Shown: piece after piece, positions 1 to 46,234 of the stretch
Position numbering within the stretch: position 1 is the stretch's first letter
How the letters are laid out: each line of letters opens with the position of its first letter
DNA from: a virus
Strand: one strand, 5' to 3'
DNA: 46,234 bases
Virus record (IMG/VR): IMGVR_UViG_3300026529_000001
Made by a program: the position numbers and the translations under genes
The notes under the pieces: generated by a model
What the model saw: only the letters and a program-made list of their open reading frames with translations
Databases searched by the model: none
What the model was told of the DNA's origin: nothing

Positions 1-99
1 GACGGAGGCGGCTGGACGGATTGTCCCGACAGACTCGGGAGGCCGCCCCCCATCATCCCCCCCATTCCGGTCTGCGCGAATGGGCCGCCCCCACCCCCG
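1..99. repeat. Terminal direct repeat, copy 1 (identical to 46136..46234)
   Basis: First 99 nt (gacggaggcggctggacgg...ccacccccg) recur exactly as the last 99 nt of the window. This implies a circular or terminally redundant replicon of about 46,135 bp, or an assembler overlap. Confidence 0.95.
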
Positions 100-155
100 A
101 ACATCTGCTGGAGAAAGGGGAGCAGCATGAACATCCACGGGTTCATGCCGCCCAT
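1..155 (-). CDS. 5' part of a Gly/Pro/Met-rich virion-module protein that crosses the circular junction (continues in 45844..46234)
   Basis: ATG at 153-155 (alternative ATG at 144-146) is in frame with ORF 45844..46200 through the repeat. It reads MGGMNPWMFMLLPFLQQMFGGGGGPFAQTGMGGMMGGG... Positions 1-99 duplicate 46136-46234. Confidence 0.5.
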   Translation of the reverse strand, partial: MGGMNPWMFMLLPFLQQMFGGGGGPFAQTGMGGMMGGGLPSLSGQSVQPPP

Positions 156-174
156 CCCCTGATTGGATTGCGGA

Positions 175-609
175 TTAATGGCCATGCGTAAGCCTCCTCG
201 TCAGATGCACCCCGACCGGCGTGAACCCGTACCTCCGTGTCAAGAGAGTCGCCACATTGGGAGGGACGGTCGTGCTGATCGCGTCACACTTCGCTTGGAT
301 CGCGATGTCCACCAAGAACTCCGATGCAACCTTGCTCCAACTCGGATGCCCCTTCGTGTACGCCTGAAAGATAAAGAGATGCTTCTCCCCGCGTCCTGGA
401 CCGTGCAACTGCGCCACGATGTAACCAATGGGTTGATCTCCGACATACCCGATGACACAGATCCCGTCCGGGTGCGAGAGGAGACACTCAATATCGGTCG
501 GGAGCAACGGCACATTCAGCACCTCATCGAGCAACCCCGTCATCCGGAGTTCGGCGAGACCCGCACGGCTCCGGTAGCAGGTGAGGGCTATTGGAGATGA
601 TTGAGCCAA
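175..609 (-). CDS. Hypothetical protein, weak GNAT-fold-like acyltransferase resemblance
   Basis: 144-aa ORF with ...IGYIVAQLHGPGRGEKHLFIFQAYTKG... and a C-terminal RRYGFTPVG, as in GNAT beta4-alpha3 and the C-terminal YGF. Motif A is degenerate. Start is uncertain (TTG 609 or ATG 543). Confidence 0.35.
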   Translation of the reverse strand: MAQSSPIALTCYRSRAGLAELRMTGLLDEVLNVPLLPTDIECLLSHPDGICVIGYVGDQPIGYIVAQLHGPGRGEKHLFIFQAYTKGHPSWSKVASEFLVDIAIQAKCDAISTTVPPNVATLLTRRYGFTPVGVHLTRRLTHGH

Positions 610-986
610 ACGATCACGCTCACCTGAGCCGAAGTGGATCCCACAAGTGCTGGGGCTGGCGTCCCAAAGTTAATGGAAAACGATCCGGTCGTCGCATTCG
701 TAATTGACCATGTCGTGAGCCAGTTGGGCGTCACGGTCGCGCTATACACGGTAGCTGTCGTAAGTGGAGGAGAGATGGTTTCCACGAACGCAACGGCCCC
801 GGCTGTGACGTTCTGGTTGACCGCCAACACGTAGTATGGGACCAACCCGTTGTTGATCGTGACGAACACATTGTCGCAGAACGCCTGGAGCGCGCTGTGG
901 AGTTGATTGAAGTAATCTCGGGTTCGTTGGTCGGTAACCTCAACGGGCACCGTGGGAAGCAGGATTGGATCCACATGTTGCGCCAC
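588..986 (-). CDS. Hypothetical virion (tail/fibre-associated) protein
   Basis: 132-aa ORF. GTG start lies 3 nt after the upstream stop. T/S/V/N-rich beta-type composition, positioned among tail genes. Confidence 0.55.
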   Translation of the reverse strand: MAQHVDPILLPTVPVEVTDQRTRDYFNQLHSALQAFCDNVFVTINNGLVPYYVLAVNQNVTAGAVAFVETISPPLTTATVYSATVTPNWLTTWSITNATTGSFSINFGTPAPALVGSTSAQVSVIVWLNHLQ

Positions 987-989
987 GAA

Positions 990-1655
990 TCACACCCGTC
1001 CACGCACTCGATATAGTAGGCTCAGTTGCTTGATGTCGAATGATTCGTTCAGGTTCGAGTTCGCGCCAGTGACGAAGAATCGTTCGCCATAGACCTCGCA
1101 CGGGATGATGATCGACATCGTTGAGGTAAAGGACACCAAGAATGGCCCATACAATGTATAGATCCCATCTCCGATCGAAGCACCAAGCGTCACAGATAGC
1201 GTCCCCATGAGGTTGTCGGCTGTGATCTTGATGCCGAACACCGTGACCGGGACGACCGAGCCGTCCGGCCGGACCGCCAATGGAGTCTTCGCCGTCGTGA
1301 ACGATGACGCGATCGCGAGATTGTTGTAGTCGTTCGCGACCCCTGGCGAGAATTGAAACACGTTCGTCCCGTTCGTGATAAGGATCTTCCGCTGCGATTG
1401 GAGACCGAGTGCCTGCAAGGTGGATGTGTACGCCGAGACCGGGAGCGTCATCTGGCTCACGAGCAGGTTGGTCGTGAACTCGACATACGCCCCGGCCAAG
1501 ATCCCTGTCGCAACAGCGACCGGTTGCGGGATGAGCTCGTCGTCCGCCGAGAACGTCCCACCCAGGCCCCTGAGACTGAGCACGGACGGCACGCCCGTCG
1601 GAACCGGAGGTGGCTGAAGGAGCGCTCCCCAGAGATCCTCTTCGAAAACCGCCAC
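990..1655 (-). CDS. Hypothetical virion structural protein
   Basis: 221-aa ORF starting 3 nt after the upstream stop. Beta-rich T/S/G/V composition. The overlapping 432-aa alternative-frame ORF is Arg/Pro-rich and implausible. Confidence 0.6.
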   Translation of the reverse strand: MAVFEEDLWGALLQPPPVPTGVPSVLSLRGLGGTFSADDELIPQPVAVATGILAGAYVEFTTNLLVSQMTLPVSAYTSTLQALGLQSQRKILITNGTNVFQFSPGVANDYNNLAIASSFTTAKTPLAVRPDGSVVPVTVFGIKITADNLMGTLSVTLGASIGDGIYTLYGPFLVSFTSTMSIIIPCEVYGERFFVTGANSNLNESFDIKQLSLLYRVRGRV

Positions 1656-1658
1656 AAG

Positions 1659-2690
1659 TTATGGGTACGGACCGTCGGGCATCCACTGACCGTCGAGGTA
1701 TGAGTACGCGAAGGTCGTGTCTGGGGTCGCCGCACTCCCGAACGGCACGTTGAGGTACACACGTCCGAGATCCGGCCGGACGAACGAGAATGCGGAATCC
1801 ACGGCCGCATAGTTGAGGTTGCTGAACAATTGCTGGCGAATGGGTTTCCCAATCGGTCGCGCCTGGGTCGAGTCGTTCACGTACACATCGTCCGGGCCGA
1901 GCGCGAACAGTCCAAGGTTCGGGATGCGGACGAGCGTGCGCCGCGCTAACACACCAGGTGTATCGAGCCGGCGGAAGTCGAAGAATACCGGGAGCCCGAT
2001 GAACGAGGTATTGTAGATGCTCCGCTGCTTGTAGATCGCCATCCAGCGACCGAACACGTCGGCCGCTTGGACCTGCTCCTCGGTATCGCTCAGATCGACG
2101 GCACCCGCTTGTCCGGTGTTCCATTTTGTCGCATCGAGGAAATCGCTCCACATCGCCCGGAACCCGTAGAAGACTCCGGCCACTTGGGGACGCATGGCAA
2201 ACAGGTACGACGCGAACGGTCGGAGCGAAGTACACCAATCAGGAGCGCCGTTCCCGGTGATCAGCGAAGCCGTCGCGGCGACCCCGTCCCACGTCATGAT
2301 CGGGTTCGTGAGGTCGGTGACGTAGACCTTATCGTTCCATGTGACGAATTGCGGAGCGACCCCGACCGCAGACGGTGACACCGCCAAGGGAGTAATATCG
2401 AGCCACACGTTCCCTGCCGCGCTGTAGTTGTAGAGTTTCGAGGTGGTTTTCATGAGAAGGAAGGCTTGTCCATTTGATTTCCGGAAGACGAAGATCCCGT
2501 TGGCCGTTCCGACAAACGGTGCCACCGGGCCAAACAATTGATGGCCGTCACGTTTCGAGAGGATCGCTGAGTTGTATTGGAGGTTCTTTCCGTCCGCAAG
2601 GAAGTGCTTCGGAAGCATCTCCCCGTCGAGGTCGGTATTCAGGCCGCCAATGAACGAGTCGAACTTGAATTCTGAGTAGGTGCTCGGCAT
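1659..2690 (-). CDS. Putative tail structural protein (beta-propeller-like)
   Basis: 343-aa ORF coupled to the upstream gene by TGATG. The N-terminal FIGGLNTD...G.NL.Y pattern recalls podovirus tail/nozzle-type proteins. This is recognition by eye only. Confidence 0.5.
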   Translation of the reverse strand: MPSTYSEFKFDSFIGGLNTDLDGEMLPKHFLADGKNLQYNSAILSKRDGHQLFGPVAPFVGTANGIFVFRKSNGQAFLLMKTTSKLYNYSAAGNVWLDITPLAVSPSAVGVAPQFVTWNDKVYVTDLTNPIMTWDGVAATASLITGNGAPDWCTSLRPFASYLFAMRPQVAGVFYGFRAMWSDFLDATKWNTGQAGAVDLSDTEEQVQAADVFGRWMAIYKQRSIYNTSFIGLPVFFDFRRLDTPGVLARRTLVRIPNLGLFALGPDDVYVNDSTQARPIGKPIRQQLFSNLNYAAVDSAFSFVRPDLGRVYLNVPFGSAATPDTTFAYSYLDGQWMPDGPYP

Positions 2691-3637
2691 CAGTAATACT
2701 CGATCACGATACAGACACCATCGGCACCGTTTCCGCCTGTCCCACTGTTTCCAGCCCCACCCCCACCCGACCCACTATTCGCCGTTGCATTACCTGCTGG
2801 AGCGGCAGAACTGGCGATTCCGGCCCCGCCGAATACGGATGATCCACCATTGGCACCAACCGATGCCGTTCCTGATCCGCCTCCAGGGTTACCGGCAATG
2901 TTGAGGTCGCCTCCAGTTCCTGCGGTTCCTCCCGCACCACCAGCGGCGGGACCTGCCACAGCACCCGCACCACCGCCAACGCTCGTGATGACCGATCCGA
3001 ATGCGCTCGCGCCGCCGTTCACACCAGGATTCCCGCCCGCTCCGCCCGCACCAATCGTGACGGCGTACGTTGTCACGGGTACGGCGATCAATTTCTCGGA
3101 GTACGCACCGCTCCCCCCACCCTCACCTGCCGCGGCTGCTCCAGCAGAGAGTCCACCGCCACCCCCGCCAACGATCCGCACCCAAATCGCACGGGCATTG
3201 AGTGCGGTCGTGTACGTTCCGGTCGCCGTGATCTTTTGAACGGTAGGGGCTTTCAAGGTCGAGGAGTTTCCACTCGCCGAGATTTGCCCGGTAATGGTGG
3301 CGGTACTCGCGGTGATCGGGCCGGTGATCGTCGCCGACCCGGCTAAGGTCGCGTTCCCCGCTGACGTGACCGAGATAACCGCCGCGCCCCAGGAGATCGT
3401 CCCTCCTGCTGAGACACTTGCGGTGTAGTATTCGTTCATCGACCCATCGACGGATTTCAACTGGATCGCCCGCGCAGGAGCGATCGCCTTCGCCTGCCAC
3501 ACGCCACCGACAAGGACGGCGTTGACCGTCACCCACACCTCTTCGGTCGGTGATCCGGCGTTCAACTGCCAGACGTGCCCAGCGGCCGCATCGAGGATGT
3601 TGGGATTGGTCGAGTCCTCGATGGCGTTCACGGCCAA
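2690..3637 (-). CDS. Tail fibre protein with C-terminal glycine-rich domain
   Basis: 315-aa ORF. The C-terminal half is GGGGGG/GxGG-rich (...IVGGGGGGLSAGAAAAGEGGGSGAY...GGNGADGVCIVIEYY), typical of phage glycine-rich fibre domains. It has a TTG start and no SD, and is in frame with the upstream gene across a single TAG. Confidence 0.7.
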   Translation of the reverse strand: MAVNAIEDSTNPNILDAAAGHVWQLNAGSPTEEVWVTVNAVLVGGVWQAKAIAPARAIQLKSVDGSMNEYYTASVSAGGTISWGAAVISVTSAGNATLAGSATITGPITASTATITGQISASGNSSTLKAPTVQKITATGTYTTALNARAIWVRIVGGGGGGLSAGAAAAGEGGGSGAYSEKLIAVPVTTYAVTIGAGGAGGNPGVNGGASAFGSVITSVGGGAGAVAGPAAGGAGGTAGTGGDLNIAGNPGGGSGTASVGANGGSSVFGGAGIASSAAPAGNATANSGSGGGGAGNSGTGGNGADGVCIVIEYY

Positions 3638-3688
3638 GTCGGTACCAACGGGAATATGGAGACCGTACGGAGTGTTAGACGGGATAGT

Positions 3689-4435
3689 CTACCCCCAGAG
3701 TTGCGCGGTTAGGTCCCCTTCAGCGACTTCCTCTTCCCTCAACGTCCGGAGCACCTGGCGGATCTTGGCTCCTGCTAGACCCCCGGGCATCGCCCCCGGA
3801 TCGTTCCCCGGAGGACCCGTATAGAGTTGGAGGAGCTGGTCCTCCTGAAGCCATGCGGCGGCTTCCCCGCACGCGAGATACGTGACCGCATCGTCCGCAT
3901 TGATCGTGAACCAGTTGGTATCAGCGGCATTCACAAGTGCCGGCAACGTCTGCACGTAATCGAGCACGAACGTATACGACAGATCCGGCGTAGGACCGAG
4001 ATTGATCTGGTTGTTGAAGATGACGAACGCTCGCGGGGGACCCGGTAACGGCGCGCCTGGCACCGTCGCCGTTGTGGTCCCAATGGTAAAGATCGGTGGG
4101 AAATCCCGATGGAAGCTCCGGATGTCCGTGTACCGTTTCAAGGGTGCCGCGGCCGTCCCCGACAACCCCGCACTCGACGCCCACAGGTCGTACTCGTACC
4201 GCATCGGCGGAGCGATTGTCGTGATGTTGTACGGGTGATTCGACGGCCCGATCGTGAACGAGGTCGTCACTTCCACCGCCTGCTTGATGACGATGAACCG
4301 CTGGATCGCCGTCAGGGCAAAGTTCACAAACGCAGGGACGGCGGTTGTCGTCACGTCCGTCCCATCGGGGGCGTAGAAGACGTTCCGCTTGAGGAGGTTC
4401 CTTACGCGTTCTTGGATCGCGCCGAACGTTGCCAT
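3689..4435 (-). CDS. Putative head-tail adaptor / virion structural protein
   Basis: 248-aa ORF. Its ATG directly abuts the upstream TAG. It lies between the head-associated small proteins and the fibre gene. The adaptor role is a positional guess. Confidence 0.4.
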   Translation of the reverse strand: MATFGAIQERVRNLLKRNVFYAPDGTDVTTTAVPAFVNFALTAIQRFIVIKQAVEVTTSFTIGPSNHPYNITTIAPPMRYEYDLWASSAGLSGTAAAPLKRYTDIRSFHRDFPPIFTIGTTTATVPGAPLPGPPRAFVIFNNQINLGPTPDLSYTFVLDYVQTLPALVNAADTNWFTINADDAVTYLACGEAAAWLQEDQLLQLYTGPPGNDPGAMPGGLAGAKIRQVLRTLREEEVAEGDLTAQLWG

Positions 4436-4606
4436 CTAGCCGTAGCGCTTCTTCCCCTTCTTCCGCGATTGGTTCAGCGCAATGGCGATGGCCTGCTTGC
4501 GGTTCGTGACCTTCTTACCAGTCTTCGAGCCGCTGTGGAGCGTACCGCCTTGGAACTCTTTCATGACCTTGTGGATCTTACTCTTCGCCTTGCTCCCCCG
4601 CGCCAC
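4436..4606 (-). CDS. Small basic protein (DUF6496-like, ...KVMKEFQGGTLHSGSKTGKKVTNRKQAIAIAL...)
   Basis: 56 codons, below the ORF-track cutoff. GTG start at 4604-4606 follows AAGGTGAAG by 5 nt. The HSGS...KV..RKQAIAIAL signature is recognisable as a widespread small basic protein family. Confidence 0.55.
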   Translation of the reverse strand: MARGSKAKSKIHKVMKEFQGGTLHSGSKTGKKVTNRKQAIAIALNQSRKKGKKRYG

Positions 4607-4607
4607 G

Positions 4608-4868
4608 CTACTTCACCTTGCCGCTCCCCAACCGGCTCGGGGTGTGCTTCCCCTTCCCACCGCCCGCCTTATCCCCGCGTCCGCTCTTCGTCGCCGGATA
4701 CCCGTGCTGAACGGGGTTCGGTTGCGAGGACGCCGACGCCGCATATTCGCTGTCGTGGCTGTGCGGGGTGTGAATGTGCGTGGCCGACCCGGTACTCTTG
4801 GGCGTGTGATGCCCGTGCCCGATCCCGAGCGGCTCAGCCCCGTGCTGGGCTACCTTCTTCGTGGCCAT
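4608..4868 (-). CDS. Small His/Gly/Lys-rich protein
   Basis: ATG at 4868 has GGAGG 9 nt upstream. Sequence is MATKKVAQHGAEPLGIGHGHHTPKSTGSATHIHTPHSHD...GGGKGKHTPSRLGSGKVK. Its stop overlaps the SD of the next gene. Confidence 0.5.
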   Translation of the reverse strand: MATKKVAQHGAEPLGIGHGHHTPKSTGSATHIHTPHSHDSEYAASASSQPNPVQHGYPATKSGRGDKAGGGKGKHTPSRLGSGKVK

Positions 4869-5196
4869 GAGTCTCGCCTCCATGCTTCATGCGATTGTGG
4901 TTCCGGAGCAACCCTGCGGTACGGAATGCTTTGTCACAGTCCGAGCAGTAGTGGATCTCCTCGACCTTCGGAACGGGCGAGAAATCCTTCGGGACTTCTC
5001 CGTGCGCCGGACCCGAGAGATCCCCGTCCATGATGAACCGGGGGTAGAGATTCGAGAGCGAGCGGATAAACTGCGCGCCCTCGTCGTCGGTGTCGAGTGC
5101 GCCGTCCTTGAACTGATACGGACGGTTCGTCCGATGATCCCACACCCGATACTGAGGCCAGCGGTTACAGATGAACCGATGACTAATGACTTCCAT
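4834..5196 (-). CDS. Protein with a classical C2H2 zinc finger
   Basis: ATG at 5196 is preceded by GGAGGAGGACAAGGT. The C-terminus YCSDCDKAFRTAGLLRNHNRMKH fits C-x2-C-x3-F-x5-L-x2-H-x4-H. Confidence 0.6.
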   Translation of the reverse strand: MEVISHRFICNRWPQYRVWDHRTNRPYQFKDGALDTDDEGAQFIRSLSNLYPRFIMDGDLSGPAHGEVPKDFSPVPKVEEIHYCSDCDKAFRTAGLLRNHNRMKHGGETHGHEEGSPARG

Positions 5197-5377
5197 ACCT
5201 TGTCCTCCTCCATTCAATGTATGCCTTCCATGCCTTGCCAGCGCATTTCGGAGAACAAGTGGTTTGCGAAGATTCACCGCGACCATCAGAATGCGGATAG
5301 ACCCAACAACAAGCAAGGTGGATCATCTGACCGCAAAAACATCGACCGGCATTCGTGCTGACGAACAGATATGACAT
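5183..5377 (-). CDS. Small Cys-rich protein
   Basis: 64-aa ORF. ATG lies 3 nt after the upstream TGA with a strong SD (AAGAGGTGAG). Seven Cys (GRCFCGQMIHLACCW...TTCSPKCAG). Visibly lower G+C. Confidence 0.45.
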   Translation of the reverse strand: MSYLFVSTNAGRCFCGQMIHLACCWVYPHSDGRGESSQTTCSPKCAGKAWKAYIEWRRTRYGSH

Positions 5378-5380
5378 TAC

Positions 5381-5752
5381 TCACCTCTTATCCGAGTAGA
5401 TCCACGCGATCCCCCAGTTGTCGTTCGCGTTGATCGTCGTCACGTTGATCCGGAGCGCGTGGATGTGCCCCGCCTGATAGAGATACGGGGCCGCGGCCGT
5501 GAGCACGCCGACCTTCACGAACACGTTCGACAATCCGGCCGTCACATCCGCTTTGTAGGCGGGGTCCACCGTGTATTCGACGTTAATGTTCGCGGTCGTC
5601 CCGATCGTCCCGAACACCTGGAATGTCGCGTCGAACACCCCCGCGCAGAGGAGGACCGTGGTGACATTTGCCGGCGCGGGGAGCCCAGTGAGGACCTGGA
5701 CCCCCGTCGTCGCCGTGGTCGCTTTGATCAGGATCGCGTTGAACGTGCTCAT
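5381..5752 (-). CDS. Hypothetical head-module protein
   Basis: 123-aa beta-rich ORF starting 3 nt after the upstream stop. Confidence 0.55.
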   Translation of the reverse strand: MSTFNAILIKATTATTGVQVLTGLPAPANVTTVLLCAGVFDATFQVFGTIGTTANINVEYTVDPAYKADVTAGLSNVFVKVGVLTAAAPYLYQAGHIHALRINVTTINANDNWGIAWIYSDKR

Positions 5753-5755
5753 GGG

Positions 5756-6082
5756 TCAGTACCCGAAGACCATGAATTTGATCACGTTCCCCGTGGTGAA
5801 GGCTGTGCTGTTCCCTGCCCCCAACTCGACCCCTGCCTGGTAGAGCCGGATCGTCGAGCTCGACACATCGAACCCCGCGACAAGCGTTACCGCCCCCGAG
5901 GTCGCCATCGCGAACATCCCTCGGATCAATACCGGCAGTTGGAGCGTGGCCGTGCTGACCGGGATACCGTTCGTTTGATAGGTGGTCGTATCCCCGGTCA
6001 TCGTGATGTAGCGGACCCGATCCCACCCACCCCCACCTTTCTGGGCGAGTTGCGCGTTCCGGTCAACCGTGAATGCTGGCAT
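5756..6082 (-). CDS. ~110-aa head-module paralog, copy 3 (candidate decoration/cement protein)
   Basis: Strong SD (TAGGAGGT, 8 nt upstream). Shares TGD-x-(S/T)Y...G, LR(V/L)Y and the C-terminal (V/F)(F/L)G(Y/F) end with ORFs 11657..11989 and 12208..12549. Confidence 0.65.
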   Translation of the reverse strand: MPAFTVDRNAQLAQKGGGGWDRVRYITMTGDTTTYQTNGIPVSTATLQLPVLIRGMFAMATSGAVTLVAGFDVSSSTIRLYQAGVELGAGNSTAFTTGNVIKFMVFGY

Positions 6083-6095
6083 GATTGGCTACCTC

Positions 6096-6599
6096 CTAAG
6101 ATACAGCCAAGTGCTCTGCATGCCCAAGGGCTTTGCGGACATGATTCTTCTTGTGGGGCGAGAGAAATGTGAAAATCGTGTAGAGCAACCCGCGTGCGCG
6201 AGGACCGCTCAGTTGCCATTGAAAATACATTCTCGTGCTTGGGTGTCGATAGATTCCGACGCGACCCCCAAAAAGCATTTGGAGACGATCGAGAATCCAT
6301 CGATGTTTTTGTCCTACGTGCACGCGTTCATATCCCTTTTGGCTTTTGGCGATGCACCCTTCTCCTTCAATAATCCCTGCCGCCCAAGCAATATCAAGCA
6401 TGGTTGGAGAAATTGAAGGAGCACGATCCGAAGCCATTCTGCCGAATTTCCCAACAGAACGACCACCACCCGCACGACAATCCTCGGATGTCAGTCGATG
6501 CTCATGTCCTTTCATTCTTGCTGCGATCATCTGCTTTCGCTGTCCAGACGTGAACTGTGCCCAGAACCTAAGCGCCGACTGCCTGTTTGTATCGCTCAT
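6096..6599 (-). CDS. Free-standing LAGLIDADG homing endonuclease (single-motif type)
   Basis: The motif LDIAWAAGIIEGEGCI matches a LAGLIDADG helix. ATG at 6599 follows GGGGGTGAG. The TAG stop lies inside the SD of the next gene. Low-G+C island between the capsid stop (6651) and the next gene. Confidence 0.75.
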   Translation of the reverse strand: MSDTNRQSALRFWAQFTSGQRKQMIAARMKGHEHRLTSEDCRAGGGRSVGKFGRMASDRAPSISPTMLDIAWAAGIIEGEGCIAKSQKGYERVHVGQKHRWILDRLQMLFGGRVGIYRHPSTRMYFQWQLSGPRARGLLYTIFTFLSPHKKNHVRKALGHAEHLAVS

Positions 6600-6650
6600 C
6601 GTTCTCACCCCCACCCAATATCAACACATTAGGCGGAGAAAGTAAATAAC

Positions 6651-7655
6651 TTAAGCGGTATATGCCTTCATGTTCTTTAATAATGCATGCGTCTGTTCAT
6701 GGTGCACTTCTAGCCCCGCCTCCGTGAGGAATTGATCGATCCGCACGTCATCCCCGGGGTTCTGCACGTTCTCTTGGAGGGCCGTGTCCCGGAGCGGGCG
6801 GTACTTGAGCCGGTCGAGATCAAGTACGACCCCCCAACTCTGGAACGTCGGGTTCGTACTGAGGAGCGGATGCTTGTAGATGAAAAACGTGCCGAACGGC
6901 GTCCCGTACTCCATCAACCGATACCCGTACGTCTCATCGAGCGGGACGGTGTTCATCGTGTTTTTGTTCTTCGCCATCTGGTTCAGCACGTTGATCGCGA
7001 CCCCACCGGCCAGCAGGAGCTTCTCGTCCGACCCGAACCGGAAGATCTGCTCCAGCGTGTTATCCCACGTCGCTTCCGTGACCGTCCCCGCGAAGTCGGT
7101 GATGTTCGTCGAGATGAAGTTCATGACCCCCTGGGTCGTCCGCTGCGCCTGCCCGTTCGTCCCGGTCGTCGAGATCCGCTGCCCGAAGATGAACGCCTTC
7201 TCCATCTCAACCGAGTGGTCGCGGAGCGCCCGAATCCGGGATTGCGTGTACGGGTCGCCGGTCCGGAGATACGTCTTGAGCGCCGTCCCGGTCAAACTGA
7301 AGGACGTTTTGAAGATCTGCGTGTAATTGAACGGGGCGCTCGGCTGCCACTGAATGCTCGTGGCATACCCCGCCCCTTCCGCGAACGCTGATCCCACGAT
7401 CACCAGCGCATCAGTCGAGGCAATCGACGCCGCCGCGACCGACCCAAATCCGCGCACGACGGTCAATGTCGACACCCCATCGAACGCGGTCACGAGCATC
7501 GTCTCCAAGGTCTGCTCGTCCATGAGCACATGCCCCGGCTTGAAGATCACGAGATCCGTGACGTTCGTGCCGGTCGCCACCACGATGGAGGTCGCGGCTG
7601 CGCTATAGCTGGTCGAGACGAATACCCTTTGAACTGGAGTGGCTTCTTCGAACCA
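6651..7655 (-). CDS. Major capsid protein, exon 2 (HK97-fold family)
   Basis: The capsid frame is open upstream of the tracked GTG (7583) and reads WFEEATPVQRVFVSTSYSAAATSIVVATGTN... The body contains ...NYTQIFKTSF...RDHSVEMEKAFIFGQR...GLEVHHEQTHALL, typical of this capsid family. It lies downstream of portal and scaffold. Confidence 0.85.
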   Translation of the reverse strand, partial: WFEEATPVQRVFVSTSYSAAATSIVVATGTNVTDLVIFKPGHVLMDEQTLETMLVTAFDGVSTLTVVRGFGSVAAASIASTDALVIVGSAFAEGAGYATSIQWQPSAPFNYTQIFKTSFSLTGTALKTYLRTGDPYTQSRIRALRDHSVEMEKAFIFGQRISTTGTNGQAQRTTQGVMNFISTNITDFAGTVTEATWDNTLEQIFRFGSDEKLLLAGGVAINVLNQMAKNKNTMNTVPLDETYGYRLMEYGTPFGTFFIYKHPLLSTNPTFQSWGVVLDLDRLKYRPLRDTALQENVQNPGDDVRIDQFLTEAGLEVHHEQTHALLKNMKAYTA

Positions 7656-8307
7656 CAGGTTTACCCACGGCTTTCGCTCGTGGCCTGGACCATATCTTCA
7701 CCCGTAAGGGTGTCCTGCTCATGGCCTCTGAGGACTCCCCGGCGATTCAACAAATGTACTTCTTCCATGATCGCAATCTCTCGTGGTCCATACGGGTGAT
7801 AGCGTCCTCTCGCTTTTGAAGACAATCGACGTTGGCAAAATTCCAAAACTAATTCCGCCTGTTTTGTCTTCGCAACGAGATAGGGAATGATCGGCGGCAA
7901 CACTTGTGCCGCACCCGTCAAGGATTGGATTCTCACGGAGAATGCTTTCCGCGCACGACCATTTGATGGTGTTACAGTCAATGCGTAGGGAACGCATCCT
8001 AATTTCGTGAAAATCTTTCTCGCGTGTTCGATTAAACGAAGGTCACAATTGTGCGCATCTATCTGTGGACGCATCCATTGACCCGCTTGCGCATTTCGTT
8101 GCCGCTTCATGTGATTAACGGCAATCGAAATTGTGCCTTCTCCATCCAAGAAACACGCGATCCACGAAAGATCAACCGGGGTTGCCTGCTGATTGTCCAT
8201 TGTCGCATCCTTTCCGCTATCACCCATAGGTGGGAAAGGCTTTAGGATATTCCAGCATACCGCAGGATTTGAGTTCAACCGGAGCCTCCTATGTTCCTCT
8301 AGAGGCG
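7656..8307 (-). mobile_element. Putative group I intron interrupting the capsid gene (carries a LAGLIDADG ORF)
   Basis: Exon 1 ends in U (8308) and the intervening sequence ends in G (7656). Internal GUUGAACU (8272..8279) pairs with the exon-1 end AGUUCAAU, placing U.G at the junction. A GAAA-tetraloop hairpin lies at 7665..7683. The exon join restores ...DPQFN|WFEE... Confidence 0.7.
7661..8200 (-). CDS. Intron-encoded LAGLIDADG homing endonuclease
   Basis: ATG at 8200 follows GGAAAGGA. Sequence is MDNQQATPVDLSWIACFLDGEGTISIAV..., a LAGLIDADG motif. Low G+C. The stop is 5 nt from the proposed 3' splice site. The tracked 274-aa ORF's N-terminal extension is exon 1 and intron 5' sequence read out of frame. 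Confidence 0.8.
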   Translation of the reverse strand: MDNQQATPVDLSWIACFLDGEGTISIAVNHMKRQRNAQAGQWMRPQIDAHNCDLRLIEHARKIFTKLGCVPYALTVTPSNGRARKAFSVRIQSLTGAAQVLPPIIPYLVAKTKQAELVLEFCQRRLSSKARGRYHPYGPREIAIMEEVHLLNRRGVLRGHEQDTLTGEDMVQATSESRG

Positions 8308-8478
8308 ATTGAACTGCGGGTCGGTCGTACGTTCGCTTTCCAACCGCGTCAGGAACGCCGTCAACGGCGCGGGGTTGGGGTGGAGAAAAAGAATTTCCTC
8401 GCGCCAGTTTTGGGTACGCTCGCCGCGCGGGTCGTCCACGTTGAAGGAACCGGCCCCGCGTAAACCCAAGATCGCCAT
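8308..8478 (-). CDS. Major capsid protein, exon 1 (57 codons)
   Basis: GGAGGTGA (8482-8489) lies 3 nt before ATG 8478. MAILGLRGAGSFNVDDPRGERTQNWREEILFLHPNPAPLTAFLTRLESERTTDPQFN is a conserved capsid N-terminus. An in-frame TAG follows 3 codons later if the transcript is unspliced. Confidence 0.8.
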
Positions 8479-8578
8479 ACGTCACCTCCGGTGATGTGTG
8501 ACCGCTCTTGTGTCTCGCGGCGATCCCCGGAAGGACCCCGGCTCCCCGGAAGGAGCAGGAAACAACGAGCAGGTCGTG

Positions 8579-9328
8579 CTACTCTACCGAACCACCCGAT
8601 CGCTTGCCGCGTAGATAGTCGTGCATGTCCTGCCTGAGCTTGGTATCTCGATCCTCGTTGATCGGTTGCGGTCCCACCGCCGTAATCCGCCCGCCCGTTT
8701 CGGCGTAGACACCCTTCCGTCGCGGAGGAGCAGCGGGAAGAGGCTCTTCCTCTTCCTCGACCTGCGGGCTCCCCGGGATCATGGCTTTGGCGGCCTTCGC
8801 GATCATCTGGAATGCCTTCGGACGAGTCGCGGGGCGAGAGAGCGCCTGCTGGAACTTCGTATCGCCGCGCACCTGAAGGATCGCTCGCCTCACCGCTTCG
8901 CTCCCCATCTCGGTCCCCATGAGATCAGGGTAGTAGGACGAGAACTCCATATCGGCCCGCATCGCGCCCGCCGCATTGAGCGCTTCCTGACGGGAGATTT
9001 TGGTGACGTGCTCGGTCAGGTCTTTCCCGGCGATCTTGATCGCCCGTTCGACGGCGGTCCCGGGATCGGCGAGCCACGTCTGGTCGTCTCCGGCTTCTCG
9101 ACGAACCTTCCCCGCCCAGTCCGACCACCCTTTGTCGGCTTCGTCCCGGGTCGGTTCAAGCTGCTTCGGTTGGGATTGACTCGCGACCCGCGCCTCAAGT
9201 TCCTGATACCGACGCGCGAGATCGGCGTTTTCGTTGAGGACCCGGCCGACTTTCTGTTCGAGCGTTTCTCCCTGCGGTTGCGGGTCAGTCGGTTTCGGTT
9301 CGAGCAACTGATCCAACTCGGTGCTCAT
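8579..9328 (-). CDS. Scaffolding protein (putative)
   Basis: 249-aa charged, helical, coiled-coil-like ORF between portal and capsid. Strong SD (GGAGGGTGAGAAGGC). Confidence 0.6.
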   Translation of the reverse strand: MSTELDQLLEPKPTDPQPQGETLEQKVGRVLNENADLARRYQELEARVASQSQPKQLEPTRDEADKGWSDWAGKVRREAGDDQTWLADPGTAVERAIKIAGKDLTEHVTKISRQEALNAAGAMRADMEFSSYYPDLMGTEMGSEAVRRAILQVRGDTKFQQALSRPATRPKAFQMIAKAAKAMIPGSPQVEEEEEPLPAAPPRRKGVYAETGGRITAVGPQPINEDRDTKLRQDMHDYLRGKRSGGSVE

Positions 9329-9651
9329 GCCTTCTCACCCTCCTTCGATTCGATCGAATCCAGGATCGTGTCGGGCAACTGCTCGCACAGGAAGATGCCG
9401 TCGATCATGCCTTGCAAGTAGTTAAACTCGCTCCGCCATTCCGCGTCCGTTTTGCTCGCTTTCCCGGGCCGACCTAAGTTGTTGCGGTCGGTCTCCCGGA
9501 CTTTGCGATGCGTCTGGAAGAGTTCACGTAGGACGAGCCAGTCCGGGGATTGCTGGAGCCGGCGGACGGCCCCCACCATTCGGGCCTCCGATTCCGCCTG
9601 CTGGGCCACCTGGGCCTCCAGCCGGGACAAGGTTTCCTCGTTGGACACCAT
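9325..9651 (-). CDS. Hypothetical head-module protein
   Basis: ATG at 9651 follows AGGTGG. Helical 108-aa product coupled (ATGA) to the scaffold gene. It overlaps the Gly/Pro-rich 3' end of the portal ORF, so the start is uncertain. Confidence 0.4.
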   Translation of the reverse strand: MVSNEETLSRLEAQVAQQAESEARMVGAVRRLQQSPDWLVLRELFQTHRKVRETDRNNLGRPGKASKTDAEWRSEFNYLQGMIDGIFLCEQLPDTILDSIESKEGEKA

Positions 9652-11491
9652 CGGCCACCTGTTGGTCCGGCATGACGAGCGGTTTCGAACGCTTGAGGTC
9701 TTCGATGCTCCGGATTCCGAGAGGTCGGACACCGCGCTCGAAGATCTTCAAGGGGTCGAGTTGCTGATAGAGATCCGGCACCTGCATCCCGTCCTTGAGA
9801 ATCTCTCTCCACACTTCGGCAGTTCGGACAGGATCGAGGGGCATACTCCCATCGTGAATCTGGAACTGCCACTCCCCTTGGAGTTCGTCGGGATCGACCT
9901 TCACGATGCTCCCTTCGGCTAAGCCTGCGTATTCCTGGGAGTGTCGCGACCCCACGATCTGGACGAACTGCGCTTCGGTGAGGTGCTGCTGAAGCAATCG
10001 CATCTGAAGGTTCGCCCACTCGGCGATCCCCATGCCGCTCATCAACTGCGCGTGGACCTTGAGTCGGTTCGCGGCGAGTTGCATGGTGCCCGCAGATTCG
10101 GTCGCGGTCCTCCGTCGTGCGGAAGGGACACCCATTAACGCATCCAAGGCCGCAGACACACGCTGCATGAGGTCGAAGATCATCGCGACATCTTGCAAGT
10201 TCCCTTGGGTCACGTCCTGCACTTCGAGTTGCTTGATCGCTTGGCTCACATCCGTCCCGTAAAACTCCGGACGGAGCGGAATCAGTTTACCCGGTTGGGG
10301 TCTGGTGAGATCCTTGATGTTGATCCGCTGCGGATCGTAGACCAGCATATCGTTCATGATCTTGCGCCGGTTCTCGATGTGGCTGTTGAAGATCCAATCG
10401 AGGAAGTCTTGCAGAGGCTGCAAGATTTCCATGTCGCCCGGGTTCATCGTTGAGTGCATGTCGGACGAGGACTCCATGAACCAGTATGGGAACTTCGTCA
10501 TGTCCTCGACCGGTTCGGCCTGGATCACCGTGTCTCGGTTGGCGAGCGTAAACAGCCACATCTCCGGACGTTCATCTTTCTTGTTCGGCCCGAGATCGAG
10601 ATCGCTCGGGAGAATCCGGCTCCACAACTGCTCCAGGAACACGAACCCCTTGTCGTATTGGGTCGCCTGGAAGTCGAAGTAGTTCGGGAGACCCATCACT
10701 TTCAGGCGGTAACTCGACCGCGCAACAGCCAGGGCATCCTGGTACGTCCACCGGGGGACCTCATCGAGGTTCACGTACGGGTCGTCCCGATGCTCCTGGA
10801 GTCTGTACCACGAGACGAACATCGATTCCCCGATCATGTTGCCGTCGTTCTGCCGCCACAATGGGACTCTCGGATCGGGCGTGATGAGCCACGGGTCCCA
10901 GAGCGTCGTTCTCGGACCGTCGTACGTGGTGACTTCTTCCTTGATCTGGTTCTCGGTCATCCCGAGATTCATCCCGGCGAGCGTGGCAGGCTGGCGGATC
11001 GTCCGGGTCCGCATCTCGGTTGTCGTTTCCCACAGGACCTTTCCGCCCCCCATGCCGTACTTCCCGGCGTCCAGGAGAGCTCCATAGAGGATGAGATTGG
11101 ATTTCTGGAGGCGGTTGTAGTGTTCGAGGGCCAATTCCATCGCGTCCGCGCCCTTGAGGTTTTCGCCTCTCGGGTCCTGAACCTGCATGAACGGGAGTTG
11201 GGCGCTGAACAGCGTGTACCAGTAGGCGACCTTGGCCTGCAACAGAGCATACGAATAGGGAATCACGACCGTCTCTTCCCACGGGTATGTCTGTCTCCCG
11301 GACTGGGGATGCGTGGACGCGGGGTTCACGAACGCCCGATACCGTTCCTCGACCTTCTGCCACGCGGAAGAACGAGCACTCATCGCGGTGTCGCCCATGT
11401 CGAACATCGCGCGCACGTAGGTCCGGATCTGGCCGTACTGTGAGGGGGAGAGCTTCCGCATCAATCCGTCAGTTCGTCCTGGGTCGTCCAC
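9524..11491 (-). CDS. Portal protein
   Basis: 655-aa ORF between terminase and scaffold/capsid. Size, position and the central ...NRRKIMNDMLVYDP...LMGVPSARRRTATE... region fit podovirus-type head-tail connectors. Alternative start ATG 11461 is coupled by TGATG. Confidence 0.75.
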   Translation of the reverse strand: MDDPGRTDGLMRKLSPSQYGQIRTYVRAMFDMGDTAMSARSSAWQKVEERYRAFVNPASTHPQSGRQTYPWEETVVIPYSYALLQAKVAYWYTLFSAQLPFMQVQDPRGENLKGADAMELALEHYNRLQKSNLILYGALLDAGKYGMGGGKVLWETTTEMRTRTIRQPATLAGMNLGMTENQIKEEVTTYDGPRTTLWDPWLITPDPRVPLWRQNDGNMIGESMFVSWYRLQEHRDDPYVNLDEVPRWTYQDALAVARSSYRLKVMGLPNYFDFQATQYDKGFVFLEQLWSRILPSDLDLGPNKKDERPEMWLFTLANRDTVIQAEPVEDMTKFPYWFMESSSDMHSTMNPGDMEILQPLQDFLDWIFNSHIENRRKIMNDMLVYDPQRINIKDLTRPQPGKLIPLRPEFYGTDVSQAIKQLEVQDVTQGNLQDVAMIFDLMQRVSAALDALMGVPSARRRTATESAGTMQLAANRLKVHAQLMSGMGIAEWANLQMRLLQQHLTEAQFVQIVGSRHSQEYAGLAEGSIVKVDPDELQGEWQFQIHDGSMPLDPVRTAEVWREILKDGMQVPDLYQQLDPLKIFERGVRPLGIRSIEDLKRSKPLVMPDQQVADGVQRGNLVPAGGPGGPAGGIGGPNGGGRPPAPAIPGLARPT

Positions 11492-11655
11492 CGGAGCGTA
11501 TCGCTCTGTCCGGCCTTCTTCGCCCGGACCAGGACACGCCCGTCACTTGCGGTACTCTCCAATTCGTAGGTGGACCCTGATGGCGTCCCGGACAAGGTGG
11601 TCACCTGGGGATGAAGGACGGTGTGATGATCCAGTTTCCGGGGTTCGCTCTTCAT
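11461..11655 (-). CDS. Hypothetical small protein
   Basis: 64-aa ORF. ATG lies 1 nt after the upstream TGA. It fills the gap before the portal gene. Confidence 0.5.
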   Translation of the reverse strand: MKSEPRKLDHHTVLHPQVTTLSGTPSGSTYELESTASDGRVLVRAKKAGQSDTLRWTTQDELTD

Positions 11656-11656
11656 G

Positions 11657-11989
11657 TCAGTACCCGAGGACGACGAACTGCAGCGAGAGTGCGGTGAGAT
11701 TCGTCCCTGTCGCCACTTCGGTCATGCCGCCCGTCTTGGACGCGGGAAACGTATAGACGCGCAACGTGTTCGCGACAGAATCGAAGACGAGATTGTACCC
11801 GCCGGCCATCCCGTTGGTGCCGAACGCTCCGAGGATTTTCTGGAAGAATCCCAACGAGGTGGTGGTCACGGCATATCCGCCGGCCGGGTAACTCGCATCC
11901 CCGGTGATCAGCATGTAATTTGTATTCATCGACGAAAACACTCCGGCGAGATTCCCGCCGGTCCCTGTTTCGGTGATTGTCAGCGCCAT
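11657..11989 (-). CDS. ~110-aa head-module paralog, copy 1
   Basis: MALTITE...ITGDASYPAGGYAV...LRVYTF...ATGTNLTALSLQFVVLGY is clearly similar to 12208..12549 and 5756..6082. Confidence 0.65.
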   Translation of the reverse strand: MALTITETGTGGNLAGVFSSMNTNYMLITGDASYPAGGYAVTTTSLGFFQKILGAFGTNGMAGGYNLVFDSVANTLRVYTFPASKTGGMTEVATGTNLTALSLQFVVLGY

Positions 11990-11998
11990 ACGATCCTC

Positions 11999-12196
11999 CT
12001 ATCCTTGATGCGATTCCCCGGGCGCTTTCACCGGGGTCGCGGCCAATGTCAGGAAATACTCGCTGCCGTCGGGGAGCGGGGTGAGCCCGGTGATCTCGAT
12101 CCGCACGTCCCCGTCCTCGATCACGACCGATTGATCGGCGAGTGGTGTAAAGAACCGGCGGATGCTGACACCTGGAAAGGTATAGGGCTGTTCCAC
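11999..12196 (-). CDS. Hypothetical small protein
   Basis: 65 codons. GTG at 12194-12196 lies 5 nt after GAAGGAGG. The tracked 116-aa ORF's 5' part overlaps the upstream paralog and looks non-coding. Confidence 0.5.
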   Translation of the reverse strand: MEQPYTFPGVSIRRFFTPLADQSVVIEDGDVRIEITGLTPLPDGSEYFLTLAATPVKAPGESHQG

Positions 12197-12207
12197 GAGA
12201 ACCTCCT

Positions 12208-12549
12208 TCAGAATCCGAACACGGCCGCGTTCACCGTGATGGTCGAGAGATTCTGCCCGCTCGTCGCTTCGATCATCGCGGTCGAGGTGACGGTCGGCGT
12301 CTTGAAGAACCGGAATGTGCTGTACGCTCCGTCCCAGACCACGATCCACGGCGCGCTCGCAGTCGTGACCTGAAGGGATTGCACGCCCTGGATCTGCTGG
12401 GAGAACGTGAACGTGCTCGTCGAGACGGCATACCCGCCGTTCGGGTAGGATGAATCACCCTGGAGCGAGGCGTACTTGAGGGCCTGCGGGGAAATGACGC
12501 CTGCGAGATTGTATTGCGTGTTGTAGGGAACGACCACAGTCAATGCCAT
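12208..12549 (-). CDS. ~110-aa head-module paralog, copy 2
   Basis: MALTVVV...LQGDSSYPNGGYAV...FRFFKT...TSGQNLSTITVNAAVFGF is a paralog of 11657..11989. Confidence 0.65.
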   Translation of the reverse strand: MALTVVVPYNTQYNLAGVISPQALKYASLQGDSSYPNGGYAVSTSTFTFSQQIQGVQSLQVTTASAPWIVVWDGAYSTFRFFKTPTVTSTAMIEATSGQNLSTITVNAAVFGF

Positions 12550-12558
12550 CGTGTCCTC

Positions 12559-13965
12559 CTAATGGTGGAGCTTCCCGAGCCAGAAGTCCGTGTCGACTTC
12601 CACCTCGACCTCTTTCGCGTACTGCAGCTTCACGACCCCGGAACACGCATATTGCAATGCATCATGCACATGGCTATAGTCGTTCTTGATCGGGGTCGGG
12701 GTGTACCGCCCGGGGGTGCTCCCGATCTGACCGAGGAAATAGCCGCCTTGGAATCCTCCGATCAGCCGGTGGCACCCCGGGTCGATCGCAAAGGCCGGTT
12801 CTCCGCGGACCATCATGGTGAGCCAGTCCTTGACCGCCTGCGTCCTCACCTCGATCTGCGTGGGACCCGGCCGAACACGGATGCCTTTCTCGAACAAGAT
12901 ATGCGCGCAGGATTTCCCGGAGGTCTGCTCGACCCGGAAGGCCGCGGGGTCCACGTAATCGACAAACGAACATCCGGGGAAGAACGTGGCGCTTTCCGAT
13001 TGGATCGTATCGGCTAACTCGGCAATCCCAATCGCGCTGTCGAACACCAACTCATGCCCAACGAGAAGCCGGCCTCTCCGATCCATCTGCACCCACACAC
13101 ACGATCCCGGCCCCGGCACGTCGATTCCCCGAATCACGGGGCGATCTGACGTGATTTGTTTCCGGACGTCTCCCTGCTCTCCGTCTTCGGGAGTATGGAC
13201 GCCGAGCTTGAATTCCGGGTAGACGGGAATCCCGCGGACATCAATGAGCGGGTCCCACGACCCGTACACCGAGTGCTTCCTCCGAAGCTCGGGCATGGAC
13301 GCGAGTCGCTGTTTGTAATCCTCTGGGAGATTGTCCCAGTTGTCCATCGAGGACGCTTCATACAACATCCCCTGCTTCTTATCGACGAAGATGTCCCAGA
13401 TCCACCCGCCCTCGGACGCGTTCCCCCCATAGTTCGCTTCAAGAAAGGCAAACTGGAACGCGACCGGCCACCGGAGACGTTCGTTCAAGGTATCCCACAT
13501 TCTGCGGGTGATCTTCGGGTCGTTCGCCTGCGAGACGCCCACCCACCCAATCTCCAAGCTCTCGAACTTGTGCGGGTCCTCGAGGTTCCGGAACAGGATC
13601 TCGCTCGGTCGGTCCCCATCTTCACTGTGAACGAGCAATACTTGACTCGCGAGATCCTTCCGATCTAAGACGTCCGGGTTAATCATCAATTCCCGGGGGA
13701 TGACCTTCTTCCACGTCGGGATGAACGAGTCCCGGAGTTCGTCGTACGAGTACCGAGCAAAAAGGCCTCGGTTTCCCGGATAACGCCAACTGAGAAGCCA
13801 TCCTCGGAGGCATAGCGCGGTAGTTTTGCCAGCTCCAACACCAGCAACAAACGCTGCTGTCGGGCCGTCAGTGTGGATGTACGCCGCTTGCGGGATGCTC
13901 GACGGCTTGAACGGGAGGGTGACGACCTTTTCGGTCGATTGGAGATCGGCAACGGACGGACTCAC
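12559..13965 (-). CDS. terL: Terminase large subunit
   Basis: Walker A GVGAGKTTA and a C-terminal nuclease-like region (GIDVPG..., HVHDALQY). GTG start at 13963-13965 overlaps the upstream TGA (GTGA). 468 aa. Confidence 0.85.
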   Translation of the reverse strand: MSPSVADLQSTEKVVTLPFKPSSIPQAAYIHTDGPTAAFVAGVGAGKTTALCLRGWLLSWRYPGNRGLFARYSYDELRDSFIPTWKKVIPRELMINPDVLDRKDLASQVLLVHSEDGDRPSEILFRNLEDPHKFESLEIGWVGVSQANDPKITRRMWDTLNERLRWPVAFQFAFLEANYGGNASEGGWIWDIFVDKKQGMLYEASSMDNWDNLPEDYKQRLASMPELRRKHSVYGSWDPLIDVRGIPVYPEFKLGVHTPEDGEQGDVRKQITSDRPVIRGIDVPGPGSCVWVQMDRRGRLLVGHELVFDSAIGIAELADTIQSESATFFPGCSFVDYVDPAAFRVEQTSGKSCAHILFEKGIRVRPGPTQIEVRTQAVKDWLTMMVRGEPAFAIDPGCHRLIGGFQGGYFLGQIGSTPGRYTPTPIKNDYSHVHDALQYACSGVVKLQYAKEVEVEVDTDFWLGKLHH

Positions 13966-14159
13966 TGATCTTGCTGACCGACCTGAGTGGCGATAAAATG
14001 CTCGACGAACAATCCCACCAAGAGACTCAGCACCGCACCGACCACATTCTTCTGGAGCGCGAACATCAACCACACGGTGAGGACAATCGTCTCGATCACC
14101 GTGAACACGATGACCCCGAACGTGGCTTTCCCGCTGAGTGGCTTCCGGCCGAAGATCAT
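13962..14159 (-). CDS. Small two-TM membrane protein
   Basis: 65 aa with two hydrophobic spans (FGVIVFTVIETIVLTVWLMFAL, VVGAVLSLLVGLFVEHFIA). Coupled on both sides. Confidence 0.55.
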   Translation of the reverse strand: MIFGRKPLSGKATFGVIVFTVIETIVLTVWLMFALQKNVVGAVLSLLVGLFVEHFIATQVGQQDQ

Positions 14160-14383
14160 TGGCCCTCCGTGTGCTCCCTCGTCACGTCCTCGATCGTGTA
14201 CGGCTGGTTCTCGATCTCGTTGGTTTGCTTCTGGTGCGCGTGTCCCCGCTCATCGATGGAGAGGGCGATGTCCGTCCTCCGCGACTTCCACGTTTCCTGC
14301 GTCGTCTTTACCCCGGCCCCAGATTCGGTCGGAGGATCCTTGCGGACCCCCCGCACCGCTTCCGGACCTCGCCGCGTCTTCAT
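14156..14383 (-). CDS. Hypothetical small charged protein
   Basis: 75-aa ORF, ATGA-type coupling, basic N-terminus. Small-terminase role not demonstrable. Confidence 0.4.
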   Translation of the reverse strand: MKTRRGPEAVRGVRKDPPTESGAGVKTTQETWKSRRTDIALSIDERGHAHQKQTNEIENQPYTIEDVTREHTEGQ

Positions 14384-14892
14384 CCGATCACCCAGTACGT
14401 GATCCCGTACACGGTCCCCCCGACGCTCGTCCCCAAGGTCGTGGCGACGGCCACCGTAAACCCGGTCGTCGCCGACACTGACACGAACGCCCCGGCGATC
14501 CCCACGGCCCCTGACGTGCCCGAGACCGAGATCCCCACATAGGGCGCTGTCGCATACGCTGTCGCGTACACGATCTGCACCGCGTTCCCGGTCGTCGGGG
14601 CCGTCCCTGTTCCAAACGTGAAGCTTCCGCGTGCGTCCGTTGATCCCGTGGTCACCGTTACCGCCGGAGGGGCGGTCCCCAACGCCGCCAACGTGGTGGC
14701 TGTCACCTGACTTCCCCCAGCGACCAGGTGGCCCTGGTTCTGGACGCTATACAGGATCGTGCTCGCGCTGTTCATCACATCGACCGCATCCTGGGTCGGA
14801 GATGCAGCAAGTTGCACGATCAACCCCCGCTGAGACGCACCGGGTTGGATCACGACCCCACCGTACGTGTTGTAATCCAAATAGAACGGCAT
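14380..14892 (-). CDS. Hypothetical beta-rich protein (fibre/lectin-like C-terminal half)
   Basis: 170 aa, T/G/A/V-rich, with ...FTFGTG...APYVGISVSG...VSATTGFTVAV... resembling H-type-lectin/fibre-tip domains. Weak call. Confidence 0.4.
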   Translation of the reverse strand: MPFYLDYNTYGGVVIQPGASQRGLIVQLAASPTQDAVDVMNSASTILYSVQNQGHLVAGGSQVTATTLAALGTAPPAVTVTTGSTDARGSFTFGTGTAPTTGNAVQIVYATAYATAPYVGISVSGTSGAVGIAGAFVSVSATTGFTVAVATTLGTSVGGTVYGITYWVIG

Positions 14893-14893
14893 G

Positions 14894-15103
14894 TTACCCT
14901 CCCTGGAGGATCGATTCGAGCGCTTTCACTTCCCCGTCCGCCTGCGCGATCGCCCCCTCCAACGTCCGCCGCTGGCTGTGGAGCCGATCGATCGCCCGCC
15001 CGACCTCTTCCCGCTGTAACGCTAACATCGCCCGCCGCTCTTGGGCTTCCTGGTGCTTTCGCTTGATCCGGACCGCAAGATCCCCGTTCAAGGCATCCAT
15101 CAT
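14894..15103 (-). CDS. Small coiled-coil protein
   Basis: ATG at 15103 overlaps the upstream TGA (ATGA). 69-aa heptad-like charged sequence. Confidence 0.5.
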   Translation of the reverse strand: MMDALNGDLAVRIKRKHQEAQERRAMLALQREEVGRAIDRLHSQRRTLEGAIAQADGEVKALESILQGG

Positions 15104-15423
15104 GCCCTCTGCTTTGTCCCGCAGTTCGTACAGATTCGGAATCCCTTCTCCACCCGCCGCCACATCAACCCGCACTTCGGACACCGCTCCGATTCGGGAA
15201 TCCCGTGCGATGTCTCGTCCACCGGGGTCATGACCGGAACCACCTCGTGCGGGTGTACCACTTCAGGCGACGGGATTGACGCGGGGTGTCCTCCTCGCCC
15301 CTCAAGCAAGCCGATGATGTACCCGTTCAAACTCCGCTTCTCCGCTAACGCGTCCTCAACCAACCGAGCGTGCAACTCCTCAGGCAATCGTAGTATCAGA
15401 TTCACCTTCCCCACTAGTATCAC
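15100..15423 (-). CDS. Ribbon-helix-helix DNA-binding protein with C-terminal zinc ribbon
   Basis: N-terminus LRLPEELHARLVEDALAEKRSLNGYIIGLLE is an RHH pattern. C-terminus has CPKCG...CTNCG. The GTG start lies inside one GTGATACTA repeat. Confidence 0.7.
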   Translation of the reverse strand: MILVGKVNLILRLPEELHARLVEDALAEKRSLNGYIIGLLEGRGGHPASIPSPEVVHPHEVVPVMTPVDETSHGIPESERCPKCGLMWRRVEKGFRICTNCGTKQRA

Positions 15424-15517
15424 CCCTCGGGAATAGTATCACTTTCCTCCCTCTGGTGTGATACTAGTAGCACTTTCTTCCCCCGAAGTGATACTATCTT
15501 CATCGGGAGTGATACTA
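15391..15517. promoter_or_regulatory. Array of six GTGATACTA motifs (three inverted plus three direct), candidate operator set
   Basis: TAGTATCA(C) at 15391, 15415 and 15434. GTGATACTA at 15458, 15488 and 15509. Spacings are 19-30 bp, roughly symmetric about 15450. The array spans the RHH gene start and the upstream gene's 3' end. Confidence 0.55.
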
Positions 15518-15975
15518 CCCGAAATGGAGGTCAACTTTGCGGGCGTGCGGGTACGTCCGTTCCGCCCACCCGCCCCCGGGGGTACGGTGCCGGTCTGGGC
15601 GGGCAGGAGCGTCGGATCCAGGCCCCCGAACTCGATCCTGATGCGTGACGCCACAGCTACGCGCTCTGTCGGCCTGCCTCTCGTCCGATCGAGGACGTTC
15701 TCGGCCACACGCCTAGCGACGTCGATCAGCTTGGGGGACTTCTCAGCGCTGGCTGTAAGGCCCAAGGACAGGGCGCGCTCTTGGACGGCCATGCTGAGCA
15801 CCTGCTGCCCTTCGAGCCAGAGCTGGATGGCCTCAGGGGTGGCGACGGTACGTAACAAACGCCTGAACGCCCTCTGGTCGAACCCCTCCAGCATGGCGGT
15901 CGCCAGAAACTGCCTGAGGGAGGCGACATAGACAACTTCCTGGTCGGTAATGTCTCCGAGAAGGGCCTTTTTCAT
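15439..15975 (-). CDS. Hypothetical protein
   Basis: 178-aa ORF with ATG start. The C-terminal SIT/SIS repeats are encoded by the GTGATACTA motifs. Function unknown. Confidence 0.55.
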   Translation of the reverse strand: MKKALLGDITDQEVVYVASLRQFLATAMLEGFDQRAFRRLLRTVATPEAIQLWLEGQQVLSMAVQERALSLGLTASAEKSPKLIDVARRVAENVLDRTRGRPTERVAVASRIRIEFGGLDPTLLPAQTGTVPPGAGGRNGRTRTPAKLTSISGSITPDEDSITSGEESATSITPEGGK

Positions 15976-16051
15976 GGGGAAATGACGCCTGCGGCGCTAG
16001 TTTATCACACGCAGCGGAACAGGCTGGACGGTTGATACCAACCCGCCCACT

Positions 16052-16285
16052 TTATGCGGTCGTTTGGGCTGTTGTAACCGTTGGGGGCTTGAGGTATTCG
16101 GGCGGCCAACCGTTCCCTATTGACGAGTGGTATAAAACGTGATTAATCCCTACCGCAACGAGGTGAGCAACGGGTTTGCGTTCGAGCATAGCGAGTTGAT
16201 GAAGGCGATACCAGAGCATTTCCGGGATGCGGGTGTGGAGAACGCGGAGCGAACCGCGATGATGAGGAAACGCAGGTTTTCCCAT
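16052..16285 (-). CDS. Ribbon-helix-helix-like DNA-binding protein
   Basis: 77 aa. LHTRIPEMLWYRLHQLAMLERKPVAHLVAVGINHVL fits a beta-alpha-alpha RHH pattern. TGAATG junction with the upstream ORF. Confidence 0.5.
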   Translation of the reverse strand: MGKPAFPHHRGSLRVLHTRIPEMLWYRLHQLAMLERKPVAHLVAVGINHVLYHSSIGNGWPPEYLKPPTVTTAQTTA

Positions 16286-16555
16286 TCAGAACCGTTGATA
16301 CCACGGGACGAGCTTGGGTTCCTGCTTGTGGCGGCGTTTCCGTCCTCCCTGGGTGTTGGAGAGCGGGTAATCGAGGGCAAGGTGTGAGTGATCGGCGAAA
16401 CATTGGCCGGTTTGGATGTTGGCTGTGCCGTATTTGAGGGCAAGTCTGAGCCGGCGTTCCCAGGGGGCTTCGCCTTGGGCGCGGTTGACGAACCGCAGAA
16501 GGTCCGTAACGTCGCTGAAGAGAGCGGGATGAGGATCAGGTCGGGGTCGGGTCAA
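16286..16555 (-). CDS. Hypothetical protein (TTG start)
   Basis: The frame abuts the next gene (TGAATG). The only plausible start is a TTG overlapping the upstream TGA (TTGA) with GAAGGTG upstream. Confidence 0.35.
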   Translation of the reverse strand: MTRPRPDPHPALFSDVTDLLRFVNRAQGEAPWERRLRLALKYGTANIQTGQCFADHSHLALDYPLSNTQGGRKRRHKQEPKLVPWYQRF

Positions 16556-16800
16556 GGGACACCTTCTGGGGGCGGTTCTGTGGCTGTGGGATGATGATCC
16601 TGGGGGAAGGCCGGGATCCCTCTCCAACGGTCGGACGGTTCGTTCGGTTGGAGCCTGGTGATCCGGCGGTTGTAGGGCAGGCCGTCCTCGACCTTGATGC
16701 CGTAGTCGCGCTGGCAGCATTCGGTCGAGCAGTACGGGTCGTGGTCTCGTCGCGCTCGAAACGGGAGATAACACCCGCACCGCTTACAGCGATCGGTCAT
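16552..16800 (-). CDS. Small Cys-rich (zinc-binding-like) protein
   Basis: 82 aa beginning MTDRCKRCGCYLPF...DPYCSTECCQRDYG. Confidence 0.5.
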   Translation of the reverse strand: MTDRCKRCGCYLPFRARRDHDPYCSTECCQRDYGIKVEDGLPYNRRITRLQPNEPSDRWRGIPAFPQDHHPTATEPPPEGVP

Positions 16801-17344
16801 CGCGCGTCACCTGGGATTCGGCCGCAGCGTCCTGGTGTTTCCACTCATCCCCGACAAGGGTTTCGAGGTCTTTCTGCACCTTCACTACGACCGCCAACAA
16901 GGTCGAGAGGTTGCGGTTCGTCGATTCTTTCGCACGGGCGGCTTTGAGGCGGGCGATGCAGGTGCGGACGGTTGGTTCCCACATCACGTTGCGCCGGGCG
17001 ATCATCGCATCAACGGTACGACTGATTTCTTTGTCCCGCGCGATCATGTCCGCGCGGTGTTCTGGGGTGTCCAAGAAACTCGTCCCCTTGATCGGTTCAC
17101 CCTTCGGCGCGAGGTTCGGGAACGAGGGGAACGGTCGCTTGATTTCAGGATTCCGCGCGATCACATTCGGGAACGCGTCCGCAGTGGCCGTTACCGTATT
17201 CCCTTGAATCTCGATCGTATTGTCCGGCACCGTCACCATGCGCCGTCCCTCCCAATAATCTTGCCACCAACGATTTCGGTTCGACACATTCTCATTCATT
17301 TGTGCGACCAATGACAGTTCAATAGCAATTCGCGGTATGGTCAT
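16784..17344 (-). CDS. Hypothetical early protein
   Basis: 186-aa ORF with no recognisable motif. Confidence 0.55.
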   Translation of the reverse strand: MTIPRIAIELSLVAQMNENVSNRNRWWQDYWEGRRMVTVPDNTIEIQGNTVTATADAFPNVIARNPEIKRPFPSFPNLAPKGEPIKGTSFLDTPEHRADMIARDKEISRTVDAMIARRNVMWEPTVRTCIARLKAARAKESTNRNLSTLLAVVVKVQKDLETLVGDEWKHQDAAAESQVTRDDRSL

Positions 17345-17347
17345 CCC

Positions 17348-17569
17348 TCACCTCCGGAGCGCGTCTCGGCGTTGACTCTCGAGCGAGGGCGTGCGGTCGT
17401 CGGGGGAGCCGTCGAAATCTGTATCGTCGGAATCTTCGATGTCATCGGCGGATTGACACGTCAGACAATGTCGGCATCCACACTGTTCGTCAAATTCGTC
17501 GAGGATAATATCGTCAATGTCACCACCGCAATGGCAGACATAACCACAATCAGGACATGTATGTGCCAT
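17348..17569 (-). CDS. Small acidic Cys-rich protein
   Basis: 73 aa. Eight Cys in CxxC-type pairs and about 20 Asp/Glu (DDIEDSDDTDFDGSPDD). TAATG coupling. Confidence 0.55.
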   Translation of the reverse strand: MAHTCPDCGYVCHCGGDIDDIILDEFDEQCGCRHCLTCQSADDIEDSDDTDFDGSPDDRTPSLESQRRDALRR

Positions 17570-17949
17570 TATCCCGTCACCGTCGCTTTCTCCAGGCCCA
17601 TCGCCCGGCGGCGGAGCGATTCGAATTCTTCCTTACCCAACAGTTGCCGTACGAACTCATACCATTCGAACGGTCGATAGGTCCCATACAGATGCCCGCT
17701 CGCACATCCCGTCAGCGCATTCTCCAGCACGTACCGAAGATGCGGATACGCCTGTTTTCCGAAGATGTGGCAGCATTGCATACGCCCGCGACAGGGATTC
17801 GGATGGAGCATCGTGAGTTGACACTCCCAGTGGTCGCGTTCTTTCACCTGTCGCGCAAACACCGCATCCTTCGCCGCCTTCACGCGTCGAACCCGCAACG
17901 GCTTCTTCCGTTTGAGCGGCGTGGCGCGGCGGAGGGGGGAACGCTTCAT
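17569..17949 (-). CDS. Putative HNH/NinG-like nuclease
   Basis: 126 aa. Basic N-terminus (PLKRKKPLRVRR), then RDHWECQL...CRGRMQCCHIFGK...ENALTGCASGH, which resembles phage HNH-type nucleases. By eye only. Confidence 0.4.
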   Translation of the reverse strand: MKRSPLRRATPLKRKKPLRVRRVKAAKDAVFARQVKERDHWECQLTMLHPNPCRGRMQCCHIFGKQAYPHLRYVLENALTGCASGHLYGTYRPFEWYEFVRQLLGKEEFESLRRRAMGLEKATVTG

Positions 17950-18305
17950 AGCCCGAAATACGCTACGTCATCAACATCCAGCGTAAAGGTCACGTCTTTA
18001 TCCGTATTCATCAATGCCCGTATCCATCGTTCGAACCCTTCAGCATCACGTTTGTGGGCGTCTCGGCGATTCAACGCTTCGTTAACTTTCGTTTGCAAAC
18101 CAGTGTCGTACCGGAGAATCCGTTGCTTCCCTCCTGTGATCGGGACTTCCTCAACTTTCGCGGTTTGTCCCATCTCGGTATCCCATCGCGAATGTTTCTT
18201 CGCCCAGTCAGCTTCGTGTTCACGGTGATACTTCGCCTTGATACGTGCTGCCTTGAGCAATGCCTCTCGAGTAAACGTGAATGACCATTTCTCGCGTAGG
18301 CTCAT
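17946..18305 (-). CDS. Hypothetical early protein
   Basis: ATG at 18305 overlaps the upstream TGA (ATGA) and follows GGAGGG. 119 aa. Confidence 0.5.
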   Translation of the reverse strand: MSLREKWSFTFTREALLKAARIKAKYHREHEADWAKKHSRWDTEMGQTAKVEEVPITGGKQRILRYDTGLQTKVNEALNRRDAHKRDAEGFERWIRALMNTDKDVTFTLDVDDVAYFGL

Positions 18306-18499
18306 TTCTCGCCCTCCCTCGGCCACCGCGTCATCAGCAGGTTGATGAACTCCAGACAATCATGCGCCTGCGCCCCGCCCGGCCGGTCCTCCGTGCCGAT
18401 CAGCTCGCGGAGATACTGGAGACGCGCCTCGTCCGATTCCCCGGCCAACCGAGGCCGAGCCACCAACCGCTTGATCGAGGCGAAGGGGGCGTCCATCAA
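18302..18499 (-). CDS. Hypothetical small protein
   Basis: 65-aa ORF coupled on both sides. Confidence 0.45.
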   Translation of the reverse strand: MMDAPFASIKRLVARPRLAGESDEARLQYLRELIGTEDRPGGAQAHDCLEFINLLMTRWPREGEK

Positions 18500-19074
18500 T
18501 GAGCCAACCCTTTCTTCCGGAGTCGGTCTTGAATCTCTTTTCGTTCCCGCTCTTTCTGAGATGATAAAAACGGGTTAGGGGTTTCTCCCCCAGACCCCCG
18601 TTTCTCGTTTCTCGTTTCTCGTTTCTCGTATAACGATTCACGATTCACGACTAACGACTCACGATTCGAGCCCGCAACTTGCGGCGACTCGCGGAATTCT
18701 GCGGCAACCTGCGGCAACTCGCCGCGACTTGCGGCGGACTTCGCTCTAGGGCTTGGAAACTTTGGTTTTCCTCGGGGGGTCCGTTGATAGGCCGACCAAT
18801 TCACGAACCGGCCGTATCTTCTGCGCCTCACCGTGTACATGGAGATACCACGGACGGACACGAGCTGTGCAAGTGCGGACACAACCTGTGCACGGATGGC
18901 CTCATCCTGCCTCAGTGGGAAGCATTTGGCGCACACCACGGCCGGATCGGCATCAAACATACCCCAATCATCGGCGACAGCCGTCAGTCGCCACCACAGG
19001 CGCTCGGCGAAATCGGAGAGTTTGTTGAGGGACGGACTGGTCAGTGCGGACTCGCGGATGATACGACTCGGCAT
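18496..19074 (-). CDS. Putative replication initiator / replisome-organizer-like protein
   Basis: ATG at 19074 lies 5 nt after AGGAGGG. MPSRIIRESALTSPSLNKLSDFAERLWWRLTAVADDWGMFDADPAVVCAKCFP resembles the phage replisome-organizer N-terminus. The 3' half carries an iteron-like repeat array. Confidence 0.5.
   Translation of the reverse strand: MPSRIIRESALTSPSLNKLSDFAERLWWRLTAVADDWGMFDADPAVVCAKCFPLRQDEAIRAQVVSALAQLVSVRGISMYTVRRRRYGRFVNWSAYQRTPRGKPKFPSPRAKSAASRGELPQVAAEFRESPQVAGSNRESLVVNRESLYEKRETRNEKRGSGGETPNPFLSSQKERERKEIQDRLRKKGLAH
18598..18745. repeat. Iteron-like tandem repeat block (candidate replication origin)
   Basis: (TTTCTCG)x4 at 18601-18628. Five ACGA(T/C)T(C/A) heptamers at 18633-18667. 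Then about 7 copies of a 10-11-nt (c)aac(t/c)tgcgg-like unit to 18745. All lie inside the initiator-like ORF. Confidence 0.6.
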
Positions 19075-19184
19075 ATCTGCCCTCCTATCCAGGGCTACGG
19101 TCGAGGGGAGAGGGATAGGCTCTCCCCCCGCCGCGCTTGTAGTCGGAGACTCGTGCGCCGCCCCCGATACAAGAGACACATTCG

Positions 19185-19280
19185 TCATCGGCCGGCCATT
19201 TTCCTCTGCCACAGCTGGGCGCCCACCGCGAGCCAACCGGCCAGGGCGAGGAGGACGACCGCACCGAGGAAGAGGGTCAT
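19185..19280 (-). CDS. 31-aa single-TM peptide
   Basis: MTLFLGAVVLLALAGWLAVGAQLWQRKMAGR. The ATG overlaps the upstream TGA (ATGA). Below the ORF-track cutoff. Confidence 0.4.
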   Translation of the reverse strand: MTLFLGAVVLLALAGWLAVGAQLWQRKMAGR

Positions 19281-19597
19281 CGGGCGGGGTCCTTAGCTTG
19301 GTCGAGGGCCCGGCGAAGTTGATTGAACCATGCGATGTTGACGAGGATTTGTCCGTTAGGATCGGTATCCTCCTTGACCCGAAGCCAAATATCTCCAGAT
19401 TCCGCCGCCTCTTTGACCGCTTGGAGGCGTTCGATATGGAACACCACCTTGTCCAACGGGAGGGTTTCTTGGCCGTCTTTCCACGAGACGGTCACGGTTG
19501 GGGTCTTCACACGGACCAATTCCTCAAGCGCTGTCGCGACCCGATTACATGCACTCACAAGGGATTCAGCGTATTCCGAATCAAGAAATCCATTCAT
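19277..19597 (-). CDS. Hypothetical early protein
   Basis: 106-aa ORF with ATG start. Confidence 0.55.
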   Translation of the reverse strand: MNGFLDSEYAESLVSACNRVATALEELVRVKTPTVTVSWKDGQETLPLDKVVFHIERLQAVKEAAESGDIWLRVKEDTDPNGQILVNIAWFNQLRRALDQAKDPAR

Positions 19598-19610
19598 CGG
19601 GCGGGGTCCA

Positions 19611-19778
19611 TCACTTTACTCTCTCGCGTTCTTTATCCTCGAATTCATCCACAAGGTCTTCACGTCGGAATCGGTGTAGTTCGATCCTCTCTTCCCATGT
19701 CAATGCCCCTTTACGATCGAGAAATTCCAAGAACCGTCGTCGCTTCTCAGGCTTGTGTTCATATGGCGTGTCCATCAT
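19611..19778 (-). CDS. Hypothetical small charged protein
   Basis: ATG at 19778 overlaps the upstream TGA. 55 aa, Arg/Glu-rich. Confidence 0.45.
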   Translation of the reverse strand: MMDTPYEHKPEKRRRFLEFLDRKGALTWEERIELHRFRREDLVDEFEDKERERVK

Positions 19779-19990
19779 TTGACCACGAACTTCCACTCGA
19801 CATTGAGCGCGGTACAAACTTTGAGCAGATCAGGCACGCTGAGATGCTTCCCCTGCAGGAACCGACAAATCGTTGCTGGAGAGACACCCGCCTTCTTCGC
19901 AAAATCCCGCTGCGACATCGTGAGTTTCACAGGTCCCACCAAGGCCCGCAGGCGAGAGCGGACTCGATCAATATCGCCGTTCTCGTTCAC
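19775..19990 (-). CDS. XRE/Cro-type helix-turn-helix regulator
   Basis: 71 aa. MSQRDFAKKAGVSPATICRFLQGK is a canonical HTH_3 pattern. Confidence 0.7.
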   Translation of the reverse strand: MNENGDIDRVRSRLRALVGPVKLTMSQRDFAKKAGVSPATICRFLQGKHLSVPDLLKVCTALNVEWKFVVK

Positions 19991-20361
19991 CCTTTCGCCC
20001 CCTCGTCCCCGACCGGGGAGTCCAACGGGTCACCTTCAACGGTTTCTTTGGTCCAGTCGTATGTGCTGACGCGCCGTTCCGACAATAAATGCACGGCAAT
20101 GTGGTGGATGTTTCGGAGGATCACGTGACTTGGTCGGCCAGCGTCAGAGTCTTGCCCGCTCTCGTATCGGTCGTAGAAGGATTTGGTCAACTGAATGATA
20201 CGATCTAGTGTTTCGAGGAGATCGCGCAGGTCTTGGGGGGCGTGGCGCAGGAACTCGATGTCCAATGGAGATTGTGGGTCGCCGATGAACACGCTCCCGT
20301 CGTCCAACGGACGGACTCTCGCCGCCGCCAGTCGTTTCCGGAGAGACTCGATGCGGGTCAT
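19987..20361 (-). CDS. Hypothetical early protein
   Basis: 124-aa ORF coupled on both sides. Confidence 0.55.
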   Translation of the reverse strand: MTRIESLRKRLAAARVRPLDDGSVFIGDPQSPLDIEFLRHAPQDLRDLLETLDRIIQLTKSFYDRYESGQDSDAGRPSHVILRNIHHIAVHLLSERRVSTYDWTKETVEGDPLDSPVGDEGAKG

Positions 20362-20540
20362 GGCTTTAGGTGCTTTCTGAGTTCCGCGTTCACCTCACGA
20401 TCATGAATTTTCGCAACGCGGAATGAATACGCTTGACTGAGAACCTCTTTCGCAATACCCGACACACGTTGGTAAAATGCGTGAAATTGTTCATCCGTCA
20501 TCGCCTCAATCTTATTCGCGATGAAAGCGTCGATCTTCAT
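20358..20540 (-). CDS. Hypothetical small protein
   Basis: 60-aa helical ORF, coupled. Confidence 0.45.
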   Translation of the reverse strand: MKIDAFIANKIEAMTDEQFHAFYQRVSGIAKEVLSQAYSFRVAKIHDREVNAELRKHLKP

Positions 20541-20866
20541 CCCCCTACCTCCCCCACGATCGCCCGGTCGGCCCGCCAGATCTCGGCACGTTCCTGTTCA
20601 GTGCTTTCGGGAAGGATAGGCTTCTTGAACTCCGACCACCACGCGTCCGCTTTCGCGGTTGGGACGAACAGGCCGCGGCGAACCACGGGTCGAGTCAGGT
20701 ACCCCTTATCGAGGAGGATCAAGAGAGTCCGATAGACGGTATCGGTCGACGACTTCCCGACCATCTCGCACAACCGTCGAATCGACGGGACGCAGCGGTG
20801 CACATCCATCGACAGCATCACGACCGCTAACACTTGCTGTTGGCGGGCGGTAAGGGGGCGGATCAT
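20537..20866 (-). CDS. LexA-N-terminal-like winged-helix DNA-binding protein
   Basis: LTARQQQVLAVVM...PSIRRLCEMVGKSSTDTVYRTLLILLDKGYLTR matches the LexA DNA-binding-domain pattern. No peptidase domain. Confidence 0.55.
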   Translation of the reverse strand: MIRPLTARQQQVLAVVMLSMDVHRCVPSIRRLCEMVGKSSTDTVYRTLLILLDKGYLTRPVVRRGLFVPTAKADAWWSEFKKPILPESTEQERAEIWRADRAIVGEVGG

Positions 20867-21174
20867 GTTGCGTCACTCCAATTCCAGATTCGTTCCACTT
20901 CGTCGCCGTTCGGTTCGGCATCCTCCACAGGATTGTCATACACACCGTCGGGGTAGATGTCCTTGTACTCGCTCCGGCGTCCATCCGAAGACTCAACCCA
21001 CTCGATATAGTCCCAACTCCCCGCATCGTCGAACACGCAAATCTTCCACCCATTTGAAGCGATCCATTGTGGGTAGACAACCGTGATTGGAACAACAGGT
21101 GCAACCGTGATCCACCCGCGATTCACGGCTTTGAGAAAATCAGCGATTTCGTCGAGTGGAATCTTGCGTGTCAT
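20863..21174 (-). CDS. Hypothetical early protein
   Basis: 103-aa acidic Trp-rich ORF. Confidence 0.5.
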   Translation of the reverse strand: MTRKIPLDEIADFLKAVNRGWITVAPVVPITVVYPQWIASNGWKICVFDDAGSWDYIEWVESSDGRRSEYKDIYPDGVYDNPVEDAEPNGDEVERIWNWSDAT

Positions 21175-21512
21175 GCCCGGAAATGTGCTTTCAAGATTGC
21201 CAGGATCTCGGCAACCTGCCGGCTCAGGATCTCATAGCGCTCCTCTTGGGTCTGGCGCGCTTGCAGCCCATTGGGGGCTTGGGGGACGACTGGGACGGTC
21301 GCACGAGGATCAACGGCAAACACGACCGACACGTCCGGGAGGTTCCAGTACCCTTTCTTGTCCTTCGAGAGGTAGGAAGTCGGTACCTCACGGCCGACAC
21401 AGTTCGTCCATGTCGGGTCCCACGACGACACGGTGCGCCCGGACGCCTCGATCAGCACGTACGTTTTGCCGGTCGTCGTCTTCTTGGGCGTGACCCGGTC
21501 GATGGTGATCAT
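21171..21512 (-). CDS. Hypothetical early protein
   Basis: 113-aa ORF, coupled. Confidence 0.5.
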   Translation of the reverse strand: MITIDRVTPKKTTTGKTYVLIEASGRTVSSWDPTWTNCVGREVPTSYLSKDKKGYWNLPDVSVVFAVDPRATVPVVPQAPNGLQARQTQEERYEILSRQVAEILAILKAHFRA

Positions 21513-21724
21513 CGCTTCACCTCGCGCTTTTCCCTGAACAGTTCGATTCCCGGATCGGTCATGCGACTCAATTCAACGGGAAGTTGGCGTTCGTAACTTT
21601 TGATCGCCTCGATAAGGTAAGGACTGTTGTTGTCAAGTTGTATCGACATAGCACGGATCGCGTACAAGATGAGCGTGGCGTCTCTGCGGGAAAGGATCAA
21701 CGTAAGGTCGCTCGAATCGTTCAT
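21509..21724 (-). CDS. Hypothetical small protein
   Basis: 71-aa ORF, coupled. Confidence 0.45.
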   Translation of the reverse strand: MNDSSDLTLILSRRDATLILYAIRAMSIQLDNNSPYLIEAIKSYERQLPVELSRMTDPGIELFREKREVKR

Positions 21725-22437
21725 CGCTTCCCCTTTGTCGACCAGGCCCAGAGCGTTTTCGCCGCCAGGAACGCGTCGAAATCTCCTTCGAGCGTCTGGT
21801 ACACAAATGTTCCGTCATCCTTCAGCAATACCACCGCGCATTCCGCGACAGGAGGCATGGGGATCGGCTGATCTCCGTTCACATGGGGCAGAATGAAATC
21901 GCATCGGCGGTACGCTTCCATTTGCAGGGATGTTTCCGGATAGACTTGCCCTGCACTTGAACTCTTGTAGTCGATCAACCGGATCTGCTTGTCCGGGAAC
22001 GCGGCGATGAGGTCGGTCGTCCCGGCGTACTTGTACCGAGTCGAGTAGACGTTCGCTTCGGTGAAGAGGGGTGTGGGTTTGGTCTGCGCGACCCATGAGG
22101 CGAAGGCTTGAACATACCCACGATATTGCTCGGGGACTGTTGCGACATCAATACCAGCCCCGCGACCCAAGGCTTCCGCCACTGAGTGGATGACAGAACC
22201 ACGGTCAGCAGCTTTATCTCTCGTTGCGTAAATGCCCGCAGCGGCTTTTTCCACGGAATCATACGTATCAGGGTCGGAAAGGACGAGTCCAGCCGCCGTC
22301 TTCGCCGCCCAATGGATGAGGGCCCGCTTGTTGATGACCGAGAGGACTTCCGTGACCGCGACATACTTCTCTCCTTCGAGCCAGTAATGACCATCGCGCT
22401 TCCGGACCGCCCGGACGCGCTCGGCGGCGAGGCTCAT
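21721..22437 (-). CDS. PD-(D/E)XK family nuclease (Cas4/RecB-like exonuclease)
   Basis: GTTDLIAAF...IRLIDYKSS...QMEAY matches the D...(D/E)xK...QxxxY motif series. Confidence 0.65.
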   Translation of the reverse strand: MSLAAERVRAVRKRDGHYWLEGEKYVAVTEVLSVINKRALIHWAAKTAAGLVLSDPDTYDSVEKAAAGIYATRDKAADRGSVIHSVAEALGRGAGIDVATVPEQYRGYVQAFASWVAQTKPTPLFTEANVYSTRYKYAGTTDLIAAFPDKQIRLIDYKSSSAGQVYPETSLQMEAYRRCDFILPHVNGDQPIPMPPVAECAVVLLKDDGTFVYQTLEGDFDAFLAAKTLWAWSTKGKR

Positions 22438-22652
22438 CGGTGTGCTTTCTGGTCAAACACGCTGAGTGCCGCCATCACCGTATCGAGTTGGTGTGCGAGA
22501 CGATCACGTTCCACGGTCAGAAGTCGGACTAACTCTGTGCCGTTCGCGGTCGTATGAAGATTCTTAACTTGCTTATTCGCCGCTGCCACCAAGGTCACGA
22601 TCCCCTTGGCATGACTTGCCTTGCGCGGATACACTCCTTTTGGCATCTCCAT
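22434..22652 (-). CDS. Hypothetical small protein (first clear gene of the leftward early operon)
   Basis: 72 aa. ATG follows AAGGGGGG. Confidence 0.5.
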   Translation of the reverse strand: MEMPKGVYPRKASHAKGIVTLVAAANKQVKNLHTTANGTELVRLLTVERDRLAHQLDTVMAALSVFDQKAHR

Positions 22653-22664
22653 CCCCCCTTCAGA

Positions 22665-22973
22665 TTATGGCACCCTCCCCGTGGGGACCGTCACATGCTC
22701 CATCGCCCGGACGCTCAAGAACGTGTCTCCTGTAACCGATGGGTATTTGAGGAACCCGTCCCGGACGAGTTGTTCGACGAGGAGACAGCCTTGGATCACA
22801 TCAGTGCGGAGTTCGCGTTCGAGCGCGCCGCGGATTTCCAGTTCCACGAGGTACCTGATTGTGACTCCCCCCTTCCCTACGAACGCTTGTTTATTACGGT
22901 AGCATGGATTGACTATCGTGTCAAGATAGATTATGATCGTGGTAACAGTGAGAATGGAGGCTACAAGTGGCAA
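22665..22973 (-). CDS. Possible small regulator-like ORF (start unresolved)
   Basis: The C-terminal 60 aa (ELEIRGALERELRTDVIQGCLLVEQLVRDGFLKYP...) look protein-like. A codon-aligned antisense plus ORF (22554..23099) is equally open. No good start/SD pair. Confidence 0.25.
   Translation of the reverse strand: MPLVASILTVTTIIIYLDTIVNPCYRNKQAFVGKGGVTIRYLVELEIRGALERELRTDVIQGCLLVEQLVRDGFLKYPSVTGDTFLSVRAMEHVTVPTGRVP
22896..22924 (-). promoter_or_regulatory. Candidate leftward sigma70-type promoter
   Basis: On the minus strand: TTGACA (22919-22924), 17-nt spacer, TACCGT (22896-22901). Confidence 0.4.
22909..22937 (+). promoter_or_regulatory. Candidate rightward sigma70-type promoter
   Basis: TTGACT (22909-22914), 17-nt spacer, TATGAT (22932-22937), about 30 nt upstream of the GTG at 22967 with its GGAGG SD. 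Confidence 0.5.
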
Positions 22974-23260
22974 AACTCACACAAGCAGAACGAGAAACGA
23001 CGATTCAATGGTCAGAAGCGGACCGTGTGGCTCATGTTTTCTCGTCTAGCAGGCATATTGCTGCTCGGATTGCAAAGATCAGGGGCGGGAAACAGGTGAG
23101 TGTGAGTAAGGGTCCGGCCGGGGAGTGGTGGGGCGAGGAATGGGAGCTCCCCATTCCATGCGTCATGCCGAGGCAGAAACGACAGGGACGGGTGCTAAGT
23201 CCTGCGGAGATCGAGCGGTTGCAGAAACATCGTGTGGAACGAGGGAAACGGACGACCTAG
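22967..23260 (+). CDS. Hypothetical protein (the only non-endonuclease plus-strand gene)
   Basis: 97 aa. GTG start lies 6 nt after GGAGG. MAKLTQAERETTIQWSEADRVAHVFSSSRHIAARIAKIRG... Convergent with the end of the late operon. Confidence 0.6.
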   Translation: MAKLTQAERETTIQWSEADRVAHVFSSSRHIAARIAKIRGGKQVSVSKGPAGEWWGEEWELPIPCVMPRQKRQGRVLSPAEIERLQKHRVERGKRTT

Positions 23261-23266
23261 GGCGTT

Positions 23267-24592
23267 CTAGGTGAGGACCCCAGCAATCACCAACCGCCCG
23301 GTCGGGTCCTGGGTGGCGGTCACGGTCCCGGTCCAGAGTTTCGTGCTGGGAGGGGGTGGCGGAGGGGGAGGAGCCGATCCTGTCGGCAGCTCGGCGAGGA
23401 AGACGTCCGATCTTGGGGAGCCGTCCATGTCGGAGGTGAACAGCACGTATCGCCCGTCCGGGGAGAACTTGGCAAACGAGAGAAACGTGTAATTGTTGGT
23501 CGTGTTATAGGCGTGACCTAAGAGACGTCTCCGGCCGTTCGGAGTGACCAAGACCATCCCGCCCGGACTCAACCAATAGGCTTCGGGGGGCCGGAGGGAC
23601 CCGTAGTGGTTCAGGAGCGCCCATTGATCGCCGAGGTTGGCCGGGTGCTGAATCCAGTTACCGCACCCGTGAACGAGGGTGGCGTTTCCCGGTCCTGGGA
23701 AATGAGTCACATTGGGCACGGTCGGGTCCCACACGGTCCAGTCAGGCGGGTAGCTCATGTTCCAATCCACCCCCACCCAGCGTCTCCGGAGACTCGCGAT
23801 GTGGGCGAAGGGGACGGTCCCGTCCGTTGACCAGGTGATCGTATTCTGGAGCCAATCCCACAGTACAATGCCGTTCTGCGGGGTGGTCATCGAGATGCCG
23901 ATGTAGCGCCCCGCCCGATCGATGCGCGGTTCGTTCAGGTTCGCGTTCGTGTACGTCTTCGCTGTTCCCGTGCTCGGCTCGTACCCCACAATCGTCGGTC
24001 CGGTCCCTCCACGCATCCAGACGAAGAAGCTGTCCGCTTCGGCCTGATGCAGCCACGTCGGCCAATTGGTCGCGTCCATATGGGGGAACCCTCCCCCCGG
24101 GACTTCGAGCCCAGTTGACCAATCGAACCGTCGGATCGCTCCATCCCCTGCTCCAATGTAGGCGTAATTCGGAGTCGCTGGATTGTTCGAGAAGGCGAAC
24201 CCGAGGTCCGCAACGGGCTGGAGGGGACCGGTGAGAACCCGGGGATTGCCAACCGCTCCTGTCGCCGGGTCGAAATCGATCAGCGTGTGCCACCCGTCCC
24301 CTTGATAGAGATGGATCGCTCGTTTGCCGTTGTAGGGGAGGGAGACTTCATCGCCTCCTTCGGCGTACGCGTGCCCCCAGCTCAGCCCTGGAGATCCGGC
24401 CCCCGGAGGGAACGCCTGGGAGGTCAGTTTGTGGATCTTCACTCCGGTCGTCGGATCGAGGTAGAACCCCCCATGAGGTAGGGATGGCACATTGAGCGCG
24501 GCATACGCGGCGGTCAGGGGGATCTGTGCTGTGGTAGCGACCGGCAAGAGCGTCGGGTCGGGCTGAGGGAGTGGGGCAGCGGCAAGGCTCAT
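23267..24592 (-). CDS. Beta-propeller protein (TolB/oligogalacturonate-lyase-like) with poly-Pro linker and small C-terminal domain
   Basis: ATG at 24592 overlaps the upstream TGA. ...FAKFSPDGRYVLFTSDMDGSPRSDVFLAEL... is a typical propeller-blade motif, followed by PPPPPPPP and a 30-aa tail. Confidence 0.5.
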   Translation of the reverse strand: MSLAAAPLPQPDPTLLPVATTAQIPLTAAYAALNVPSLPHGGFYLDPTTGVKIHKLTSQAFPPGAGSPGLSWGHAYAEGGDEVSLPYNGKRAIHLYQGDGWHTLIDFDPATGAVGNPRVLTGPLQPVADLGFAFSNNPATPNYAYIGAGDGAIRRFDWSTGLEVPGGGFPHMDATNWPTWLHQAEADSFFVWMRGGTGPTIVGYEPSTGTAKTYTNANLNEPRIDRAGRYIGISMTTPQNGIVLWDWLQNTITWSTDGTVPFAHIASLRRRWVGVDWNMSYPPDWTVWDPTVPNVTHFPGPGNATLVHGCGNWIQHPANLGDQWALLNHYGSLRPPEAYWLSPGGMVLVTPNGRRRLLGHAYNTTNNYTFLSFAKFSPDGRYVLFTSDMDGSPRSDVFLAELPTGSAPPPPPPPPSTKLWTGTVTATQDPTGRLVIAGVLT

Positions 24593-24762
24593 GAGCGGTC
24601 CCCCGTTTCGTGGGGTGTCGGATGGGACAAGGGAGGGTGAGTAGGGATCTCCTGTTGGATTGCAGGCCTCGGTGGGGTCGAGATGTGGATGATATCGATG
24701 TTTTTCCCAATGGCCGCGGCACCAAACAACAGGATGAACAACGCGATCGCGATGGCTTCCAT
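24589..24762 (-). CDS. Small N-terminally anchored Pro-rich membrane protein (spanin-like position)
   Basis: 57 aa. MEAIAIALFILLFGAAAIGK then a Pro-rich tail. TAATG coupling to the endolysin stop and ATGA coupling to the next gene. Below the ORF-track cutoff. Confidence 0.5.
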   Translation of the reverse strand: MEAIAIALFILLFGAAAIGKNIDIIHISTPPRPAIQQEIPTHPPLSHPTPHETGDRS

Positions 24763-25196
24763 TAGGCGTCCTTTTGGAGAAAGAGTTGGCGTTCCGCTTC
24801 ACGACGTCGGACGAGTCCAGGAAGCACTTCTCCCCCCGCATGGACCCACAACGGGAACTGGTTCGCGGCTTCGGCGAAGTTGCCGGCGTTCAACAAGCGA
24901 AGCATGGTTGACTGAGAGAACGCCCCGGTGCCCACGTTATACGCAAACGAAACTAACGCATCAAACTGGGATTGGGACAACGGCACATGCACCCACGCCT
25001 CGACAGCGCCGGAGAAATTCTTCACGTCCTGCTTGAGGAGATCCTCGGCCTCAGCCAACGTGACCGTCTGTCCCTCCATCACACCGGACGTGTGGCCGAA
25101 GCCTATCGTCCAAATCCCAACAGGATCCCGGTAGGCAGAAAGTTCACAGCCTTCGAATGACTGGATCAGTTTGTAGCAGGTGTCGCTCGGGGTCAT
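24762..25196 (-). CDS. Endolysin, GH24 (T4/P22-type) lysozyme
   Basis: LIQSFEGCELSAYRDPVGIWTIGFGHT...FDALVSFAYNVG matches the E-D-T catalytic region. ATG at 25196 overlaps the upstream TGA. Confidence 0.85.
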   Translation of the reverse strand: MTPSDTCYKLIQSFEGCELSAYRDPVGIWTIGFGHTSGVMEGQTVTLAEAEDLLKQDVKNFSGAVEAWVHVPLSQSQFDALVSFAYNVGTGAFSQSTMLRLLNAGNFAEAANQFPLWVHAGGEVLPGLVRRREAERQLFLQKDA

Positions 25197-25483
25197 TTGT
25201 GGAACATATAGAGTTGGATGTTCGTCGCGACCATTCCTGTAATCAACGCCACCAATATGACCCACATCAACCGGTTCACGGCTTTGATTCGTTCTTCACT
25301 GAGCGCCACCCTAGTCGGTAGATTATTTTCCCTCGTCTGCTGATCGAAGACGCCCTTTTCTTTCCCCGTCGTCGCGATGGCGTTTTCCACGAGGGCCATC
25401 CGTACCTCAAGGTTGCTGACTCGCGAGGCAACCGCGTCGGATTCTCGGGATTGTGGGTGCTCGTCGCTGGGCCAGGGCATCAC
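25193..25483 (-). CDS. C-terminally anchored coiled-coil membrane protein (lysis-cassette accessory)
   Basis: 96 aa. Helical N-terminal part and C-terminal TM (LMWVILVALITGMVATNIQLYMF). Lies between holin and endolysin. Confidence 0.5.
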   Translation of the reverse strand: MMPWPSDEHPQSRESDAVASRVSNLEVRMALVENAIATTGKEKGVFDQQTRENNLPTRVALSEERIKAVNRLMWVILVALITGMVATNIQLYMFHK

Positions 25484-25501
25484 GTCTCATGAAACATCCC
25501 G

Positions 25502-25780
25502 TTATGCCTTTTTCGGCTGACTCGGTGCCACCGCCAAATCGTGGACGACCATGGACAAGAACCACGCGACGAGCGCGCCCAACGCGGCGTTCCCTTGAGC
25601 GCCGAGCGCGGGAATCGGTGGGAGATTGATCCATCCCACGAGCGACACCCCACTTGCGACGAGGAGGGCGAGGAGTTGCTTCACTTGAGGAGGGAGGGCC
25701 TTCCCCAACCACGCGGCCCCTCCCTGAGCCAGTTCGGTCAATGCGGTCGTGATGAGTCCTGCGAGTGCGACGGAATCCAT
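25502..25780 (-). CDS. Putative holin
   Basis: 92 aa with 2-3 hydrophobic spans and a charged C-terminus (SQPKKA). Strong SD (GGAGAGGTGA). Immediately upstream of the endolysin. Confidence 0.6.
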   Translation of the reverse strand: MDSVALAGLITTALTELAQGGAAWLGKALPPQVKQLLALLVASGVSLVGWINLPPIPALGAQGNAALGALVAWFLSMVVHDLAVAPSQPKKA

Positions 25781-25853
25781 GCGATCACCTCTCCATTAGG
25801 TCGTGACGATCAGCGGCCGCTCTCTGTCGGTCACACCACCTGCGGCCTCGCAC

Positions 25854-25982
25854 CTAGTGTGATTTCCCTTCTGAACACATCACCACCCCGCTGCACGTAT
25901 TCCCGATCGCTGGAGGGGCGAACACATACCCCACCAGCAGCAGCGCCGTAGTGAATACCATGAATGTCCGCACCACCATCAT
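25854..25982 (-). CDS. 42-aa hydrophobic Cys-containing peptide
   Basis: MMVVRTFMVFTTALLLVGYVFAPPAIGNTCSGVVMCSEGKSH. AGGGAGGG SD lies between the peptidase stop (25990) and ATG 25982. Below the ORF-track cutoff. Confidence 0.45.
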   Translation of the reverse strand: MMVVRTFMVFTTALLLVGYVFAPPAIGNTCSGVVMCSEGKSH

Positions 25983-25989
25983 CCCTCCC

Positions 25990-26433
25990 TTAATCGATTG
26001 GAGTCTCTTGATCTAAGAAAATATGCAACCACCAATGCGTTCCATACAATGTGCTGTACCAATCGCGGGAAAAATCTTCAGCGGAATACCATAAATTCCC
26101 ACCCGTCCACGGATCCCAGATGATGAGCCCGCCATTCCATGTTTCCGCAACCCCATAATGCCCGTTTGATTCGCGTTGAAAATTCACGACCGCAGGAAGA
26201 TGTTTTCGGAGTTTGGCAAGGGAACTATTTTCTTGAAACACGAATTTGATGTTTAGTTCGCCGAGGACACGATACATATCTTCGTGACTCACACCCTTTA
26301 TTGCCCCTATAGTCTTATCTGGGTTCGGATCCAGCATCATGTCCAAACGTTCGCCAGAGATTCGAATATTAAGTCGCTCCAAAATATGTCGAAGTGCAAA
26401 CGCCCCGCAGTTCCAGTCTTCAGTTTGTCTCAC
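25990..26433 (-). CDS. Papain-like cysteine peptidase (C39-like)
   Basis: QTEDWNCGAFALRHIL (Gln/Cys), GHYGV (His) and IIWDPWTG (Asp) fit the C39 catalytic pattern. GTG start overlaps the GNAT TGA (GTGA). Low G+C. Confidence 0.65.
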   Translation of the reverse strand: MRQTEDWNCGAFALRHILERLNIRISGERLDMMLDPNPDKTIGAIKGVSHEDMYRVLGELNIKFVFQENSSLAKLRKHLPAVVNFQRESNGHYGVAETWNGGLIIWDPWTGGNLWYSAEDFSRDWYSTLYGTHWWLHIFLDQETPID

Positions 26434-26918
26434 AGGTTGATACGGTACATGAAATAGGTGTTTCCAGACCCGAACCAATTAGGATACTCACCGATAACTT
26501 CAGCACCGAATGATTGATTAAGTTGAATGCTTCCGTTTTCATTCGAATGCCCGATTACGGTCGCAAATCCAAGCCCGGAAACAACTCCAAGTATGTGTGC
26601 TTTCAGGATCTTGGCGTACCCCTGTCGTTGGTAGGGTTTCAAAATCCCTGTCGTATAAACATAGAATGTTTTGTCGGCGTCCCAACGGGAATCAATCCTA
26701 AGGTCAGCATCGGTCACTCCAGGCACAGGTTCATCAACATCTCGTACCTTATGTCCATAAGTCTCCCCCGCAAGGATCCCATCGACGAACATCCATCGCG
26801 CTATCGCGGTTTTGAGGACTTCGCGTTTATCCTCAAGATCAAGTGCAAGAACATCCGGGAAATACTCTTCAAATAACATCGTATCTTTGACCGCGACGTC
26901 GCGTTTAAAAATAATCAT
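26430..26918 (-). CDS. GNAT family N-acetyltransferase
   Basis: YVYTTGILKPYQRQGYAKILKAHIL is a motif A (Q/RxxGxA) pattern, with a downstream ...NENGSIQLNQSFGAEV. ATG at 26918 overlaps the ATP-grasp TGA. Low G+C. Confidence 0.65.
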   Translation of the reverse strand: MIIFKRDVAVKDTMLFEEYFPDVLALDLEDKREVLKTAIARWMFVDGILAGETYGHKVRDVDEPVPGVTDADLRIDSRWDADKTFYVYTTGILKPYQRQGYAKILKAHILGVVSGLGFATVIGHSNENGSIQLNQSFGAEVIGEYPNWFGSGNTYFMYRINL

Positions 26919-28471
26919 CTCGGCACCTCGTATCCCCACGCCTGTAACTTCGCCGTATCCCTCGTCGCTCGATCACTCCCGTCAGTTACCCGCGCAAACT
27001 TATCGGAGACCTCAATCTCATCATACAGGCTATTTACCATGTCCCGGGCCTCCTCAATCTTTCGCGCTTGTCCGGTGATCTCCATGACGTGCCCGGACAC
27101 CCCGGCCGTCCGGTAGTCGTCGTCCTCCTTCTGAGCGTCCAATAACCACACATGGGGGCTATCGACCGGGCCGCTAATCCTGACATGGGTCGCGTCCTCC
27201 ATCATCGTCTCGAACGCCTGTTGATCGGCCGGGGAATCGGTCATGCCGTCGGTAAAGGGGTTCGGAGGAATACTCACCCGTAGAGCGTACCCGTACCCGG
27301 GCTTGAGCGCCATGCTCGGGGCCTTTCCTTCGCAGAGATCAAGAATCGCTGACCGTGGGTCATCGGCAAACAACTCGCTGAGTGCGTAGATCGCGCTGTA
27401 CCCGATCCGCGGAGTGAATTCTAGGCCAGCTGGCTTGTGGGTTTCTTCGTCGATGATGCAGTTCAGGTCGATTGGCCCACTATACGGGGGATACGTCTGT
27501 CCCCCAGGTCCGGTCGGACCTTTGAGCCATTCCTTGAACTCGTCGCGCCCAAGGGTTTGCTGAAGGATCTTCGTGTGCAACCCCCCATACCCCCACACGG
27601 TCGATGTTTGGCACCCGGTGTTCGGGCCTTGGTCCCCGGCGAACGCTTTCTTCGTCTCGATCGTTCCCGAATAGGGGGGGACGATTTCCCCGTTCACCAC
27701 CCACACTTCGGTTGAGACCTCGATCCCCTTCACGTACTCTTGGAGGAGGAACTTCATGTCCTCTTTGAGATCCCCCATCTCGCCCGCGTGTTCGAGGGTA
27801 TGCACCATGTCATCGGGACCCTTGGCGACGTAACTCAGCGCCGCTGACCCGTTGAACGGTTTCAGCACCCACCTGCCCCCGACAGATTTCACGAACTCCT
27901 GGGCTTCGGGGATGTGCCCCTGGACGCGGAAGATCTTCTTCTTCGCCCCGAGCTCGACCGACTTCCACGGGGTCCCGCCGGACGGATCGAAAAACACCGT
28001 CTTCGGGATGGGAATGCCGCACCGCACCATCACCGACAGTCCGTACGCGCGGTTTTGTTCGAGGAGGTCGTTTACTTTCCCACCGGCCCACACGGGGATG
28101 TGCTTTGCGCGGAGGGCGTCCGCAAGTTCTCCGAGCTTGAGACGGTCGTCTCCGGTGTGGTCGAAGATCACCGCCTGGGGTTTGAGGTTCAACCCTTCCC
28201 GGATCGAATCCACCTGATCGACCATCCCCTTGTAGAGTCCCTGCTTCCGATACCAGGGGTCAGGGAGCCACACTGTAGCACCGATCCGCGCCGCGAGGGG
28301 GAGGAGTTCCCCGAACCGACTGATGAGCAGGATCTTGCCCGAGCGATGAGCGGTCGGTCGTGCGGCTCCTCCCCCACCACCTGGCGAGGGAGCGGGCGGT
28401 TGCTGGGTGACGGTAGAATCAGAACGAGGGACGGGCCCGGACGGATTACTGATGTTGCTGATGACGACCAT
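26915..28471 (-). CDS. ATP-grasp ligase, PurD (glycinamide ribonucleotide synthetase)-like
   Basis: 518 aa. RWVLKPFNGSAA...LLQEYVKGIEVSTEVWV...AGDQGPNTGCQ...PIDLNCII...LEFTPRIG follows the PurD-type ATP-grasp layout. It has a low-complexity 40-aa N-terminus. Confidence 0.65.
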   Translation of the reverse strand: MVVISNISNPSGPVPRSDSTVTQQPPAPSPGGGGGAARPTAHRSGKILLISRFGELLPLAARIGATVWLPDPWYRKQGLYKGMVDQVDSIREGLNLKPQAVIFDHTGDDRLKLGELADALRAKHIPVWAGGKVNDLLEQNRAYGLSVMVRCGIPIPKTVFFDPSGGTPWKSVELGAKKKIFRVQGHIPEAQEFVKSVGGRWVLKPFNGSAALSYVAKGPDDMVHTLEHAGEMGDLKEDMKFLLQEYVKGIEVSTEVWVVNGEIVPPYSGTIETKKAFAGDQGPNTGCQTSTVWGYGGLHTKILQQTLGRDEFKEWLKGPTGPGGQTYPPYSGPIDLNCIIDEETHKPAGLEFTPRIGYSAIYALSELFADDPRSAILDLCEGKAPSMALKPGYGYALRVSIPPNPFTDGMTDSPADQQAFETMMEDATHVRISGPVDSPHVWLLDAQKEDDDYRTAGVSGHVMEITGQARKIEEARDMVNSLYDEIEVSDKFARVTDGSDRATRDTAKLQAWGYEVPR

Positions 28472-30475
28472 TCAATTCACCCGGAATTTAAGCTTTCCAC
28501 GTAACGTAAGTTCGAGTCGTGGTCCGATGTGCAACACCAGGAAGTCGTCGTCCTTGGCTCCTCCGGGTTGCGGGACCCACTGTTGCGATTCATCACCGGC
28601 TCGGAGGATGCCCACATAGGCCGGCACCCCGAGCGGTTGGTTGGCTGGGAACGGGAGGGCGAAGTACGGGTAGAGGTCATCGATGAGCAGTACCGGCGGA
28701 ATCTCGTCGGTATCGGTGAACGCCTGCTGTGGTGGCTGATAGACGAACGGTCTGAGGTTGAGCTGATAAAGGATCGGGCCGAGCGATTGATCCTCATCGG
28801 AAATGGCCGGGATCGATAGGATTTGTTCATCAGCATCAGGGCGATACAGCGGACCTGGGAGATTGTCGTCGAGAACGAAGTAGACGAGGAAGTCTTCCTG
28901 AAGTTGAGCGAAGATGTCCTCGGTCCACCCACCGAACCACGGAGGCCGAACCGCAATGACGTTGGCATCGGCCTGGACGGGAGCGACCCAGTTCTGCCAG
29001 AAAGCATCTTCGTCGGGGACTGCAACCGGAGGAGCCGATTCATCGGATGCCCATGGTGAGACGACCAGTCGAACGAGAACGGTCGAGCCGAATGTCGGAC
29101 CGAGGTCTTCGTCAACACCGAGCGGAGTGACAGGAGCAATAACGAGATCATCGATCGCCGGGAGCCAGACAAGATTCCGGGCCGCAATGGCCGGGACCCA
29201 GTTCTGCCAGTAGTCCTCATCCACGCCCAGGGCTGGGGCAGGATAGTCACCAGATGCGGCTTCGCTGAGCGGGAGCTGGACAAGGTTCTGGGCTGGGACC
29301 GCAGCAACCCAGTTCTGCCAGGTCTCCGATTCATCGGCAACGGGTTGTGGGGCGGACTCATCCGAGGCCCATGGTGAGACGATGAGTCGGACAACCACCG
29401 TCGAGACGAAGGTCGGGCCGAGATCATCATCGATACCGAGCGTTGGTTGCTGAGTAAGATCGTCGGTTGCCCATCCCAGTTGCACGGACGGGGCAGAAGC
29501 GATCGGAACAGGGACCGACCATACGCTGTCCTCATCACCAACGACCGCAGCAGCACCCGGAGCGAATTCATCGCGTTCGAGGGTTGGTTGTGGGATCGCC
29601 GCTGATGTGAGGAGCGGACCGACCCACAGAGTGTCGTCATCGGCGATCGGTTGAAGGGCGGATTCATCAGACGCCCATGGTGAAAGAACAAGCCGTATCT
29701 GAACCAGCGACCCTGAAACCGCCCATACCACATCGTCATCGAAGGCTGGCTGCGGAGACGGTTCATCGGTCGGCCACGGGAGCCAAACCTGGTTCTGAGC
29801 TGGGACCGCTGGGACCCAATTCTGCCACGTCTCGGACTCATCGGCAACAGGCTGAGGAGCCGATTCATCTGAGGCCCATGGGCTGATAACCCATCGAGTC
29901 TGAACAGTCGATGTGAACGCGAACGATGGGATATCATCATCAACGGTCGCAACGGTCGCCTTGAGGACGTCCGCATCCGGCAGATAGATCGGGAGGAAGA
30001 CCTGCGAGCGCGGAGCGACCCAGTTGATCCAGACGCCGTCCTCATCGGTCGTCGTGTAGAGACGCGGGACATCCTCAGCGTCACGATCAGGAGCATACAG
30101 CGGCCCCAGGAGTTGAGGAACCGGTGCGACCCAACTGAACCACCATTCGTCCTCGGTCGGGAGATAGAGGCGCGGGACGTCATGGGTGGCATCGGGAAGG
30201 TAGAGCGGGCCGAACGTCTGCGGGACCGGTCGGACCCAGGATTGCCATCCCCGTTCACTGTCGTCATCGTTGAGGTGAAGTTTTGGAACATCATCCTGAC
30301 CAGCATCCGGCAGATAGAGGCGGCCGAACGTTTGCGGAACCGGCGGATCGTACGGGACCGGTGGAGCGAACGGACCCAGCGGGACAAGATAATCAATGAA
30401 GAGATCCTGAACCGTCTCAGGATCACGCCACGGATACGGGACCGCCAGTAGCCAGGTGAGCAGGACACGGGGCAC
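28472..30475 (-). CDS. Acidic Trp-rich tandem-repeat protein (virion/fibre-associated?)
   Basis: 667 aa with 7 or more copies of a (D/E)n-W-x-(N/S)-W-V-x-(P/A)-V-P-(Q/A) unit and four near-identical SPWASDESAPQP blocks. GTG start. Lies between fibre-like genes and the ATP-grasp gene. Confidence 0.6.
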   Translation of the reverse strand: MPRVLLTWLLAVPYPWRDPETVQDLFIDYLVPLGPFAPPVPYDPPVPQTFGRLYLPDAGQDDVPKLHLNDDDSERGWQSWVRPVPQTFGPLYLPDATHDVPRLYLPTEDEWWFSWVAPVPQLLGPLYAPDRDAEDVPRLYTTTDEDGVWINWVAPRSQVFLPIYLPDADVLKATVATVDDDIPSFAFTSTVQTRWVISPWASDESAPQPVADESETWQNWVPAVPAQNQVWLPWPTDEPSPQPAFDDDVVWAVSGSLVQIRLVLSPWASDESALQPIADDDTLWVGPLLTSAAIPQPTLERDEFAPGAAAVVGDEDSVWSVPVPIASAPSVQLGWATDDLTQQPTLGIDDDLGPTFVSTVVVRLIVSPWASDESAPQPVADESETWQNWVAAVPAQNLVQLPLSEAASGDYPAPALGVDEDYWQNWVPAIAARNLVWLPAIDDLVIAPVTPLGVDEDLGPTFGSTVLVRLVVSPWASDESAPPVAVPDEDAFWQNWVAPVQADANVIAVRPPWFGGWTEDIFAQLQEDFLVYFVLDDNLPGPLYRPDADEQILSIPAISDEDQSLGPILYQLNLRPFVYQPPQQAFTDTDEIPPVLLIDDLYPYFALPFPANQPLGVPAYVGILRAGDESQQWVPQPGGAKDDDFLVLHIGPRLELTLRGKLKFRVN

Positions 30476-30478
30476 ATT

Positions 30479-31078
30479 TTATCCCGAGGCGTAGAAGGTC
30501 AGTTGCGGCGTCATGGTCGGGAGGACAAGATCCTCTTCGTCCGGGATCGCAAACATGAACGGCGACCCGATCAGTTGGTCGTCAATAATCCCGGTGTTCT
30601 GCGCGGAGGCTGCGCTGTTGGTGAACCCGTACAGGATCCAGACCTTGTCGTTCGCACTCGGGGTCTGCGCGGATCCTGTCACGGTCGTCGTCTTGACCCC
30701 CGTCGATCCGAGCGAGATCCCGAGCCCGGAGGCCGACCCGATCGTGGCTTGGCTCACGCATCCCGAACTCACGCGGCAGATGTCCACGTTGGTCCACGTC
30801 ACATTTGCGTTCGCGGTATTGATGTTGAGCCGGATCGTCCACGTCCCGCCGAGCCAGTTCTCCCCGTTCGTGATCGGGATCTCGAACGCCCACCCGATGA
30901 CGGTCGTCTGACTCGCCGCCAACCCGAGGGTGAAGTTGCCCGATCCGGCCGTCCCGCCGAAAATCGCCTGCAGGTTCGCATGGAGCGATCCGGTCCCGCT
31001 CAGAAGGGCTAGGCTGGAGCAGAACGCGGCAAACGCACACGCCGTATTCCCATCGGTTTGCTGATAATTGACCGGCAT
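30479..31078 (-). CDS. Hypothetical beta-rich virion protein
   Basis: 199-aa T/S/G/A-rich ORF in the fibre region. Confidence 0.55.
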   Translation of the reverse strand: MPVNYQQTDGNTACAFAAFCSSLALLSGTGSLHANLQAIFGGTAGSGNFTLGLAASQTTVIGWAFEIPITNGENWLGGTWTIRLNINTANANVTWTNVDICRVSSGCVSQATIGSASGLGISLGSTGVKTTTVTGSAQTPSANDKVWILYGFTNSAASAQNTGIIDDQLIGSPFMFAIPDEEDLVLPTMTPQLTFYASG

Positions 31079-31081
31079 AAA

Positions 31082-31462
31082 CTATCCCTGGCGCGGGTTC
31101 GGCGGCACGGCTTGGTTGAGCACCGTTGAGTATTGGGCGTCCGTCATCACGGCCCCCGTCTTCGGGACCGTGCCGAAGTACGCGAACGTGGGGCGGTCGA
31201 GGGTCGTGAGACCGCGCCCGGAATAGACCTGCTGATAGGGGTGCACCCCGTCATAGGTCCCGGTGAACCGCACCATCAGCACGACCATCCCGGTCGCGGG
31301 CAATGACACATCCCAGGTGTGCGTGTCGCTATCGAACTCCGAGATGACATTCCCCGTCGCATCGACGACATAGGCGTGCCACCCAGAGATGTATTGGGGG
31401 GTTGTTTCCAGCGAGAACACCGTTGTGCCCGCCGGCGGGGTCTGGTTCCCGATCGTCGCCAC
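31082..31462 (-). CDS. Hypothetical virion protein
   Basis: 126-aa ORF with GTG start. Confidence 0.5.
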   Translation of the reverse strand: MATIGNQTPPAGTTVFSLETTPQYISGWHAYVVDATGNVISEFDSDTHTWDVSLPATGMVVLMVRFTGTYDGVHPYQQVYSGRGLTTLDRPTFAYFGTVPKTGAVMTDAQYSTVLNQAVPPNPRQG

Positions 31463-31466
31463 TAGG

Positions 31467-32159
31467 TCACCATGTCTGGATCAGGATCGGCGGCTGATGG
31501 ATAATCGGGGTCTGGAGACCGACGGTAGGGGCGGCCGCTGCCGCCGCCGCGATGATCGAGGCGCCGACGATGGCAATATAAGTCGTGCTGATATTCGGCG
31601 TCCAGGTATGCGTTACCGAAGCGGCTCCCAGCGCCGTATCCCCTGCGCCAGTTATTTGTTGAGTCCCATTCCACCGTTGCGTTTGATTTGTTGTAAATGT
31701 TTGAGTACCGTCTTCATATCCATCCATATTCGTTATTGTCATTTCACCTGATGCACTGGTGATCGTTAAACTTAAGGCTCCGCCAGAGACTGACCGAACT
31801 ACTGAAGTAGCATTATGCCATCCCGTGATTTGGTCCGCTCCGGTAAATGTCGACGATCCGCCGATGAATCCGGTCACATTCGCAGAAAATGATGCTTGCA
31901 CGGTTTGCGATCCCGCTGGCGGATTGATTAATCCGAAAAGAAAAGCCTTTTGGCTCGCAACGGGACTAGCCGCAATGATTTGAGTCATCGCTTGCCCGCC
32001 AAATGACACGCTATTCAGCGTTGATGCCGTTATGTCGAAATATGAGATACCTACGATGGATAAGTAATTCGCCGGACTTGCGGCACCCGCATGGGTCCAT
32101 GTTATAGATGTTCCCGTTGACGCGGACGTATTCGCGGTCGCATCAAAAATCACAGCCAT
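31467..32159 (-). CDS. Hypothetical beta-rich (receptor-binding-like) protein
   Basis: 230-aa ORF. The 5' two-thirds is visibly AT-richer than the 3' third. Confidence 0.55.
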   Translation of the reverse strand: MAVIFDATANTSASTGTSITWTHAGAASPANYLSIVGISYFDITASTLNSVSFGGQAMTQIIAASPVASQKAFLFGLINPPAGSQTVQASFSANVTGFIGGSSTFTGADQITGWHNATSVVRSVSGGALSLTITSASGEMTITNMDGYEDGTQTFTTNQTQRWNGTQQITGAGDTALGAASVTHTWTPNISTTYIAIVGASIIAAAAAAAPTVGLQTPIIHQPPILIQTW

Positions 32160-32168
32160 TGGTAGCCC

Positions 32169-33839
32169 TCACGGATACGACGGTCGCGACACGATCGTCT
32201 CACCTGAAACCGTAGAATGGGTGCCGACGATCACCTCGGCGATATTGACTTGGTTGTTCTTGAGCGTATTGAAATCGCCCCCAGCCAATTCCCGGATCGT
32301 CGAATTAATCGTTCCGTCTCCTTGGTCGTTCGCCGCACTCACGTAATTACCGGAAATCGTGTTGTTCGTCCCGACCACCGTGATATCGCCCCCCATGAAG
32401 AAATGATTGTTCGTGATGGTGTTATCGTTGAGGGCCTGGATGACAAGACAGTTGGAATAACACCCACGGAGATCGTTATTATCGATCGTAATCTTCCCCG
32501 ATCCCGAAACACCATCCAGATTCAGCAGAATGGAATTTAGTCCTGATCCCGGAAACCACTTCCCTGATCCGGGCGGAGTTTCGACAATTGAGTCGCGGAG
32601 TGTGTTGCCCTGAAACAGAATGGGGCCATATGCGCCGATGACGGCGTGCGTCACGAACGCGAAACAAAATGATTCGACCGTCCCGGTCGTCCCTTCTTGC
32701 GAAATGTAATTGTTGGTGATCCAGATATTCGTGATGGGATCGTTGGCCGTATTCGGTTCGAGGTCAATGATGGTATTCCCGAGCGCGTCGATAAAGGTAT
32801 TCCCATCAATCGTGATGCGGTTCCCGTTCACGATCGCACACGATACCCCACCCCCACCGGGGAAATCTGGAGGAACACCTCCACCGACATTCGTCATCTT
32901 GCATCCCCGCATCACGATATCCTGGCACACGTTGCTGGCATTGTTCGTTTCCCCGATCGTGATCCCGATCGCCGTCGTCTTATTGAACCAGATATTCTGA
33001 TATGTCCCACCGTTCAATAACCCAGTGTTTACCGTTGCTTGTGAAGCGTTCGGGATCTTCCCGGGCATCCCGAGCAACTGGATGTTTCGCATCGAGATAT
33101 TCGTCCGCTGTCCCGCCGCATTCAGCGGACGCATCAAGAACCATGACAAAGGCTGCGACAGTTTGGCGGTGTTCACAGAAGGCGGCGTTCCTGCGGTCCC
33201 GGCCGCTCCCGTATCCGTCCATGTCGTGGAGCCATTCGGTTGCCTGAAATACACATTCTCCCCACCCGAACTCGTCCCGCGATAAAACCGATCATTGATC
33301 GCGCCATTCAGGAACGGGTACGTGATCGTGACCGATCCCGTCGGTCCTGTGACCGCAACAGACACCTCCGCCGATGGTGTTGATTCCCCGCCACCGAATC
33401 CGTCGAGTGACGTCCGTTTGTAATAGTATGTTCCCGTCGCAAGCGTCCCGCCTGTCGAAGAGGCCGAGATTGATGTAATCGTTGGGGGACCTAGAGGTTG
33501 ATCACCTGGGGGTTCTTGGAGAATTGTATCCCACCCGTGCCCCTCGATCAACGTGTTATCGTGCGGGAGAATTGTTTCAGCGGTATTCGAGTTCGTCCAC
33601 GTCCCCGCCCCAAAGCGCAGCGTCCGGAGGCTACTCGCTCCCGTGTTCAGGATGATCCGGGAGGCGATGTTCCCTCCGCCGTTACAGCAGATGACTCCTG
33701 CTGTTCCACCGAGGGCGACATCGGCGGCATTGATTCGGACCCCCCAATCGGTCCCGTTATCGTACAGAGAGATCGCGCAATCATCCCCCGGGGACGCGAC
33801 GGGTTCGGGGGGGCTGTAGAGGAGGTGGAGCCGAGGCAC
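32169..33839 (-). CDS. Tailspike / depolymerase with right-handed parallel beta-helix repeats
   Basis: 556 aa with repeated ...I.GN.(F/I)... rungs (NGNRITIDGNTFIDALGNTII, ITNNYISQEG, ITNNHFFMGGDITVVGTNNTISGNYV). Confidence 0.7.
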   Translation of the reverse strand: MPRLHLLYSPPEPVASPGDDCAISLYDNGTDWGVRINAADVALGGTAGVICCNGGGNIASRIILNTGASSLRTLRFGAGTWTNSNTAETILPHDNTLIEGHGWDTILQEPPGDQPLGPPTITSISASSTGGTLATGTYYYKRTSLDGFGGGESTPSAEVSVAVTGPTGSVTITYPFLNGAINDRFYRGTSSGGENVYFRQPNGSTTWTDTGAAGTAGTPPSVNTAKLSQPLSWFLMRPLNAAGQRTNISMRNIQLLGMPGKIPNASQATVNTGLLNGGTYQNIWFNKTTAIGITIGETNNASNVCQDIVMRGCKMTNVGGGVPPDFPGGGGVSCAIVNGNRITIDGNTFIDALGNTIIDLEPNTANDPITNIWITNNYISQEGTTGTVESFCFAFVTHAVIGAYGPILFQGNTLRDSIVETPPGSGKWFPGSGLNSILLNLDGVSGSGKITIDNNDLRGCYSNCLVIQALNDNTITNNHFFMGGDITVVGTNNTISGNYVSAANDQGDGTINSTIRELAGGDFNTLKNNQVNIAEVIVGTHSTVSGETIVSRPSYP

Positions 33840-33856
33840 GTATTACGCTTGCGCGA

Positions 33857-34375
33857 TCACTCCTGGCTTTCCACTGAAAATTCGAACGGAATGCTGGCCG
33901 TACCGCAGTGGCTCCACAGATCGATCGAGTTGGTCGTGTTGTTCGCCACGATCGTCAAGAGGGAGTCTGGGTTCGGGGCGACCCACCCGCCAGGACCCGT
34001 CGCGCCCGAGCCGATCGCCTTGAGCAACGTCGGACCACCTGTCCCGACCGTCAAGCTGACCCCGGACGCGGCATACTGGGCACCGTGCGTGGCCGCCTGG
34101 AACCCGGGGTCTCCGGGGGCCGGAGTAATCGCCGTCCCTCCGGTCGAGGCGAGGGTCGTCCACCGCTGGATGCGGTACGTGATGCCGGAGATCTGAGTCA
34201 GACCGGCGCCACGCCCTGTGACGTAGACCGCTTGCACGCTCACGTTCCGCGACTGGTTCGTGCCGCTCGTTGTTGCAGCCGCGCCGGTCGAGATTCGAAA
34301 ATGATCGGTCGCGGTGTTCGTGGCAGCGGACGTGGTGAGCGTCACGCCTGGAGCGTCGGTGAATACAAGTGGCAT
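33857..34375 (-). CDS. Hypothetical beta-rich virion protein
   Basis: ATG at 34375 lies 4 nt after AAGGAGGAAG. 172 aa. Confidence 0.55.
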   Translation of the reverse strand: MPLVFTDAPGVTLTTSAATNTATDHFRISTGAAATTSGTNQSRNVSVQAVYVTGRGAGLTQISGITYRIQRWTTLASTGGTAITPAPGDPGFQAATHGAQYAASGVSLTVGTGGPTLLKAIGSGATGPGGWVAPNPDSLLTIVANNTTNSIDLWSHCGTASIPFEFSVESQE

Positions 34376-34376
34376 A

Positions 34377-34778
34377 TCATCTTCCTCCTTTGAGTAACAG
34401 CTGTAGTTCGTGGTCTCTGTCAATCATCCGTTGAAAGTCAGGCTTCGGAAGCACTCGTCCATACTTCTCGATCTGGAACTGCTCGACGCGCTTCCAGTAC
34501 ACCTCATCGGGCATCAGCATCGTCCCCGCGAGGTTCCCCCATTGTTCAGCGCATTTGGGGCACAGCGCGAACGCGAAGTCGATGTTCTCGATCGGGTAGT
34601 ACCCATCGAGGACCCCGCAGTTCGCACAGTAGATCGGCTGCCAGTTGATACTCCCCACAAGAGGGTGATAGCCGCGGACGATCCCTTTGGCTTCACCATT
34701 GAGTCGGGAGTCGGGGAGGAGGTAACTGGGGGCGTCCGTACGGTCGATCTTCTTCACGTCGTCGTCGGTCCAACTCAT
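34377..34778 (-). CDS. Hypothetical protein with CxxC...CxxC zinc-binding motif
   Basis: 133 aa containing YCANCG...LCPKCAEQW. Confidence 0.5.
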   Translation of the reverse strand: MSWTDDDVKKIDRTDAPSYLLPDSRLNGEAKGIVRGYHPLVGSINWQPIYCANCGVLDGYYPIENIDFAFALCPKCAEQWGNLAGTMLMPDEVYWKRVEQFQIEKYGRVLPKPDFQRMIDRDHELQLLLKGGR

Positions 34779-34784
34779 GTCATT

Positions 34785-34979
34785 TCATGGATCCTCCTTT
34801 CGATCTCCGACAATCGCCTCAATAAGATCCTTGAGGTCGATCAATCGCTTCGAAATATGTCCGCGCCAAAGCGTCGGAAACAATCGCGTATCCCGTAACC
34901 CTTGAGTCACTAATCCTTCGCGACCCAGGAACGCATGACGGATCGCCGTCCGTTGCTCAGGAGTCATTCCTATACCCAC
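34785..34979 (-). CDS. Hypothetical small protein
   Basis: 64-aa ORF. Confidence 0.4.
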   Translation of the reverse strand: MGIGMTPEQRTAIRHAFLGREGLVTQGLRDTRLFPTLWRGHISKRLIDLKDLIEAIVGDRKEDP

Positions 34980-35323
34980 GGCAAGGTCGTGCGGTTATCC
35001 CACACGCCGGTCAGCACCTGGATCTTCGTCACGACGAAATCTCCGGCCACCGGACCGGCGGTCCACGTAAACTGGCGGATCGTCCAAGTGGCATCGCCGG
35101 TTGCAGCCCCTTGAGTGTTCACGCCTTCGTAGCGGAGCCTGTTCTGCGAATCCCCCGGATTGTAATAATCTAGCAATACCATCTGGTTGTTGCCGGTTTG
35201 GTCTTCGGTAACAACCCGTTGTTGCTTCGTGGTCTGACCGTTCTCGTTGATCCGCTGAATGGCATCCAAATAGTTGTCGACGCCAGCCTCGAACAGCGTG
35301 ATAGGAGTAGCTACATTCGCCAT
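34970..35323 (-). CDS. Hypothetical virion-module protein
   Basis: ATG at 35323 lies 9 nt after GGAGAG. 117 aa (MANVATPITLFEAGVDNYLDAIQ...). The tracked longer ORF's 5' extension is antisense to the HNH gene. Confidence 0.55.
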   Translation of the reverse strand: MANVATPITLFEAGVDNYLDAIQRINENGQTTKQQRVVTEDQTGNNQMVLLDYYNPGDSQNRLRYEGVNTQGAATGDATWTIRQFTWTAGPVAGDFVVTKIQVLTGVWDNRTTLPWV

Positions 35324-35337
35324 TGAATATTCTCTCC

Positions 35338-35823
35338 ATGTATGTTCGCAAATCGTGGCCTCTCGATAAGCGTTTCTGGTCGCACACCAGAATAATCGAT
35401 GGATGCTGGGTTTGGACTGGTGCACACAACCGAAAATATTACGGGCAAATCAGTATGTATTTCCCGCCGAATAACGCTCGGAAAATTATCTCGGCCCATC
35501 GATTTTCGTGGGAACTTCATCATGCCAAGGAAGTCCCCGCTGGAATGATGGTTTGTCATACTTGTGATAACCCATCCTGCGTCAACCCAGCACATCTTTA
35601 TTTAGGAACTGCCAAAACCAACAAACACGATGCCGTGAAGAAAATGCGACATACTTACGGCACACGCATCCACCGCAGTATTTTGACTGAATCGCTGGTG
35701 CGTAGAATTCGTGATCTCCACAGAACAAACTTCACGATCTCCAAGATCCGAGATCTTCTCGAAACCAGTTACCAAGCGATTTATGGTGTCGTAACCGGTG
35801 AAACTTGGAAGCACGTTTCTTAG
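35338..35823 (+). CDS. HNH homing endonuclease (antisense to the operon), copy 1
   Basis: CWVWTG...YG...AHRFSWELH...MVCHTCDNPSCVNPAHLYLGT is an HNH_3-type motif with a C-terminal HTH-like tail ending TWKHVS. Low G+C. ATG 35338 (or TTG 35323). Confidence 0.8.
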   Translation: MYVRKSWPLDKRFWSHTRIIDGCWVWTGAHNRKYYGQISMYFPPNNARKIISAHRFSWELHHAKEVPAGMMVCHTCDNPSCVNPAHLYLGTAKTNKHDAVKKMRHTYGTRIHRSILTESLVRRIRDLHRTNFTISKIRDLLETSYQAIYGVVTGETWKHVS

Positions 35824-36011
35824 CCACGCTTCTTTCTCCTTCGCGAGTTCCAATGCTTGCTACACCACGTACAGTTGCAGCGTTCCACCGGCCAGCCGTG
35901 CTTATGCGGCCACACTTCACCCCGCGCAACCCGATACAGTACGGTCGTGAGTTTTTCAAGGGTCGCCGCCGTCGGAGGCGAAAAACCTAGTTTCCTGCCC
36001 ACAGCACTCAC
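35820..36011 (-). CDS. Hypothetical small basic protein
   Basis: 63 aa. GTG start overlaps the upstream TGA (GTGA). The 3' end overlaps the HNH stop by 4 nt. Confidence 0.4.
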   Translation of the reverse strand: MSAVGRKLGFSPPTAATLEKLTTVLYRVARGEVWPHKHGWPVERCNCTWCSKHWNSRRRKKRG

Positions 36012-36859
36012 CGTACCGCCACCCTGGGGAGGAGGTGGTCGAGGAAGTCCGTCTCTGCTCCGTGTTCCGTGCCGATCCGCTTCAACGCCAAGAGATCCCG
36101 GATAAGATGCTGCCCACCGATCAATCCAGGATTAGGCTTGATGTAGGCGTGTTGGCCGATCCGCTTATCCAATCGGAGCGCCGGCATGATCTCATCCCAC
36201 TCCGCGCCGATCCGCTCCCCAAGATCGGCTAAAGTGGTCGCGGCGGCAATCGAGCTCGCGAGACAGGTATTGATCGCCATCTTGCACAGTTCCGCGCTCT
36301 CGTATTTCATCACGAGGACCGGACACTTAAACTGCTTCACCGCATCCTCAACCAACCACGGGAGCGGAGCGTCGGGGACAACACTCCCGAGAATGATCCG
36401 CTCAGGATGTAAGAACCTCTCGACCGCTTGGCCGAGCACCATCGTCTCGACCCAATAGAAGACTGGTACTCCACCCTTCGAGAGCCGGAGTTCGTGAATC
36501 GACCGCGTAAACCCCGGGGACACCTGGCTCATGATGACGAGAAACACCGTCGAGGCGATGTACGGAAGAGCCTCTTCAATGAGTGATCGGATCGCCGATT
36601 CATCCCCTCGCCCATCGGCTCCCAATGGGACATCCTGGGACACGATCACCATCGAGCACTCGCGTAATCGAGAGAGGTCGGTCGTCCGGGGGTTCGCCAT
36701 CAAGAGTTCGAGCCGAGGTTCAGGCTTCGTGAGCGGGGTTCGTTCGCCCACCTCAAGGACCAACCCCACCCGGTACGCCCAACACGCGGCCGCCACCTGT
36801 CCCATGTGCGACATCCCGAGGAAACCGGTCGTCACCCGATCATCCCGAGGTAGCTCCAT
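36008..36859 (-). CDS. UDP-glucose/GDP-mannose dehydrogenase family protein, truncated and degenerate
   Basis: The layout matches UGDH: GFLGMSHMG (GxGxxG-like), VIMSQVSPGFT, FLHPERIILG, ESAELCKMAINTCLASSIAAATTLADLGERIGAEWDEI...LDKRIG. The GGxCxxKD site reads GGQHLIRD (Cys->His). No C-terminal UDP-binding domain. Confidence 0.55.
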   Translation of the reverse strand: MELPRDDRVTTGFLGMSHMGQVAAACWAYRVGLVLEVGERTPLTKPEPRLELLMANPRTTDLSRLRECSMVIVSQDVPLGADGRGDESAIRSLIEEALPYIASTVFLVIMSQVSPGFTRSIHELRLSKGGVPVFYWVETMVLGQAVERFLHPERIILGSVVPDAPLPWLVEDAVKQFKCPVLVMKYESAELCKMAINTCLASSIAAATTLADLGERIGAEWDEIMPALRLDKRIGQHAYIKPNPGLIGGQHLIRDLLALKRIGTEHGAETDFLDHLLPRVAVR

Positions 36860-37893
36860 GCGACGTTTGCCGCTCCAAGAGCGTCCCACATCCACATGAG
36901 CCAGACGGCATAGGAGGCTAACCCGACCGAAACAGCAGGGATGTGGATACCCAGAAGCGCCGTTCCCCAAACCCAGAGGTACGCCCCAAGTCCCACGAGG
37001 CCAGCATGATGAGCGATCTCCAGGACCACGTTATGGGCGGTATCGTGGATCTCGGCTCGCTGATCTGGTACCGGAGCAATGAGCGTGTTCGGTCCCCACC
37101 CGAAGATGGGTTTCCGGGCGATCTGGGAGGCGATGTATCCCCAGAGGAAGGCTCGGTCCTCGGCGACGTTCTTGACGGGCGTCCGGTCGAAGAGGCGCTG
37201 CGACCAAAAAGCCCCGCAGGCAATCCCCGCAAGAATCGGGAGGACCCCCCAGACCGAGTATGTCACCCCCGCCCAGACCAATGTCACGATCATCCCGAGC
37301 ATCCCCGCCCGCGACCCCGTCACGAACAGGGTCATGGAGAACAACACTACAGGAACGATCCAGTAGATCCCCGACATGGCGAACCAGACCGATACCGGCA
37401 ACAGGAGGCACAAATACCCGCCCAATAATCCCGGATTCCCGATCGTCCCCCACGCCCCGTCCGTTTTCTCCTTCGCCCCGCCGATCCGTCTGGCCCACGA
37501 TTGATTCTGGGCCTGGGCGAGGGCGACAAGGCAAACGGCCATCCCCACCCCTACGGACCATTCCAAGAGGAGATTCCGGGCCTCTACGGGCATCCTGGCA
37601 ACGACTAAGGCCGTCACTCCATAGGCGAGGGTGGTGATCACCCCATCCCCGCGTCTGGTTCGGGGAATAACCCCCATCCGAGCGTTCCTGGAGAACATGG
37701 CCCCGACGAGCATCGCCCCTACGAATGCTGCAATCGGAAGATCCAAGGGAGTAGGGGTCAGGTGGGCGAACAGCGCACCGATGACCATGATGACGAGGCC
37801 GAGGTGCGTAATCGCGCACTTGACCTCGGTGAAGGCCGCCATGGGTGTTACAAGAACGGTGAAGAACGCCCCGACCAGCATCGCGGTGTTCAT
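36832..37893 (-). CDS. O-antigen ligase/polymerase-like (Wzy_C family) polytopic membrane protein
   Basis: 353 aa with about 10 hydrophobic spans. ...GNPGLLGGYLCLLLP...TGSRAGMLG...RAFLWGYIASQIARKPIFGWGPNT...HNVVLEIAHHAGLVG matches the Wzy_C signature. ATGA coupling. Confidence 0.7.
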   Translation of the reverse strand: MNTAMLVGAFFTVLVTPMAAFTEVKCAITHLGLVIMVIGALFAHLTPTPLDLPIAAFVGAMLVGAMFSRNARMGVIPRTRRGDGVITTLAYGVTALVVARMPVEARNLLLEWSVGVGMAVCLVALAQAQNQSWARRIGGAKEKTDGAWGTIGNPGLLGGYLCLLLPVSVWFAMSGIYWIVPVVLFSMTLFVTGSRAGMLGMIVTLVWAGVTYSVWGVLPILAGIACGAFWSQRLFDRTPVKNVAEDRAFLWGYIASQIARKPIFGWGPNTLIAPVPDQRAEIHDTAHNVVLEIAHHAGLVGLGAYLWVWGTALLGIHIPAVSVGLASYAVWLMWMWDALGAANVAWSYLGMIG

Positions 37894-38348
37894 CGGACGG
37901 CGTGGTCGAACGGTTCAGCCGTCACGACGATATCCTTCGTCTCTCCGTTCGGGCTCTGGGTCTCGGGGGGAGGCTTGTCCGTGATCTGCACCCGTTGCAC
38001 CATGAGGGGACCGATCCCCGGCGGCATGGTCGTAATCAGCATTTCCACCTCGCCGAGGGAGAATTGGTCCTTCATGAAGAACAGCATCGTGTCCTGATTG
38101 ACCCCCATGAAGTACGTGATAACCCGGAATTGGATCAGGTTCCACCATGTCCGCTTCGGGGTGAACCGATCCACCTCGTCCCGGTCTCTTTTCCACCCGG
38201 CCCGGAATCCCGAGAACGTCAAGCGGACGAGCGGACGAGGATCGAACCCTTGGAGCGTCCACAGGATCTTACCCAAGCCGAAGAATCTCCGGGTCGCGTG
38301 AGAAGAGTTGGTCGCCGAAATACCCGACATACGTGAGCCCGGCCGCAT
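37890..38348 (-). CDS. Hypothetical protein of the glycan cluster (start uncertain)
   Basis: 152-aa ORF whose 5' 80 nt overlap the methyltransferase. Its 3' end is ATGA-coupled to the Wzy_C gene. Confidence 0.35.
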   Translation of the reverse strand: MRPGSRMSGISATNSSHATRRFFGLGKILWTLQGFDPRPLVRLTFSGFRAGWKRDRDEVDRFTPKRTWWNLIQFRVITYFMGVNQDTMLFFMKDQFSLGEVEMLITTMPPGIGPLMVQRVQITDKPPPETQSPNGETKDIVVTAEPFDHAVR

Positions 38349-38952
38349 GGAGGCGCTCGAACGTCTCGATATGGTCCCGGTTGTGCCACCCGCGTCGCAT
38401 GGAGCACATCTCGACGTAGACGGTCTCGGTCTGTTCGAGTGTCCGTTCAGCGCCTTGGAACACTTCCAGCTCGGTCCCCTCCACGTCCACCTTCATGAAG
38501 TCGATGTGAGTGACTCGCTTCTCGGCCCAATCATCGAGCCGCTGGACCTCGACCATCTCCACACCGATCTCGCCGTTGTCGTGCATCATGTACGGTTGGA
38601 TCGGCAGGAACGAACTCGATTCCGGCCTCATGTAACGCCGCATAGGCAGCGTAGAATTCACGGTCCCAAGGCCAATATCCCACGTCGAGATCCTCCCCGG
38701 AAATCCGAACGGGACCTTGGCAAGTTGGTTGAACGACGCCTGCTGGGGCTCGAAGCAGTAGATAGTTGCTTCGGAAAAGGTCGTCGCGAACAAGGTCGTC
38801 ATACGTCCAATTGACGCTCCGATGTCCAGGACCGTCCTGACCGGTCTGTGTTCCCGGATCCTCTGGATCTGCCGGACCAGCCAATACAGATCGTGTTCCC
38901 GGGTCAGACGATGCTTCCACGGCCGGAGGAACTCCTTGAATCCGGTCAGCAC
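38269..38952 (-). CDS. FkbM-family SAM-dependent methyltransferase
   Basis: VLDIGASIGRMT...IYCFEPQQASFNQL...IDFMKVDVEGTELEVFQGAE fits the Methyltransf_21/FkbM pattern. Confidence 0.7.
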   Translation of the reverse strand: MLTGFKEFLRPWKHRLTREHDLYWLVRQIQRIREHRPVRTVLDIGASIGRMTTLFATTFSEATIYCFEPQQASFNQLAKVPFGFPGRISTWDIGLGTVNSTLPMRRYMRPESSSFLPIQPYMMHDNGEIGVEMVEVQRLDDWAEKRVTHIDFMKVDVEGTELEVFQGAERTLEQTETVYVEMCSMRRGWHNRDHIETFERLHAAGLTYVGYFGDQLFSRDPEILRLG

Positions 38953-39079
38953 CGTGCACCTGCTGGATGTACCGCTCCCAGAACCAGAGGAACACCCCGA
39001 TGAGGAGCCACGGGACCGCCATCCCGCCGATGACGATGAACGCGGTCATACTGAGGCGTCCGACGTCGTGCCAATACAT
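38953..39079 (-). CDS. TM-helix-encoding ORF head (frame stays open to 38531 over the methyltransferase)
   Basis: ATG at 39079 lies 4 nt after GGTGG. MYWHDVGRLSMTAFIVIGGMAVPWLLIGVFLWFWERYIQQVH is a convincing TM segment. Beyond 38952 the frame turns G/P/R/D-rich (off-frame-like). Confidence 0.3.
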
Positions 39080-39104
39080 CAGCCACCGACCACCAGTTCG
39101 ACGT

Positions 39105-42100
39105 TCATGGAGGAGGTCCTGGGGCGTAGACCCGACCTGGGGGGTGCTTTCGCATCACCTGTTGGATCGAGAACGGTTCCTCTTTTCGTCGCTCCTTCTG
39201 CTGGATACCGAATGGGGTCCCCAGTTTCACCCCATGTTGGCGGACAAACTGTTCGACAACCGAACCATTGACCGGGACCCCTTCATCCTTGAGCGCCTGC
39301 GTCACCAATTTCCGTAACCGATCGTTGTAGGCGTGCGCGGTCCGTTGAGCCTGTTCACCTTTGCCCTGTTCCTGTAACCCTGTAATCTCAGCCTGCAATC
39401 GTGCCTTTGTGAACATAAACTGACGGACTGACGATTCGGCCGGCGTGAGCTTCGGTTGTGTCATGACCGGCGAGAGGATGGTCTGCCCAATGCCCGTCCC
39501 TTGTTGGATCATCTGGCGAATTGAGTACGGGGCAATTCCTCCCGAAGCCACCTTGAGTGCCTGAACAAGATTCTCGGTCGGACTGTGCCCTGGGGTCGTC
39601 CATTCCTCGCGACGATGTGACAGTTCGAGCGCCGACCCAACCAACGGACTCGGCGAAACCATACTCTCGACCGCGTAATCGAGCGGGAGCGTCCCTTCGA
39701 GCGTACGCCCAAGATTGTAGGCGGGAGCCAACACCCCGGCACGCCGAGCTCGGGTTCTCGGATTGCCCGTCATCTGCTGGAACACATGATCCATCGCCGG
39801 GACGACACCCAGAAGCAGAATCCCCGCCATCGCCAACTTGTCGGCCGCGGCAGCGCGTTCGGCGAATGGAACACGCCCGAGCAATCCGGTCGCCATCTGA
39901 CCCCACGCCTTGAGAACCCCATAGTGGTACGGGGCAAAGATCACGAATCCGCGGTCTCGGAACACCCGCGAGAGATCGCCCGACCCGAGGATCGTCCCCG
40001 GCAATCGGTAGTTTGGGATGAACCGATCGGTCTGGCGGATCGCATCGATCCGAGACATTCCCTCCATCTCGCGCTCGAACACGCGCTGGAGATAGAAGAA
40101 ATCGTTCGTCGCCCAGGTCGCATGATGGGACAGCCACCACGGGGCATCAACTACATCGCGAGCGGTCCGGCCGAGATGGGTCGCCATTCCGTCAATGGTG
40201 CCGGGATTCTCCTTGAGTTCACGCCGTGCCATATCAAGAAGTGACGATCGAACTTCCGCAGCGGTCCCATTTTCTCGCATGAGACCGCCACCATGTCGCA
40301 TTACGTCGATGTAGTCCTCGTTGACGTGAAATGCGGCGTTGAACGCTTTCACGCTGGAGATCCGCAACCGATTCCAGGATGCCGGGTTGAGCATCCGTGC
40401 TGTCCCTCGATCCACCACCCAGTTGAACGCCACGTTTGGTGTATGAATCAAGGGGTTCACGAACCCGATGTTCACCGCCGACCGACTTAACCAACGGAGT
40501 GCCGCGAGAATATCGCTCGACGTCCGGCTCTGCGGGATTGCGGCATTGAACGCCCGAGCGACACGAGGATCCATCCGCCATCCCATAAACTGCGGGACCT
40601 CAGTCGAGGTCCACCCCTTCGGGGCCTGCCACGCAAGATCAGGAGGCATGGCAAGTTTCAGGAAATCCGGGTCTTGTTTGAGATGCTCAAGGAATGCGTT
40701 CGAGCGAGCGATCTGCATCGTTTCCAGGTGATCGACCACCGACGAGAACAGCGCATTCTTGTAGTATCGCTGTGGGGTCTGCGCTTCGATCTCGGCCGTC
40801 GTCGGTTCGCCCAGGAGATACCGTTTGCCGTCCTTACCGATGAACACCTTATCTTCGAGACTCGCCGGATCATACCGAGCCTTGACCTGGGTGATCTGCT
40901 GTTGAACCGCCTTGAGCCGTTCCTGGAGGGCATCGAATTTCTTGACGACAGGAATTCCGCCGATCGCCCGAGCCTCCTGGAATGCCTGCACCAACTTCGC
41001 TAATCGAGATTGCTCCCTCCGAAGTTCAGGGCCGAGTTTCGGGACGATCGTGCTGATCTCATCGGCGAGCGTGTCGGCCACTTTGCCGAGATTCCGAGCA
41101 AGCGCGTTCACGACCGCATTGACCCGAGCCGGGGAACGTTCCGACCATCCCCGGAACACGTCGATCTGGTGGGTCAGTTTCTCCAACCGTCGTTCCATTG
41201 GCGCAAGATCCCGGGTCATGAGTTCCTCGTAACTCTTAAGCCGCGCCATTGTCCCGAGCGATTCCCCAGACGGACTCACCAACCGTCCGCTGATCTGCGC
41301 GACCACTTGCTTTGTCCCGGTCGCGACATCCGTCAACGCGACGTATCGGCGGTGCTTGAACGCATCCGTGGTCGTTCGGAGAATACTTGTGCGTCCGCTC
41401 ACCATTCCTTGACGGACACGTTCCACCAACGACCCTTCACCGAGCGCGAACCGACGAATGTATCCAACCCCTGTCACTGGACGGAATTGCTTCGGGAGCG
41501 ATTGCTTGATCTCTTCGGTTGAATCGATGATCCCCGATGTCACGTTGTACCAATGTCGTTGCGTCTCGGTAAGTGCGCTTGGATCTCGTACTTCCCGAGC
41601 GTGGTAAATAGCCTCCCAATCCTTCGGGGTCATCTCTTGCCCGATCGTCCGCATCAGATTGCGTGCATCGACTCCGGCTGCGTCCGCTTGCCGATGGATC
41701 TGATAGAGTTGGTCGCCGAGATCACCCGTGAACGTCTGGACCTGATGCTGCTTCTGGAGATAGTCGGCGATCGGCTTCGTGTTGATCGCACCCTTCTCGC
41801 TCTCAAGCGTTTTCATCAATGCGGGCGAGAGCGGGAGCTTCAGTTGGATCGGCGGGTGAACAGCCTTGGTCGCCTGCGCCGCCTGTGCTTGCACGGCGGA
41901 TTCTTGAGCTTTCACTAACGTCAATTGCGCGGCATCCTTTACGACCGCCCGCTTGGCCGCTTTCTGGGCTGCATCTTCAGCGGCTCGGACCATCGAGGCA
42001 GACCGTATGACCGGAGCGGCAATCCCCGTCATGAGCGGGATCTTCCCGATGGTTTCCCCAACAGTCTCGGGATCGGCGACACGCTTCCCGGTCGCGGGGT

Positions 42101-42425
42101 CAATGTGCCCGGCCAAGGAGAGCGGGGACGGGAGATTCATCACGGGCCGGATCACGTCCCCTGCCTGTTTGAACCCCGGAGCGTTCGCAATCGCCGATTG
42201 CACCTGCCCGACCCGCTGGCCGAGCCCAAGGGCACCTTGCGCCGCCCGCTGCCACCATGCGGGCTGGGGAGTGGTCGCCTGTGGCGTCGGCGCGGTCCCC
42301 CCGTACTTCTGGTGAAAGTCACCCCACGGATCGCCTTGGGGAGTCGTTCCCGCCTGCGGTGTCGTGGGTTGTGCGGGCGTCTCCCCACCGTACTTCTTCG
42401 TGAATTCCGCCCACGGATCGATCAT
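39105..42425 (-). CDS. Large internal virion / ejection-type protein (putative)
   Basis: 1106-aa ORF, ATGA-coupled. N-terminus has duplicated DPW(A/G)(E/D)F..KYGG motifs and Ala/Gln-rich helices. No enzymatic motif recognised. Role is a guess from size and position. Confidence 0.45.
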   Translation of the reverse strand: MIDPWAEFTKKYGGETPAQPTTPQAGTTPQGDPWGDFHQKYGGTAPTPQATTPQPAWWQRAAQGALGLGQRVGQVQSAIANAPGFKQAGDVIRPVMNLPSPLSLAGHIDPATGKRVADPETVGETIGKIPLMTGIAAPVIRSASMVRAAEDAAQKAAKRAVVKDAAQLTLVKAQESAVQAQAAQATKAVHPPIQLKLPLSPALMKTLESEKGAINTKPIADYLQKQHQVQTFTGDLGDQLYQIHRQADAAGVDARNLMRTIGQEMTPKDWEAIYHAREVRDPSALTETQRHWYNVTSGIIDSTEEIKQSLPKQFRPVTGVGYIRRFALGEGSLVERVRQGMVSGRTSILRTTTDAFKHRRYVALTDVATGTKQVVAQISGRLVSPSGESLGTMARLKSYEELMTRDLAPMERRLEKLTHQIDVFRGWSERSPARVNAVVNALARNLGKVADTLADEISTIVPKLGPELRREQSRLAKLVQAFQEARAIGGIPVVKKFDALQERLKAVQQQITQVKARYDPASLEDKVFIGKDGKRYLLGEPTTAEIEAQTPQRYYKNALFSSVVDHLETMQIARSNAFLEHLKQDPDFLKLAMPPDLAWQAPKGWTSTEVPQFMGWRMDPRVARAFNAAIPQSRTSSDILAALRWLSRSAVNIGFVNPLIHTPNVAFNWVVDRGTARMLNPASWNRLRISSVKAFNAAFHVNEDYIDVMRHGGGLMRENGTAAEVRSSLLDMARRELKENPGTIDGMATHLGRTARDVVDAPWWLSHHATWATNDFFYLQRVFEREMEGMSRIDAIRQTDRFIPNYRLPGTILGSGDLSRVFRDRGFVIFAPYHYGVLKAWGQMATGLLGRVPFAERAAAADKLAMAGILLLGVVPAMDHVFQQMTGNPRTRARRAGVLAPAYNLGRTLEGTLPLDYAVESMVSPSPLVGSALELSHRREEWTTPGHSPTENLVQALKVASGGIAPYSIRQMIQQGTGIGQTILSPVMTQPKLTPAESSVRQFMFTKARLQAEITGLQEQGKGEQAQRTAHAYNDRLRKLVTQALKDEGVPVNGSVVEQFVRQHGVKLGTPFGIQQKERRKEEPFSIQQVMRKHPPGRVYAPGPPP

Positions 42426-43861
42426 GGCACCTTGGTCAATTCAGGGATGGCGATGCCGTTCGCGTTTGCCTGTTTCCGAAGCCACGCCTGTTCTTCCGTG
42501 GCAAGCAACTTCCACGCCGCTGGCGAGATCGACCCACTTGCCATCATCGCAGTAAACGCATCCGCTGCACGCTGGGTCGGAGCGTGGGTCGCCGGACCAC
42601 CCGCCGGCACAGGCACCCCTGGTTGCGTCGGGACCTTGGGCTTCGGTTGGGCCTGTCCAGGAACATGATACTTGTCATAAAGCGATTGCAACCGTTTCGT
42701 CAACCCAGATACATTTGGATCCTTGGGGTTGGCTTGATAGGTATTATCGAGCAACTCCTCAAGGCGATGAATCGCTTCACGCGGCCCGGGAGGAAGACGC
42801 TCCACAAACGTTTCAGTCTCACGAGCTGTCGTCGCTCTCCCGCGTGCTCCCGCCCCCATCAAATCCTGACTCTGCGGGATCGACGCTTCAAGATCGCCCA
42901 CATCCACAGTCGGGTTCTTCTTCTTGAACGCCTCCAGCGTATCCCGAGCAGCTTTGAGGGCGTTATGGACTTGGGCCTGCGATCCCCCACCCGTCGCGAT
43001 GGATCGTGCGTTCGCCACGGCCCGCTCGACCACCGTGCTCAATCGCGTCACCGCCGCGCGCTCGCCGGTCGTCTGCTGCGTCGCCTGTTGCTGGCCGATC
43101 CGCGCCTTCTCGTAGGCCGTCATCGGTTGCGCGCCCTGCGACCGAATGAACGCTTCCACCTTGGCGGGGTCCGGTTGTCCGGTCTTCATGTCCCAGAGGA
43201 ACATGGGGATCTGTTGACTTCCAAGATCGCCGGTCGCTCCGAACGTGCCGAAGGTCATTCCCGTCCCTGGTGCCCCTCCACCGAACGCCTGCTGGAACCC
43301 GGTCTGCGAAAGTACCAGTTGGATCGCTGGGTTCACCTGGGCGATCTGTTGGAGTTGATTCACGGGAATGTTGCCCGCATCGGGCCCCAGAATCTTCTGG
43401 AGCGCAGGGAGCGCCTGCGGCATGACCTGGGCGATCGTCCGCTGAGAGTAATCGGTCTGCGGCGGCACGATCTCCGTCGCCCCTGTCGGTTGCGGAGGAA
43501 TAGCGGGTGTTCCTGGAGTCTCGGGTTGATATCCAGCGGGGGTCTGCATCTCTCCTGTCGGCGCGTTGATGTCCTGCGATGCAGGAGGTGTTCCGGGAAC
43601 TTCAGGCGTCCCTGGAACGGCGGGAATCCCAGGAGTCATGACCGGACGCGTAGGAAATTGCAACCCAGGAACCGCCTTCTGCACCCCTTCTAACATCCCT
43701 TGAGGCGGAGGTTGATTCGGATACATTTGCCGAAAGATCTCATAAGCCTGGAGCATCTGCTGTCGCTTCTGCTGCTGCATCTGAAGAATGGCCGGGAGCC
43801 ATGCCGACGCTTGACTACTGAGCGTCCCGAACGGGTTGTACCCGCCCCAGTTGGATGCCAT
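42422..43861 (-). CDS. Gln/Pro-rich virion protein (putative internal protein)
   Basis: 479-aa ORF. MASNWGGYNPFGTLSSQ... with long Q/P/G/T low-complexity tracts. Confidence 0.5.
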   Translation of the reverse strand: MASNWGGYNPFGTLSSQASAWLPAILQMQQQKRQQMLQAYEIFRQMYPNQPPPQGMLEGVQKAVPGLQFPTRPVMTPGIPAVPGTPEVPGTPPASQDINAPTGEMQTPAGYQPETPGTPAIPPQPTGATEIVPPQTDYSQRTIAQVMPQALPALQKILGPDAGNIPVNQLQQIAQVNPAIQLVLSQTGFQQAFGGGAPGTGMTFGTFGATGDLGSQQIPMFLWDMKTGQPDPAKVEAFIRSQGAQPMTAYEKARIGQQQATQQTTGERAAVTRLSTVVERAVANARSIATGGGSQAQVHNALKAARDTLEAFKKKNPTVDVGDLEASIPQSQDLMGAGARGRATTARETETFVERLPPGPREAIHRLEELLDNTYQANPKDPNVSGLTKRLQSLYDKYHVPGQAQPKPKVPTQPGVPVPAGGPATHAPTQRAADAFTAMMASGSISPAAWKLLATEEQAWLRKQANANGIAIPELTKVP

Positions 43862-43902
43862 TCTATGCAGGACCCTGTATGATTAAGATAGAATGAATAC
43901 TC

Positions 43903-44430
43903 ATGCCACGAATCTCTCGCCCGTTTGTGGAACGCTTCTGGTCACAAGTGGATAAAACTGGTCCATGCTGGCTATGGATGGGTCCATGCTCCCCCAGAGG
44001 ATATGGCAAAACATGGTTCTATGATTCCGATTTGCCACGATCAAAACGTAGCCAACGCGCCCATCGCGTGGCTTGGGTATTAACATATGGCTCTATCCCT
44101 GAAAATCTTCTCGTCTGTCACCACTGCGACAACCCTTCGTGCGTGAATCCTGACCATCTATTTTGTGGAACGCAAAAAGAGAATCGGGTTGATGCGAAAC
44201 AAAAAGGACGTACCGCAACCGGCATGAACAATGGCGTACACACCCGTCCTGACCGTGTTCGTCGCGGGGAGCATCATTGTAATTCGAAACTTACAGAAAC
44301 AGATATTCATGCGATCCGATCCAGTTTCACCGTAAAGCATGGATCAGCAGCAGCACTTTCGAGAAAATATCGCGTATCACACCCGACCATCGCCGCCATT
44401 CTCCAACGACGAACTTGGAAACATATCTAG
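43903..44430 (+). CDS. HNH homing endonuclease (antisense to the operon), copy 2
   Basis: CWLWMG...GYG...AHRVAWVLTYG...LVCHHCDNPSCVNPDHLFCGT, with a C-terminal tail ending RRTWKHI. Paralog of 35338..35823. Low G+C. Confidence 0.8.
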   Translation: MPRISRPFVERFWSQVDKTGPCWLWMGPCSPRGYGKTWFYDSDLPRSKRSQRAHRVAWVLTYGSIPENLLVCHHCDNPSCVNPDHLFCGTQKENRVDAKQKGRTATGMNNGVHTRPDRVRRGEHHCNSKLTETDIHAIRSSFTVKHGSAAALSRKYRVSHPTIAAILQRRTWKHI

Positions 44431-45053
44431 AAGAACCCTGCCATTTTCAAAAGCGCCACCGGTCCAGCCAAACTCCCCAGCCCGCCGAGCGTGTCGAAGA
44501 TCGACCCACCCTGCGATCCGGTGGACGTTTGTCCGGTCGCCCCAGTTAACCCCGGCATCGCACCGGCCGCCATCCAGGGATTCTGTTGCTGCCGAAGGAA
44601 GTCGTTATACAGTCGCGTCATCGCGTCTTGCTGAGTTTGTTGCGGCATGGTCAACGCCTGAAGCCCCTGCGCCCCGGCTCCCATGCCAAGAGCTGCAGAT
44701 TCCTGCGCCGCCTGCTGTTGTCTCGCCCGTTCCTGTTGGTAGATGTTCTCCTGGAGTTGGGCTTGTCCCGTCTCGAACTGCGCCGCCGCTTGGTTCATCG
44801 TGCTTTGCTCGGGGGTCGAGTATCCGGTCTGACCCGCCATTTGGAACGGTGCCCGTAACTGTTGCACGTCCTGCATGAATTGGTTACGGGATGCCCCTAA
44901 CAGATTCGCTGTGTTCGGATCGTTTAAGTACGCGCCCCCAGCGGTGTTCGCCAGGGCATTAAAACCTGTGGCTTCAGGACCTGCTGCAAATTGACCTAAT
45001 GCGCCTTGAGTTCCTATGGCCTGAGCTTGTTGTTCGCTAAGTGGTGCTGTCAA
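44427..45053 (-). CDS. Gln-rich virion protein (5' end unresolved; frame open to 45194)
   Basis: The tracked ORF starts at a TTG with no SD. The same frame continues 47 codons upstream (SPSVTQSTQPNLNPDQARYQGQALNWLGTQIGQPGPAYPGQ) with no ATG/GTG/TTG, up to a TAA inside the Endo VII ORF. Confidence 0.5.
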   Translation of the reverse strand: MTAPLSEQQAQAIGTQGALGQFAAGPEATGFNALANTAGGAYLNDPNTANLLGASRNQFMQDVQQLRAPFQMAGQTGYSTPEQSTMNQAAAQFETGQAQLQENIYQQERARQQQAAQESAALGMGAGAQGLQALTMPQQTQQDAMTRLYNDFLRQQQNPWMAAGAMPGLTGATGQTSTGSQGGSIFDTLGGLGSLAGPVALLKMAGFF

Positions 45054-45177
45054 TTGTCCGGGATATGCTGGTCCGGGTTGACCGATCTGAGTACCTAACC
45101 AATTTAACGCTTGACCCTGATATCTAGCTTGGTCAGGATTTAAATTGGGTTGGGTACTTTGAGTTACCGATGGCGAA

Positions 45178-45789
45178 CTAAACCCGATGAGAAGTTACCT
45201 CTCGTTCAAGATATGCGATCGCAGCACGTAACACCGCAGGATCATCATTGAAAGAACCCAATGCGATGTTGTGCCTTGAACACAAAAACCCGCGCAATAT
45301 TCCCGTCGAGTGATTATGATCTGAAACCAATTGTGATTGTTTTGTTGCCCCAGGATCATACTCTAATCCGCAAATTCCGCATTTATCTCCGATGGTAGGG
45401 AGGACACCAAAACGTTGTCGCAGATGATTCCTGTTGACTATCTTTTTCATCTCTCTTGCACAAGACTTGCAATACCCGAATAATCCGTCTTTAAATCGCC
45501 GACCATGCTGATGATGATAAAACCATTCTGTTGTGCGAGGATAATACTTACGGCAATGTGGGCAGAATTTTTCCGTAGAACGCCTATGTACAAGGTGACA
45601 CACTCTCGAACAAAATCTCATCCCTGATTTACTATGTTGCTCATATGCCATGAACATGGATTTGCATGTGTGACATTGGTATGTGAGTTTACGTTTCCGA
45701 CATTCCCATGAACAGAATTTCCTCGGCGCACGATTCCTCCGATAGTTCTCGAACTGTTTGTTGCAGGTTTCGCACACAAACGTTTCCAT
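45178..45789 (-). CDS. Endonuclease VII-family nuclease with N-terminal zinc-finger repeats
   Basis: C-terminus CGICG...LVSDHNHSTGILRGFLCSRHNIALG...AIAYL matches the T4 endo VII motif. The N-terminus has several CxxC...C pairs. Low-G+C island. Confidence 0.75.
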   Translation of the reverse strand: METFVCETCNKQFENYRRNRAPRKFCSWECRKRKLTYQCHTCKSMFMAYEQHSKSGMRFCSRVCHLVHRRSTEKFCPHCRKYYPRTTEWFYHHQHGRRFKDGLFGYCKSCAREMKKIVNRNHLRQRFGVLPTIGDKCGICGLEYDPGATKQSQLVSDHNHSTGILRGFLCSRHNIALGSFNDDPAVLRAAIAYLEREVTSHRV

Positions 45790-45843
45790 CGGGCATCACC
45801 AATCATATATATTCGCCCGCTGGACTACCGAATCCCATCTACC

Positions 45844-46234
45844 TCACCAGAGTTCCAGCGGACCCCGTTGCGCCCCGCGAGGTTCGCCCGCCGATCCAGT
45901 CCCGGGGGCTTCCCCTCCGACCCGACCCTCGGAGCGCGCTTCCCCACCCACCGACATTCCTGGGGCGGGTGGAGTGGGTCCTCCTGGGGTTGCTCCTCCC
46001 AACGGTGACATAGCTGGTGGGGGAGGTTGGGGAGCTTGAGGCAGTGCCGTGTTCACGGGTAACGGTGCAGGTGCCGGGACTTGCCCAATCGGTGGAGTGG
46101 TCATTTGCGACGTTCCCGGTGGGGCCGCTTGAGGTGACGGAGGCGGCTGGACGGATTGTCCCGACAGACTCGGGAGGCCGCCCCCCATCATCCCCCCCAT
46201 TCCGGTCTGCGCGAATGGGCCGCCCCCACCCCCG
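45844..46234 (-). CDS. 3' part of the junction-spanning Gly/Pro-rich protein
   Basis: Pro-rich sequence (...QPPPSPQAAPPGTSQMTTPPIGQVPAPAPLPVN...PPPPAMSPLGG...) changes to G/E/R-rich over the last ~35 codons. The ORF continues upstream through the repeat into 100..155. Confidence 0.5.
   Translation of the reverse strand, partial: GGGGGPFAQTGMGGMMGGGLPSLSGQSVQPPPSPQAAPPGTSQMTTPPIGQVPAPAPLPVNTALPQAPQPPPPAMSPLGGATPGGPTPPAPGMSVGGEARSEGRVGGEAPGTGSAGEPRGAQRGPLELW
46136..46234. repeat. Terminal direct repeat, copy 2 (identical to 1..99)
   Basis: Exact 99-nt match to the window start. Confidence 0.95.

What the first reader, a model, noticed from the sequence alone, without database searches (positions are those of the whole stretch)
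6651..8478. Major capsid gene appears split by a group I intron carrying a LAGLIDADG endonuclease
**Seen in sequence**
- A 57-codon ORF (8478->8308, minus strand) follows a strong SD (GGAGGTGA). It encodes a typical capsid N-terminus ending ...TTDPQFN and hits TAG three codons later (8299-8301).
- The frame of the 310-aa capsid ORF stays open upstream of its tracked GTG and reads WFEEATPVQRVF... from 7655.
- Joining 8308|7655 gives ...DPQFN|WFEEATP... and one continuous 391-aa protein.
- The last exon-1 base is U and the last intervening base (7656) is G.
- Twenty-nine nt into the intervening sequence, GUUGAACU (8272-8279) can pair with the exon-1 end AGUUCAAU. That is 8 bp, with the U.G wobble exactly at the proposed splice site.
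- A CCACG-A-GC-GAAA-GC-CGTGG hairpin sits at 7665-7683.
- A LAGLIDADG ORF (7661..8200, low G+C) fills most of the 652-nt insert and stops 5 nt before the 3' junction.

**Established knowledge**
- Group I introns use a U.G pair in P1 and a terminal G.
- They commonly carry LAGLIDADG genes.

**Inference**
- This is a self-splicing intron in an essential late structural gene, so capsid synthesis would depend on splicing.
- Only 107 nt precede the ORF, so the 3' part of the endonuclease ORF must overlap core RNA helices. That arrangement is unusual.
Basis: partly seen in the sequence, partly recalled or inferred. Interest (0 to 1): 0.85.

Follow-up and report, generated by a model that had tools for sequence, protein, structure and literature searches.

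The report
Self-splicing intron splits phage capsid gene
The only major capsid gene of this SU10-like phage is interrupted by a 652-base group I intron that carries its own homing endonuclease gene, so the capsid protein can only be made after RNA splicing; this kind of element is already known in other phages.

Summary
Exon 1 is 8478..8308 (57 codons) and exon 2 is 7655..6651, both on the minus strand. Joined, they give one 391-aa SU10-type major capsid protein. It aligns without a gap across ..DPQFN|WFEE.. with 31 uninterrupted homologues.

The 652-nt insert (8307..7656) has every group I element in canonical order:
- P1 with the U.G pair, then P3, P4, P5/5a/5b and P6
- P7 with a bulged A and the G-C pair, then P8, P9.0, a GAAA-capped P9 and the terminal G

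Rfam does not detect it (10.5 bits), most likely because a 434-nt ORF-bearing loop sits in P6. However, it belongs to a large phage intron lineage. An ORF-less member of that lineage scores 74.9 bits. On 39 members the P3/P7 pseudoknot shows strong covariation (95% paired, 0 of 500 shuffles).

The ORF is an I-CreI/I-MsoI-like single-motif LAGLIDADG enzyme. It starts at an AUG inside P5, and its disordered tail is read from the P7-P9 core. That overlap is the rule in this lineage, not an oddity.

Precedents exist (mycobacteriophage LittleE and Tuc2009 capsid introns), so this is a new member of a known kind. One further point is of interest: ORF-bearing relatives sit overwhelmingly in capsid genes.

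The parts
8482..8489 (-). Shine-Dalgarno GGAGGTGA of the capsid gene
   Evidence: Read directly from the sequence. GGAGG ends 6 nt before ATG 8478.
8308..8478 (-). Capsid exon 1 (57 codons, ends ..TTDPQFN). Its last 8 nt (8315-8308, AGUUCAAU) form the 5' strand of P1, and the last base U is the wobble partner at the 5' splice site.
   Evidence: It aligns with residues 1-54 of intronless P0002/L004.
7656..8307 (-). Group I intron, 652 nt (intron position i = 8308 minus the window coordinate)
   Evidence: Boundaries come from the protein alignment.
8299..8301 (-). In-frame TAG, the third codon after the 5' splice site. It ends translation of unspliced RNA, giving a 59-aa product.
8272..8281 (-). 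Internal guide sequence CGGUUGAACU (i27-36). G29 makes the U.G pair. C26, C27 and G28 can pair with exon-2 UGG to form a 3-bp P10.
   Evidence: P1 stem-loop -17.6 kcal/mol.
8262..8267 (-). P3 5' strand UCCUGC (i41-46)
   Evidence: Pairs with GCAGGA at 7718-7713. All 6 pairs show double changes across 39 relatives.
8252..8257 (-). P4 5' strand UGCUGG (i51-56), part of the P element, followed by J4/5 AA
   Evidence: Pairs with UCAGCA at 8192-8187. Rfam's alignment of homologue L053 gives the same assignment.
8209..8247 (-). P5 5' strand UCC (i61-63), then the P5a (i69-75/93-99) and P5b (i76-79/84-87) extension. GGAAAGGA (i93-100) is the likely ribosome-binding site of the endonuclease and is held in P5a.
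   Evidence: P5a and P5b appear in the unconstrained MFE fold. The role as a binding site is inferred.
7661..8200 (-). LAGLIDADG homing endonuclease ORF (179 aa plus stop). The AUG (i108-110) lies in the P5 3' strand. Codons 3-5 (N-Q-Q) are the Q element and P4 3' strand.
   Evidence: Matches found:
- PF00961 E 0.0025 and phrog_5046 E 3.9e-13
- I-MsoI by sequence
- AlphaFold model with Foldseek hits to I-CreI and I-MsoI, prob 1.0
8176..8192 (-). P4 3' strand UCAGCA (i116-121), P6 5' strand GG (i122-123) and P6a 5' strand CCCCGG (i127-132)
   Evidence: The P6 self-duplex is -18.2 kcal/mol, against a mean of -6.0 with the 3' strands of other members.
7732..7742 (-). P6a 3' strand CCGGGG (i566-571) and P6 3' strand CC (i575-576). 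Together they close the 434-nt loop that holds most of the ORF.
   Evidence: The base pairs of P6 co-vary in relatives.
7721..7731 (-). R element UCAGAGGCCAU (i577-587): J6/7 followed by the P7 5' strand G[A]GGCCA(U), with a bulged A
   Evidence: The G-C pair next to the bulge is invariant in 39 of 39 members, and 4 of 6 P7 pairs show double changes.
7713..7718 (-). P3 3' strand GCAGGA (i590-595)
7699..7712 (-). P8 hairpin CACCC-UUAC-GGGUG (i596-609)
   Evidence: -6.7 kcal/mol. A hairpin is present at this place in 97% of 39 relatives.
7687..7698 (-). S element AAGAUAUGGUCC (i610-621): J8/7 AAGAU followed by the P7 3' strand
   Evidence: Aligned at high posterior probability to the Rfam RF00028 consensus gAAGAUAUAGUC.
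7657..7686 (-). P9.0 (AGG i622-624 with CCU i649-651) enclosing P9 CCACGAGC-GAAA-GCCGUGG (i625-643)
   Evidence: P9.0 also pairs in L001 (AG/CU) and L003 (AC/GU), read from the sequences.
7656..7656 (-). Terminal guanosine (omega G), the last intron base
   Evidence: The position is fixed by the protein alignment.
6651..7655 (-). Capsid exon 2 (334 codons plus stop, begins WFEEATPVQR). It has no start codon before the GTG at 7583.

Best explanation
Bases 8307..7656 (minus strand) are a mobile group I intron inside the single major capsid gene of an SU10-like phage.

**Splicing (inferred from the anatomy)**
- The late transcript folds into the group I core.
- The last 8 exon-1 bases and the first two intron bases pair with the guide sequence CGGUUGAACU. 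This places the U.G wobble at the 5' splice site.
- An external guanosine bound at the G-C pair next to the bulged A of P7 attacks that site.
- P9.0 and a 3-bp P10 bring the terminal G (7656) and exon 2 into place.
- The exons are ligated to give ..CAG UUC AAU|UGG UUC GAA.., which encodes the 391-aa capsid protein.
- Unspliced RNA yields only a 59-aa fragment, because of the TAG three codons into the intron. Exon 2 has no start codon or ribosome-binding site of its own. Capsid synthesis therefore depends on splicing.

**Endonuclease and mobility (inferred)**
- The intron carries an I-CreI/I-MsoI-type single-motif LAGLIDADG endonuclease gene looped out of P6.
- Its start codon and likely ribosome-binding site are buried in P5/P5a. 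Its last ~23 codons are simply the P7-P9 core read through.
- The enzyme presumably cuts intronless alleles of this capsid gene around ..TTCAAT|TGGTTC.. in co-infecting relatives, and the intron is copied in by repair.

**Status of the steps**
- Shown here: exon continuity, core anatomy, homology, covariation, and the fold of the enzyme.
- Inferred: catalysis, splicing in vivo, and endonuclease activity and target.
For: **1. Exon join**
- The joined product is one PF17236 SU10_MCP match over residues 23-386, E 1.3e-42.
- 31 uninterrupted homologues, up to 70% identical, align through the junction without a gap. Examples are P0002 ..TTDPRYNWYEEVTPVQ and P0004 ..TTDAQYNWFEEQTPSQ.
- tblastn of intronless L004 splits into 1-54 -> 8478..8308 and 55-393 -> 7655..6654.

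**2. Not an intein:** the insert is 652 nt and three frames are involved.

**3. Core elements are in canonical order, with P/Q/R/S-like sequences.** The Rfam RF00028 alignment, though weak overall, places P8'-J8/7-P7'-P9 at high posterior probability.

**4. Homology to a phage intron lineage**
- The P4-J4/5-P5 motif occurs in 96 viral contigs and the Q motif in 21.
- ORF-less member L053 scores 74.9 bits against a gathering score of 50. Rfam assigns it the same P3, P4, P5, P6, P8 and P9 that I assign here.

**5. Covariation on 39 members**
- 95.3% of cells are paired, against 28-47% when partners are slid.
- 0 of 500 shuffles reach the observed score.
- Double changes occur in 6 of 6 P3 pairs, 4 of 6 P7 pairs and 1 of 2 P6 pairs.

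**6. Variable helices**
- P6 own-strand duplexes average -11.0 kcal/mol, against -5.0 with foreign strands.
- P8 and P9 hairpins are conserved with varying sequence.

**7. Endonuclease**
- It matches I-MsoI by sequence.
- The model has pLDDT 74.5 and pTM 0.71. The top 45 Foldseek hits are I-CreI, I-MsoI, I-CvuI or engineered derivatives of them.
- The catalytic acidic residue is present (LDGEG).

**8. Gene copy number and assemblies**
- This is the only capsid gene in the window.
- The same split arrangement occurs in 5 independently assembled 20-50 kb contigs.

**9. Related cases**
- A related ribozyme sits 4 nt away in another SU10-type capsid gene, L025.
- Spliced capsid-gene introns are documented in phages LittleE and Tuc2009 (PMC3706429).
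Against: - The intron itself does not reach any Rfam threshold. There were no hits, and only 10.5 bits (E 7.6).
- No transcript, proteomic or biochemical data could be consulted.
- Several helices are minimal: P5 has 3 bp, P10 has 3 bp, the base of P6 has 2 bp, and there is no P2.
- The unconstrained MFE fold of an ORF-deleted mini-intron recovers only the inner part of P1 plus P5a/b, P6a, P8 and P9. It does not recover P3, P4 or P7. That is expected for P3 and P7, which form a pseudoknot, so it gives no independent support for those three helices.
- P4 and P5 are invariant in the relatives because the relatives were retrieved with those motifs. They therefore carry no covariation evidence.
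- Relatives were found starting from this intron's own sequence.
Confidence: 0.9

Rival explanations
1. A homing endonuclease gene has been inserted and split the capsid gene into two separately translated pieces that assemble without RNA splicing. Precedents are free-standing endonuclease insertions that split nrd genes in T4-like phages.
For: - Gene callers do see separate ORFs of 59 aa and 310 aa.
- A second, free-standing LAGLIDADG-like ORF lies immediately downstream at 6096-6614, so such insertions do occur in this genome.
Against: - Exon 2 has no start codon before the GTG at 7583, and no Shine-Dalgarno sequence there. Translation from that GTG would drop 24 residues, some of them conserved (WFEExTPxQR).
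- The insert carries a complete group I core that co-varies, which a plain endonuclease cassette would not need.
- The insert boundaries obey the U / terminal-G rule exactly at the codon-precise junction.
Confidence: 0.04
2. The insert is a decayed group I intron that can no longer splice, so the contig represents a defective phage or a capsid pseudogene.
For: - No experimental evidence of splicing is available.
- The Rfam score is very low.
- P5 and P10 are short.
Against: - Every one of the 23 core pairs tested is a standard pair in this copy (first row, read against the structure).
- The invariant J8/7, the bulged-A P7, the G-C guanosine-site pair, the U.G pair and the terminal G are all intact.
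- Both exons are free of stops and frameshifts and remain 70% identical to intact homologues.
- The endonuclease ORF is intact.
- The same genome was assembled five times from independent data at full phage length. That argues for a replicating phage.
Confidence: 0.04
3. The interruption is removed at another level: protein splicing (an intein) or ribosomal bypassing.
For: Only that both also restore interrupted phage genes.
Against: - The insert is 652 nt, which is not a multiple of 3. Exon 1 meets a TAG after 3 codons, and the endonuclease lies in a third frame, so no continuous precursor protein exists.
- As far as I know, documented ribosomal hops are far shorter than 652 nt (for example, 50 nt in T4 gene 60).
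Confidence: 0.01

Closest known systems
Capsid-gene intron of mycobacteriophage LittleE (Pope et al. 2013, PMC3706429), and the Tuc2009 capsid intron cited there
   Same: - An intron of about 0.65-0.8 kb lies in the major capsid gene of a tailed phage.
- U is the last exon base and G is the last intron base.
- It carries an I-CreI-like LAGLIDADG gene of about 177 aa.
- Splicing of LittleE was proven by RT-PCR and N-terminal sequencing.
   Different: - In LittleE the endonuclease gene is on the opposite strand, and the intron type was called only 'most likely group I'. Here the ORF is co-oriented, starts inside P5 and overlaps the core, and the core could be assigned helix by helix.
- The capsid family (SU10 type) and the host lineage differ.
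- No sequence comparison with LittleE was run here.
Phage T4 td intron with I-TevI (own knowledge, not tested here)
   Same: - It is a group I intron in an essential phage gene.
- The endonuclease ORF is looped out of the P6 region.
- An in-frame stop lies shortly after the 5' splice site.
- The ribosome-binding site of the ORF is sequestered in RNA structure.
   Different: - I-TevI is a GIY-YIG enzyme.
- td has a P2 and P7.1/P7.2 (subgroup IA2). This intron has no P2 and no P7.1/7.2.
- Here both ORF ends overlap core helices.
Group I introns of Bacillus phages AR9/PBS1, Lak megaphages, Lactococcus phage P1048, Acinetobacter and Pseudomonas KIL phages
   Same: They share the P4-J4/5-P5 ... Q sequence block with the ORF-less member L053 of this lineage (blastn 69-85% identity over 70-140 nt). 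They interrupt terminase, portal and other essential genes.
   Different: - The matches are to the relative L053, not directly to this intron. A 97-nt query from this intron found nothing.
- Most of those introns are unannotated in the records.
I-CreI / I-MsoI / I-CvuI homodimeric LAGLIDADG endonucleases
   Same: - Single LAGLIDADG motif and about 160 folded residues.
- Foldseek prob 1.0, TM 0.56-0.70.
- Full-length sequence alignment to I-MsoI.
- All are encoded in group I introns.
   Different: - Sequence identity is 16-21%.
- Those enzymes come from algal chloroplast rRNA introns; this one comes from a phage capsid-gene intron.
- It has an extra, disordered 24-residue tail encoded by the ribozyme core.

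Membership tests
Group I intron | The 5' splice site follows a U that forms a U.G wobble with the internal guide sequence in P1. | tested here: met
   Exon AGUUCAAU plus intron CG pair with CGGUUGAACU (i27-36), giving 10 bp with the U.G at the junction.
Group I intron | The last intron nucleotide is G (omega G). | tested here: met
   Base 7656 is G. The junction is fixed independently by the protein alignment.
Group I intron | Core helices run in the order P3-P4-P5-P5'-P4'-P6-P6'-P7-P3'-P8-P8'-P7'-P9 with the P3/P7 pseudoknot, and are supported by compensatory changes. | tested here: met
   39-member anchored alignment:
- 95.3% paired, against 28-47% when partners are slid
- 0 of 500 shuffles reach the observed score
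- P3 6 of 6, P7 4 of 6 and P6 1 of 2 pairs show double changes
- P6, P8 and P9 are conserved as structures

P4 and P5 are invariant and therefore uninformative.
Group I intron | Guanosine-binding site: a G-C pair in P7 next to a bulged nucleotide, with a conserved J8/7. | tested here: met
   G[A]GGCCA / UGGUCC with bulged A581. The G-C pair is invariant in 39 of 39 members. J8/7 AAGAU matches the RF00028 consensus. Function was not tested.
Group I intron | Score at or above the Rfam RF00028 gathering threshold (an operational criterion). | tested here: inconclusive
   This copy gave no hit at gathering and 10.5 bits against 50 in a 691-nt search. The ORF-less homologue L053 scores 74.9 bits. 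The most likely cause is the 434-nt loop in P6, which the model probably cannot span.
Group I intron | Removal restores an uninterrupted, conserved coding sequence. | tested here: met
Group I intron | Guanosine-dependent self-splicing, and spliced RNA in vivo. | not testable with these tools
   No transcript data or biochemistry were available.
LAGLIDADG homing endonuclease (I-CreI type) | A LAGLIDADG helix ending in a catalytic acidic residue. | tested here: met
   LSWIACFLDGEGTISI is conserved in relatives; D19, E21 and G22 are invariant.
LAGLIDADG homing endonuclease (I-CreI type) | Pfam family score above the curated cut-off. | tested here: inconclusive
   PF00961 scores 19.1 bits against a cut-off of 23.1. 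phrog_5046 gives E 3.9e-13. I-MsoI gives E 3.7e-7 to 0.006.
LAGLIDADG homing endonuclease (I-CreI type) | An alpha-beta-beta-alpha-beta-beta-alpha fold like I-CreI. | tested here: met
   The model has pLDDT 74.5, with H8-21, E22-26, E45-51, H54-66, E72-76 and E86-91. The top Foldseek hits are I-CreI, I-MsoI and I-CvuI at prob 1.0.
LAGLIDADG homing endonuclease (I-CreI type) | Cleaves the intronless allele. | not testable with these tools
   The candidate target is the joined exon sequence. The intronless relative reads CGCTACAAC|TGGTACGAG at that place.
Intein | An in-frame insertion translated as part of the host protein. | tested here: not met
   652 nt, a stop after 3 codons, and three different frames.
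SU10-type major capsid protein (PF17236) | A full-length match of the spliced product. | tested here: met
   E 1.3e-42 over residues 23-386. phrog_1328 major head protein gives E 3.2e-39.

The most novel reading that the evidence does not exclude
This intron is one member of a large lineage of phage group I introns. I found no description of that lineage, but I did not search the literature for it specifically.
- In this lineage the endonuclease ORF always starts at an AUG built into the P5 3' strand, so the Q element encodes M-D-N-Q-Q.
- The ORF reads through the catalytic core in any of three frames.
- ORF-bearing members have settled preferentially in major capsid genes of at least 12 PHROG major-head families. 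At least 20 of 27 members examined lie in such genes.
- Two independent insertions lie 4 nt apart at the DPxFNW hot spot of SU10-type capsids.

If real, this suggests that capsid genes are a favoured niche for this ribozyme scaffold, perhaps as a weapon in competition between co-infecting phages.
Probability: 0.35. Interest if true: 0.55.

Novelty: new member of a known kind. Interest (0 to 1): 0.35.

Why it matters
**Annotation.** Public gene calls give this phage a truncated 310-aa capsid protein plus an orphan 59-aa ORF. Rfam misses the intron. Capsid-based phylogenies and structure predictions for this phage would therefore start from a wrong protein, and the correct product is the 391-aa spliced protein.

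**Biology.** The case adds an SU10-like phage of about 59% G+C to the short list of phages whose capsid synthesis depends on RNA splicing.

**Detection.** ORF-bearing group I introns can be recovered despite failing covariance-model thresholds, by anchoring on ORF-less relatives.

**Possible wider point.** ORF-bearing relatives cluster in capsid genes. If this is confirmed on an unbiased sample, it would bear on how homing elements choose and exploit essential late genes.

Tried and rejected
- **Rfam on the whole window (gathering) and on 5500-9000 (E<=10):** no group I hit. A 691-nt search gave only 10.5 bits.
- **megablast of 6000-9400 against GenBank phages:** no match.
- **blastn of a 97-nt core segment:** no match.
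- **tblastn of the endonuclease against phages:** one weak metagenomic hit.
- **Word-indexed protein search with the endonuclease:** only three distant relatives. These nevertheless led to the homologous introns.
- **Unconstrained MFE folding of an ORF-deleted mini-intron:** it reproduces only the inner part of P1 plus P5a/b, P6a, P8 and P9, not P3, P4 or P7. It was therefore not used as evidence for the core.
- **My first P4 assignment (CCUGC with GCAGG of Q):** rejected in favour of P3 = UCCUGC/GCAGGA(i590) and P4 = UGCUGG/UCAGCA. The second matches the consensus register, Rfam's alignment of L053 and the covariation.
- **Intein and ribosomal bypassing:** rejected on reading frames and length.
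- **A second intron around the downstream LAGLIDADG ORF (6096-6614):** considered but not supported. No core motifs or Rfam hits were found there, and it lies in an intergenic spacer relative to L004.
- **Pfam/PHROG scans of neighbouring ORFs:** they gave context only (SU10 portal, large terminase).
Full report
**1. The observation.** Reading 6500-8600 on the minus strand and listing ORFs confirms every coordinate in the finding.
- GGAGGTGA (8489-8482) precedes ATG 8478.
- The ORF runs 57 codons to AAT (8310-8308), then reads CGC CTC TAG, with the TAG at 8301-8299.
- The frame of the 310-aa capsid ORF is open upstream to TGG at 7655-7653. Its first possible start is GTG 7583, with no Shine-Dalgarno sequence.
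- Joining 8308 to 7655 gives a 391-aa protein.
- The insert is 652 nt (217x3+1). Exon 1, exon 2 and the internal ORF use three different frames, which excludes an intein.
- The insert has 50% G+C, against 60-61% for the exons.

**2. The join is real.**
- The conceptual product is a single SU10_MCP (PF17236) match over residues 23-386 (E 1.3e-42), and matches phrog_1328 major head protein.
- tblastn against GenBank phages gives one-piece alignments across the junction. The best is Microcystis phage Mel-JY34, residues 1-386.
- A search of 5.8 billion proteins found the truncated 310-aa call itself (P0001) and many uninterrupted homologues of 386-399 aa, up to 70% identical.
- In an alignment of 31 of them..TTDPQFN|WFEEATPVQR.. 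sits in a gap-free block that is partly conserved (consensus DPxFNWFExxTPxQR).
- tblastn of the closest intronless gene (L004) against the window breaks exactly at 8308 and 7655.
- It is the only capsid gene in the window.
- The same split arrangement is present in five contigs of 20-50 kb from different assemblies.

**3. The insert is a group I intron.** Numbering the intron i1-i652 (i = 8308 minus the window coordinate), the helices are as follows.
- **P1:** exon AGUUCAAU plus C1-G2 pair with C27..U36. This gives 10 bp, with U(-1).G29 at the splice site.
- **P1 extension:** C3-U7 with G19-G23.
- **No P2:** the linker is CAAA.
- **P3:** UCCUGC (41-46) with GCAGGA (590-595).
- **P4:** UGCUGG (51-56) with UCAGCA (116-121).
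- **J4/5:** AA.
- **P5:** UCC (61-63) with GGA (110-112).
- **P5a and P5b:** 69-75/93-99 and 76-79/84-87.
- **P6:** GG (122-123) with CC (575-576).
- **P6a:** CCCCGG (127-132) with CCGGGG (566-571). It closes a 434-nt loop.
- **J6/7:** UCA.
- **P7:** G[A]GGCCA(U) (580-587) with (A)UGGUCC (615-621).
- **P8:** CACCC-UUAC-GGGUG (596-609).
- **J8/7:** AAGAU.
- **P9.0:** AGG (622-624) with CCU (649-651).
- **P9:** CCACGAGC-GAAA-GCCGUGG (625-643).
- **Omega G:** G652, which is base 7656.
- **P10:** exon-2 UGG can pair with C26-C27-G28, giving 3 bp.

The P, Q, R and S blocks resemble the classical consensus. That comparison rests on my own knowledge and on the RF00028 consensus printed.

**4. Rfam and the route around it.**
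- Rfam found nothing at gathering level, and nothing for group I at E<=10 in 3.5 kb.
- In a 691-nt search RF00028 appeared at 10.5 bits (E 7.6). That is not significant, although its 3' part (P8'-J8/7-P7'-P9) aligned at high posterior probability.
- The likely reason is the 434-nt loop in P6.
- Three distant relatives of the endonuclease turned out to lie in homologous introns that split another capsid-type gene. These are L001/L002 and L003.
- Two conserved motifs were then used as patterns. The P4-J4/5-P5 motif hit 96 viral contigs and the Q motif hit 21.
- Some members are ORF-less, about 230 nt long.
- One ORF-less member, L053:2805-3033, scores 74.9 bits with RF00028 (gathering 50). Rfam assigns it the same P3, P4, P5, P6, P8 and P9 that I assign here by homology.

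**5. Covariation.** I anchored 39 members with the same architecture (no P7.1/7.2) on the four conserved blocks. This gave a gap-free 90-column alignment. Pair counting gave:
- 95.3% of cells form standard pairs, against 28-47% when partners are slid by 1-3 columns. No shuffle out of 500 reached the observed covariation score.
- All six P3 pairs show changes on both sides, with all four Watson-Crick types.
- Four of six P7 pairs show double changes. The pair flanking the bulge switches G-C/A-U 19:19.
- One of two basal P6 pairs shows double changes.
- The G-C pair of the guanosine site is invariant.
- P4 and P5 never vary, which is expected because the members were retrieved with those motifs, so they say nothing either way.

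For the length-variable helices:
- Each member's own P6 strands pair at -11.0 kcal/mol on average, against -5.0 with strands of other members. This intron's value is -18.2.
- P8 and P9 hairpins are present in 97% and 87% of members, with differing sequences.
- P9.0 also changes in a compensating way in the three introns with a known 3' end: AGG/CCU, AG/CU and AC/GU (read).

**6. The ORF.**
- The 179-aa ORF (8200..7661) has one LAGLIDADG motif (IACFLDGEGTI).
- It scores below the Pfam cut-off (PF00961, 19.1 against 23.1 bits) but matches phrog_5046 (E 3.9e-13).
- It aligns full-length with I-MsoI.
- An AlphaFold model (pLDDT 74.5, pTM 0.71) has the expected alpha-beta-beta-alpha-beta-beta-alpha core.
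- Its best PDB matches are I-CreI, I-MsoI and I-CvuI (Foldseek prob 1.0, TM 0.56-0.70).
- Residues 156-179 have pLDDT below 50. Residues 157-179 are the ones encoded by R-P3'-P8-S-P9.

**7. The overlap is a lineage trait.**
- In 33 ORF-bearing relatives the ORF starts at the same AUG inside the P5 3' strand. It reads MDNQQ in 28 of them, MENQQ in 3, and MDYQQ or MENQH in the other 2. The N-Q-Q codons are the Q element.
- 32 of the 33 ORFs run into R.
- R is read in all three frames (13, 12 and 8 members).
- The RNA, not the protein, is therefore the conserved entity there.
- A likely ribosome-binding site (GGAAAGGA, i93-100) is one strand of P5a, so folding and translation of the ORF probably compete. 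This is inference.

**8. How it most likely works.** The capsid pre-mRNA must splice to give the 391-aa protein.
- Ribosomes on unspliced RNA stop at the TAG three codons into the intron.
- Exon 2 cannot be translated on its own.
- The chemistry (guanosine attack at the U.G site, then exon ligation guided by P9.0, P10 and omega G) follows from established knowledge of group I introns. It was not tested here.
- The endonuclease presumably cuts intronless alleles of this capsid gene. The closest intronless relative differs at several positions around the site.

Rivals are each given 4% or less:
- A split gene translated as two polypeptides.
- A dead intron.
- Recoding by an intein or ribosomal bypassing.

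The reasons are that exon 2 lacks a start, every tested core pair is intact in this copy, both exons are undamaged, and the phage was assembled repeatedly at full length.

**9. Comparison with what is known.**
- Group I introns in essential phage genes are commonplace. One example is the 2513 introns found in Jug phages, many validated by metatranscriptomes (PMC12880540).
- Capsid genes have precedents. The LittleE capsid intron carries an I-CreI-like LAGLIDADG ORF and was shown to splice. The Tuc2009 capsid intron is cited in the same paper (PMC3706429).
- The ribozyme scaffold is shared with unannotated introns of AR9/PBS1, Lak phages and others.
- This is therefore a new member of a known kind. 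Its practical value lies in correcting the annotation.

**10. What else turned up.** ORF-bearing members of the lineage sit mostly in capsid genes.
- All ten flanking exons tested first were major head proteins, from seven PHROG families.
- Of 27 members with a usable flank, at least 20 hit major-head families, 12 or more families in all.
- The exceptions were an RNR beta subunit and an RNA-polymerase-like gene.
- ORF-less members lie in RNR, RNA polymerase, tape-measure and other genes.
- One relative (L025) is an SU10-type capsid gene. It has a related ribozyme but an unrelated two-motif LAGLIDADG ORF, inserted 4 nt upstream of the site used here..DDPEF|NWW.. against ..DPQFN|WFE...
- The sample was retrieved with motifs from capsid introns, so the bias needs an unbiased test before any claim is made.
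- A second, free-standing LAGLIDADG-like gene (6096-6614) sits in a 568-nt low-G+C insert just after the capsid gene. It is absent from the intronless relative.

Noticed in passing
window 6096-6614 (minus strand): A second LAGLIDADG-like ORF (172 aa; PF14528 E 8.5e-4, phrog_5046 E 2.2e-13) lies in a 568-nt low-G+C insert between the capsid stop (6651) and the next gene (ATG 6082). The intronless relative L004 has only a 76-nt spacer there. The ORF looks free-standing: no group I motifs or Rfam hits surround it. It is only weakly similar to the intron's enzyme (30% over 37 aa around the motif).
   Followed up: partly
L025 (IMGVR_UViG_3300036943_000490), intron about 8593-9414: Another SU10-type capsid gene carries a related ribozyme (822 nt) with an unrelated two-motif LAGLIDADG ORF. 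It is inserted 4 nt upstream of the site used in the window (..DDPEF|NWWTKG.. against ..DPQFN|WFEE..). This suggests independent invasions of one conserved hot spot.
   Followed up: partly
loci L001-L117 (viral contigs that share the intron's P4-P5 or Q motif): ORF-bearing members of the intron lineage lie mostly in major head protein genes. At least 20 of 27 members do so, spread over 12 or more PHROG major-head families. ORF-less members lie in RNR, RNA polymerase, tape-measure and terminase-like genes. The sample is biased by how it was retrieved.
   Followed up: partly
alignment A3, columns 24 and 41 (window about 8249 and 8195): Next to P5, a J4/5 position and a J5/4 position change together as C..C or U..U across relatives. 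They are not a Watson-Crick pair, so this may be a non-canonical pair or a tertiary contact.
   Followed up: no
L075:6762-7065 and L023:13385-13655: Two further group I introns pass the Rfam threshold (91 and 77 bits) in contigs that also hold a member of this lineage. Several introns can therefore occur in one phage.
   Followed up: no
window 5759-6055, 11663-11908, 12211-12525 (minus strand): There are three paralogues of the small protein encoded just after the capsid gene. Two of them lie between the terminase and portal genes. Function is unknown, with no Pfam or PHROG hit.
   Followed up: no
window 4834-5316 (minus strand): This ORF lies in a lower-G+C stretch (about 0.54) and has a weak C2H2 zinc-finger match (E 8e-5, below the cut-off). 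Its core (4888-5178) is conserved in the relative L004, so it is probably not a recent insertion.
   Followed up: partly
public gene calls for this phage (P0001, P0121, L118): Pipelines call the capsid as 310 aa plus a 59-aa orphan. One pipeline calls no gene at all inside the intron. Another starts the endonuclease 9 codons early, at an AUG in the P5b loop.
   Followed up: yes

Follow-up and report, generated by a model that had tools for sequence, protein, structure and literature searches.

The DNA analyzed here, a stretch of 46,234 nucleotides from a virus (IMG/VR record IMGVR_UViG_3300026529_000001) referred to as the window, encodes on its minus strand a divergent PurD-family ATP-grasp ligase, a GNAT acetyltransferase, and a C39 peptidase, and this enzyme set is probably an undescribed phage module. 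Judging from the sequence, we see about an even chance that the three enzymes, made from one tightly packed transcript, form a late cytoplasmic module tailoring a single protein or peptide; this proposal is based on their recurrence together in unrelated uncultivated phages. The searched literature contained no description of the module and nothing specific for the trio in phages or for PurD-like phage enzymes. No PHROGs family was found for any of the three enzymes or the adjoining 42-codon ORF, and no PADLOC anti-phage defence model matched any protein, in agreement with the statement in the earlier note that the module could not be matched to a described phage function.

Gene layout and properties of the three enzymes

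Coordinates and junctions were re-read, and the earlier description of four consecutive minus-strand genes was confirmed (Table 1). Direct reading also located a GAGG sequence 7-12 nt upstream of the GNAT ATG, and a TAA, GGGAGGG (7 nt), ATG junction between the C39 gene and the 42-codon ORF. Alternative starts are open for GNAT (GTG at 26939) and C39 (TTG at 26478); we adopted the ATG at 26918 because a 94%-identical relative (P0069) begins with MIIFKRD, and the GTG at 26433 because all C39 homologues begin with MRQ and an identical database protein (P0065) consists of 147 amino acids. Upstream, the stop codon of the 667-aa protein gene abuts the ligase start as TGAATG. This protein had no match in Pfam, PHROG, or PADLOC, and a large protein is likewise encoded immediately ahead of the module or of the ATP-grasp gene in loci L007, L011, L106, and L107 and in an ENA contig. 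Three genes were noted on the downstream side: one for a holin-like protein of 92 aa, one for a 96-aa protein whose C-terminus carries a membrane segment, and one for a Phage_lysozyme endolysin. Within the four-gene block, promoter and terminator signals did not exceed the level expected by chance. Since the arrangement recurs in other genomes, it appears to be more than chance.

Table 1. Features of the locus (positions in the window)
Feature	Position	Strand	Remarks
667-aa protein gene with repeated sequence motifs	28472..30475	-	Context and candidate substrate
Divergent PurD-family ATP-grasp ligase gene	26915..28471	-	518 aa; 45-aa low-complexity N-terminal extension; resident, genome-typical G+C
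ATGA stop/start overlap, ATP-grasp/GNAT	26915..26918	-	Read directly
GNAT N-acetyltransferase gene, Naa50/RimI-like	26430..26918	-	162 aa from ATG at 26918; first gene of the imported low-G+C cassette
GTGA stop/start overlap, GNAT/C39	26430..26433	-	Read directly
Stand-alone C39 (double-glycine type) cysteine peptidase gene	25990..26433	-	147 aa from GTG at 26433; follows GNAT as the second gene in the imported cassette
Low-G+C patch, marking the laterally acquired GNAT and C39 cassette	25985..26930	.	Composition profile, 90-nt sliding windows, GC3 per gene
42-codon ORF	25854..25982	-	Judged outside the module; probably belongs to the resident lysis cassette as its first small membrane protein

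The first gene had been described as a PurD-like ATP-grasp ligase with a GPNTG motif, and both the motif and the relationship were found. The Pfam matches of the window ligase were weak (GARS_A, 18.7 bits against a cut-off of 27; GARS_C, 15.4 bits against 34.8). The profile of its family matched PurD structures along the full length (E = 1e-34), with homology to PurD (EC 6.3.4.13) in the N, ATP-grasp, and C domains and a shared GDxGPNTG loop and Mg/ATP ligands. Protein searching yielded 64 homologues of the ligase; the loci retrieved numbered about 100. K204, Q244, G249, E272, K274, D335, N337, E351, and R355 did not vary among 18 diverse members, and 84-89 of 89 members kept the aligned core positions; the invariant core and the full-length alignment to PurD structures give the window ligase both the layout and the ligands of the ATP-grasp superfamily. 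GGREHA and R-x-G-D-P-E, which we take to be the signature motifs of PurD (GDPE is also visible in the PDB alignments), were replaced by S-x-x-G-D/E-G and R-x-G-Y-x-A, respectively, the replacements being a family-specific, nearly invariant Tyr and Cys. In the motif comparison, for which an approximate E. coli PurD sequence served as reference, neither R-E-H nor D-P-E occurred in any of the 89 members, and GYSA stood opposite GDPE in the alignment to the PurD structures from B. subtilis and A. aeolicus. By its sequence, the window gene is thus a divergent PurD-family ligase, in which the ATP-grasp core was kept and the PurD-specific substrate motifs were lost.

The naming of several homologues by JGI as phosphoribosylamine-glycine ligase, together with the alignment of the whole protein with PurD, might suggest an ordinary purine-biosynthesis enzyme carried as an auxiliary metabolic gene, the finding that the earlier note had considered fatal to its own proposal. 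We give this explanation almost no credence and rejected it: the window ligase scored 46.5 bits (relatives, 56-81 bits) against the 288-bit cut-off of the TIGR00877 equivalog, the two PurD motifs were missing from all 89 members, and the gene was found in a structural or late module throughout, including ~28 loci where it lies between the large terminase and portal genes, with no other purine-biosynthesis gene seen near the ligase loci. Several copies of the ligase were interrupted by inteins.

The second gene product contains the acetyl-CoA loop QRQGYA (YQRQGYA in the earlier note, which had assigned it to GNAT), of which the Gly is invariant. The window protein alone reached 14.7 bits with Acetyltransf_1 of Pfam, under the 20.7-bit cut-off. 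GNAT-C39 fusion proteins (see below) have N-terminal halves homologous to it (E = 1e-14 to 1e-33), and the homologous domains in several of these fusions passed the cut-off (23-37 bits). The GNAT profile matched Naa50, Naa30, RimI, and CurA GNAT. Y86, G100, H124, and Y158 were invariant among homologues, and Y86 and H124 aligned with the vYimtlG and lHv positions of Naa50, whose catalytic pair we take to be Tyr73 (strand 4) and His112 (strand 5). The Tyr and His therefore sit, by alignment, at the catalytic positions of the N-terminal acetyltransferase Naa50, and N-terminal acetylation is the predicted activity. An AF2 model built from three sequences reached a pLDDT of only 39.

Assignment of the third gene product to the papain-like C39-type peptidases was borne out by Pfam Peptidase_C39 (PF03412; E = 2.9e-9, 37.3 bits against a 22-bit cut-off). 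The catalytic residues, the absence of which would have spoken against the proposal, were present on alignment: Q18, C24, H107, and D122 were invariant in close homologues, with Gln six residues ahead of Cys, and Gln, Cys, and His were invariant in the fusion proteins, where the Asp position was Asp or Asn. An AF2 model (pLDDT 68) matched the peptidase domains of PCAT1, ComA, and LahT (E = 2.6e-5 and weaker), and BtrH_N and CtaG-type C39-fold acyltransferases were among the weaker matches. The sole match in a viral fold library (E up to 0.001), a papain-like domain in a giant 'Morphogenesis protein 1 ... hydrolase', is uninformative. The C39 domain was a free protein or fused to GNAT rather than the N-terminal part of an ABC transporter, and the module loci inspected contained no transporter gene.

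Recurrence of the trio and history of the block

GNAT and C39 formed a single polypeptide in P0072, P0082, P0113, P0157, P0174, P0179, and P0190, and an overlapping GNAT/C39 junction is also called in L004. Such a fusion follows the ligase, with overlapping genes, in L010, L011, L108, and the ENA contig, and is convergent with two ligase paralogues in L105. Separate genes occur in the order ligase (bearing an intein), GNAT, C39 in L106, and GNAT, C39, ligase in L107; the ligases of both loci are divergent, and that of L107 has no GPNTG loop. In L036, ligase, HNH, and lysozyme genes are followed by a lone GNAT belonging to the family of the window GNAT. Overall, the pair or fusion lay directly beside a ligase-family gene in at least four other lineages (at least five in total) in three arrangements, not all of these lineages being independent because the upstream proteins of L011 and L107 are 36% identical. 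The hosts of the trio were several phage-like contigs and one archaeal-MAG contig, and the proteins of the other trio loci showed just 24-32% identity to those of the window. The genes thus recur beside each other in other genomes, where their never co-occurring would have told against the earlier proposal.

Searches elsewhere gave little: there was no near-identical DNA in GenBank phages, and the protein search of these phages yielded one weak, unannotated match. When IMG/VR was scanned with one ATP-grasp protein and with alignments of the close GNAT and C39 homologues, nothing matched; two metagenome scans and a first genome scan were likewise without a match. A 169-aa ORF downstream of the ATP-grasp gene in L001 proved on comparison to be neither GNAT nor C39, and a 526-aa protein in L003 was not an ATP-grasp protein.

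The low-G+C patch of the GNAT and peptidase genes, seen earlier together with the genome-typical composition of the ATP-grasp gene, was clear. GC and GC3 were both 0.46 in GNAT and 0.457 and 0.459, respectively, in C39, as against GC3 values of 0.74 in the ATP-grasp gene and 0.72 in both the 42-codon ORF and the holin gene; in 90-nt sliding windows, the drop was sharp, beginning at ~26930 and ending at ~25985. In an NJ tree of the ligases, L010, L105, and L107 were basal, and the window ligase was nested among relatives without the pair, which, together with the GC3 of the pair, means that the pair was re-acquired beside the ligase. By composition, GNAT and C39 are a recent import, and their point of insertion lies precisely where the resident ligase gene meets the resident lysis cassette. 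The block is not uniform in its evolution, only these two genes being recently imported. Unrelated accessory genes frequently insert at module boundaries such as this one.

This history bears on whether the adjacency is a coincidence. The ligase would then have an unrelated core role, and GNAT-C39 would be an independent accessory cassette that landed at the structural/lysis boundary, for example, an effector pair cleaving and acetylating host proteins. In addition to the recent import, this is favored by about 90 ATP-grasp loci without the pair, by three or four loci with the pair or fusion but no ligase in the available sequence (L003, L004, L012/L110, and L111), and by the closest relatives, in which lysis genes directly follow the ligase. 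The link between ligase and pair is facultative, given loci of both kinds. We nevertheless regard coincidence as unlikely: it is opposed by the recurrence described above on phage-like and archaeal-MAG contigs, by the related GNAT two genes from the ligase in L036, and by the start/stop overlaps that link ligase and pair in the window and in L010/L011.

The 42-codon ORF and comparison with known systems

The 42-codon ORF has a hydrophobic N-terminal segment (Kyte-Doolittle, 2.04), a GGGAGGG Shine-Dalgarno sequence, and two Cys. The ATP-grasp gene of L001, the locus with the closest ligase relative, is followed immediately by a 41-aa membrane ORF, which precedes holin-like genes and an endolysin gene. 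No ORF resembling the 42-codon ORF follows the C39 gene in L003, L004, L010, L106, or L107, and no small ORF is conserved across the module loci; L006 provides no evolutionary test because it is the same phage, one base different. Contrary to its earlier inclusion in the module, this ORF most likely encodes a membrane protein of the lysis cassette, and neither a module component nor a substrate or precursor, considering its resident GC3, its lack of conservation, and the agreement in position and architecture with the lysis ORF of L001.

Its two Cys and good Shine-Dalgarno sequence would fit a RiPP precursor. Microviridin clusters contain the same enzyme classes as the window trio, namely, ATP-grasp MdnB/C, GNAT MdnD, and the C39-containing transporter MdnE (PMC7823629), and their logic of leader cleavage, N-terminal acetylation, and ATP-dependent amide or ester bond formation is also similar (PMC7823629, PMC13039773). 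The analogy drawn earlier with microviridin/graspetide clusters stands at the level of enzyme classes, but not beyond it. The window ligase is of the PurD type, not the graspetide-ligase type; the C39 protein is free or fused to GNAT, with no ABC transporter nearby; no precursor gene is conserved; and the context is a phage late operon. Moreover, the candidate precursor, which differs from the imported pair in its resident G+C, resembles a membrane anchor with no double-glycine leader. A graspetide- or microviridin-like cluster with the 42-codon ORF as its precursor is highly improbable and was rejected, its support being removed by the composition of the ORF, the absence of counterparts in other module loci, and the positional match in L001.

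Iyer et al. reportedly predicted, in 2009, peptide-modification systems that combine a RimK-type ATP-grasp enzyme, GNAT, and a C39-like (DUF3335) domain. Operons of ATP-grasp and GNAT genes have been interpreted as ligation followed by capping, and their phage versions as protein modifiers (PMC4431377), while C39-like DUF3335 domains are often fused to GNATs (PMC10318531). These RimK/R2K systems resemble the window in the linkage of ligase to GNAT, in the linkage or fusion of the C39-like domain to GNAT, and in the predicted peptide tagging or capping of proteins, including by phage-encoded versions. On the other hand, the window ligase, compared with the 2009 systems by description, belongs to a different, PurD-like clade marked by a Tyr and Cys signature of its own, the window peptidase fits Peptidase_C39 and C39_2 much better than it does DUF3335, and the window and its relatives are located in virion-module or late operons.

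BtrJ is the ATP-grasp enzyme of butirosin synthesis. With BtrH (PMC10318531), it provides another case of an ATP-grasp ligase and a C39-fold enzyme working on an amine acceptor; however, BtrH_N matches were weak, sub-threshold, and limited to some fusions, and the window has no carrier-protein gene, but a GNAT instead. This precedent underlies a further explanation, in which the substrate is a glycan or small molecule: the ligase would amidate, for example, a uronic acid with an amino acid, GNAT would N-acetylate it, and the C39-fold protein would be an acyltransferase or amidase acting as BtrH does. In Campylobacter capsule synthesis, an ATP-grasp amidoligase amidates glucuronate, and PurD itself acts on small molecules. 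The late region of the window encodes Wzy_C O-antigen-ligase-like and UDP-glucose-dehydrogenase-like proteins, Wzy_C and Methyltransf_21 genes adjoin the ligase in L001, and, as described above, C39-fold acyltransferases were among the weaker matches. We consider a glycan substrate rather improbable because the glycan genes of the window are 8-10 kb away and, by BLAST, common only to L001 among the fetched loci, the best C39 matches are true double-glycine peptidases, the nearest relatives of GNAT are protein N-terminal acetyltransferases, and the pair in L004 occurs together with a SET-domain gene.

Proposed function and significance

In the protein-tailoring module that we propose, the peptidase would cut at a Gly-Gly-type site, GNAT would acetylate an amine, most simply the new N-terminus, and the ligase would form an ATP-dependent amide bond between a carboxylate and an amine; PurD itself activates the carboxylate of glycine. 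The likeliest substrates would be a late protein of the phage (for instance, one of the virion or ejection proteins encoded beside the module) or a host protein. A protein substrate is consistent with L004, in which a SET-domain protein-methyltransferase gene overlaps the pair. The ligase may represent the core function, since about 90-100 phage loci have it alone, with GNAT-C39 as an accessory editing or completing the same modification. None of the three enzymes has an N-terminal hydrophobic segment or a signal peptide, and they require ATP or acetyl-CoA; the periplasmic remodelling of wall peptides at lysis, one of the roles considered earlier, is therefore unlikely and was rejected.

As a long shot, the trio may be a minimal ubiquitin- or Pup-like tagging system of phage proteins. 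C39 would uncover a Gly-Gly at the C-terminus of a tag or virion protein; the PurD-derived ligase, the ancestor of which activates the glycine carboxylate as an acyl phosphate, would join this glycine to a lysine or the N-terminus of another late protein; and GNAT would cap competing amines, such that virion or ejection proteins become cross-linked or tagged. If this is true, enzyme-made isopeptide chemistry would take part in virion assembly. The ligase gene of many uncultivated phages lies between terminase and portal.

The results bear on annotation in two respects: the current naming as phosphoribosylamine-glycine ligase can lead to overcounting of purine auxiliary metabolic genes, and a triad of ATP-grasp, GNAT, and C39 does not in itself make a RiPP cluster. 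If the proposed tailoring function is correct, the virion or late module of a sizeable group of uncultivated phages from soil and freshwater includes a dedicated ATP-dependent amide ligase (over 100 ligase loci were seen), to which some phages add a fused or coupled acetyltransferase-peptidase. Apart from the classical prohead protease, little is known of how phage late proteins are tailored by enzymes after translation, and a defined set of three enzymes would offer a directly testable entry to this subject.

Layout and composition of the block

The window resembles a phage genome (approximately 46 kb, 58.6% G+C) coding for a large terminase, an SU10-type portal, and a virion structural protein. 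No near relative was found among GenBank phages, and the near-identical locus L006 was the same phage with one base different. The four minus-strand ORFs described in the earlier note were all present: genes for an ATP-grasp ligase, a GNAT acetyltransferase, and a C39 peptidase (the last two referred to as the pair, and all three as the module), followed by a 42-codon ORF. The couplings proposed there were read directly: an ATGA overlap between the ligase and GNAT genes (26918-26915), preceded by GAGG; a GTGA overlap between the GNAT and C39 genes (26433-26430); and a 7-nt spacer before the 42-codon ORF (TAA-GGGAGGG-ATG). The GNAT gene most likely starts with ATG at 26918, because a 94%-identical relative (database protein P0069) begins MIIFKRD, and the C39 gene most likely with GTG at 26433, since all homologues begin MRQ and an identical database entry has 147 aa.

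Signals of late co-expression were present. Since the end of the upstream 667-aa gene abutted the ligase start (TGAATG), at least five genes are tightly packed, and no site inside the block resembled a promoter or terminator more than expected by chance. The 667-aa protein had no Pfam, PHROG, or PADLOC match. The genes downstream of the block encode a holin-like protein, another protein whose membrane segment is C-terminal, and an endolysin of the Phage_lysozyme family. The low-G+C patch noticed earlier proved to be sharp, with edges at approximately 26930 and 25985: GC3 was 0.46 in both the GNAT and C39 genes, versus 0.74 in the ligase gene, 0.72 in the 42-codon ORF, and 0.72 in the holin gene.

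Features of the window and of loci from other genomes (coordinates are those of each sequence)
Sequence	Feature	Coordinates	Strand	Remarks
Window	667-aa protein	28472-30475	minus	Repeated motifs of type VSPWASDESAPQP and WQNWVP..P
Window	Second open frame, 666 aa	28477-30477		Nearly same span as 667-aa gene
Window	Short 18-nt array	30335-30382		Only array found by Tandem Repeats Finder in 667-aa gene DNA
Window	ATP-grasp ligase	26915-28471	minus	
Window	GNAT	26430-26918	minus	
Window	C39 peptidase	25990-26433	minus	
Window	42-codon ORF	25854-25982	minus	
Window	Holin-like 92-aa protein	25502-25780	minus	Begins MDSVALAGLITTALTELAQGG/AAW
Window	524-aa protein	23267-24841	minus	Just after endolysin, overlap approximately 80 nt; weak PD40 beta-propeller repeat match; nine prolines in a row C-terminally
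Window	Wzy_C (O-antigen ligase family) membrane protein	36832-37893	minus	Late region
Window	UDP-glucose/GDP-mannose-dehydrogenase-like protein	36008-36970	minus	Late region
L010, L011, L108, an ENA contig	Ligase, then GNAT-C39 fusion			Overlapping genes
L105/L109	Fusion convergent with two ligase paralogues and HNH gene	6728-7297 (HNH, L105)		Contig of uncultured-archaeon MAG
L106	Ligase split by LAGLIDADG intein, then GNAT, then C39	4646-6985 (ligase)		62-kb viral contig
L107	GNAT, then C39, then divergent ligase			45-kb viral contig
L036	Ligase, HNH, lysozyme, then solo GNAT of same family	7158-7607 (HNH)		
L003	Pair between portal-like and major capsid genes	4401-11468		58-kb contig
L004 (also L005)	SET-domain gene, GNAT, C39	348-1743		SET-domain gene overlaps GNAT start; GNAT overlaps C39
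L038	Terminase, ligase, portal, zinc-ribbon protein, 250-aa protein, major capsid protein	2684-12264		Example among L037-L092
L009 (MW202796.1)	Fetched region	33422-43832		Phage record in GenBank
L009	Match to ligase	42422-43441		Unannotated stretch at record end

Enzyme families

The C39 peptidase scored 37.3 bits against Pfam C39 (cut-off: 22), and the Gln, Cys, His, and Asp whose C39-type spacing the earlier note had pointed out were invariant. Its structural model, of moderate confidence (pLDDT 68), matched the peptidase domains of PCAT1, ComA, and LahT. The window GNAT alone scored under the Pfam cut-off, which domains of the same family passed; the family profile matched Naa50, Naa30, RimI, and the GNAT of CurA, and the invariant Tyr86 and His124 aligned with the catalytic pair of Naa50. 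No signal peptide was found in the ligase, GNAT, or C39, and this, together with the need for ATP or acetyl-CoA, indicated that the three enzymes act in the cytoplasm.

The window ligase alone gave only weak Pfam matches (GARS_A and GARS_C), and no PHROGs family covered it, while a profile of 18 family members matched PurD structures along its whole length (E 1e-34). The ATP-grasp core was conserved among 89 members, compared with the E. coli reference sequence: Lys (88/89), the Glu and Lys of E-x-K (89/89 and 86/89), loop glycines (88-89/89), and E..R.G (87-88/89). The PurD motifs GGREHA and GDPE occurred in none of them; in their place were a near-invariant Tyr (82/89) and a Cys after GPNTG (79/89). 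An ordinary PurD, in line with that full-length match, is hardly credible, since the window ligase scored 46.5 bits against TIGR00877 (cut-off: 288) and both motifs are missing from the family. By its sequence, this ligase is a member of a PurD-like ATP-grasp family, and not a PurD.

Distribution of the ligase and of the pair

The protein search returned 64 ligase homologues, and approximately 100 phage loci with the family were fetched; in BLAST, the ligase was the sole gene linking the window to nearly all of them. All loci examined had it among the late or structural genes, either between the large terminase and portal genes (approximately 28 IMG/VR loci) or after genes for proteins of 500-1900 aa. 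The PurD-like ATP-grasp gene is a late gene that occurs widely among uncultivated phages. It also seems to be a target of mobile endonucleases: LAGLIDADG or intein domains were found in some homologues (P0015, 872 aa; P0051, 778 aa; L106), and an HNH gene lay directly beside it in L036 and L105. The sole GenBank phage match was in L009, whose late region annotations include 'ubiquitin' and 'N-acetyltransferase gcN5' genes; the gcN5 product did not match the GNAT family profile.

Between GNAT and C39, the link is clear. Their genes adjoin, overlapping or nearly abutting, in L003 and L004/L005, and an exhaustive profile search found approximately 10 fusions of the same two families, each 300-350 aa in length. 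Co-occurrence with the ligase was also found outside the window: the pair or fusion adjoins a same-family ligase in several places (see table), probably including the ENA contig with protein P0222. Proteins of these loci were 24-32% identical to those of the window, and the lineages were partly related (upstream proteins of L011 and L107: 36% identity). Neighbors in L105/L109, identified by reading the sequence, were of cellular type, e.g., a nucleoside-diphosphate-kinase-like gene.

No ligase accompanied the pair or fusion anywhere in the examined sequence of L003, L004/L005 (a short contig), L012/L110, or L111. In L003, where no ATP-grasp gene was present within the 18.7 kb examined, the pair occupies the slot of the prohead protease in many phages. 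In L004/L005, three putative protein-modifying enzymes are encoded consecutively. Fusions and solo C39 proteins of the same family also occurred in MAGs of DPANN archaea, namely Micrarchaeota (L012, L110, and L111, the last with a second, solo C39 gene after the fusion) and Woesearchaeota (L113), and in one of Saccharibacteria (L112), with no ATP-grasp gene near them in these loci.

Origin of the pair and putative function of the module

A rough NJ tree placed the ligases of L010, L105, and L107 at its base and the window ligase among those of L001 (its closest relative), L002, and L007, all without the pair and with small membrane proteins directly after the ligase (then an endolysin in L001 and, further downstream, an integrase in L002). 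This tree, the gene order of the relatives, and GC3 indicate a recent insertion: the GNAT+C39 cassette entered precisely at the junction of ligase and lysis cassette, both of them resident, and is now translationally coupled to the ligase. Approximately 90 ligase loci carried neither GNAT nor C39, and the main rival explanation, a chance insertion at a module boundary with coincidental adjacency, appears unlikely. No other single argument for a functional link is as strong as the re-acquisition of the pair beside the ligase.

The 42-codon ORF, with a good Shine-Dalgarno sequence and a hydrophobic N-terminal segment, was not borne out as a fourth member: its composition is resident, L001 carries directly after the ligase, on the lysis side, a 41-aa ORF that matches it in architecture and position, and in L003, L004, L010, L106, and L107 no such ORF lies behind the module. 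It is best read as a putative small membrane protein of the lysis cassette, and a RiPP cluster with this ORF as the precursor, as tentatively proposed, is very improbable. The start of the holin-like protein loosely resembles a double-glycine leader cleavable by a C39 peptidase, which may well be a chance likeness in a G+C-rich genome.

In published comparative work, operons of ATP-grasp and GNAT genes are interpreted as ligating and then capping, with their phage counterparts modifying proteins (PMC4431377); fusions of GNATs to C39-like DUF3335 domains have also been reported (PMC10318531, citing Iyer et al. 2009). The enzyme classes and the logic of combining ATP-grasp, GNAT, and papain-fold proteins are already known, and no description of this module was found in the literature and databases searched, nor any match of its proteins to known defense families. 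Wzy_C and dehydrogenase-like genes in the window, which may serve glycan modification of the host or virion, and Wzy_C and Methyltransf_21 genes just upstream of the ligase gene in L001 speak for a role in glycan or small-molecule chemistry; this is improbable, and protein substrates are in keeping with the SET-domain gene (protein methyltransferase type) that is coupled to the pair in L004. The observation in the earlier note was confirmed and its interpretation partly supported: the three-enzyme module is real and recurrent, without the small ORF. The three activities would meet on one protein or peptide substrate: cleavage at a Gly-Gly-type site, acetylation of an amine, and joining via an ATP-dependent amide bond. 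The target of this modification is probably either one of the late phage proteins or a protein of the host.

Follow-up and report, generated by a model that had tools for sequence, protein, structure and literature searches.

What is a run of genes that appears equipped for envelope-glycan remodelling doing among the late virion genes of a tailed phage? The stretch of DNA analysed here (the window, 46,234 nucleotides) is a 46-kb genome of an uncultured phage that is complete and circular, its ends overlapping by 99 bp and being joined in a second assembly. The run lies in the minus-strand late region, with virion genes on both sides and on the same strand, and no integrase family was matched in a profile search of the complete genome, both as proposed in the initial annotation. 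It is bounded upstream by a 1106-aa ORF (39105-42425, minus strand), which is presumed to encode a large virion or internal protein; its earlier label of internal protein found no profile support, with no match in Pfam or PHROG and no relative in IMG/VR. A lysozyme gene (24762-25265) is located further downstream, and no promoter-like or terminator-like sites exceeded shuffle expectation. The region is best explained as a mosaic accessory segment inserted into the late operon of an integrase-less tailed phage of the SU10 type whose genome is complete.

The ORFs were found on the minus strand mostly as first described, and they are tightly coupled. The first, which encodes a transmembrane (TM) helix, starts at 39079, 25 nt past the stop of the 1106-aa ORF; the methyltransferase gene and a 152-aa ORF overlap by 60-80 nt, the 152-aa ORF and the Wzy-like gene share an ATGA overlap, the Wzy-like gene and the dehydrogenase-like gene overlap by 28 nt, and a 63-aa ORF follows through a GTGA overlap at the upstream stop codon. 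The methyltransferase, 152-aa, Wzy-like and dehydrogenase-like ORFs show strong third-position GC periodicity, the frames of the run coding one after another, and their GC content is that of the genome. Normal GC and GC3 indicate a long residence in the phage.

The 353-aa product of the Wzy-like gene (36832-37893, minus strand) is a membrane glycan ligase-like protein of the Wzy_C family, matched by PF04932 with 38.7 bits (curated cut-off 31.7). It has about 12 membrane helices and a loop of about 50 residues (237-288), which the helix order of the model places on the predicted periplasmic side. The AF2 model (pLDDT 94.5, pTM 0.93) has a sole significant fold match in the PDB, the ligase WaaL (7tpg; E 2e-4, probability 1.0, TM 0.57). 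Profile alignment to this structure pairs R195 with R191, R247 with R265, D284 with E310 and H287 with H313 (phage and WaaL, respectively), the His motif reading DTAHN in the phage protein and EHAHND in WaaL, and R81, R195, R247 and H287 are conserved at 90 % or more among relatives that are 20-48 % identical. These alignments show that the predicted Arg/Arg/His active site is retained in this compact protein. The conserved His is essential in Wzy_C ligases and O-oligosaccharyltransferases (O-OTases) (PMC9829042), and the Arg residues of Wzy_C-type ligases have been proposed as pyrophosphate binders (PMC12800693). The NCBIfam RfaL model was not matched by the phage protein; where its relatives match NCBIfam weakly, the models are those of ligases. 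Judged by its fold and motifs, the protein would be a ligase of the WaaL/O-OTase type and less probably a polymerase, both being among the functions that the initial annotation listed for Wzy_C proteins.

A classical seroconversion polymerase, which would join O-antigen or capsule repeat units through an altered linkage in the manner of Pseudomonas phage D3 or Salmonella phage epsilon15, with the upstream TM peptide inhibiting the host polymerase and the methyltransferase adding a further epitope change, is considered an unlikely alternative. The Pfam family Wzy_C includes polymerases besides ligases, and seroconversion genes typically adjoin the spike gene (as in P22 and Sf6), a position that the Wzy-like gene shares, but the only match in the PDB by both structure and sequence is the ligase WaaL, with its His motif and two Arg aligned. 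A one-helix ORF heads the cluster and another (91 aa, with an N-terminal TM helix) lies just upstream of the Wzy-like gene in the related contig L006, although the small ORF of the window reads on, without a stop codon, past the point at which an inhibitor peptide ought to terminate. Phage-borne Wzy genes are on record (PMC9241936; PMC3854497); however, a tblastn search of 50,697 deposited phage records gave no similarity to the Wzy-like protein and no PHROG family was matched, indicating that it is unrelated at the sequence level to known phage polymerases. The ligase models matched by its relatives and the integrase-less genome also argue against a polymerase. Seroconversion cassettes (Iap-Wzy-beta-Oac of P. 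aeruginosa D3, Salmonella epsilon15, the A. baumannii prophage Wzy (PMC9241936) and gtrABC/oac of P22/Sf6) are comparable in that phage genes alter the surface glycan of the host, often beside the tailspike gene and often acting on the phage's own receptor. They belong, however, to temperate phages, whereas the complete genome analysed here has no recognisable integrase; their polymerases contrast with a ligase-like enzyme, and the Wzy-like gene is a same-strand member of the late operon, with genome-like composition, and not a separately transcribed moron.

An exhaustive HMMER search showed that the relatives of the Wzy-like protein form a loose clade of 329-376 aa. A copy that is 28-48 % identical, on the same strand and among structural genes, occurs in about six contigs of uncultured phages, and all the readable contexts (L002, L003, L004, L006/7 and L009) are phage-like, with structural genes on the same strand. 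Large ORFs lie near the gene in L004 (1108 aa) and in L006 (1274 aa), the latter having no detectable homology to the 1106-aa ORF of the window. Five or more of the other phage contexts have full-length relatives at these identities, which implies long purifying selection. Across these contigs the Wzy_C gene alone recurs: the 152-aa ORF, the dehydrogenase-like gene and any homologue of the methyltransferase are absent from all the others that carry it. The run is therefore a mosaic, not one conserved module, and the earlier idea of one coherent cluster is not borne out. No glycan-synthesis partner lies alongside the gene in the related contigs, which fits an enzyme that would use a donor made by the host; the absence of a glycosyltransferase noticed initially extends to all of the about 75 ORFs scanned, in which no such family was matched. 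The order Wzy-like gene, Zn-ribbon gene, 188-aa gene and spike gene is common to the window and L003. The closest relative, L009, shows it up to the 188-aa gene, its contig ending before any spike gene, and there the Wzy-like and Zn-ribbon genes abut, neither a dehydrogenase nor an HNH segment separating them. Within 10 kb of the Zn-ribbon/188-aa module, 31 IMG/VR contigs have no Wzy-like ORF, and such an ORF accompanies a related capsid gene at only 2 of 80 loci, where it is a different, AT-rich gene on the opposite strand. The patchy occurrence means that virions of this kind can do without the gene.

Among the best cellular relatives (E 1e-27 to 1e-18), 7 of 13 loci have pilB, pilC or pilin genes adjoining, and the nearest ones are located between pilB and pilC, which is a setting of pilin O-glycosylation; several loci of the same group have no pilus genes. 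This link to type IV pilus genes suggests that the acceptor may be a protein and not LPS, although it is based on the neighbours of cellular relatives and not on those of the phage gene. The phage protein shares the polytopic helical architecture of WaaL from Cupriavidus metallidurans (7TPG/7TPJ), but it falls some 50 residues short of the 7tpg chain (403 residues), with 15 % identity. WaaL is encoded in a core-LPS locus and the phage protein in a late operon, and the lipid A-core acceptor is only putative for the latter, whose host need not have LPS. With about 460-600 aa and additional periplasmic domains, the known O-OTases are larger proteins. Like the phage protein, TfpO/PilO, TfpM, PglL and PglS contain a Wzy_C domain, the conserved His of which is essential in O-OTases (PMC9829042), and the en-bloc transfer from Und-PP-glycan that O-OTases carry out resembles the role proposed below. 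Type IV pilus operons, the home of the phage protein's nearest cellular relatives, are also where TfpO and TfpM classically occur. Nothing at the sequence level placed the phage protein within the proteobacterial O-OTase families, and its gene has no adjoining gene for an acceptor pilin. No published viral O-OTase was found in the literature searched.

Re-decoration of the host surface by the phage through this WaaL-like ligase is the reading preferred here, with moderate confidence. The enzyme would take a glycan prebuilt by the host on undecaprenyl pyrophosphate and, working on the outer side of the cytoplasmic membrane, pass it en bloc to an acceptor on the cell surface, perhaps a protein (type IV pilin or an S-layer protein, for example) or a lipid core, thereby changing the surface of the infected cell; identities of 30 % cannot reveal donor or acceptor. 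Since the fibre/spike module follows shortly after the gene, masking of the phage's own receptor would be the likeliest benefit, with less wasteful re-adsorption of progeny or a block to superinfection. Glycosylated pilins are a known barrier to pilus phages (bioRxiv 10.1101/150227). Besides the gene's patchy occurrence and the derivation of the pilus link from cellular relatives, several points weigh against this reading: late expression would give little time for remodelling, the sub-threshold beta-helix match in the spike is more in keeping with a polysaccharide receptor than with a pilus, one partner gene is broken and the methyltransferase start is only putative. Of the surface-remodelling idea raised initially, an intact ligase-like enzyme and a methyltransferase are kept, whereas the dehydrogenase-like gene is broken and a single module is lacking.

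The methyltransferase (227 aa, with a putative GTG start; 38269-38952, minus strand) belongs to the FkbM family, whose full-length domain is matched above curated cut-offs by Methyltransf_21 (PF05050; E 1.8e-14, 54.7 bits against 22.7) and by the NCBIfam model fkbM_fam (TIGR01444; 86.2 bits against 37.7); PHROG 8156 also matches (E 7e-21) and the SAM motif VLDIGASIG is intact. Profile searches thus support both the Wzy_C and the FkbM assignments made earlier. The enzyme most likely O-methylates a sugar or a lipid-linked glycan on the cytoplasmic side, where the TM helix encoded upstream may tether it. This one-helix segment (38953-39079, minus strand; MTAFIVIGGMAVPWLLIGVFLWFW) is in another frame and may not belong to the methyltransferase: its ORF formally reaches 38531, out of frame across the methyltransferase gene, but it is clearly coding (GC3 0.93 in its own frame) for the first 42 codons or so, and near 38952 the coding signal moves by +1, to the frame of the methyltransferase. 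The 152-aa ORF (37890-38348, minus strand; 146 aa according to the Logan gene caller) encodes a soluble protein and is clearly coding (GC3 0.78-0.88 in its own frame). It had no match in Pfam, PHROGs, NCBIfam, PADLOC, the PDB or phage records, and its single-sequence AF2 model, with a pLDDT of 34, is too poor to be used.

It is very unlikely that these genes are directed to the phage itself, the methyltransferase modifying virion (tail) proteins and the Wzy_C protein serving assembly, lysis timing or undecaprenyl recycling. In favour, they sit among virion genes and would be made simultaneously with them, tail-protein methylation has been reported to be important for phage infectivity (PMC13445384), and the virion glycosylation genes of mycobacteriophages adjoin structural genes. 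Against it, no glycosyltransferase was found here and a separate lysozyme gene is present. The activities known for the FkbM family are methylations of hydroxyl groups on sugars or small molecules. The active site of WaaL-type enzymes faces the periplasm (PMC12800693), whereas the assembly of tailed virions is cytoplasmic.

The dehydrogenase-like gene (36008-36859, minus strand; as a raw ORF it extends to 36970) codes for a truncated homologue of UDP-glucose/GDP-mannose dehydrogenases (283 aa). The N-terminal Rossmann-type and central dimerisation domains of these enzymes (3VTF, 4A7P) are recognisable (UDPG_MGDP_dh central domain, E 4.5e-14), but the whole C-terminal, nucleotide-sugar-binding domain (about 138 residues) is gone, without a remnant anywhere in the window. 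TIGR03026 gives 86.9 bits, below its cut-off of 189.8, and the 45-48 % identity to cellular proteins of about 430 aa covers only their residues 5-297. The motif GGSCFxKD of canonical enzymes (GGNLERD in the subfamily) reads GGQHLIRD, with His at the position of the catalytic Cys (Asn in 70 of 70 aligned full-length subfamily members), GxGxxG reads GMSHMG, and 79 of 99 subfamily-invariant positions are kept. The protein is a degenerate member of a Cys-less branch and probably not a dehydrogenase. Being truncated and degenerate, the gene is not to be counted as encoding a working sugar-nucleotide enzyme; it would be a remnant.

Such a gene raises the possibility, judged improbable, that the whole run is decaying cargo, horizontally acquired host DNA under loss and with no current role. 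Besides the missing domain and the 20 of 99 invariant positions lost, the frame switch at the methyltransferase start (38952), the HNH gene adjoining the truncation, the lack of the three partner genes in other Wzy-carrying phage contigs and that of the dehydrogenase segment in L009 are in line with decay. The four main ORFs, however, keep their GC periodicity and genome-like GC, the Wzy-like protein retains every conserved active-site residue, is confidently modelled and has full-length relatives in other phages, and the methyltransferase is intact by its scores and SAM motif, so erosion is credible for the dehydrogenase-like gene alone.

The 63-aa ORF (35820-36011, minus strand) is doubtful as a gene: its coding signal is weak (GC3 merely 0.53-0.65), family searches gave no match and it is not called in an independent Logan annotation. 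Directly after the truncated gene, in a low-GC island (0.46, against 0.59 for the genome), lies a gene for an HNH homing-type endonuclease on the plus strand (35323-35823; HNH_3, E 8e-10; PHROG 1872, E 4e-30), of which a second copy, 34 % identical, is found at 43903-44430. The gene for the Zn-ribbon protein (133 aa; 34377-34778, minus strand) heads the conserved module found after the Wzy-like gene in related phages; the protein is 68 % identical to the product of the ORF directly following that gene in L009 and weakly homologous to that of a 97-aa ORF after the L003 gene (pairwise E 7e-6). Its partner, the 188-aa protein (33857-34423, minus strand), encoded upstream of the spike gene, is 88 % identical in L009 and 34 % in L003, and the two-gene module is present in 29-31 IMG/VR contigs. 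The region is bounded downstream by the putative tailspike (556 aa; 32169-33839, minus strand), a label given earlier for which the profile evidence is a sub-threshold Beta_helix match (E 9e-4); a 134-residue stretch of this protein is 37 % identical to the product of the 871-aa ORF that occupies the corresponding place in L003.

A 99-bp exact direct repeat is found at the two ends of the window (1-99 and 46136-46234), and a second assembly (Logan SRR5438309, contig L001) joins these ends, indicating that the genome is complete, either circular or circularly permuted, and about 46.1 kb long. Nearly every gene is located on the minus strand, and the virion and packaging genes that were recognized code for an SU10-type portal, a major capsid protein, an adaptor and a large terminase. 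Upstream of the glycan cluster lie the genes for two large proteins of 479 and 1106 aa that have no annotation, and downstream of it come a Zn-ribbon gene (34377-34778, minus strand), a gene for a 188-aa protein (33857-34423, minus strand), a 556-aa putative tailspike with a weak beta-helix signal (32169-33839, minus strand), more large proteins and a GH24 lysozyme (24762-25265, minus strand). A protein with a C39-like cysteine peptidase domain is encoded just upstream of the lysozyme (25990-26478, minus strand), at the end of the late region, and neither a holin nor a spanin was identified. Integrase, recombinase and partition families gave no matches among the roughly 75 ORFs scanned, so the lack of a recognizable integrase pointed out in the initial annotation holds for a complete genome. 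Small HTH_3 and LexA-type DNA-binding proteins are encoded, so a non-integrative carrier state is conceivable. No tRNA genes or pilus genes were found in the window, and megablast of 16 kb against the phage collection gave no match, that is, there is no DNA-level resemblance to deposited phages.

The cluster is part of a succession of seven minus-strand ORFs with almost no spacing, delimited by ORF scanning: the 1106-aa ORF (39105-42425), an ORF with a one-helix head (starting at 39079), the 227-aa FkbM-type methyltransferase (38269-38952), a 152-aa ORF (37890-38348), the 353-aa Wzy_C-family protein, hereafter the Wzy-like protein (36832-37893), a 283-aa dehydrogenase-like protein (36008-36859; 320 aa as raw ORF) and a 63-aa ORF (35820-36011). 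The 152-aa ORF overlaps the 353-aa ORF in an ATGA, the 283-aa ORF overlaps the 63-aa ORF in a GTGA, and the remaining junctions of the run are overlaps of 28-80 nt. In the annotated frames, one after another, third-position GC climbs to 0.7-0.9, showing that these ORFs are coding rather than products of chance in a GC-rich genome. Coordinates, overlaps and periodicity thus agree with the tightly coupled run originally described. For the 63-aa ORF the coding signal is weak, and an independent gene caller did not predict it. The 152-aa ORF had no match in any profile library, the PDB or deposited phages, and its structure model from a single sequence (pLDDT 34) was unusable. Sequence searches of the PDB with the methyltransferase, the 152-aa ORF and the 188-aa protein gave no matches, a PADLOC search returned nothing meaningful, and the direct repeats flanking the cluster were short pairs at chance level. 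No promoter- or terminator-like sites beyond shuffle expectation were detected between 33.5 and 43 kb; the layout is consistent with co-transcription of the cluster with the late genes.

Both family assignments of the initial annotation, Wzy_C and FkbM, were borne out by profile searches with scores above the curated cut-offs. The methyltransferase matches PF05050 (54.7 bits, cut-off 22.7, covering 1-163 of the 173 profile positions) and TIGR01444 (86.2 bits, cut-off 37.7, covering 1-142 of 143); it is full-length, and the SAM motif VLDIGASIG is visible. The one-helix head that precedes it (38953-39079, minus strand) comprises 42 codons with a third-position GC of 0.93 and encodes one transmembrane helix in a different frame. 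The coding signal shifts +1 from this head into the methyltransferase frame, exactly at the GTG of the latter, and the junction is identical in both assemblies, which derive from one sample. The frame of the head stays open for 139 further codons, with no stop before 38531, and has no homolog; synonymous resampling of the overlap of this 182-aa ORF gave p = 0.006 in a test that is anti-conservative across 22 calibration genes, so the value does not discriminate. The head could be a small membrane protein or the start of an overlapping gene, or a frameshift or indel could fuse it to the methyltransferase, which would then be anchored in the membrane.

The Wzy-like protein belongs to the Wzy_C superfamily (PF04932, 38.7 bits against a gathering cut-off of 31.7, E 1.1e-9, residues 182-305) and is predicted to function like a WaaL or O-oligosaccharyltransferase (O-OTase) ligase, on the basis of its sequence and structure model. 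A word-indexed protein search was too insensitive for this protein, and its relatives were collected by an exhaustive HMMER search (E ≤ 1e-3), which recovered 433 sequences, the closest being 329-376 aa long and 30-48 % identical. AlphaFold, with 60 of these relatives as alignment, produced a confident model (pLDDT 94.5, pTM 0.93), and the AF2 model together with a hydropathy scan indicates about 12 helices, so that the protein would be a polytopic one of the inner membrane, with a large external loop. When the model was compared with the PDB by Foldseek, the O-antigen ligase WaaL (7tpg_B) was the sole significant structural match (E 2.1e-4, probability 1.00, TM 0.57/0.51), the runner-up having an E of 0.44, and WaaL was also the only match when a profile of the relatives was searched against PDB sequences. 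An HMM alignment to 7tpg, counted along the printed alignment, pairs R195 with R191, R247 with R265, D284 with E310 and H287 with H313 (phage/WaaL). R247, D284 and H287 are conserved and located in or bordering this loop (237-288), while R81, R195, R247 and H287 are kept in at least 90 % of the relatives; from the helix order in the model, these last four residues would all lie on the same membrane face. The conserved His is indispensable to Wzy_C ligases and O-oligosaccharyltransferases (PMC9829042), and the Arg residues have been proposed to bind the pyrophosphate group of the carrier lipid (PMC12800693). The fold and the conserved, aligned Arg and His residues make the phage protein look catalytically competent and, as far as sequence and model can tell, look like a compact WaaL-type ligase. 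The fold, the Arg pair and the catalytic His are those of WaaL, whereas the curated RfaL model and the rest of NCBIfam do not match the window protein (RfaL is matched only by the cellular relative P0008, with 22.8 bits against a cut-off of 277) and the gene is in a phage late operon instead of a core-LPS locus.

Wzy_C proteins may also act as O-antigen polymerases, and a polymerase of the kind encoded by phages D3 and epsilon15 would be a classical explanation for such a gene in a phage, but it is an unlikely one here. The fold and motifs are ligase-like, and no sequence relation links the window protein to the phage Wzy proteins known so far: a tblastn search of 50,697 phage records (E 1e-3) returned nothing, no PHROGs family was found at E 0.01, and BFVD returned only a weak fold match, to an Arthrobacter phage protein (E 0.046). 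Moreover, D3 and epsilon15 are temperate seroconverting phages with an integrase and a cassette expressed in the lysogen, unlike this complete genome, which has no integrase match. In phages of this type a small hydrophobic inhibitor of the host polymerase is encoded next to the gene, and a possible counterpart here is the one-helix coding segment at 39079-38953, but its frame meets no stop before 38531.

The best non-phage matches (P0008, P0011, P0016, P0017 and P0019; E 1e-27 to 1e-18) cluster closely together, and a genome scan located this group in MAGs that carry the labels Armatimonadota, Sysuimicrobiota and 'uncultured Firmicutes'. The P0008 gene is located between pilB and pilC, with pilin genes downstream, and pilB/pilC lie within 5 kb of the Wzy_C gene in 7 of 13 cellular loci, with a pilin-like gene in one more and none of these in the others. 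Location of a Wzy_C gene within a pilus operon is a classic sign of pilin O-glycosylation by TfpO or TfpM (PMC9829042), and pilin glycosylation shields Pseudomonas from pilus phages (bioRxiv 10.1101/150227). The Wzy_C domain and its essential His are common to the phage protein and to the pilin or general O-oligosaccharyltransferases TfpO, TfpM, PglL and PglS. Adjacency to an acceptor pilin gene or to pilus genes, expected of such enzymes, is seen only in the nearest cellular relatives of the phage protein. Because these relatives adjoin pilus genes and there is precedent in pilin glycosylation, a protein acceptor can be proposed for the phage enzyme, as a lead drawn by analogy from the neighbors of its relatives. 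As for the bacteria themselves, Wzy_C-family genes are between or beside pilB and pilC at seven cellular loci (L008, L014, L015, L017, L018, L020 and L024), an arrangement that looks like pilin O-glycosylation in these MAGs. We know of no study of pilin O-glycosylation in those phyla.

Among viruses, all close relatives on readable contigs have a phage-like setting and are on the same strand as the neighboring structural genes. In the uncultured phage contigs L003 and L004 the Wzy-like gene is between capsid-region genes and an SU10 adaptor; in L006/L007 it comes after two ORFs, of 1274 aa and 91 aa, the shorter of which has an N-terminal transmembrane helix; in L002 its neighbors are unannotated Thr-, Ser- and Gly-rich ORFs. 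L009, the one locus recovered by a metagenome scan, carries a 45 % identical copy followed immediately by homologs of the Zn-ribbon gene (68 %) and the 188-aa gene (88 %) of the window. The order is the same in L003, where a spike-like gene comes next, with a 134-residue stretch 37 % identical to the 556-aa protein. Homologs of the methyltransferase, the 152-aa ORF and the dehydrogenase-like gene are absent from all of these contigs (L002, L003, L004, L006/L007 and L009); of the four genes, only the Wzy-like one recurs there. IMG/VR yielded no relatives when scanned with the Wzy-like protein, with the 1106-aa protein or with an alignment of four sequences. None of the 31 IMG/VR contigs carrying the Zn-ribbon/188-aa pair has a Wzy-like ORF within 10 kb, and a survey of 80 loci with a related capsid gene (flanks of ±10 kb only) found a copy in just two, there AT-rich and on the opposite strand. 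The gene had been considered part of the lineage core, given its place in the structural modules of L003 and L004, an idea discarded owing to its absence from the 31 module contigs and from 78 of the 80 capsid loci. The picture that emerges from sequence is that of a recurrent accessory gene, neither core nor freshly inserted, resident long enough to have acquired a genome-like composition.

Several observations concern the same contigs. The two capsid loci, L073 and L075, have an AT-rich Wzy_C-like gene at about 13.5-15.1 kb (minus strand), on the opposite strand and a few kb downstream of the SU10-type capsid gene, which looks like an independent, moron-style acquisition from the same enzyme superfamily. 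The genes for the 133-aa Zn-ribbon protein and the 188-aa protein form a two-gene module (window 33857-34778, minus strand) present in 29-31 IMG/VR contigs (L028-L058) of 4.5-136 kb; these share almost nothing else with the window phage (blastp 1e-5), three of them matching its 667-aa ORF too, and the module may be a portable adaptor for attachment of fibers or spikes. L003 also encodes an Acb5-family protein (Pfam PF26761) at 364-849 on the plus strand.

The last large gene of the cluster (36008-36859, minus strand) was first described as UDP-glucose-dehydrogenase-like, and its membership of the family stands, while a working enzyme is not supported. Of the three family domains, Pfam detects just the central one and, below threshold, the N-terminal one; the TIGR03026 score of 86.9 bits falls short of the cut-off, 189.8. 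The closest relatives are cellular proteins of about 430 aa, 45-48 % identical, with all three family domains; homology ends near residue 297 of 433, leaving about 138 residues missing, and no remnant of the C-terminal domain, which binds the nucleotide sugar, was found anywhere in the window. The phage copy has GGQHLIRD aligned to the GGSCFPKD of 3vtf, 4a7p and 3gg2, with His at the column of the catalytic Cys, and keeps 79 of 99 subfamily-invariant residues, against an average of 98.6 % in subfamily members. On these sequence features it is best not regarded as a functional dehydrogenase. A low-GC HNH gene on the opposite strand comes directly after it, and the entire dehydrogenase-like/HNH segment is missing from L009; a split of the gene by the HNH insertion was rejected, as there is no leftover C-terminal domain downstream of the truncation. 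That the cluster is decaying cargo is improbable as an account of the whole, and credible for this gene only. Even here the codon signal is normal, so a non-catalytic role is conceivable, and the protein may, for instance, bind the host enzyme through its retained dimerization domain.

The reading preferred for the cluster as a whole, to which about even chances are given, is that the Wzy-like protein is a ligase. This enzyme would take an undecaprenyl-PP-linked glycan built by the host and attach it to a surface acceptor, the cytoplasmic methyltransferase would be an optional modifier, and masking of the receptor would be the payoff for a phage with fiber or spike genes just downstream. The intact active site, the lack of a glycan-synthesis partner in the related phages and the recurrence beside receptor-binding genes favor this proposal; it is weakened by the patchy distribution of the gene and by its late timing, which leaves a short window for surface remodeling. 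A role directed at the phage itself, either in virion modification or in carrier recycling, seems very improbable, considering that no glycosyltransferase is present and that the predicted active site is on the wrong side of the membrane. A narrower version of the ligase proposal is more doubtful, with perhaps a slim chance of being right in full: that this is the first viral O-oligosaccharyltransferase, transferring a host lipid-linked glycan to a surface protein and so masking the receptor in a non-lysogenic cycle, in a family that recurs in structural operons of uncultured soil podophages. Type IV pilin would be the best candidate acceptor, owing to the gene location in the nearest cellular relatives.

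Alteration of surface glycans by phages is a known kind of system. To our knowledge, it is known almost entirely from integrating seroconverting phages with polymerases, glucosyltransferases or acetylases. What is new here is a ligase-type enzyme that recurs in the late operons of several uncultured phages, the sole complete genome among them having no integrase, and whose nearest kin are in pilus operons; the full-text literature searched, that of one library, gave no account of a WaaL-like ligase or O-OTase encoded by a phage. If host glycans are transferred to a receptor protein or lipid, this would be a new phage route to receptor masking, and 353 aa would be a very small natural WaaL/O-OTase scaffold, of interest for glyco-engineering. 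Possible side products are the pilus-operon Wzy_C genes of Armatimonadota and Sysuimicrobiota and a branch of uncharacterized, Cys-less nucleotide-sugar dehydrogenases.

This branch is the subfamily to which the relatives of the dehydrogenase-like protein belong (P0164-P0282; loci L026 and L027), a large uncharacterized cellular group of proteins of about 430 aa in which the canonical GxGxxG and GGSCFxKD motifs read GLSHLG and GGNLERD, respectively. Asn is found at the catalytic-Cys column in each of the 70 full-length members aligned, and, judging from these motifs, their chemistry must differ from the four-electron oxidation. Two members that were looked up are in sugar-nucleotide/glycan clusters, beside a GT2-SDR fusion or heptose-type sugar genes. 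Elsewhere in the window, two HNH endonuclease genes (35323-35823 and 43903-44430, both on the plus strand) are 34 % identical to one another and form opposite-strand islands that interrupt the minus-strand late operon and are low in GC (0.46 and 0.49, the genome having 0.59). Finally, two near-full-length ORFs overlap in different frames (667 aa, 28472-30475, and 666 aa, 28477-30477, both on the minus strand). The real protein seems to be the 667-aa one, which abounds in P, V, D and L and has PVPQTFGxLYLPDA...DVPxLY motifs recurring in its first 150 residues, the 666-aa frame being its Ser/Arg-rich shadow.
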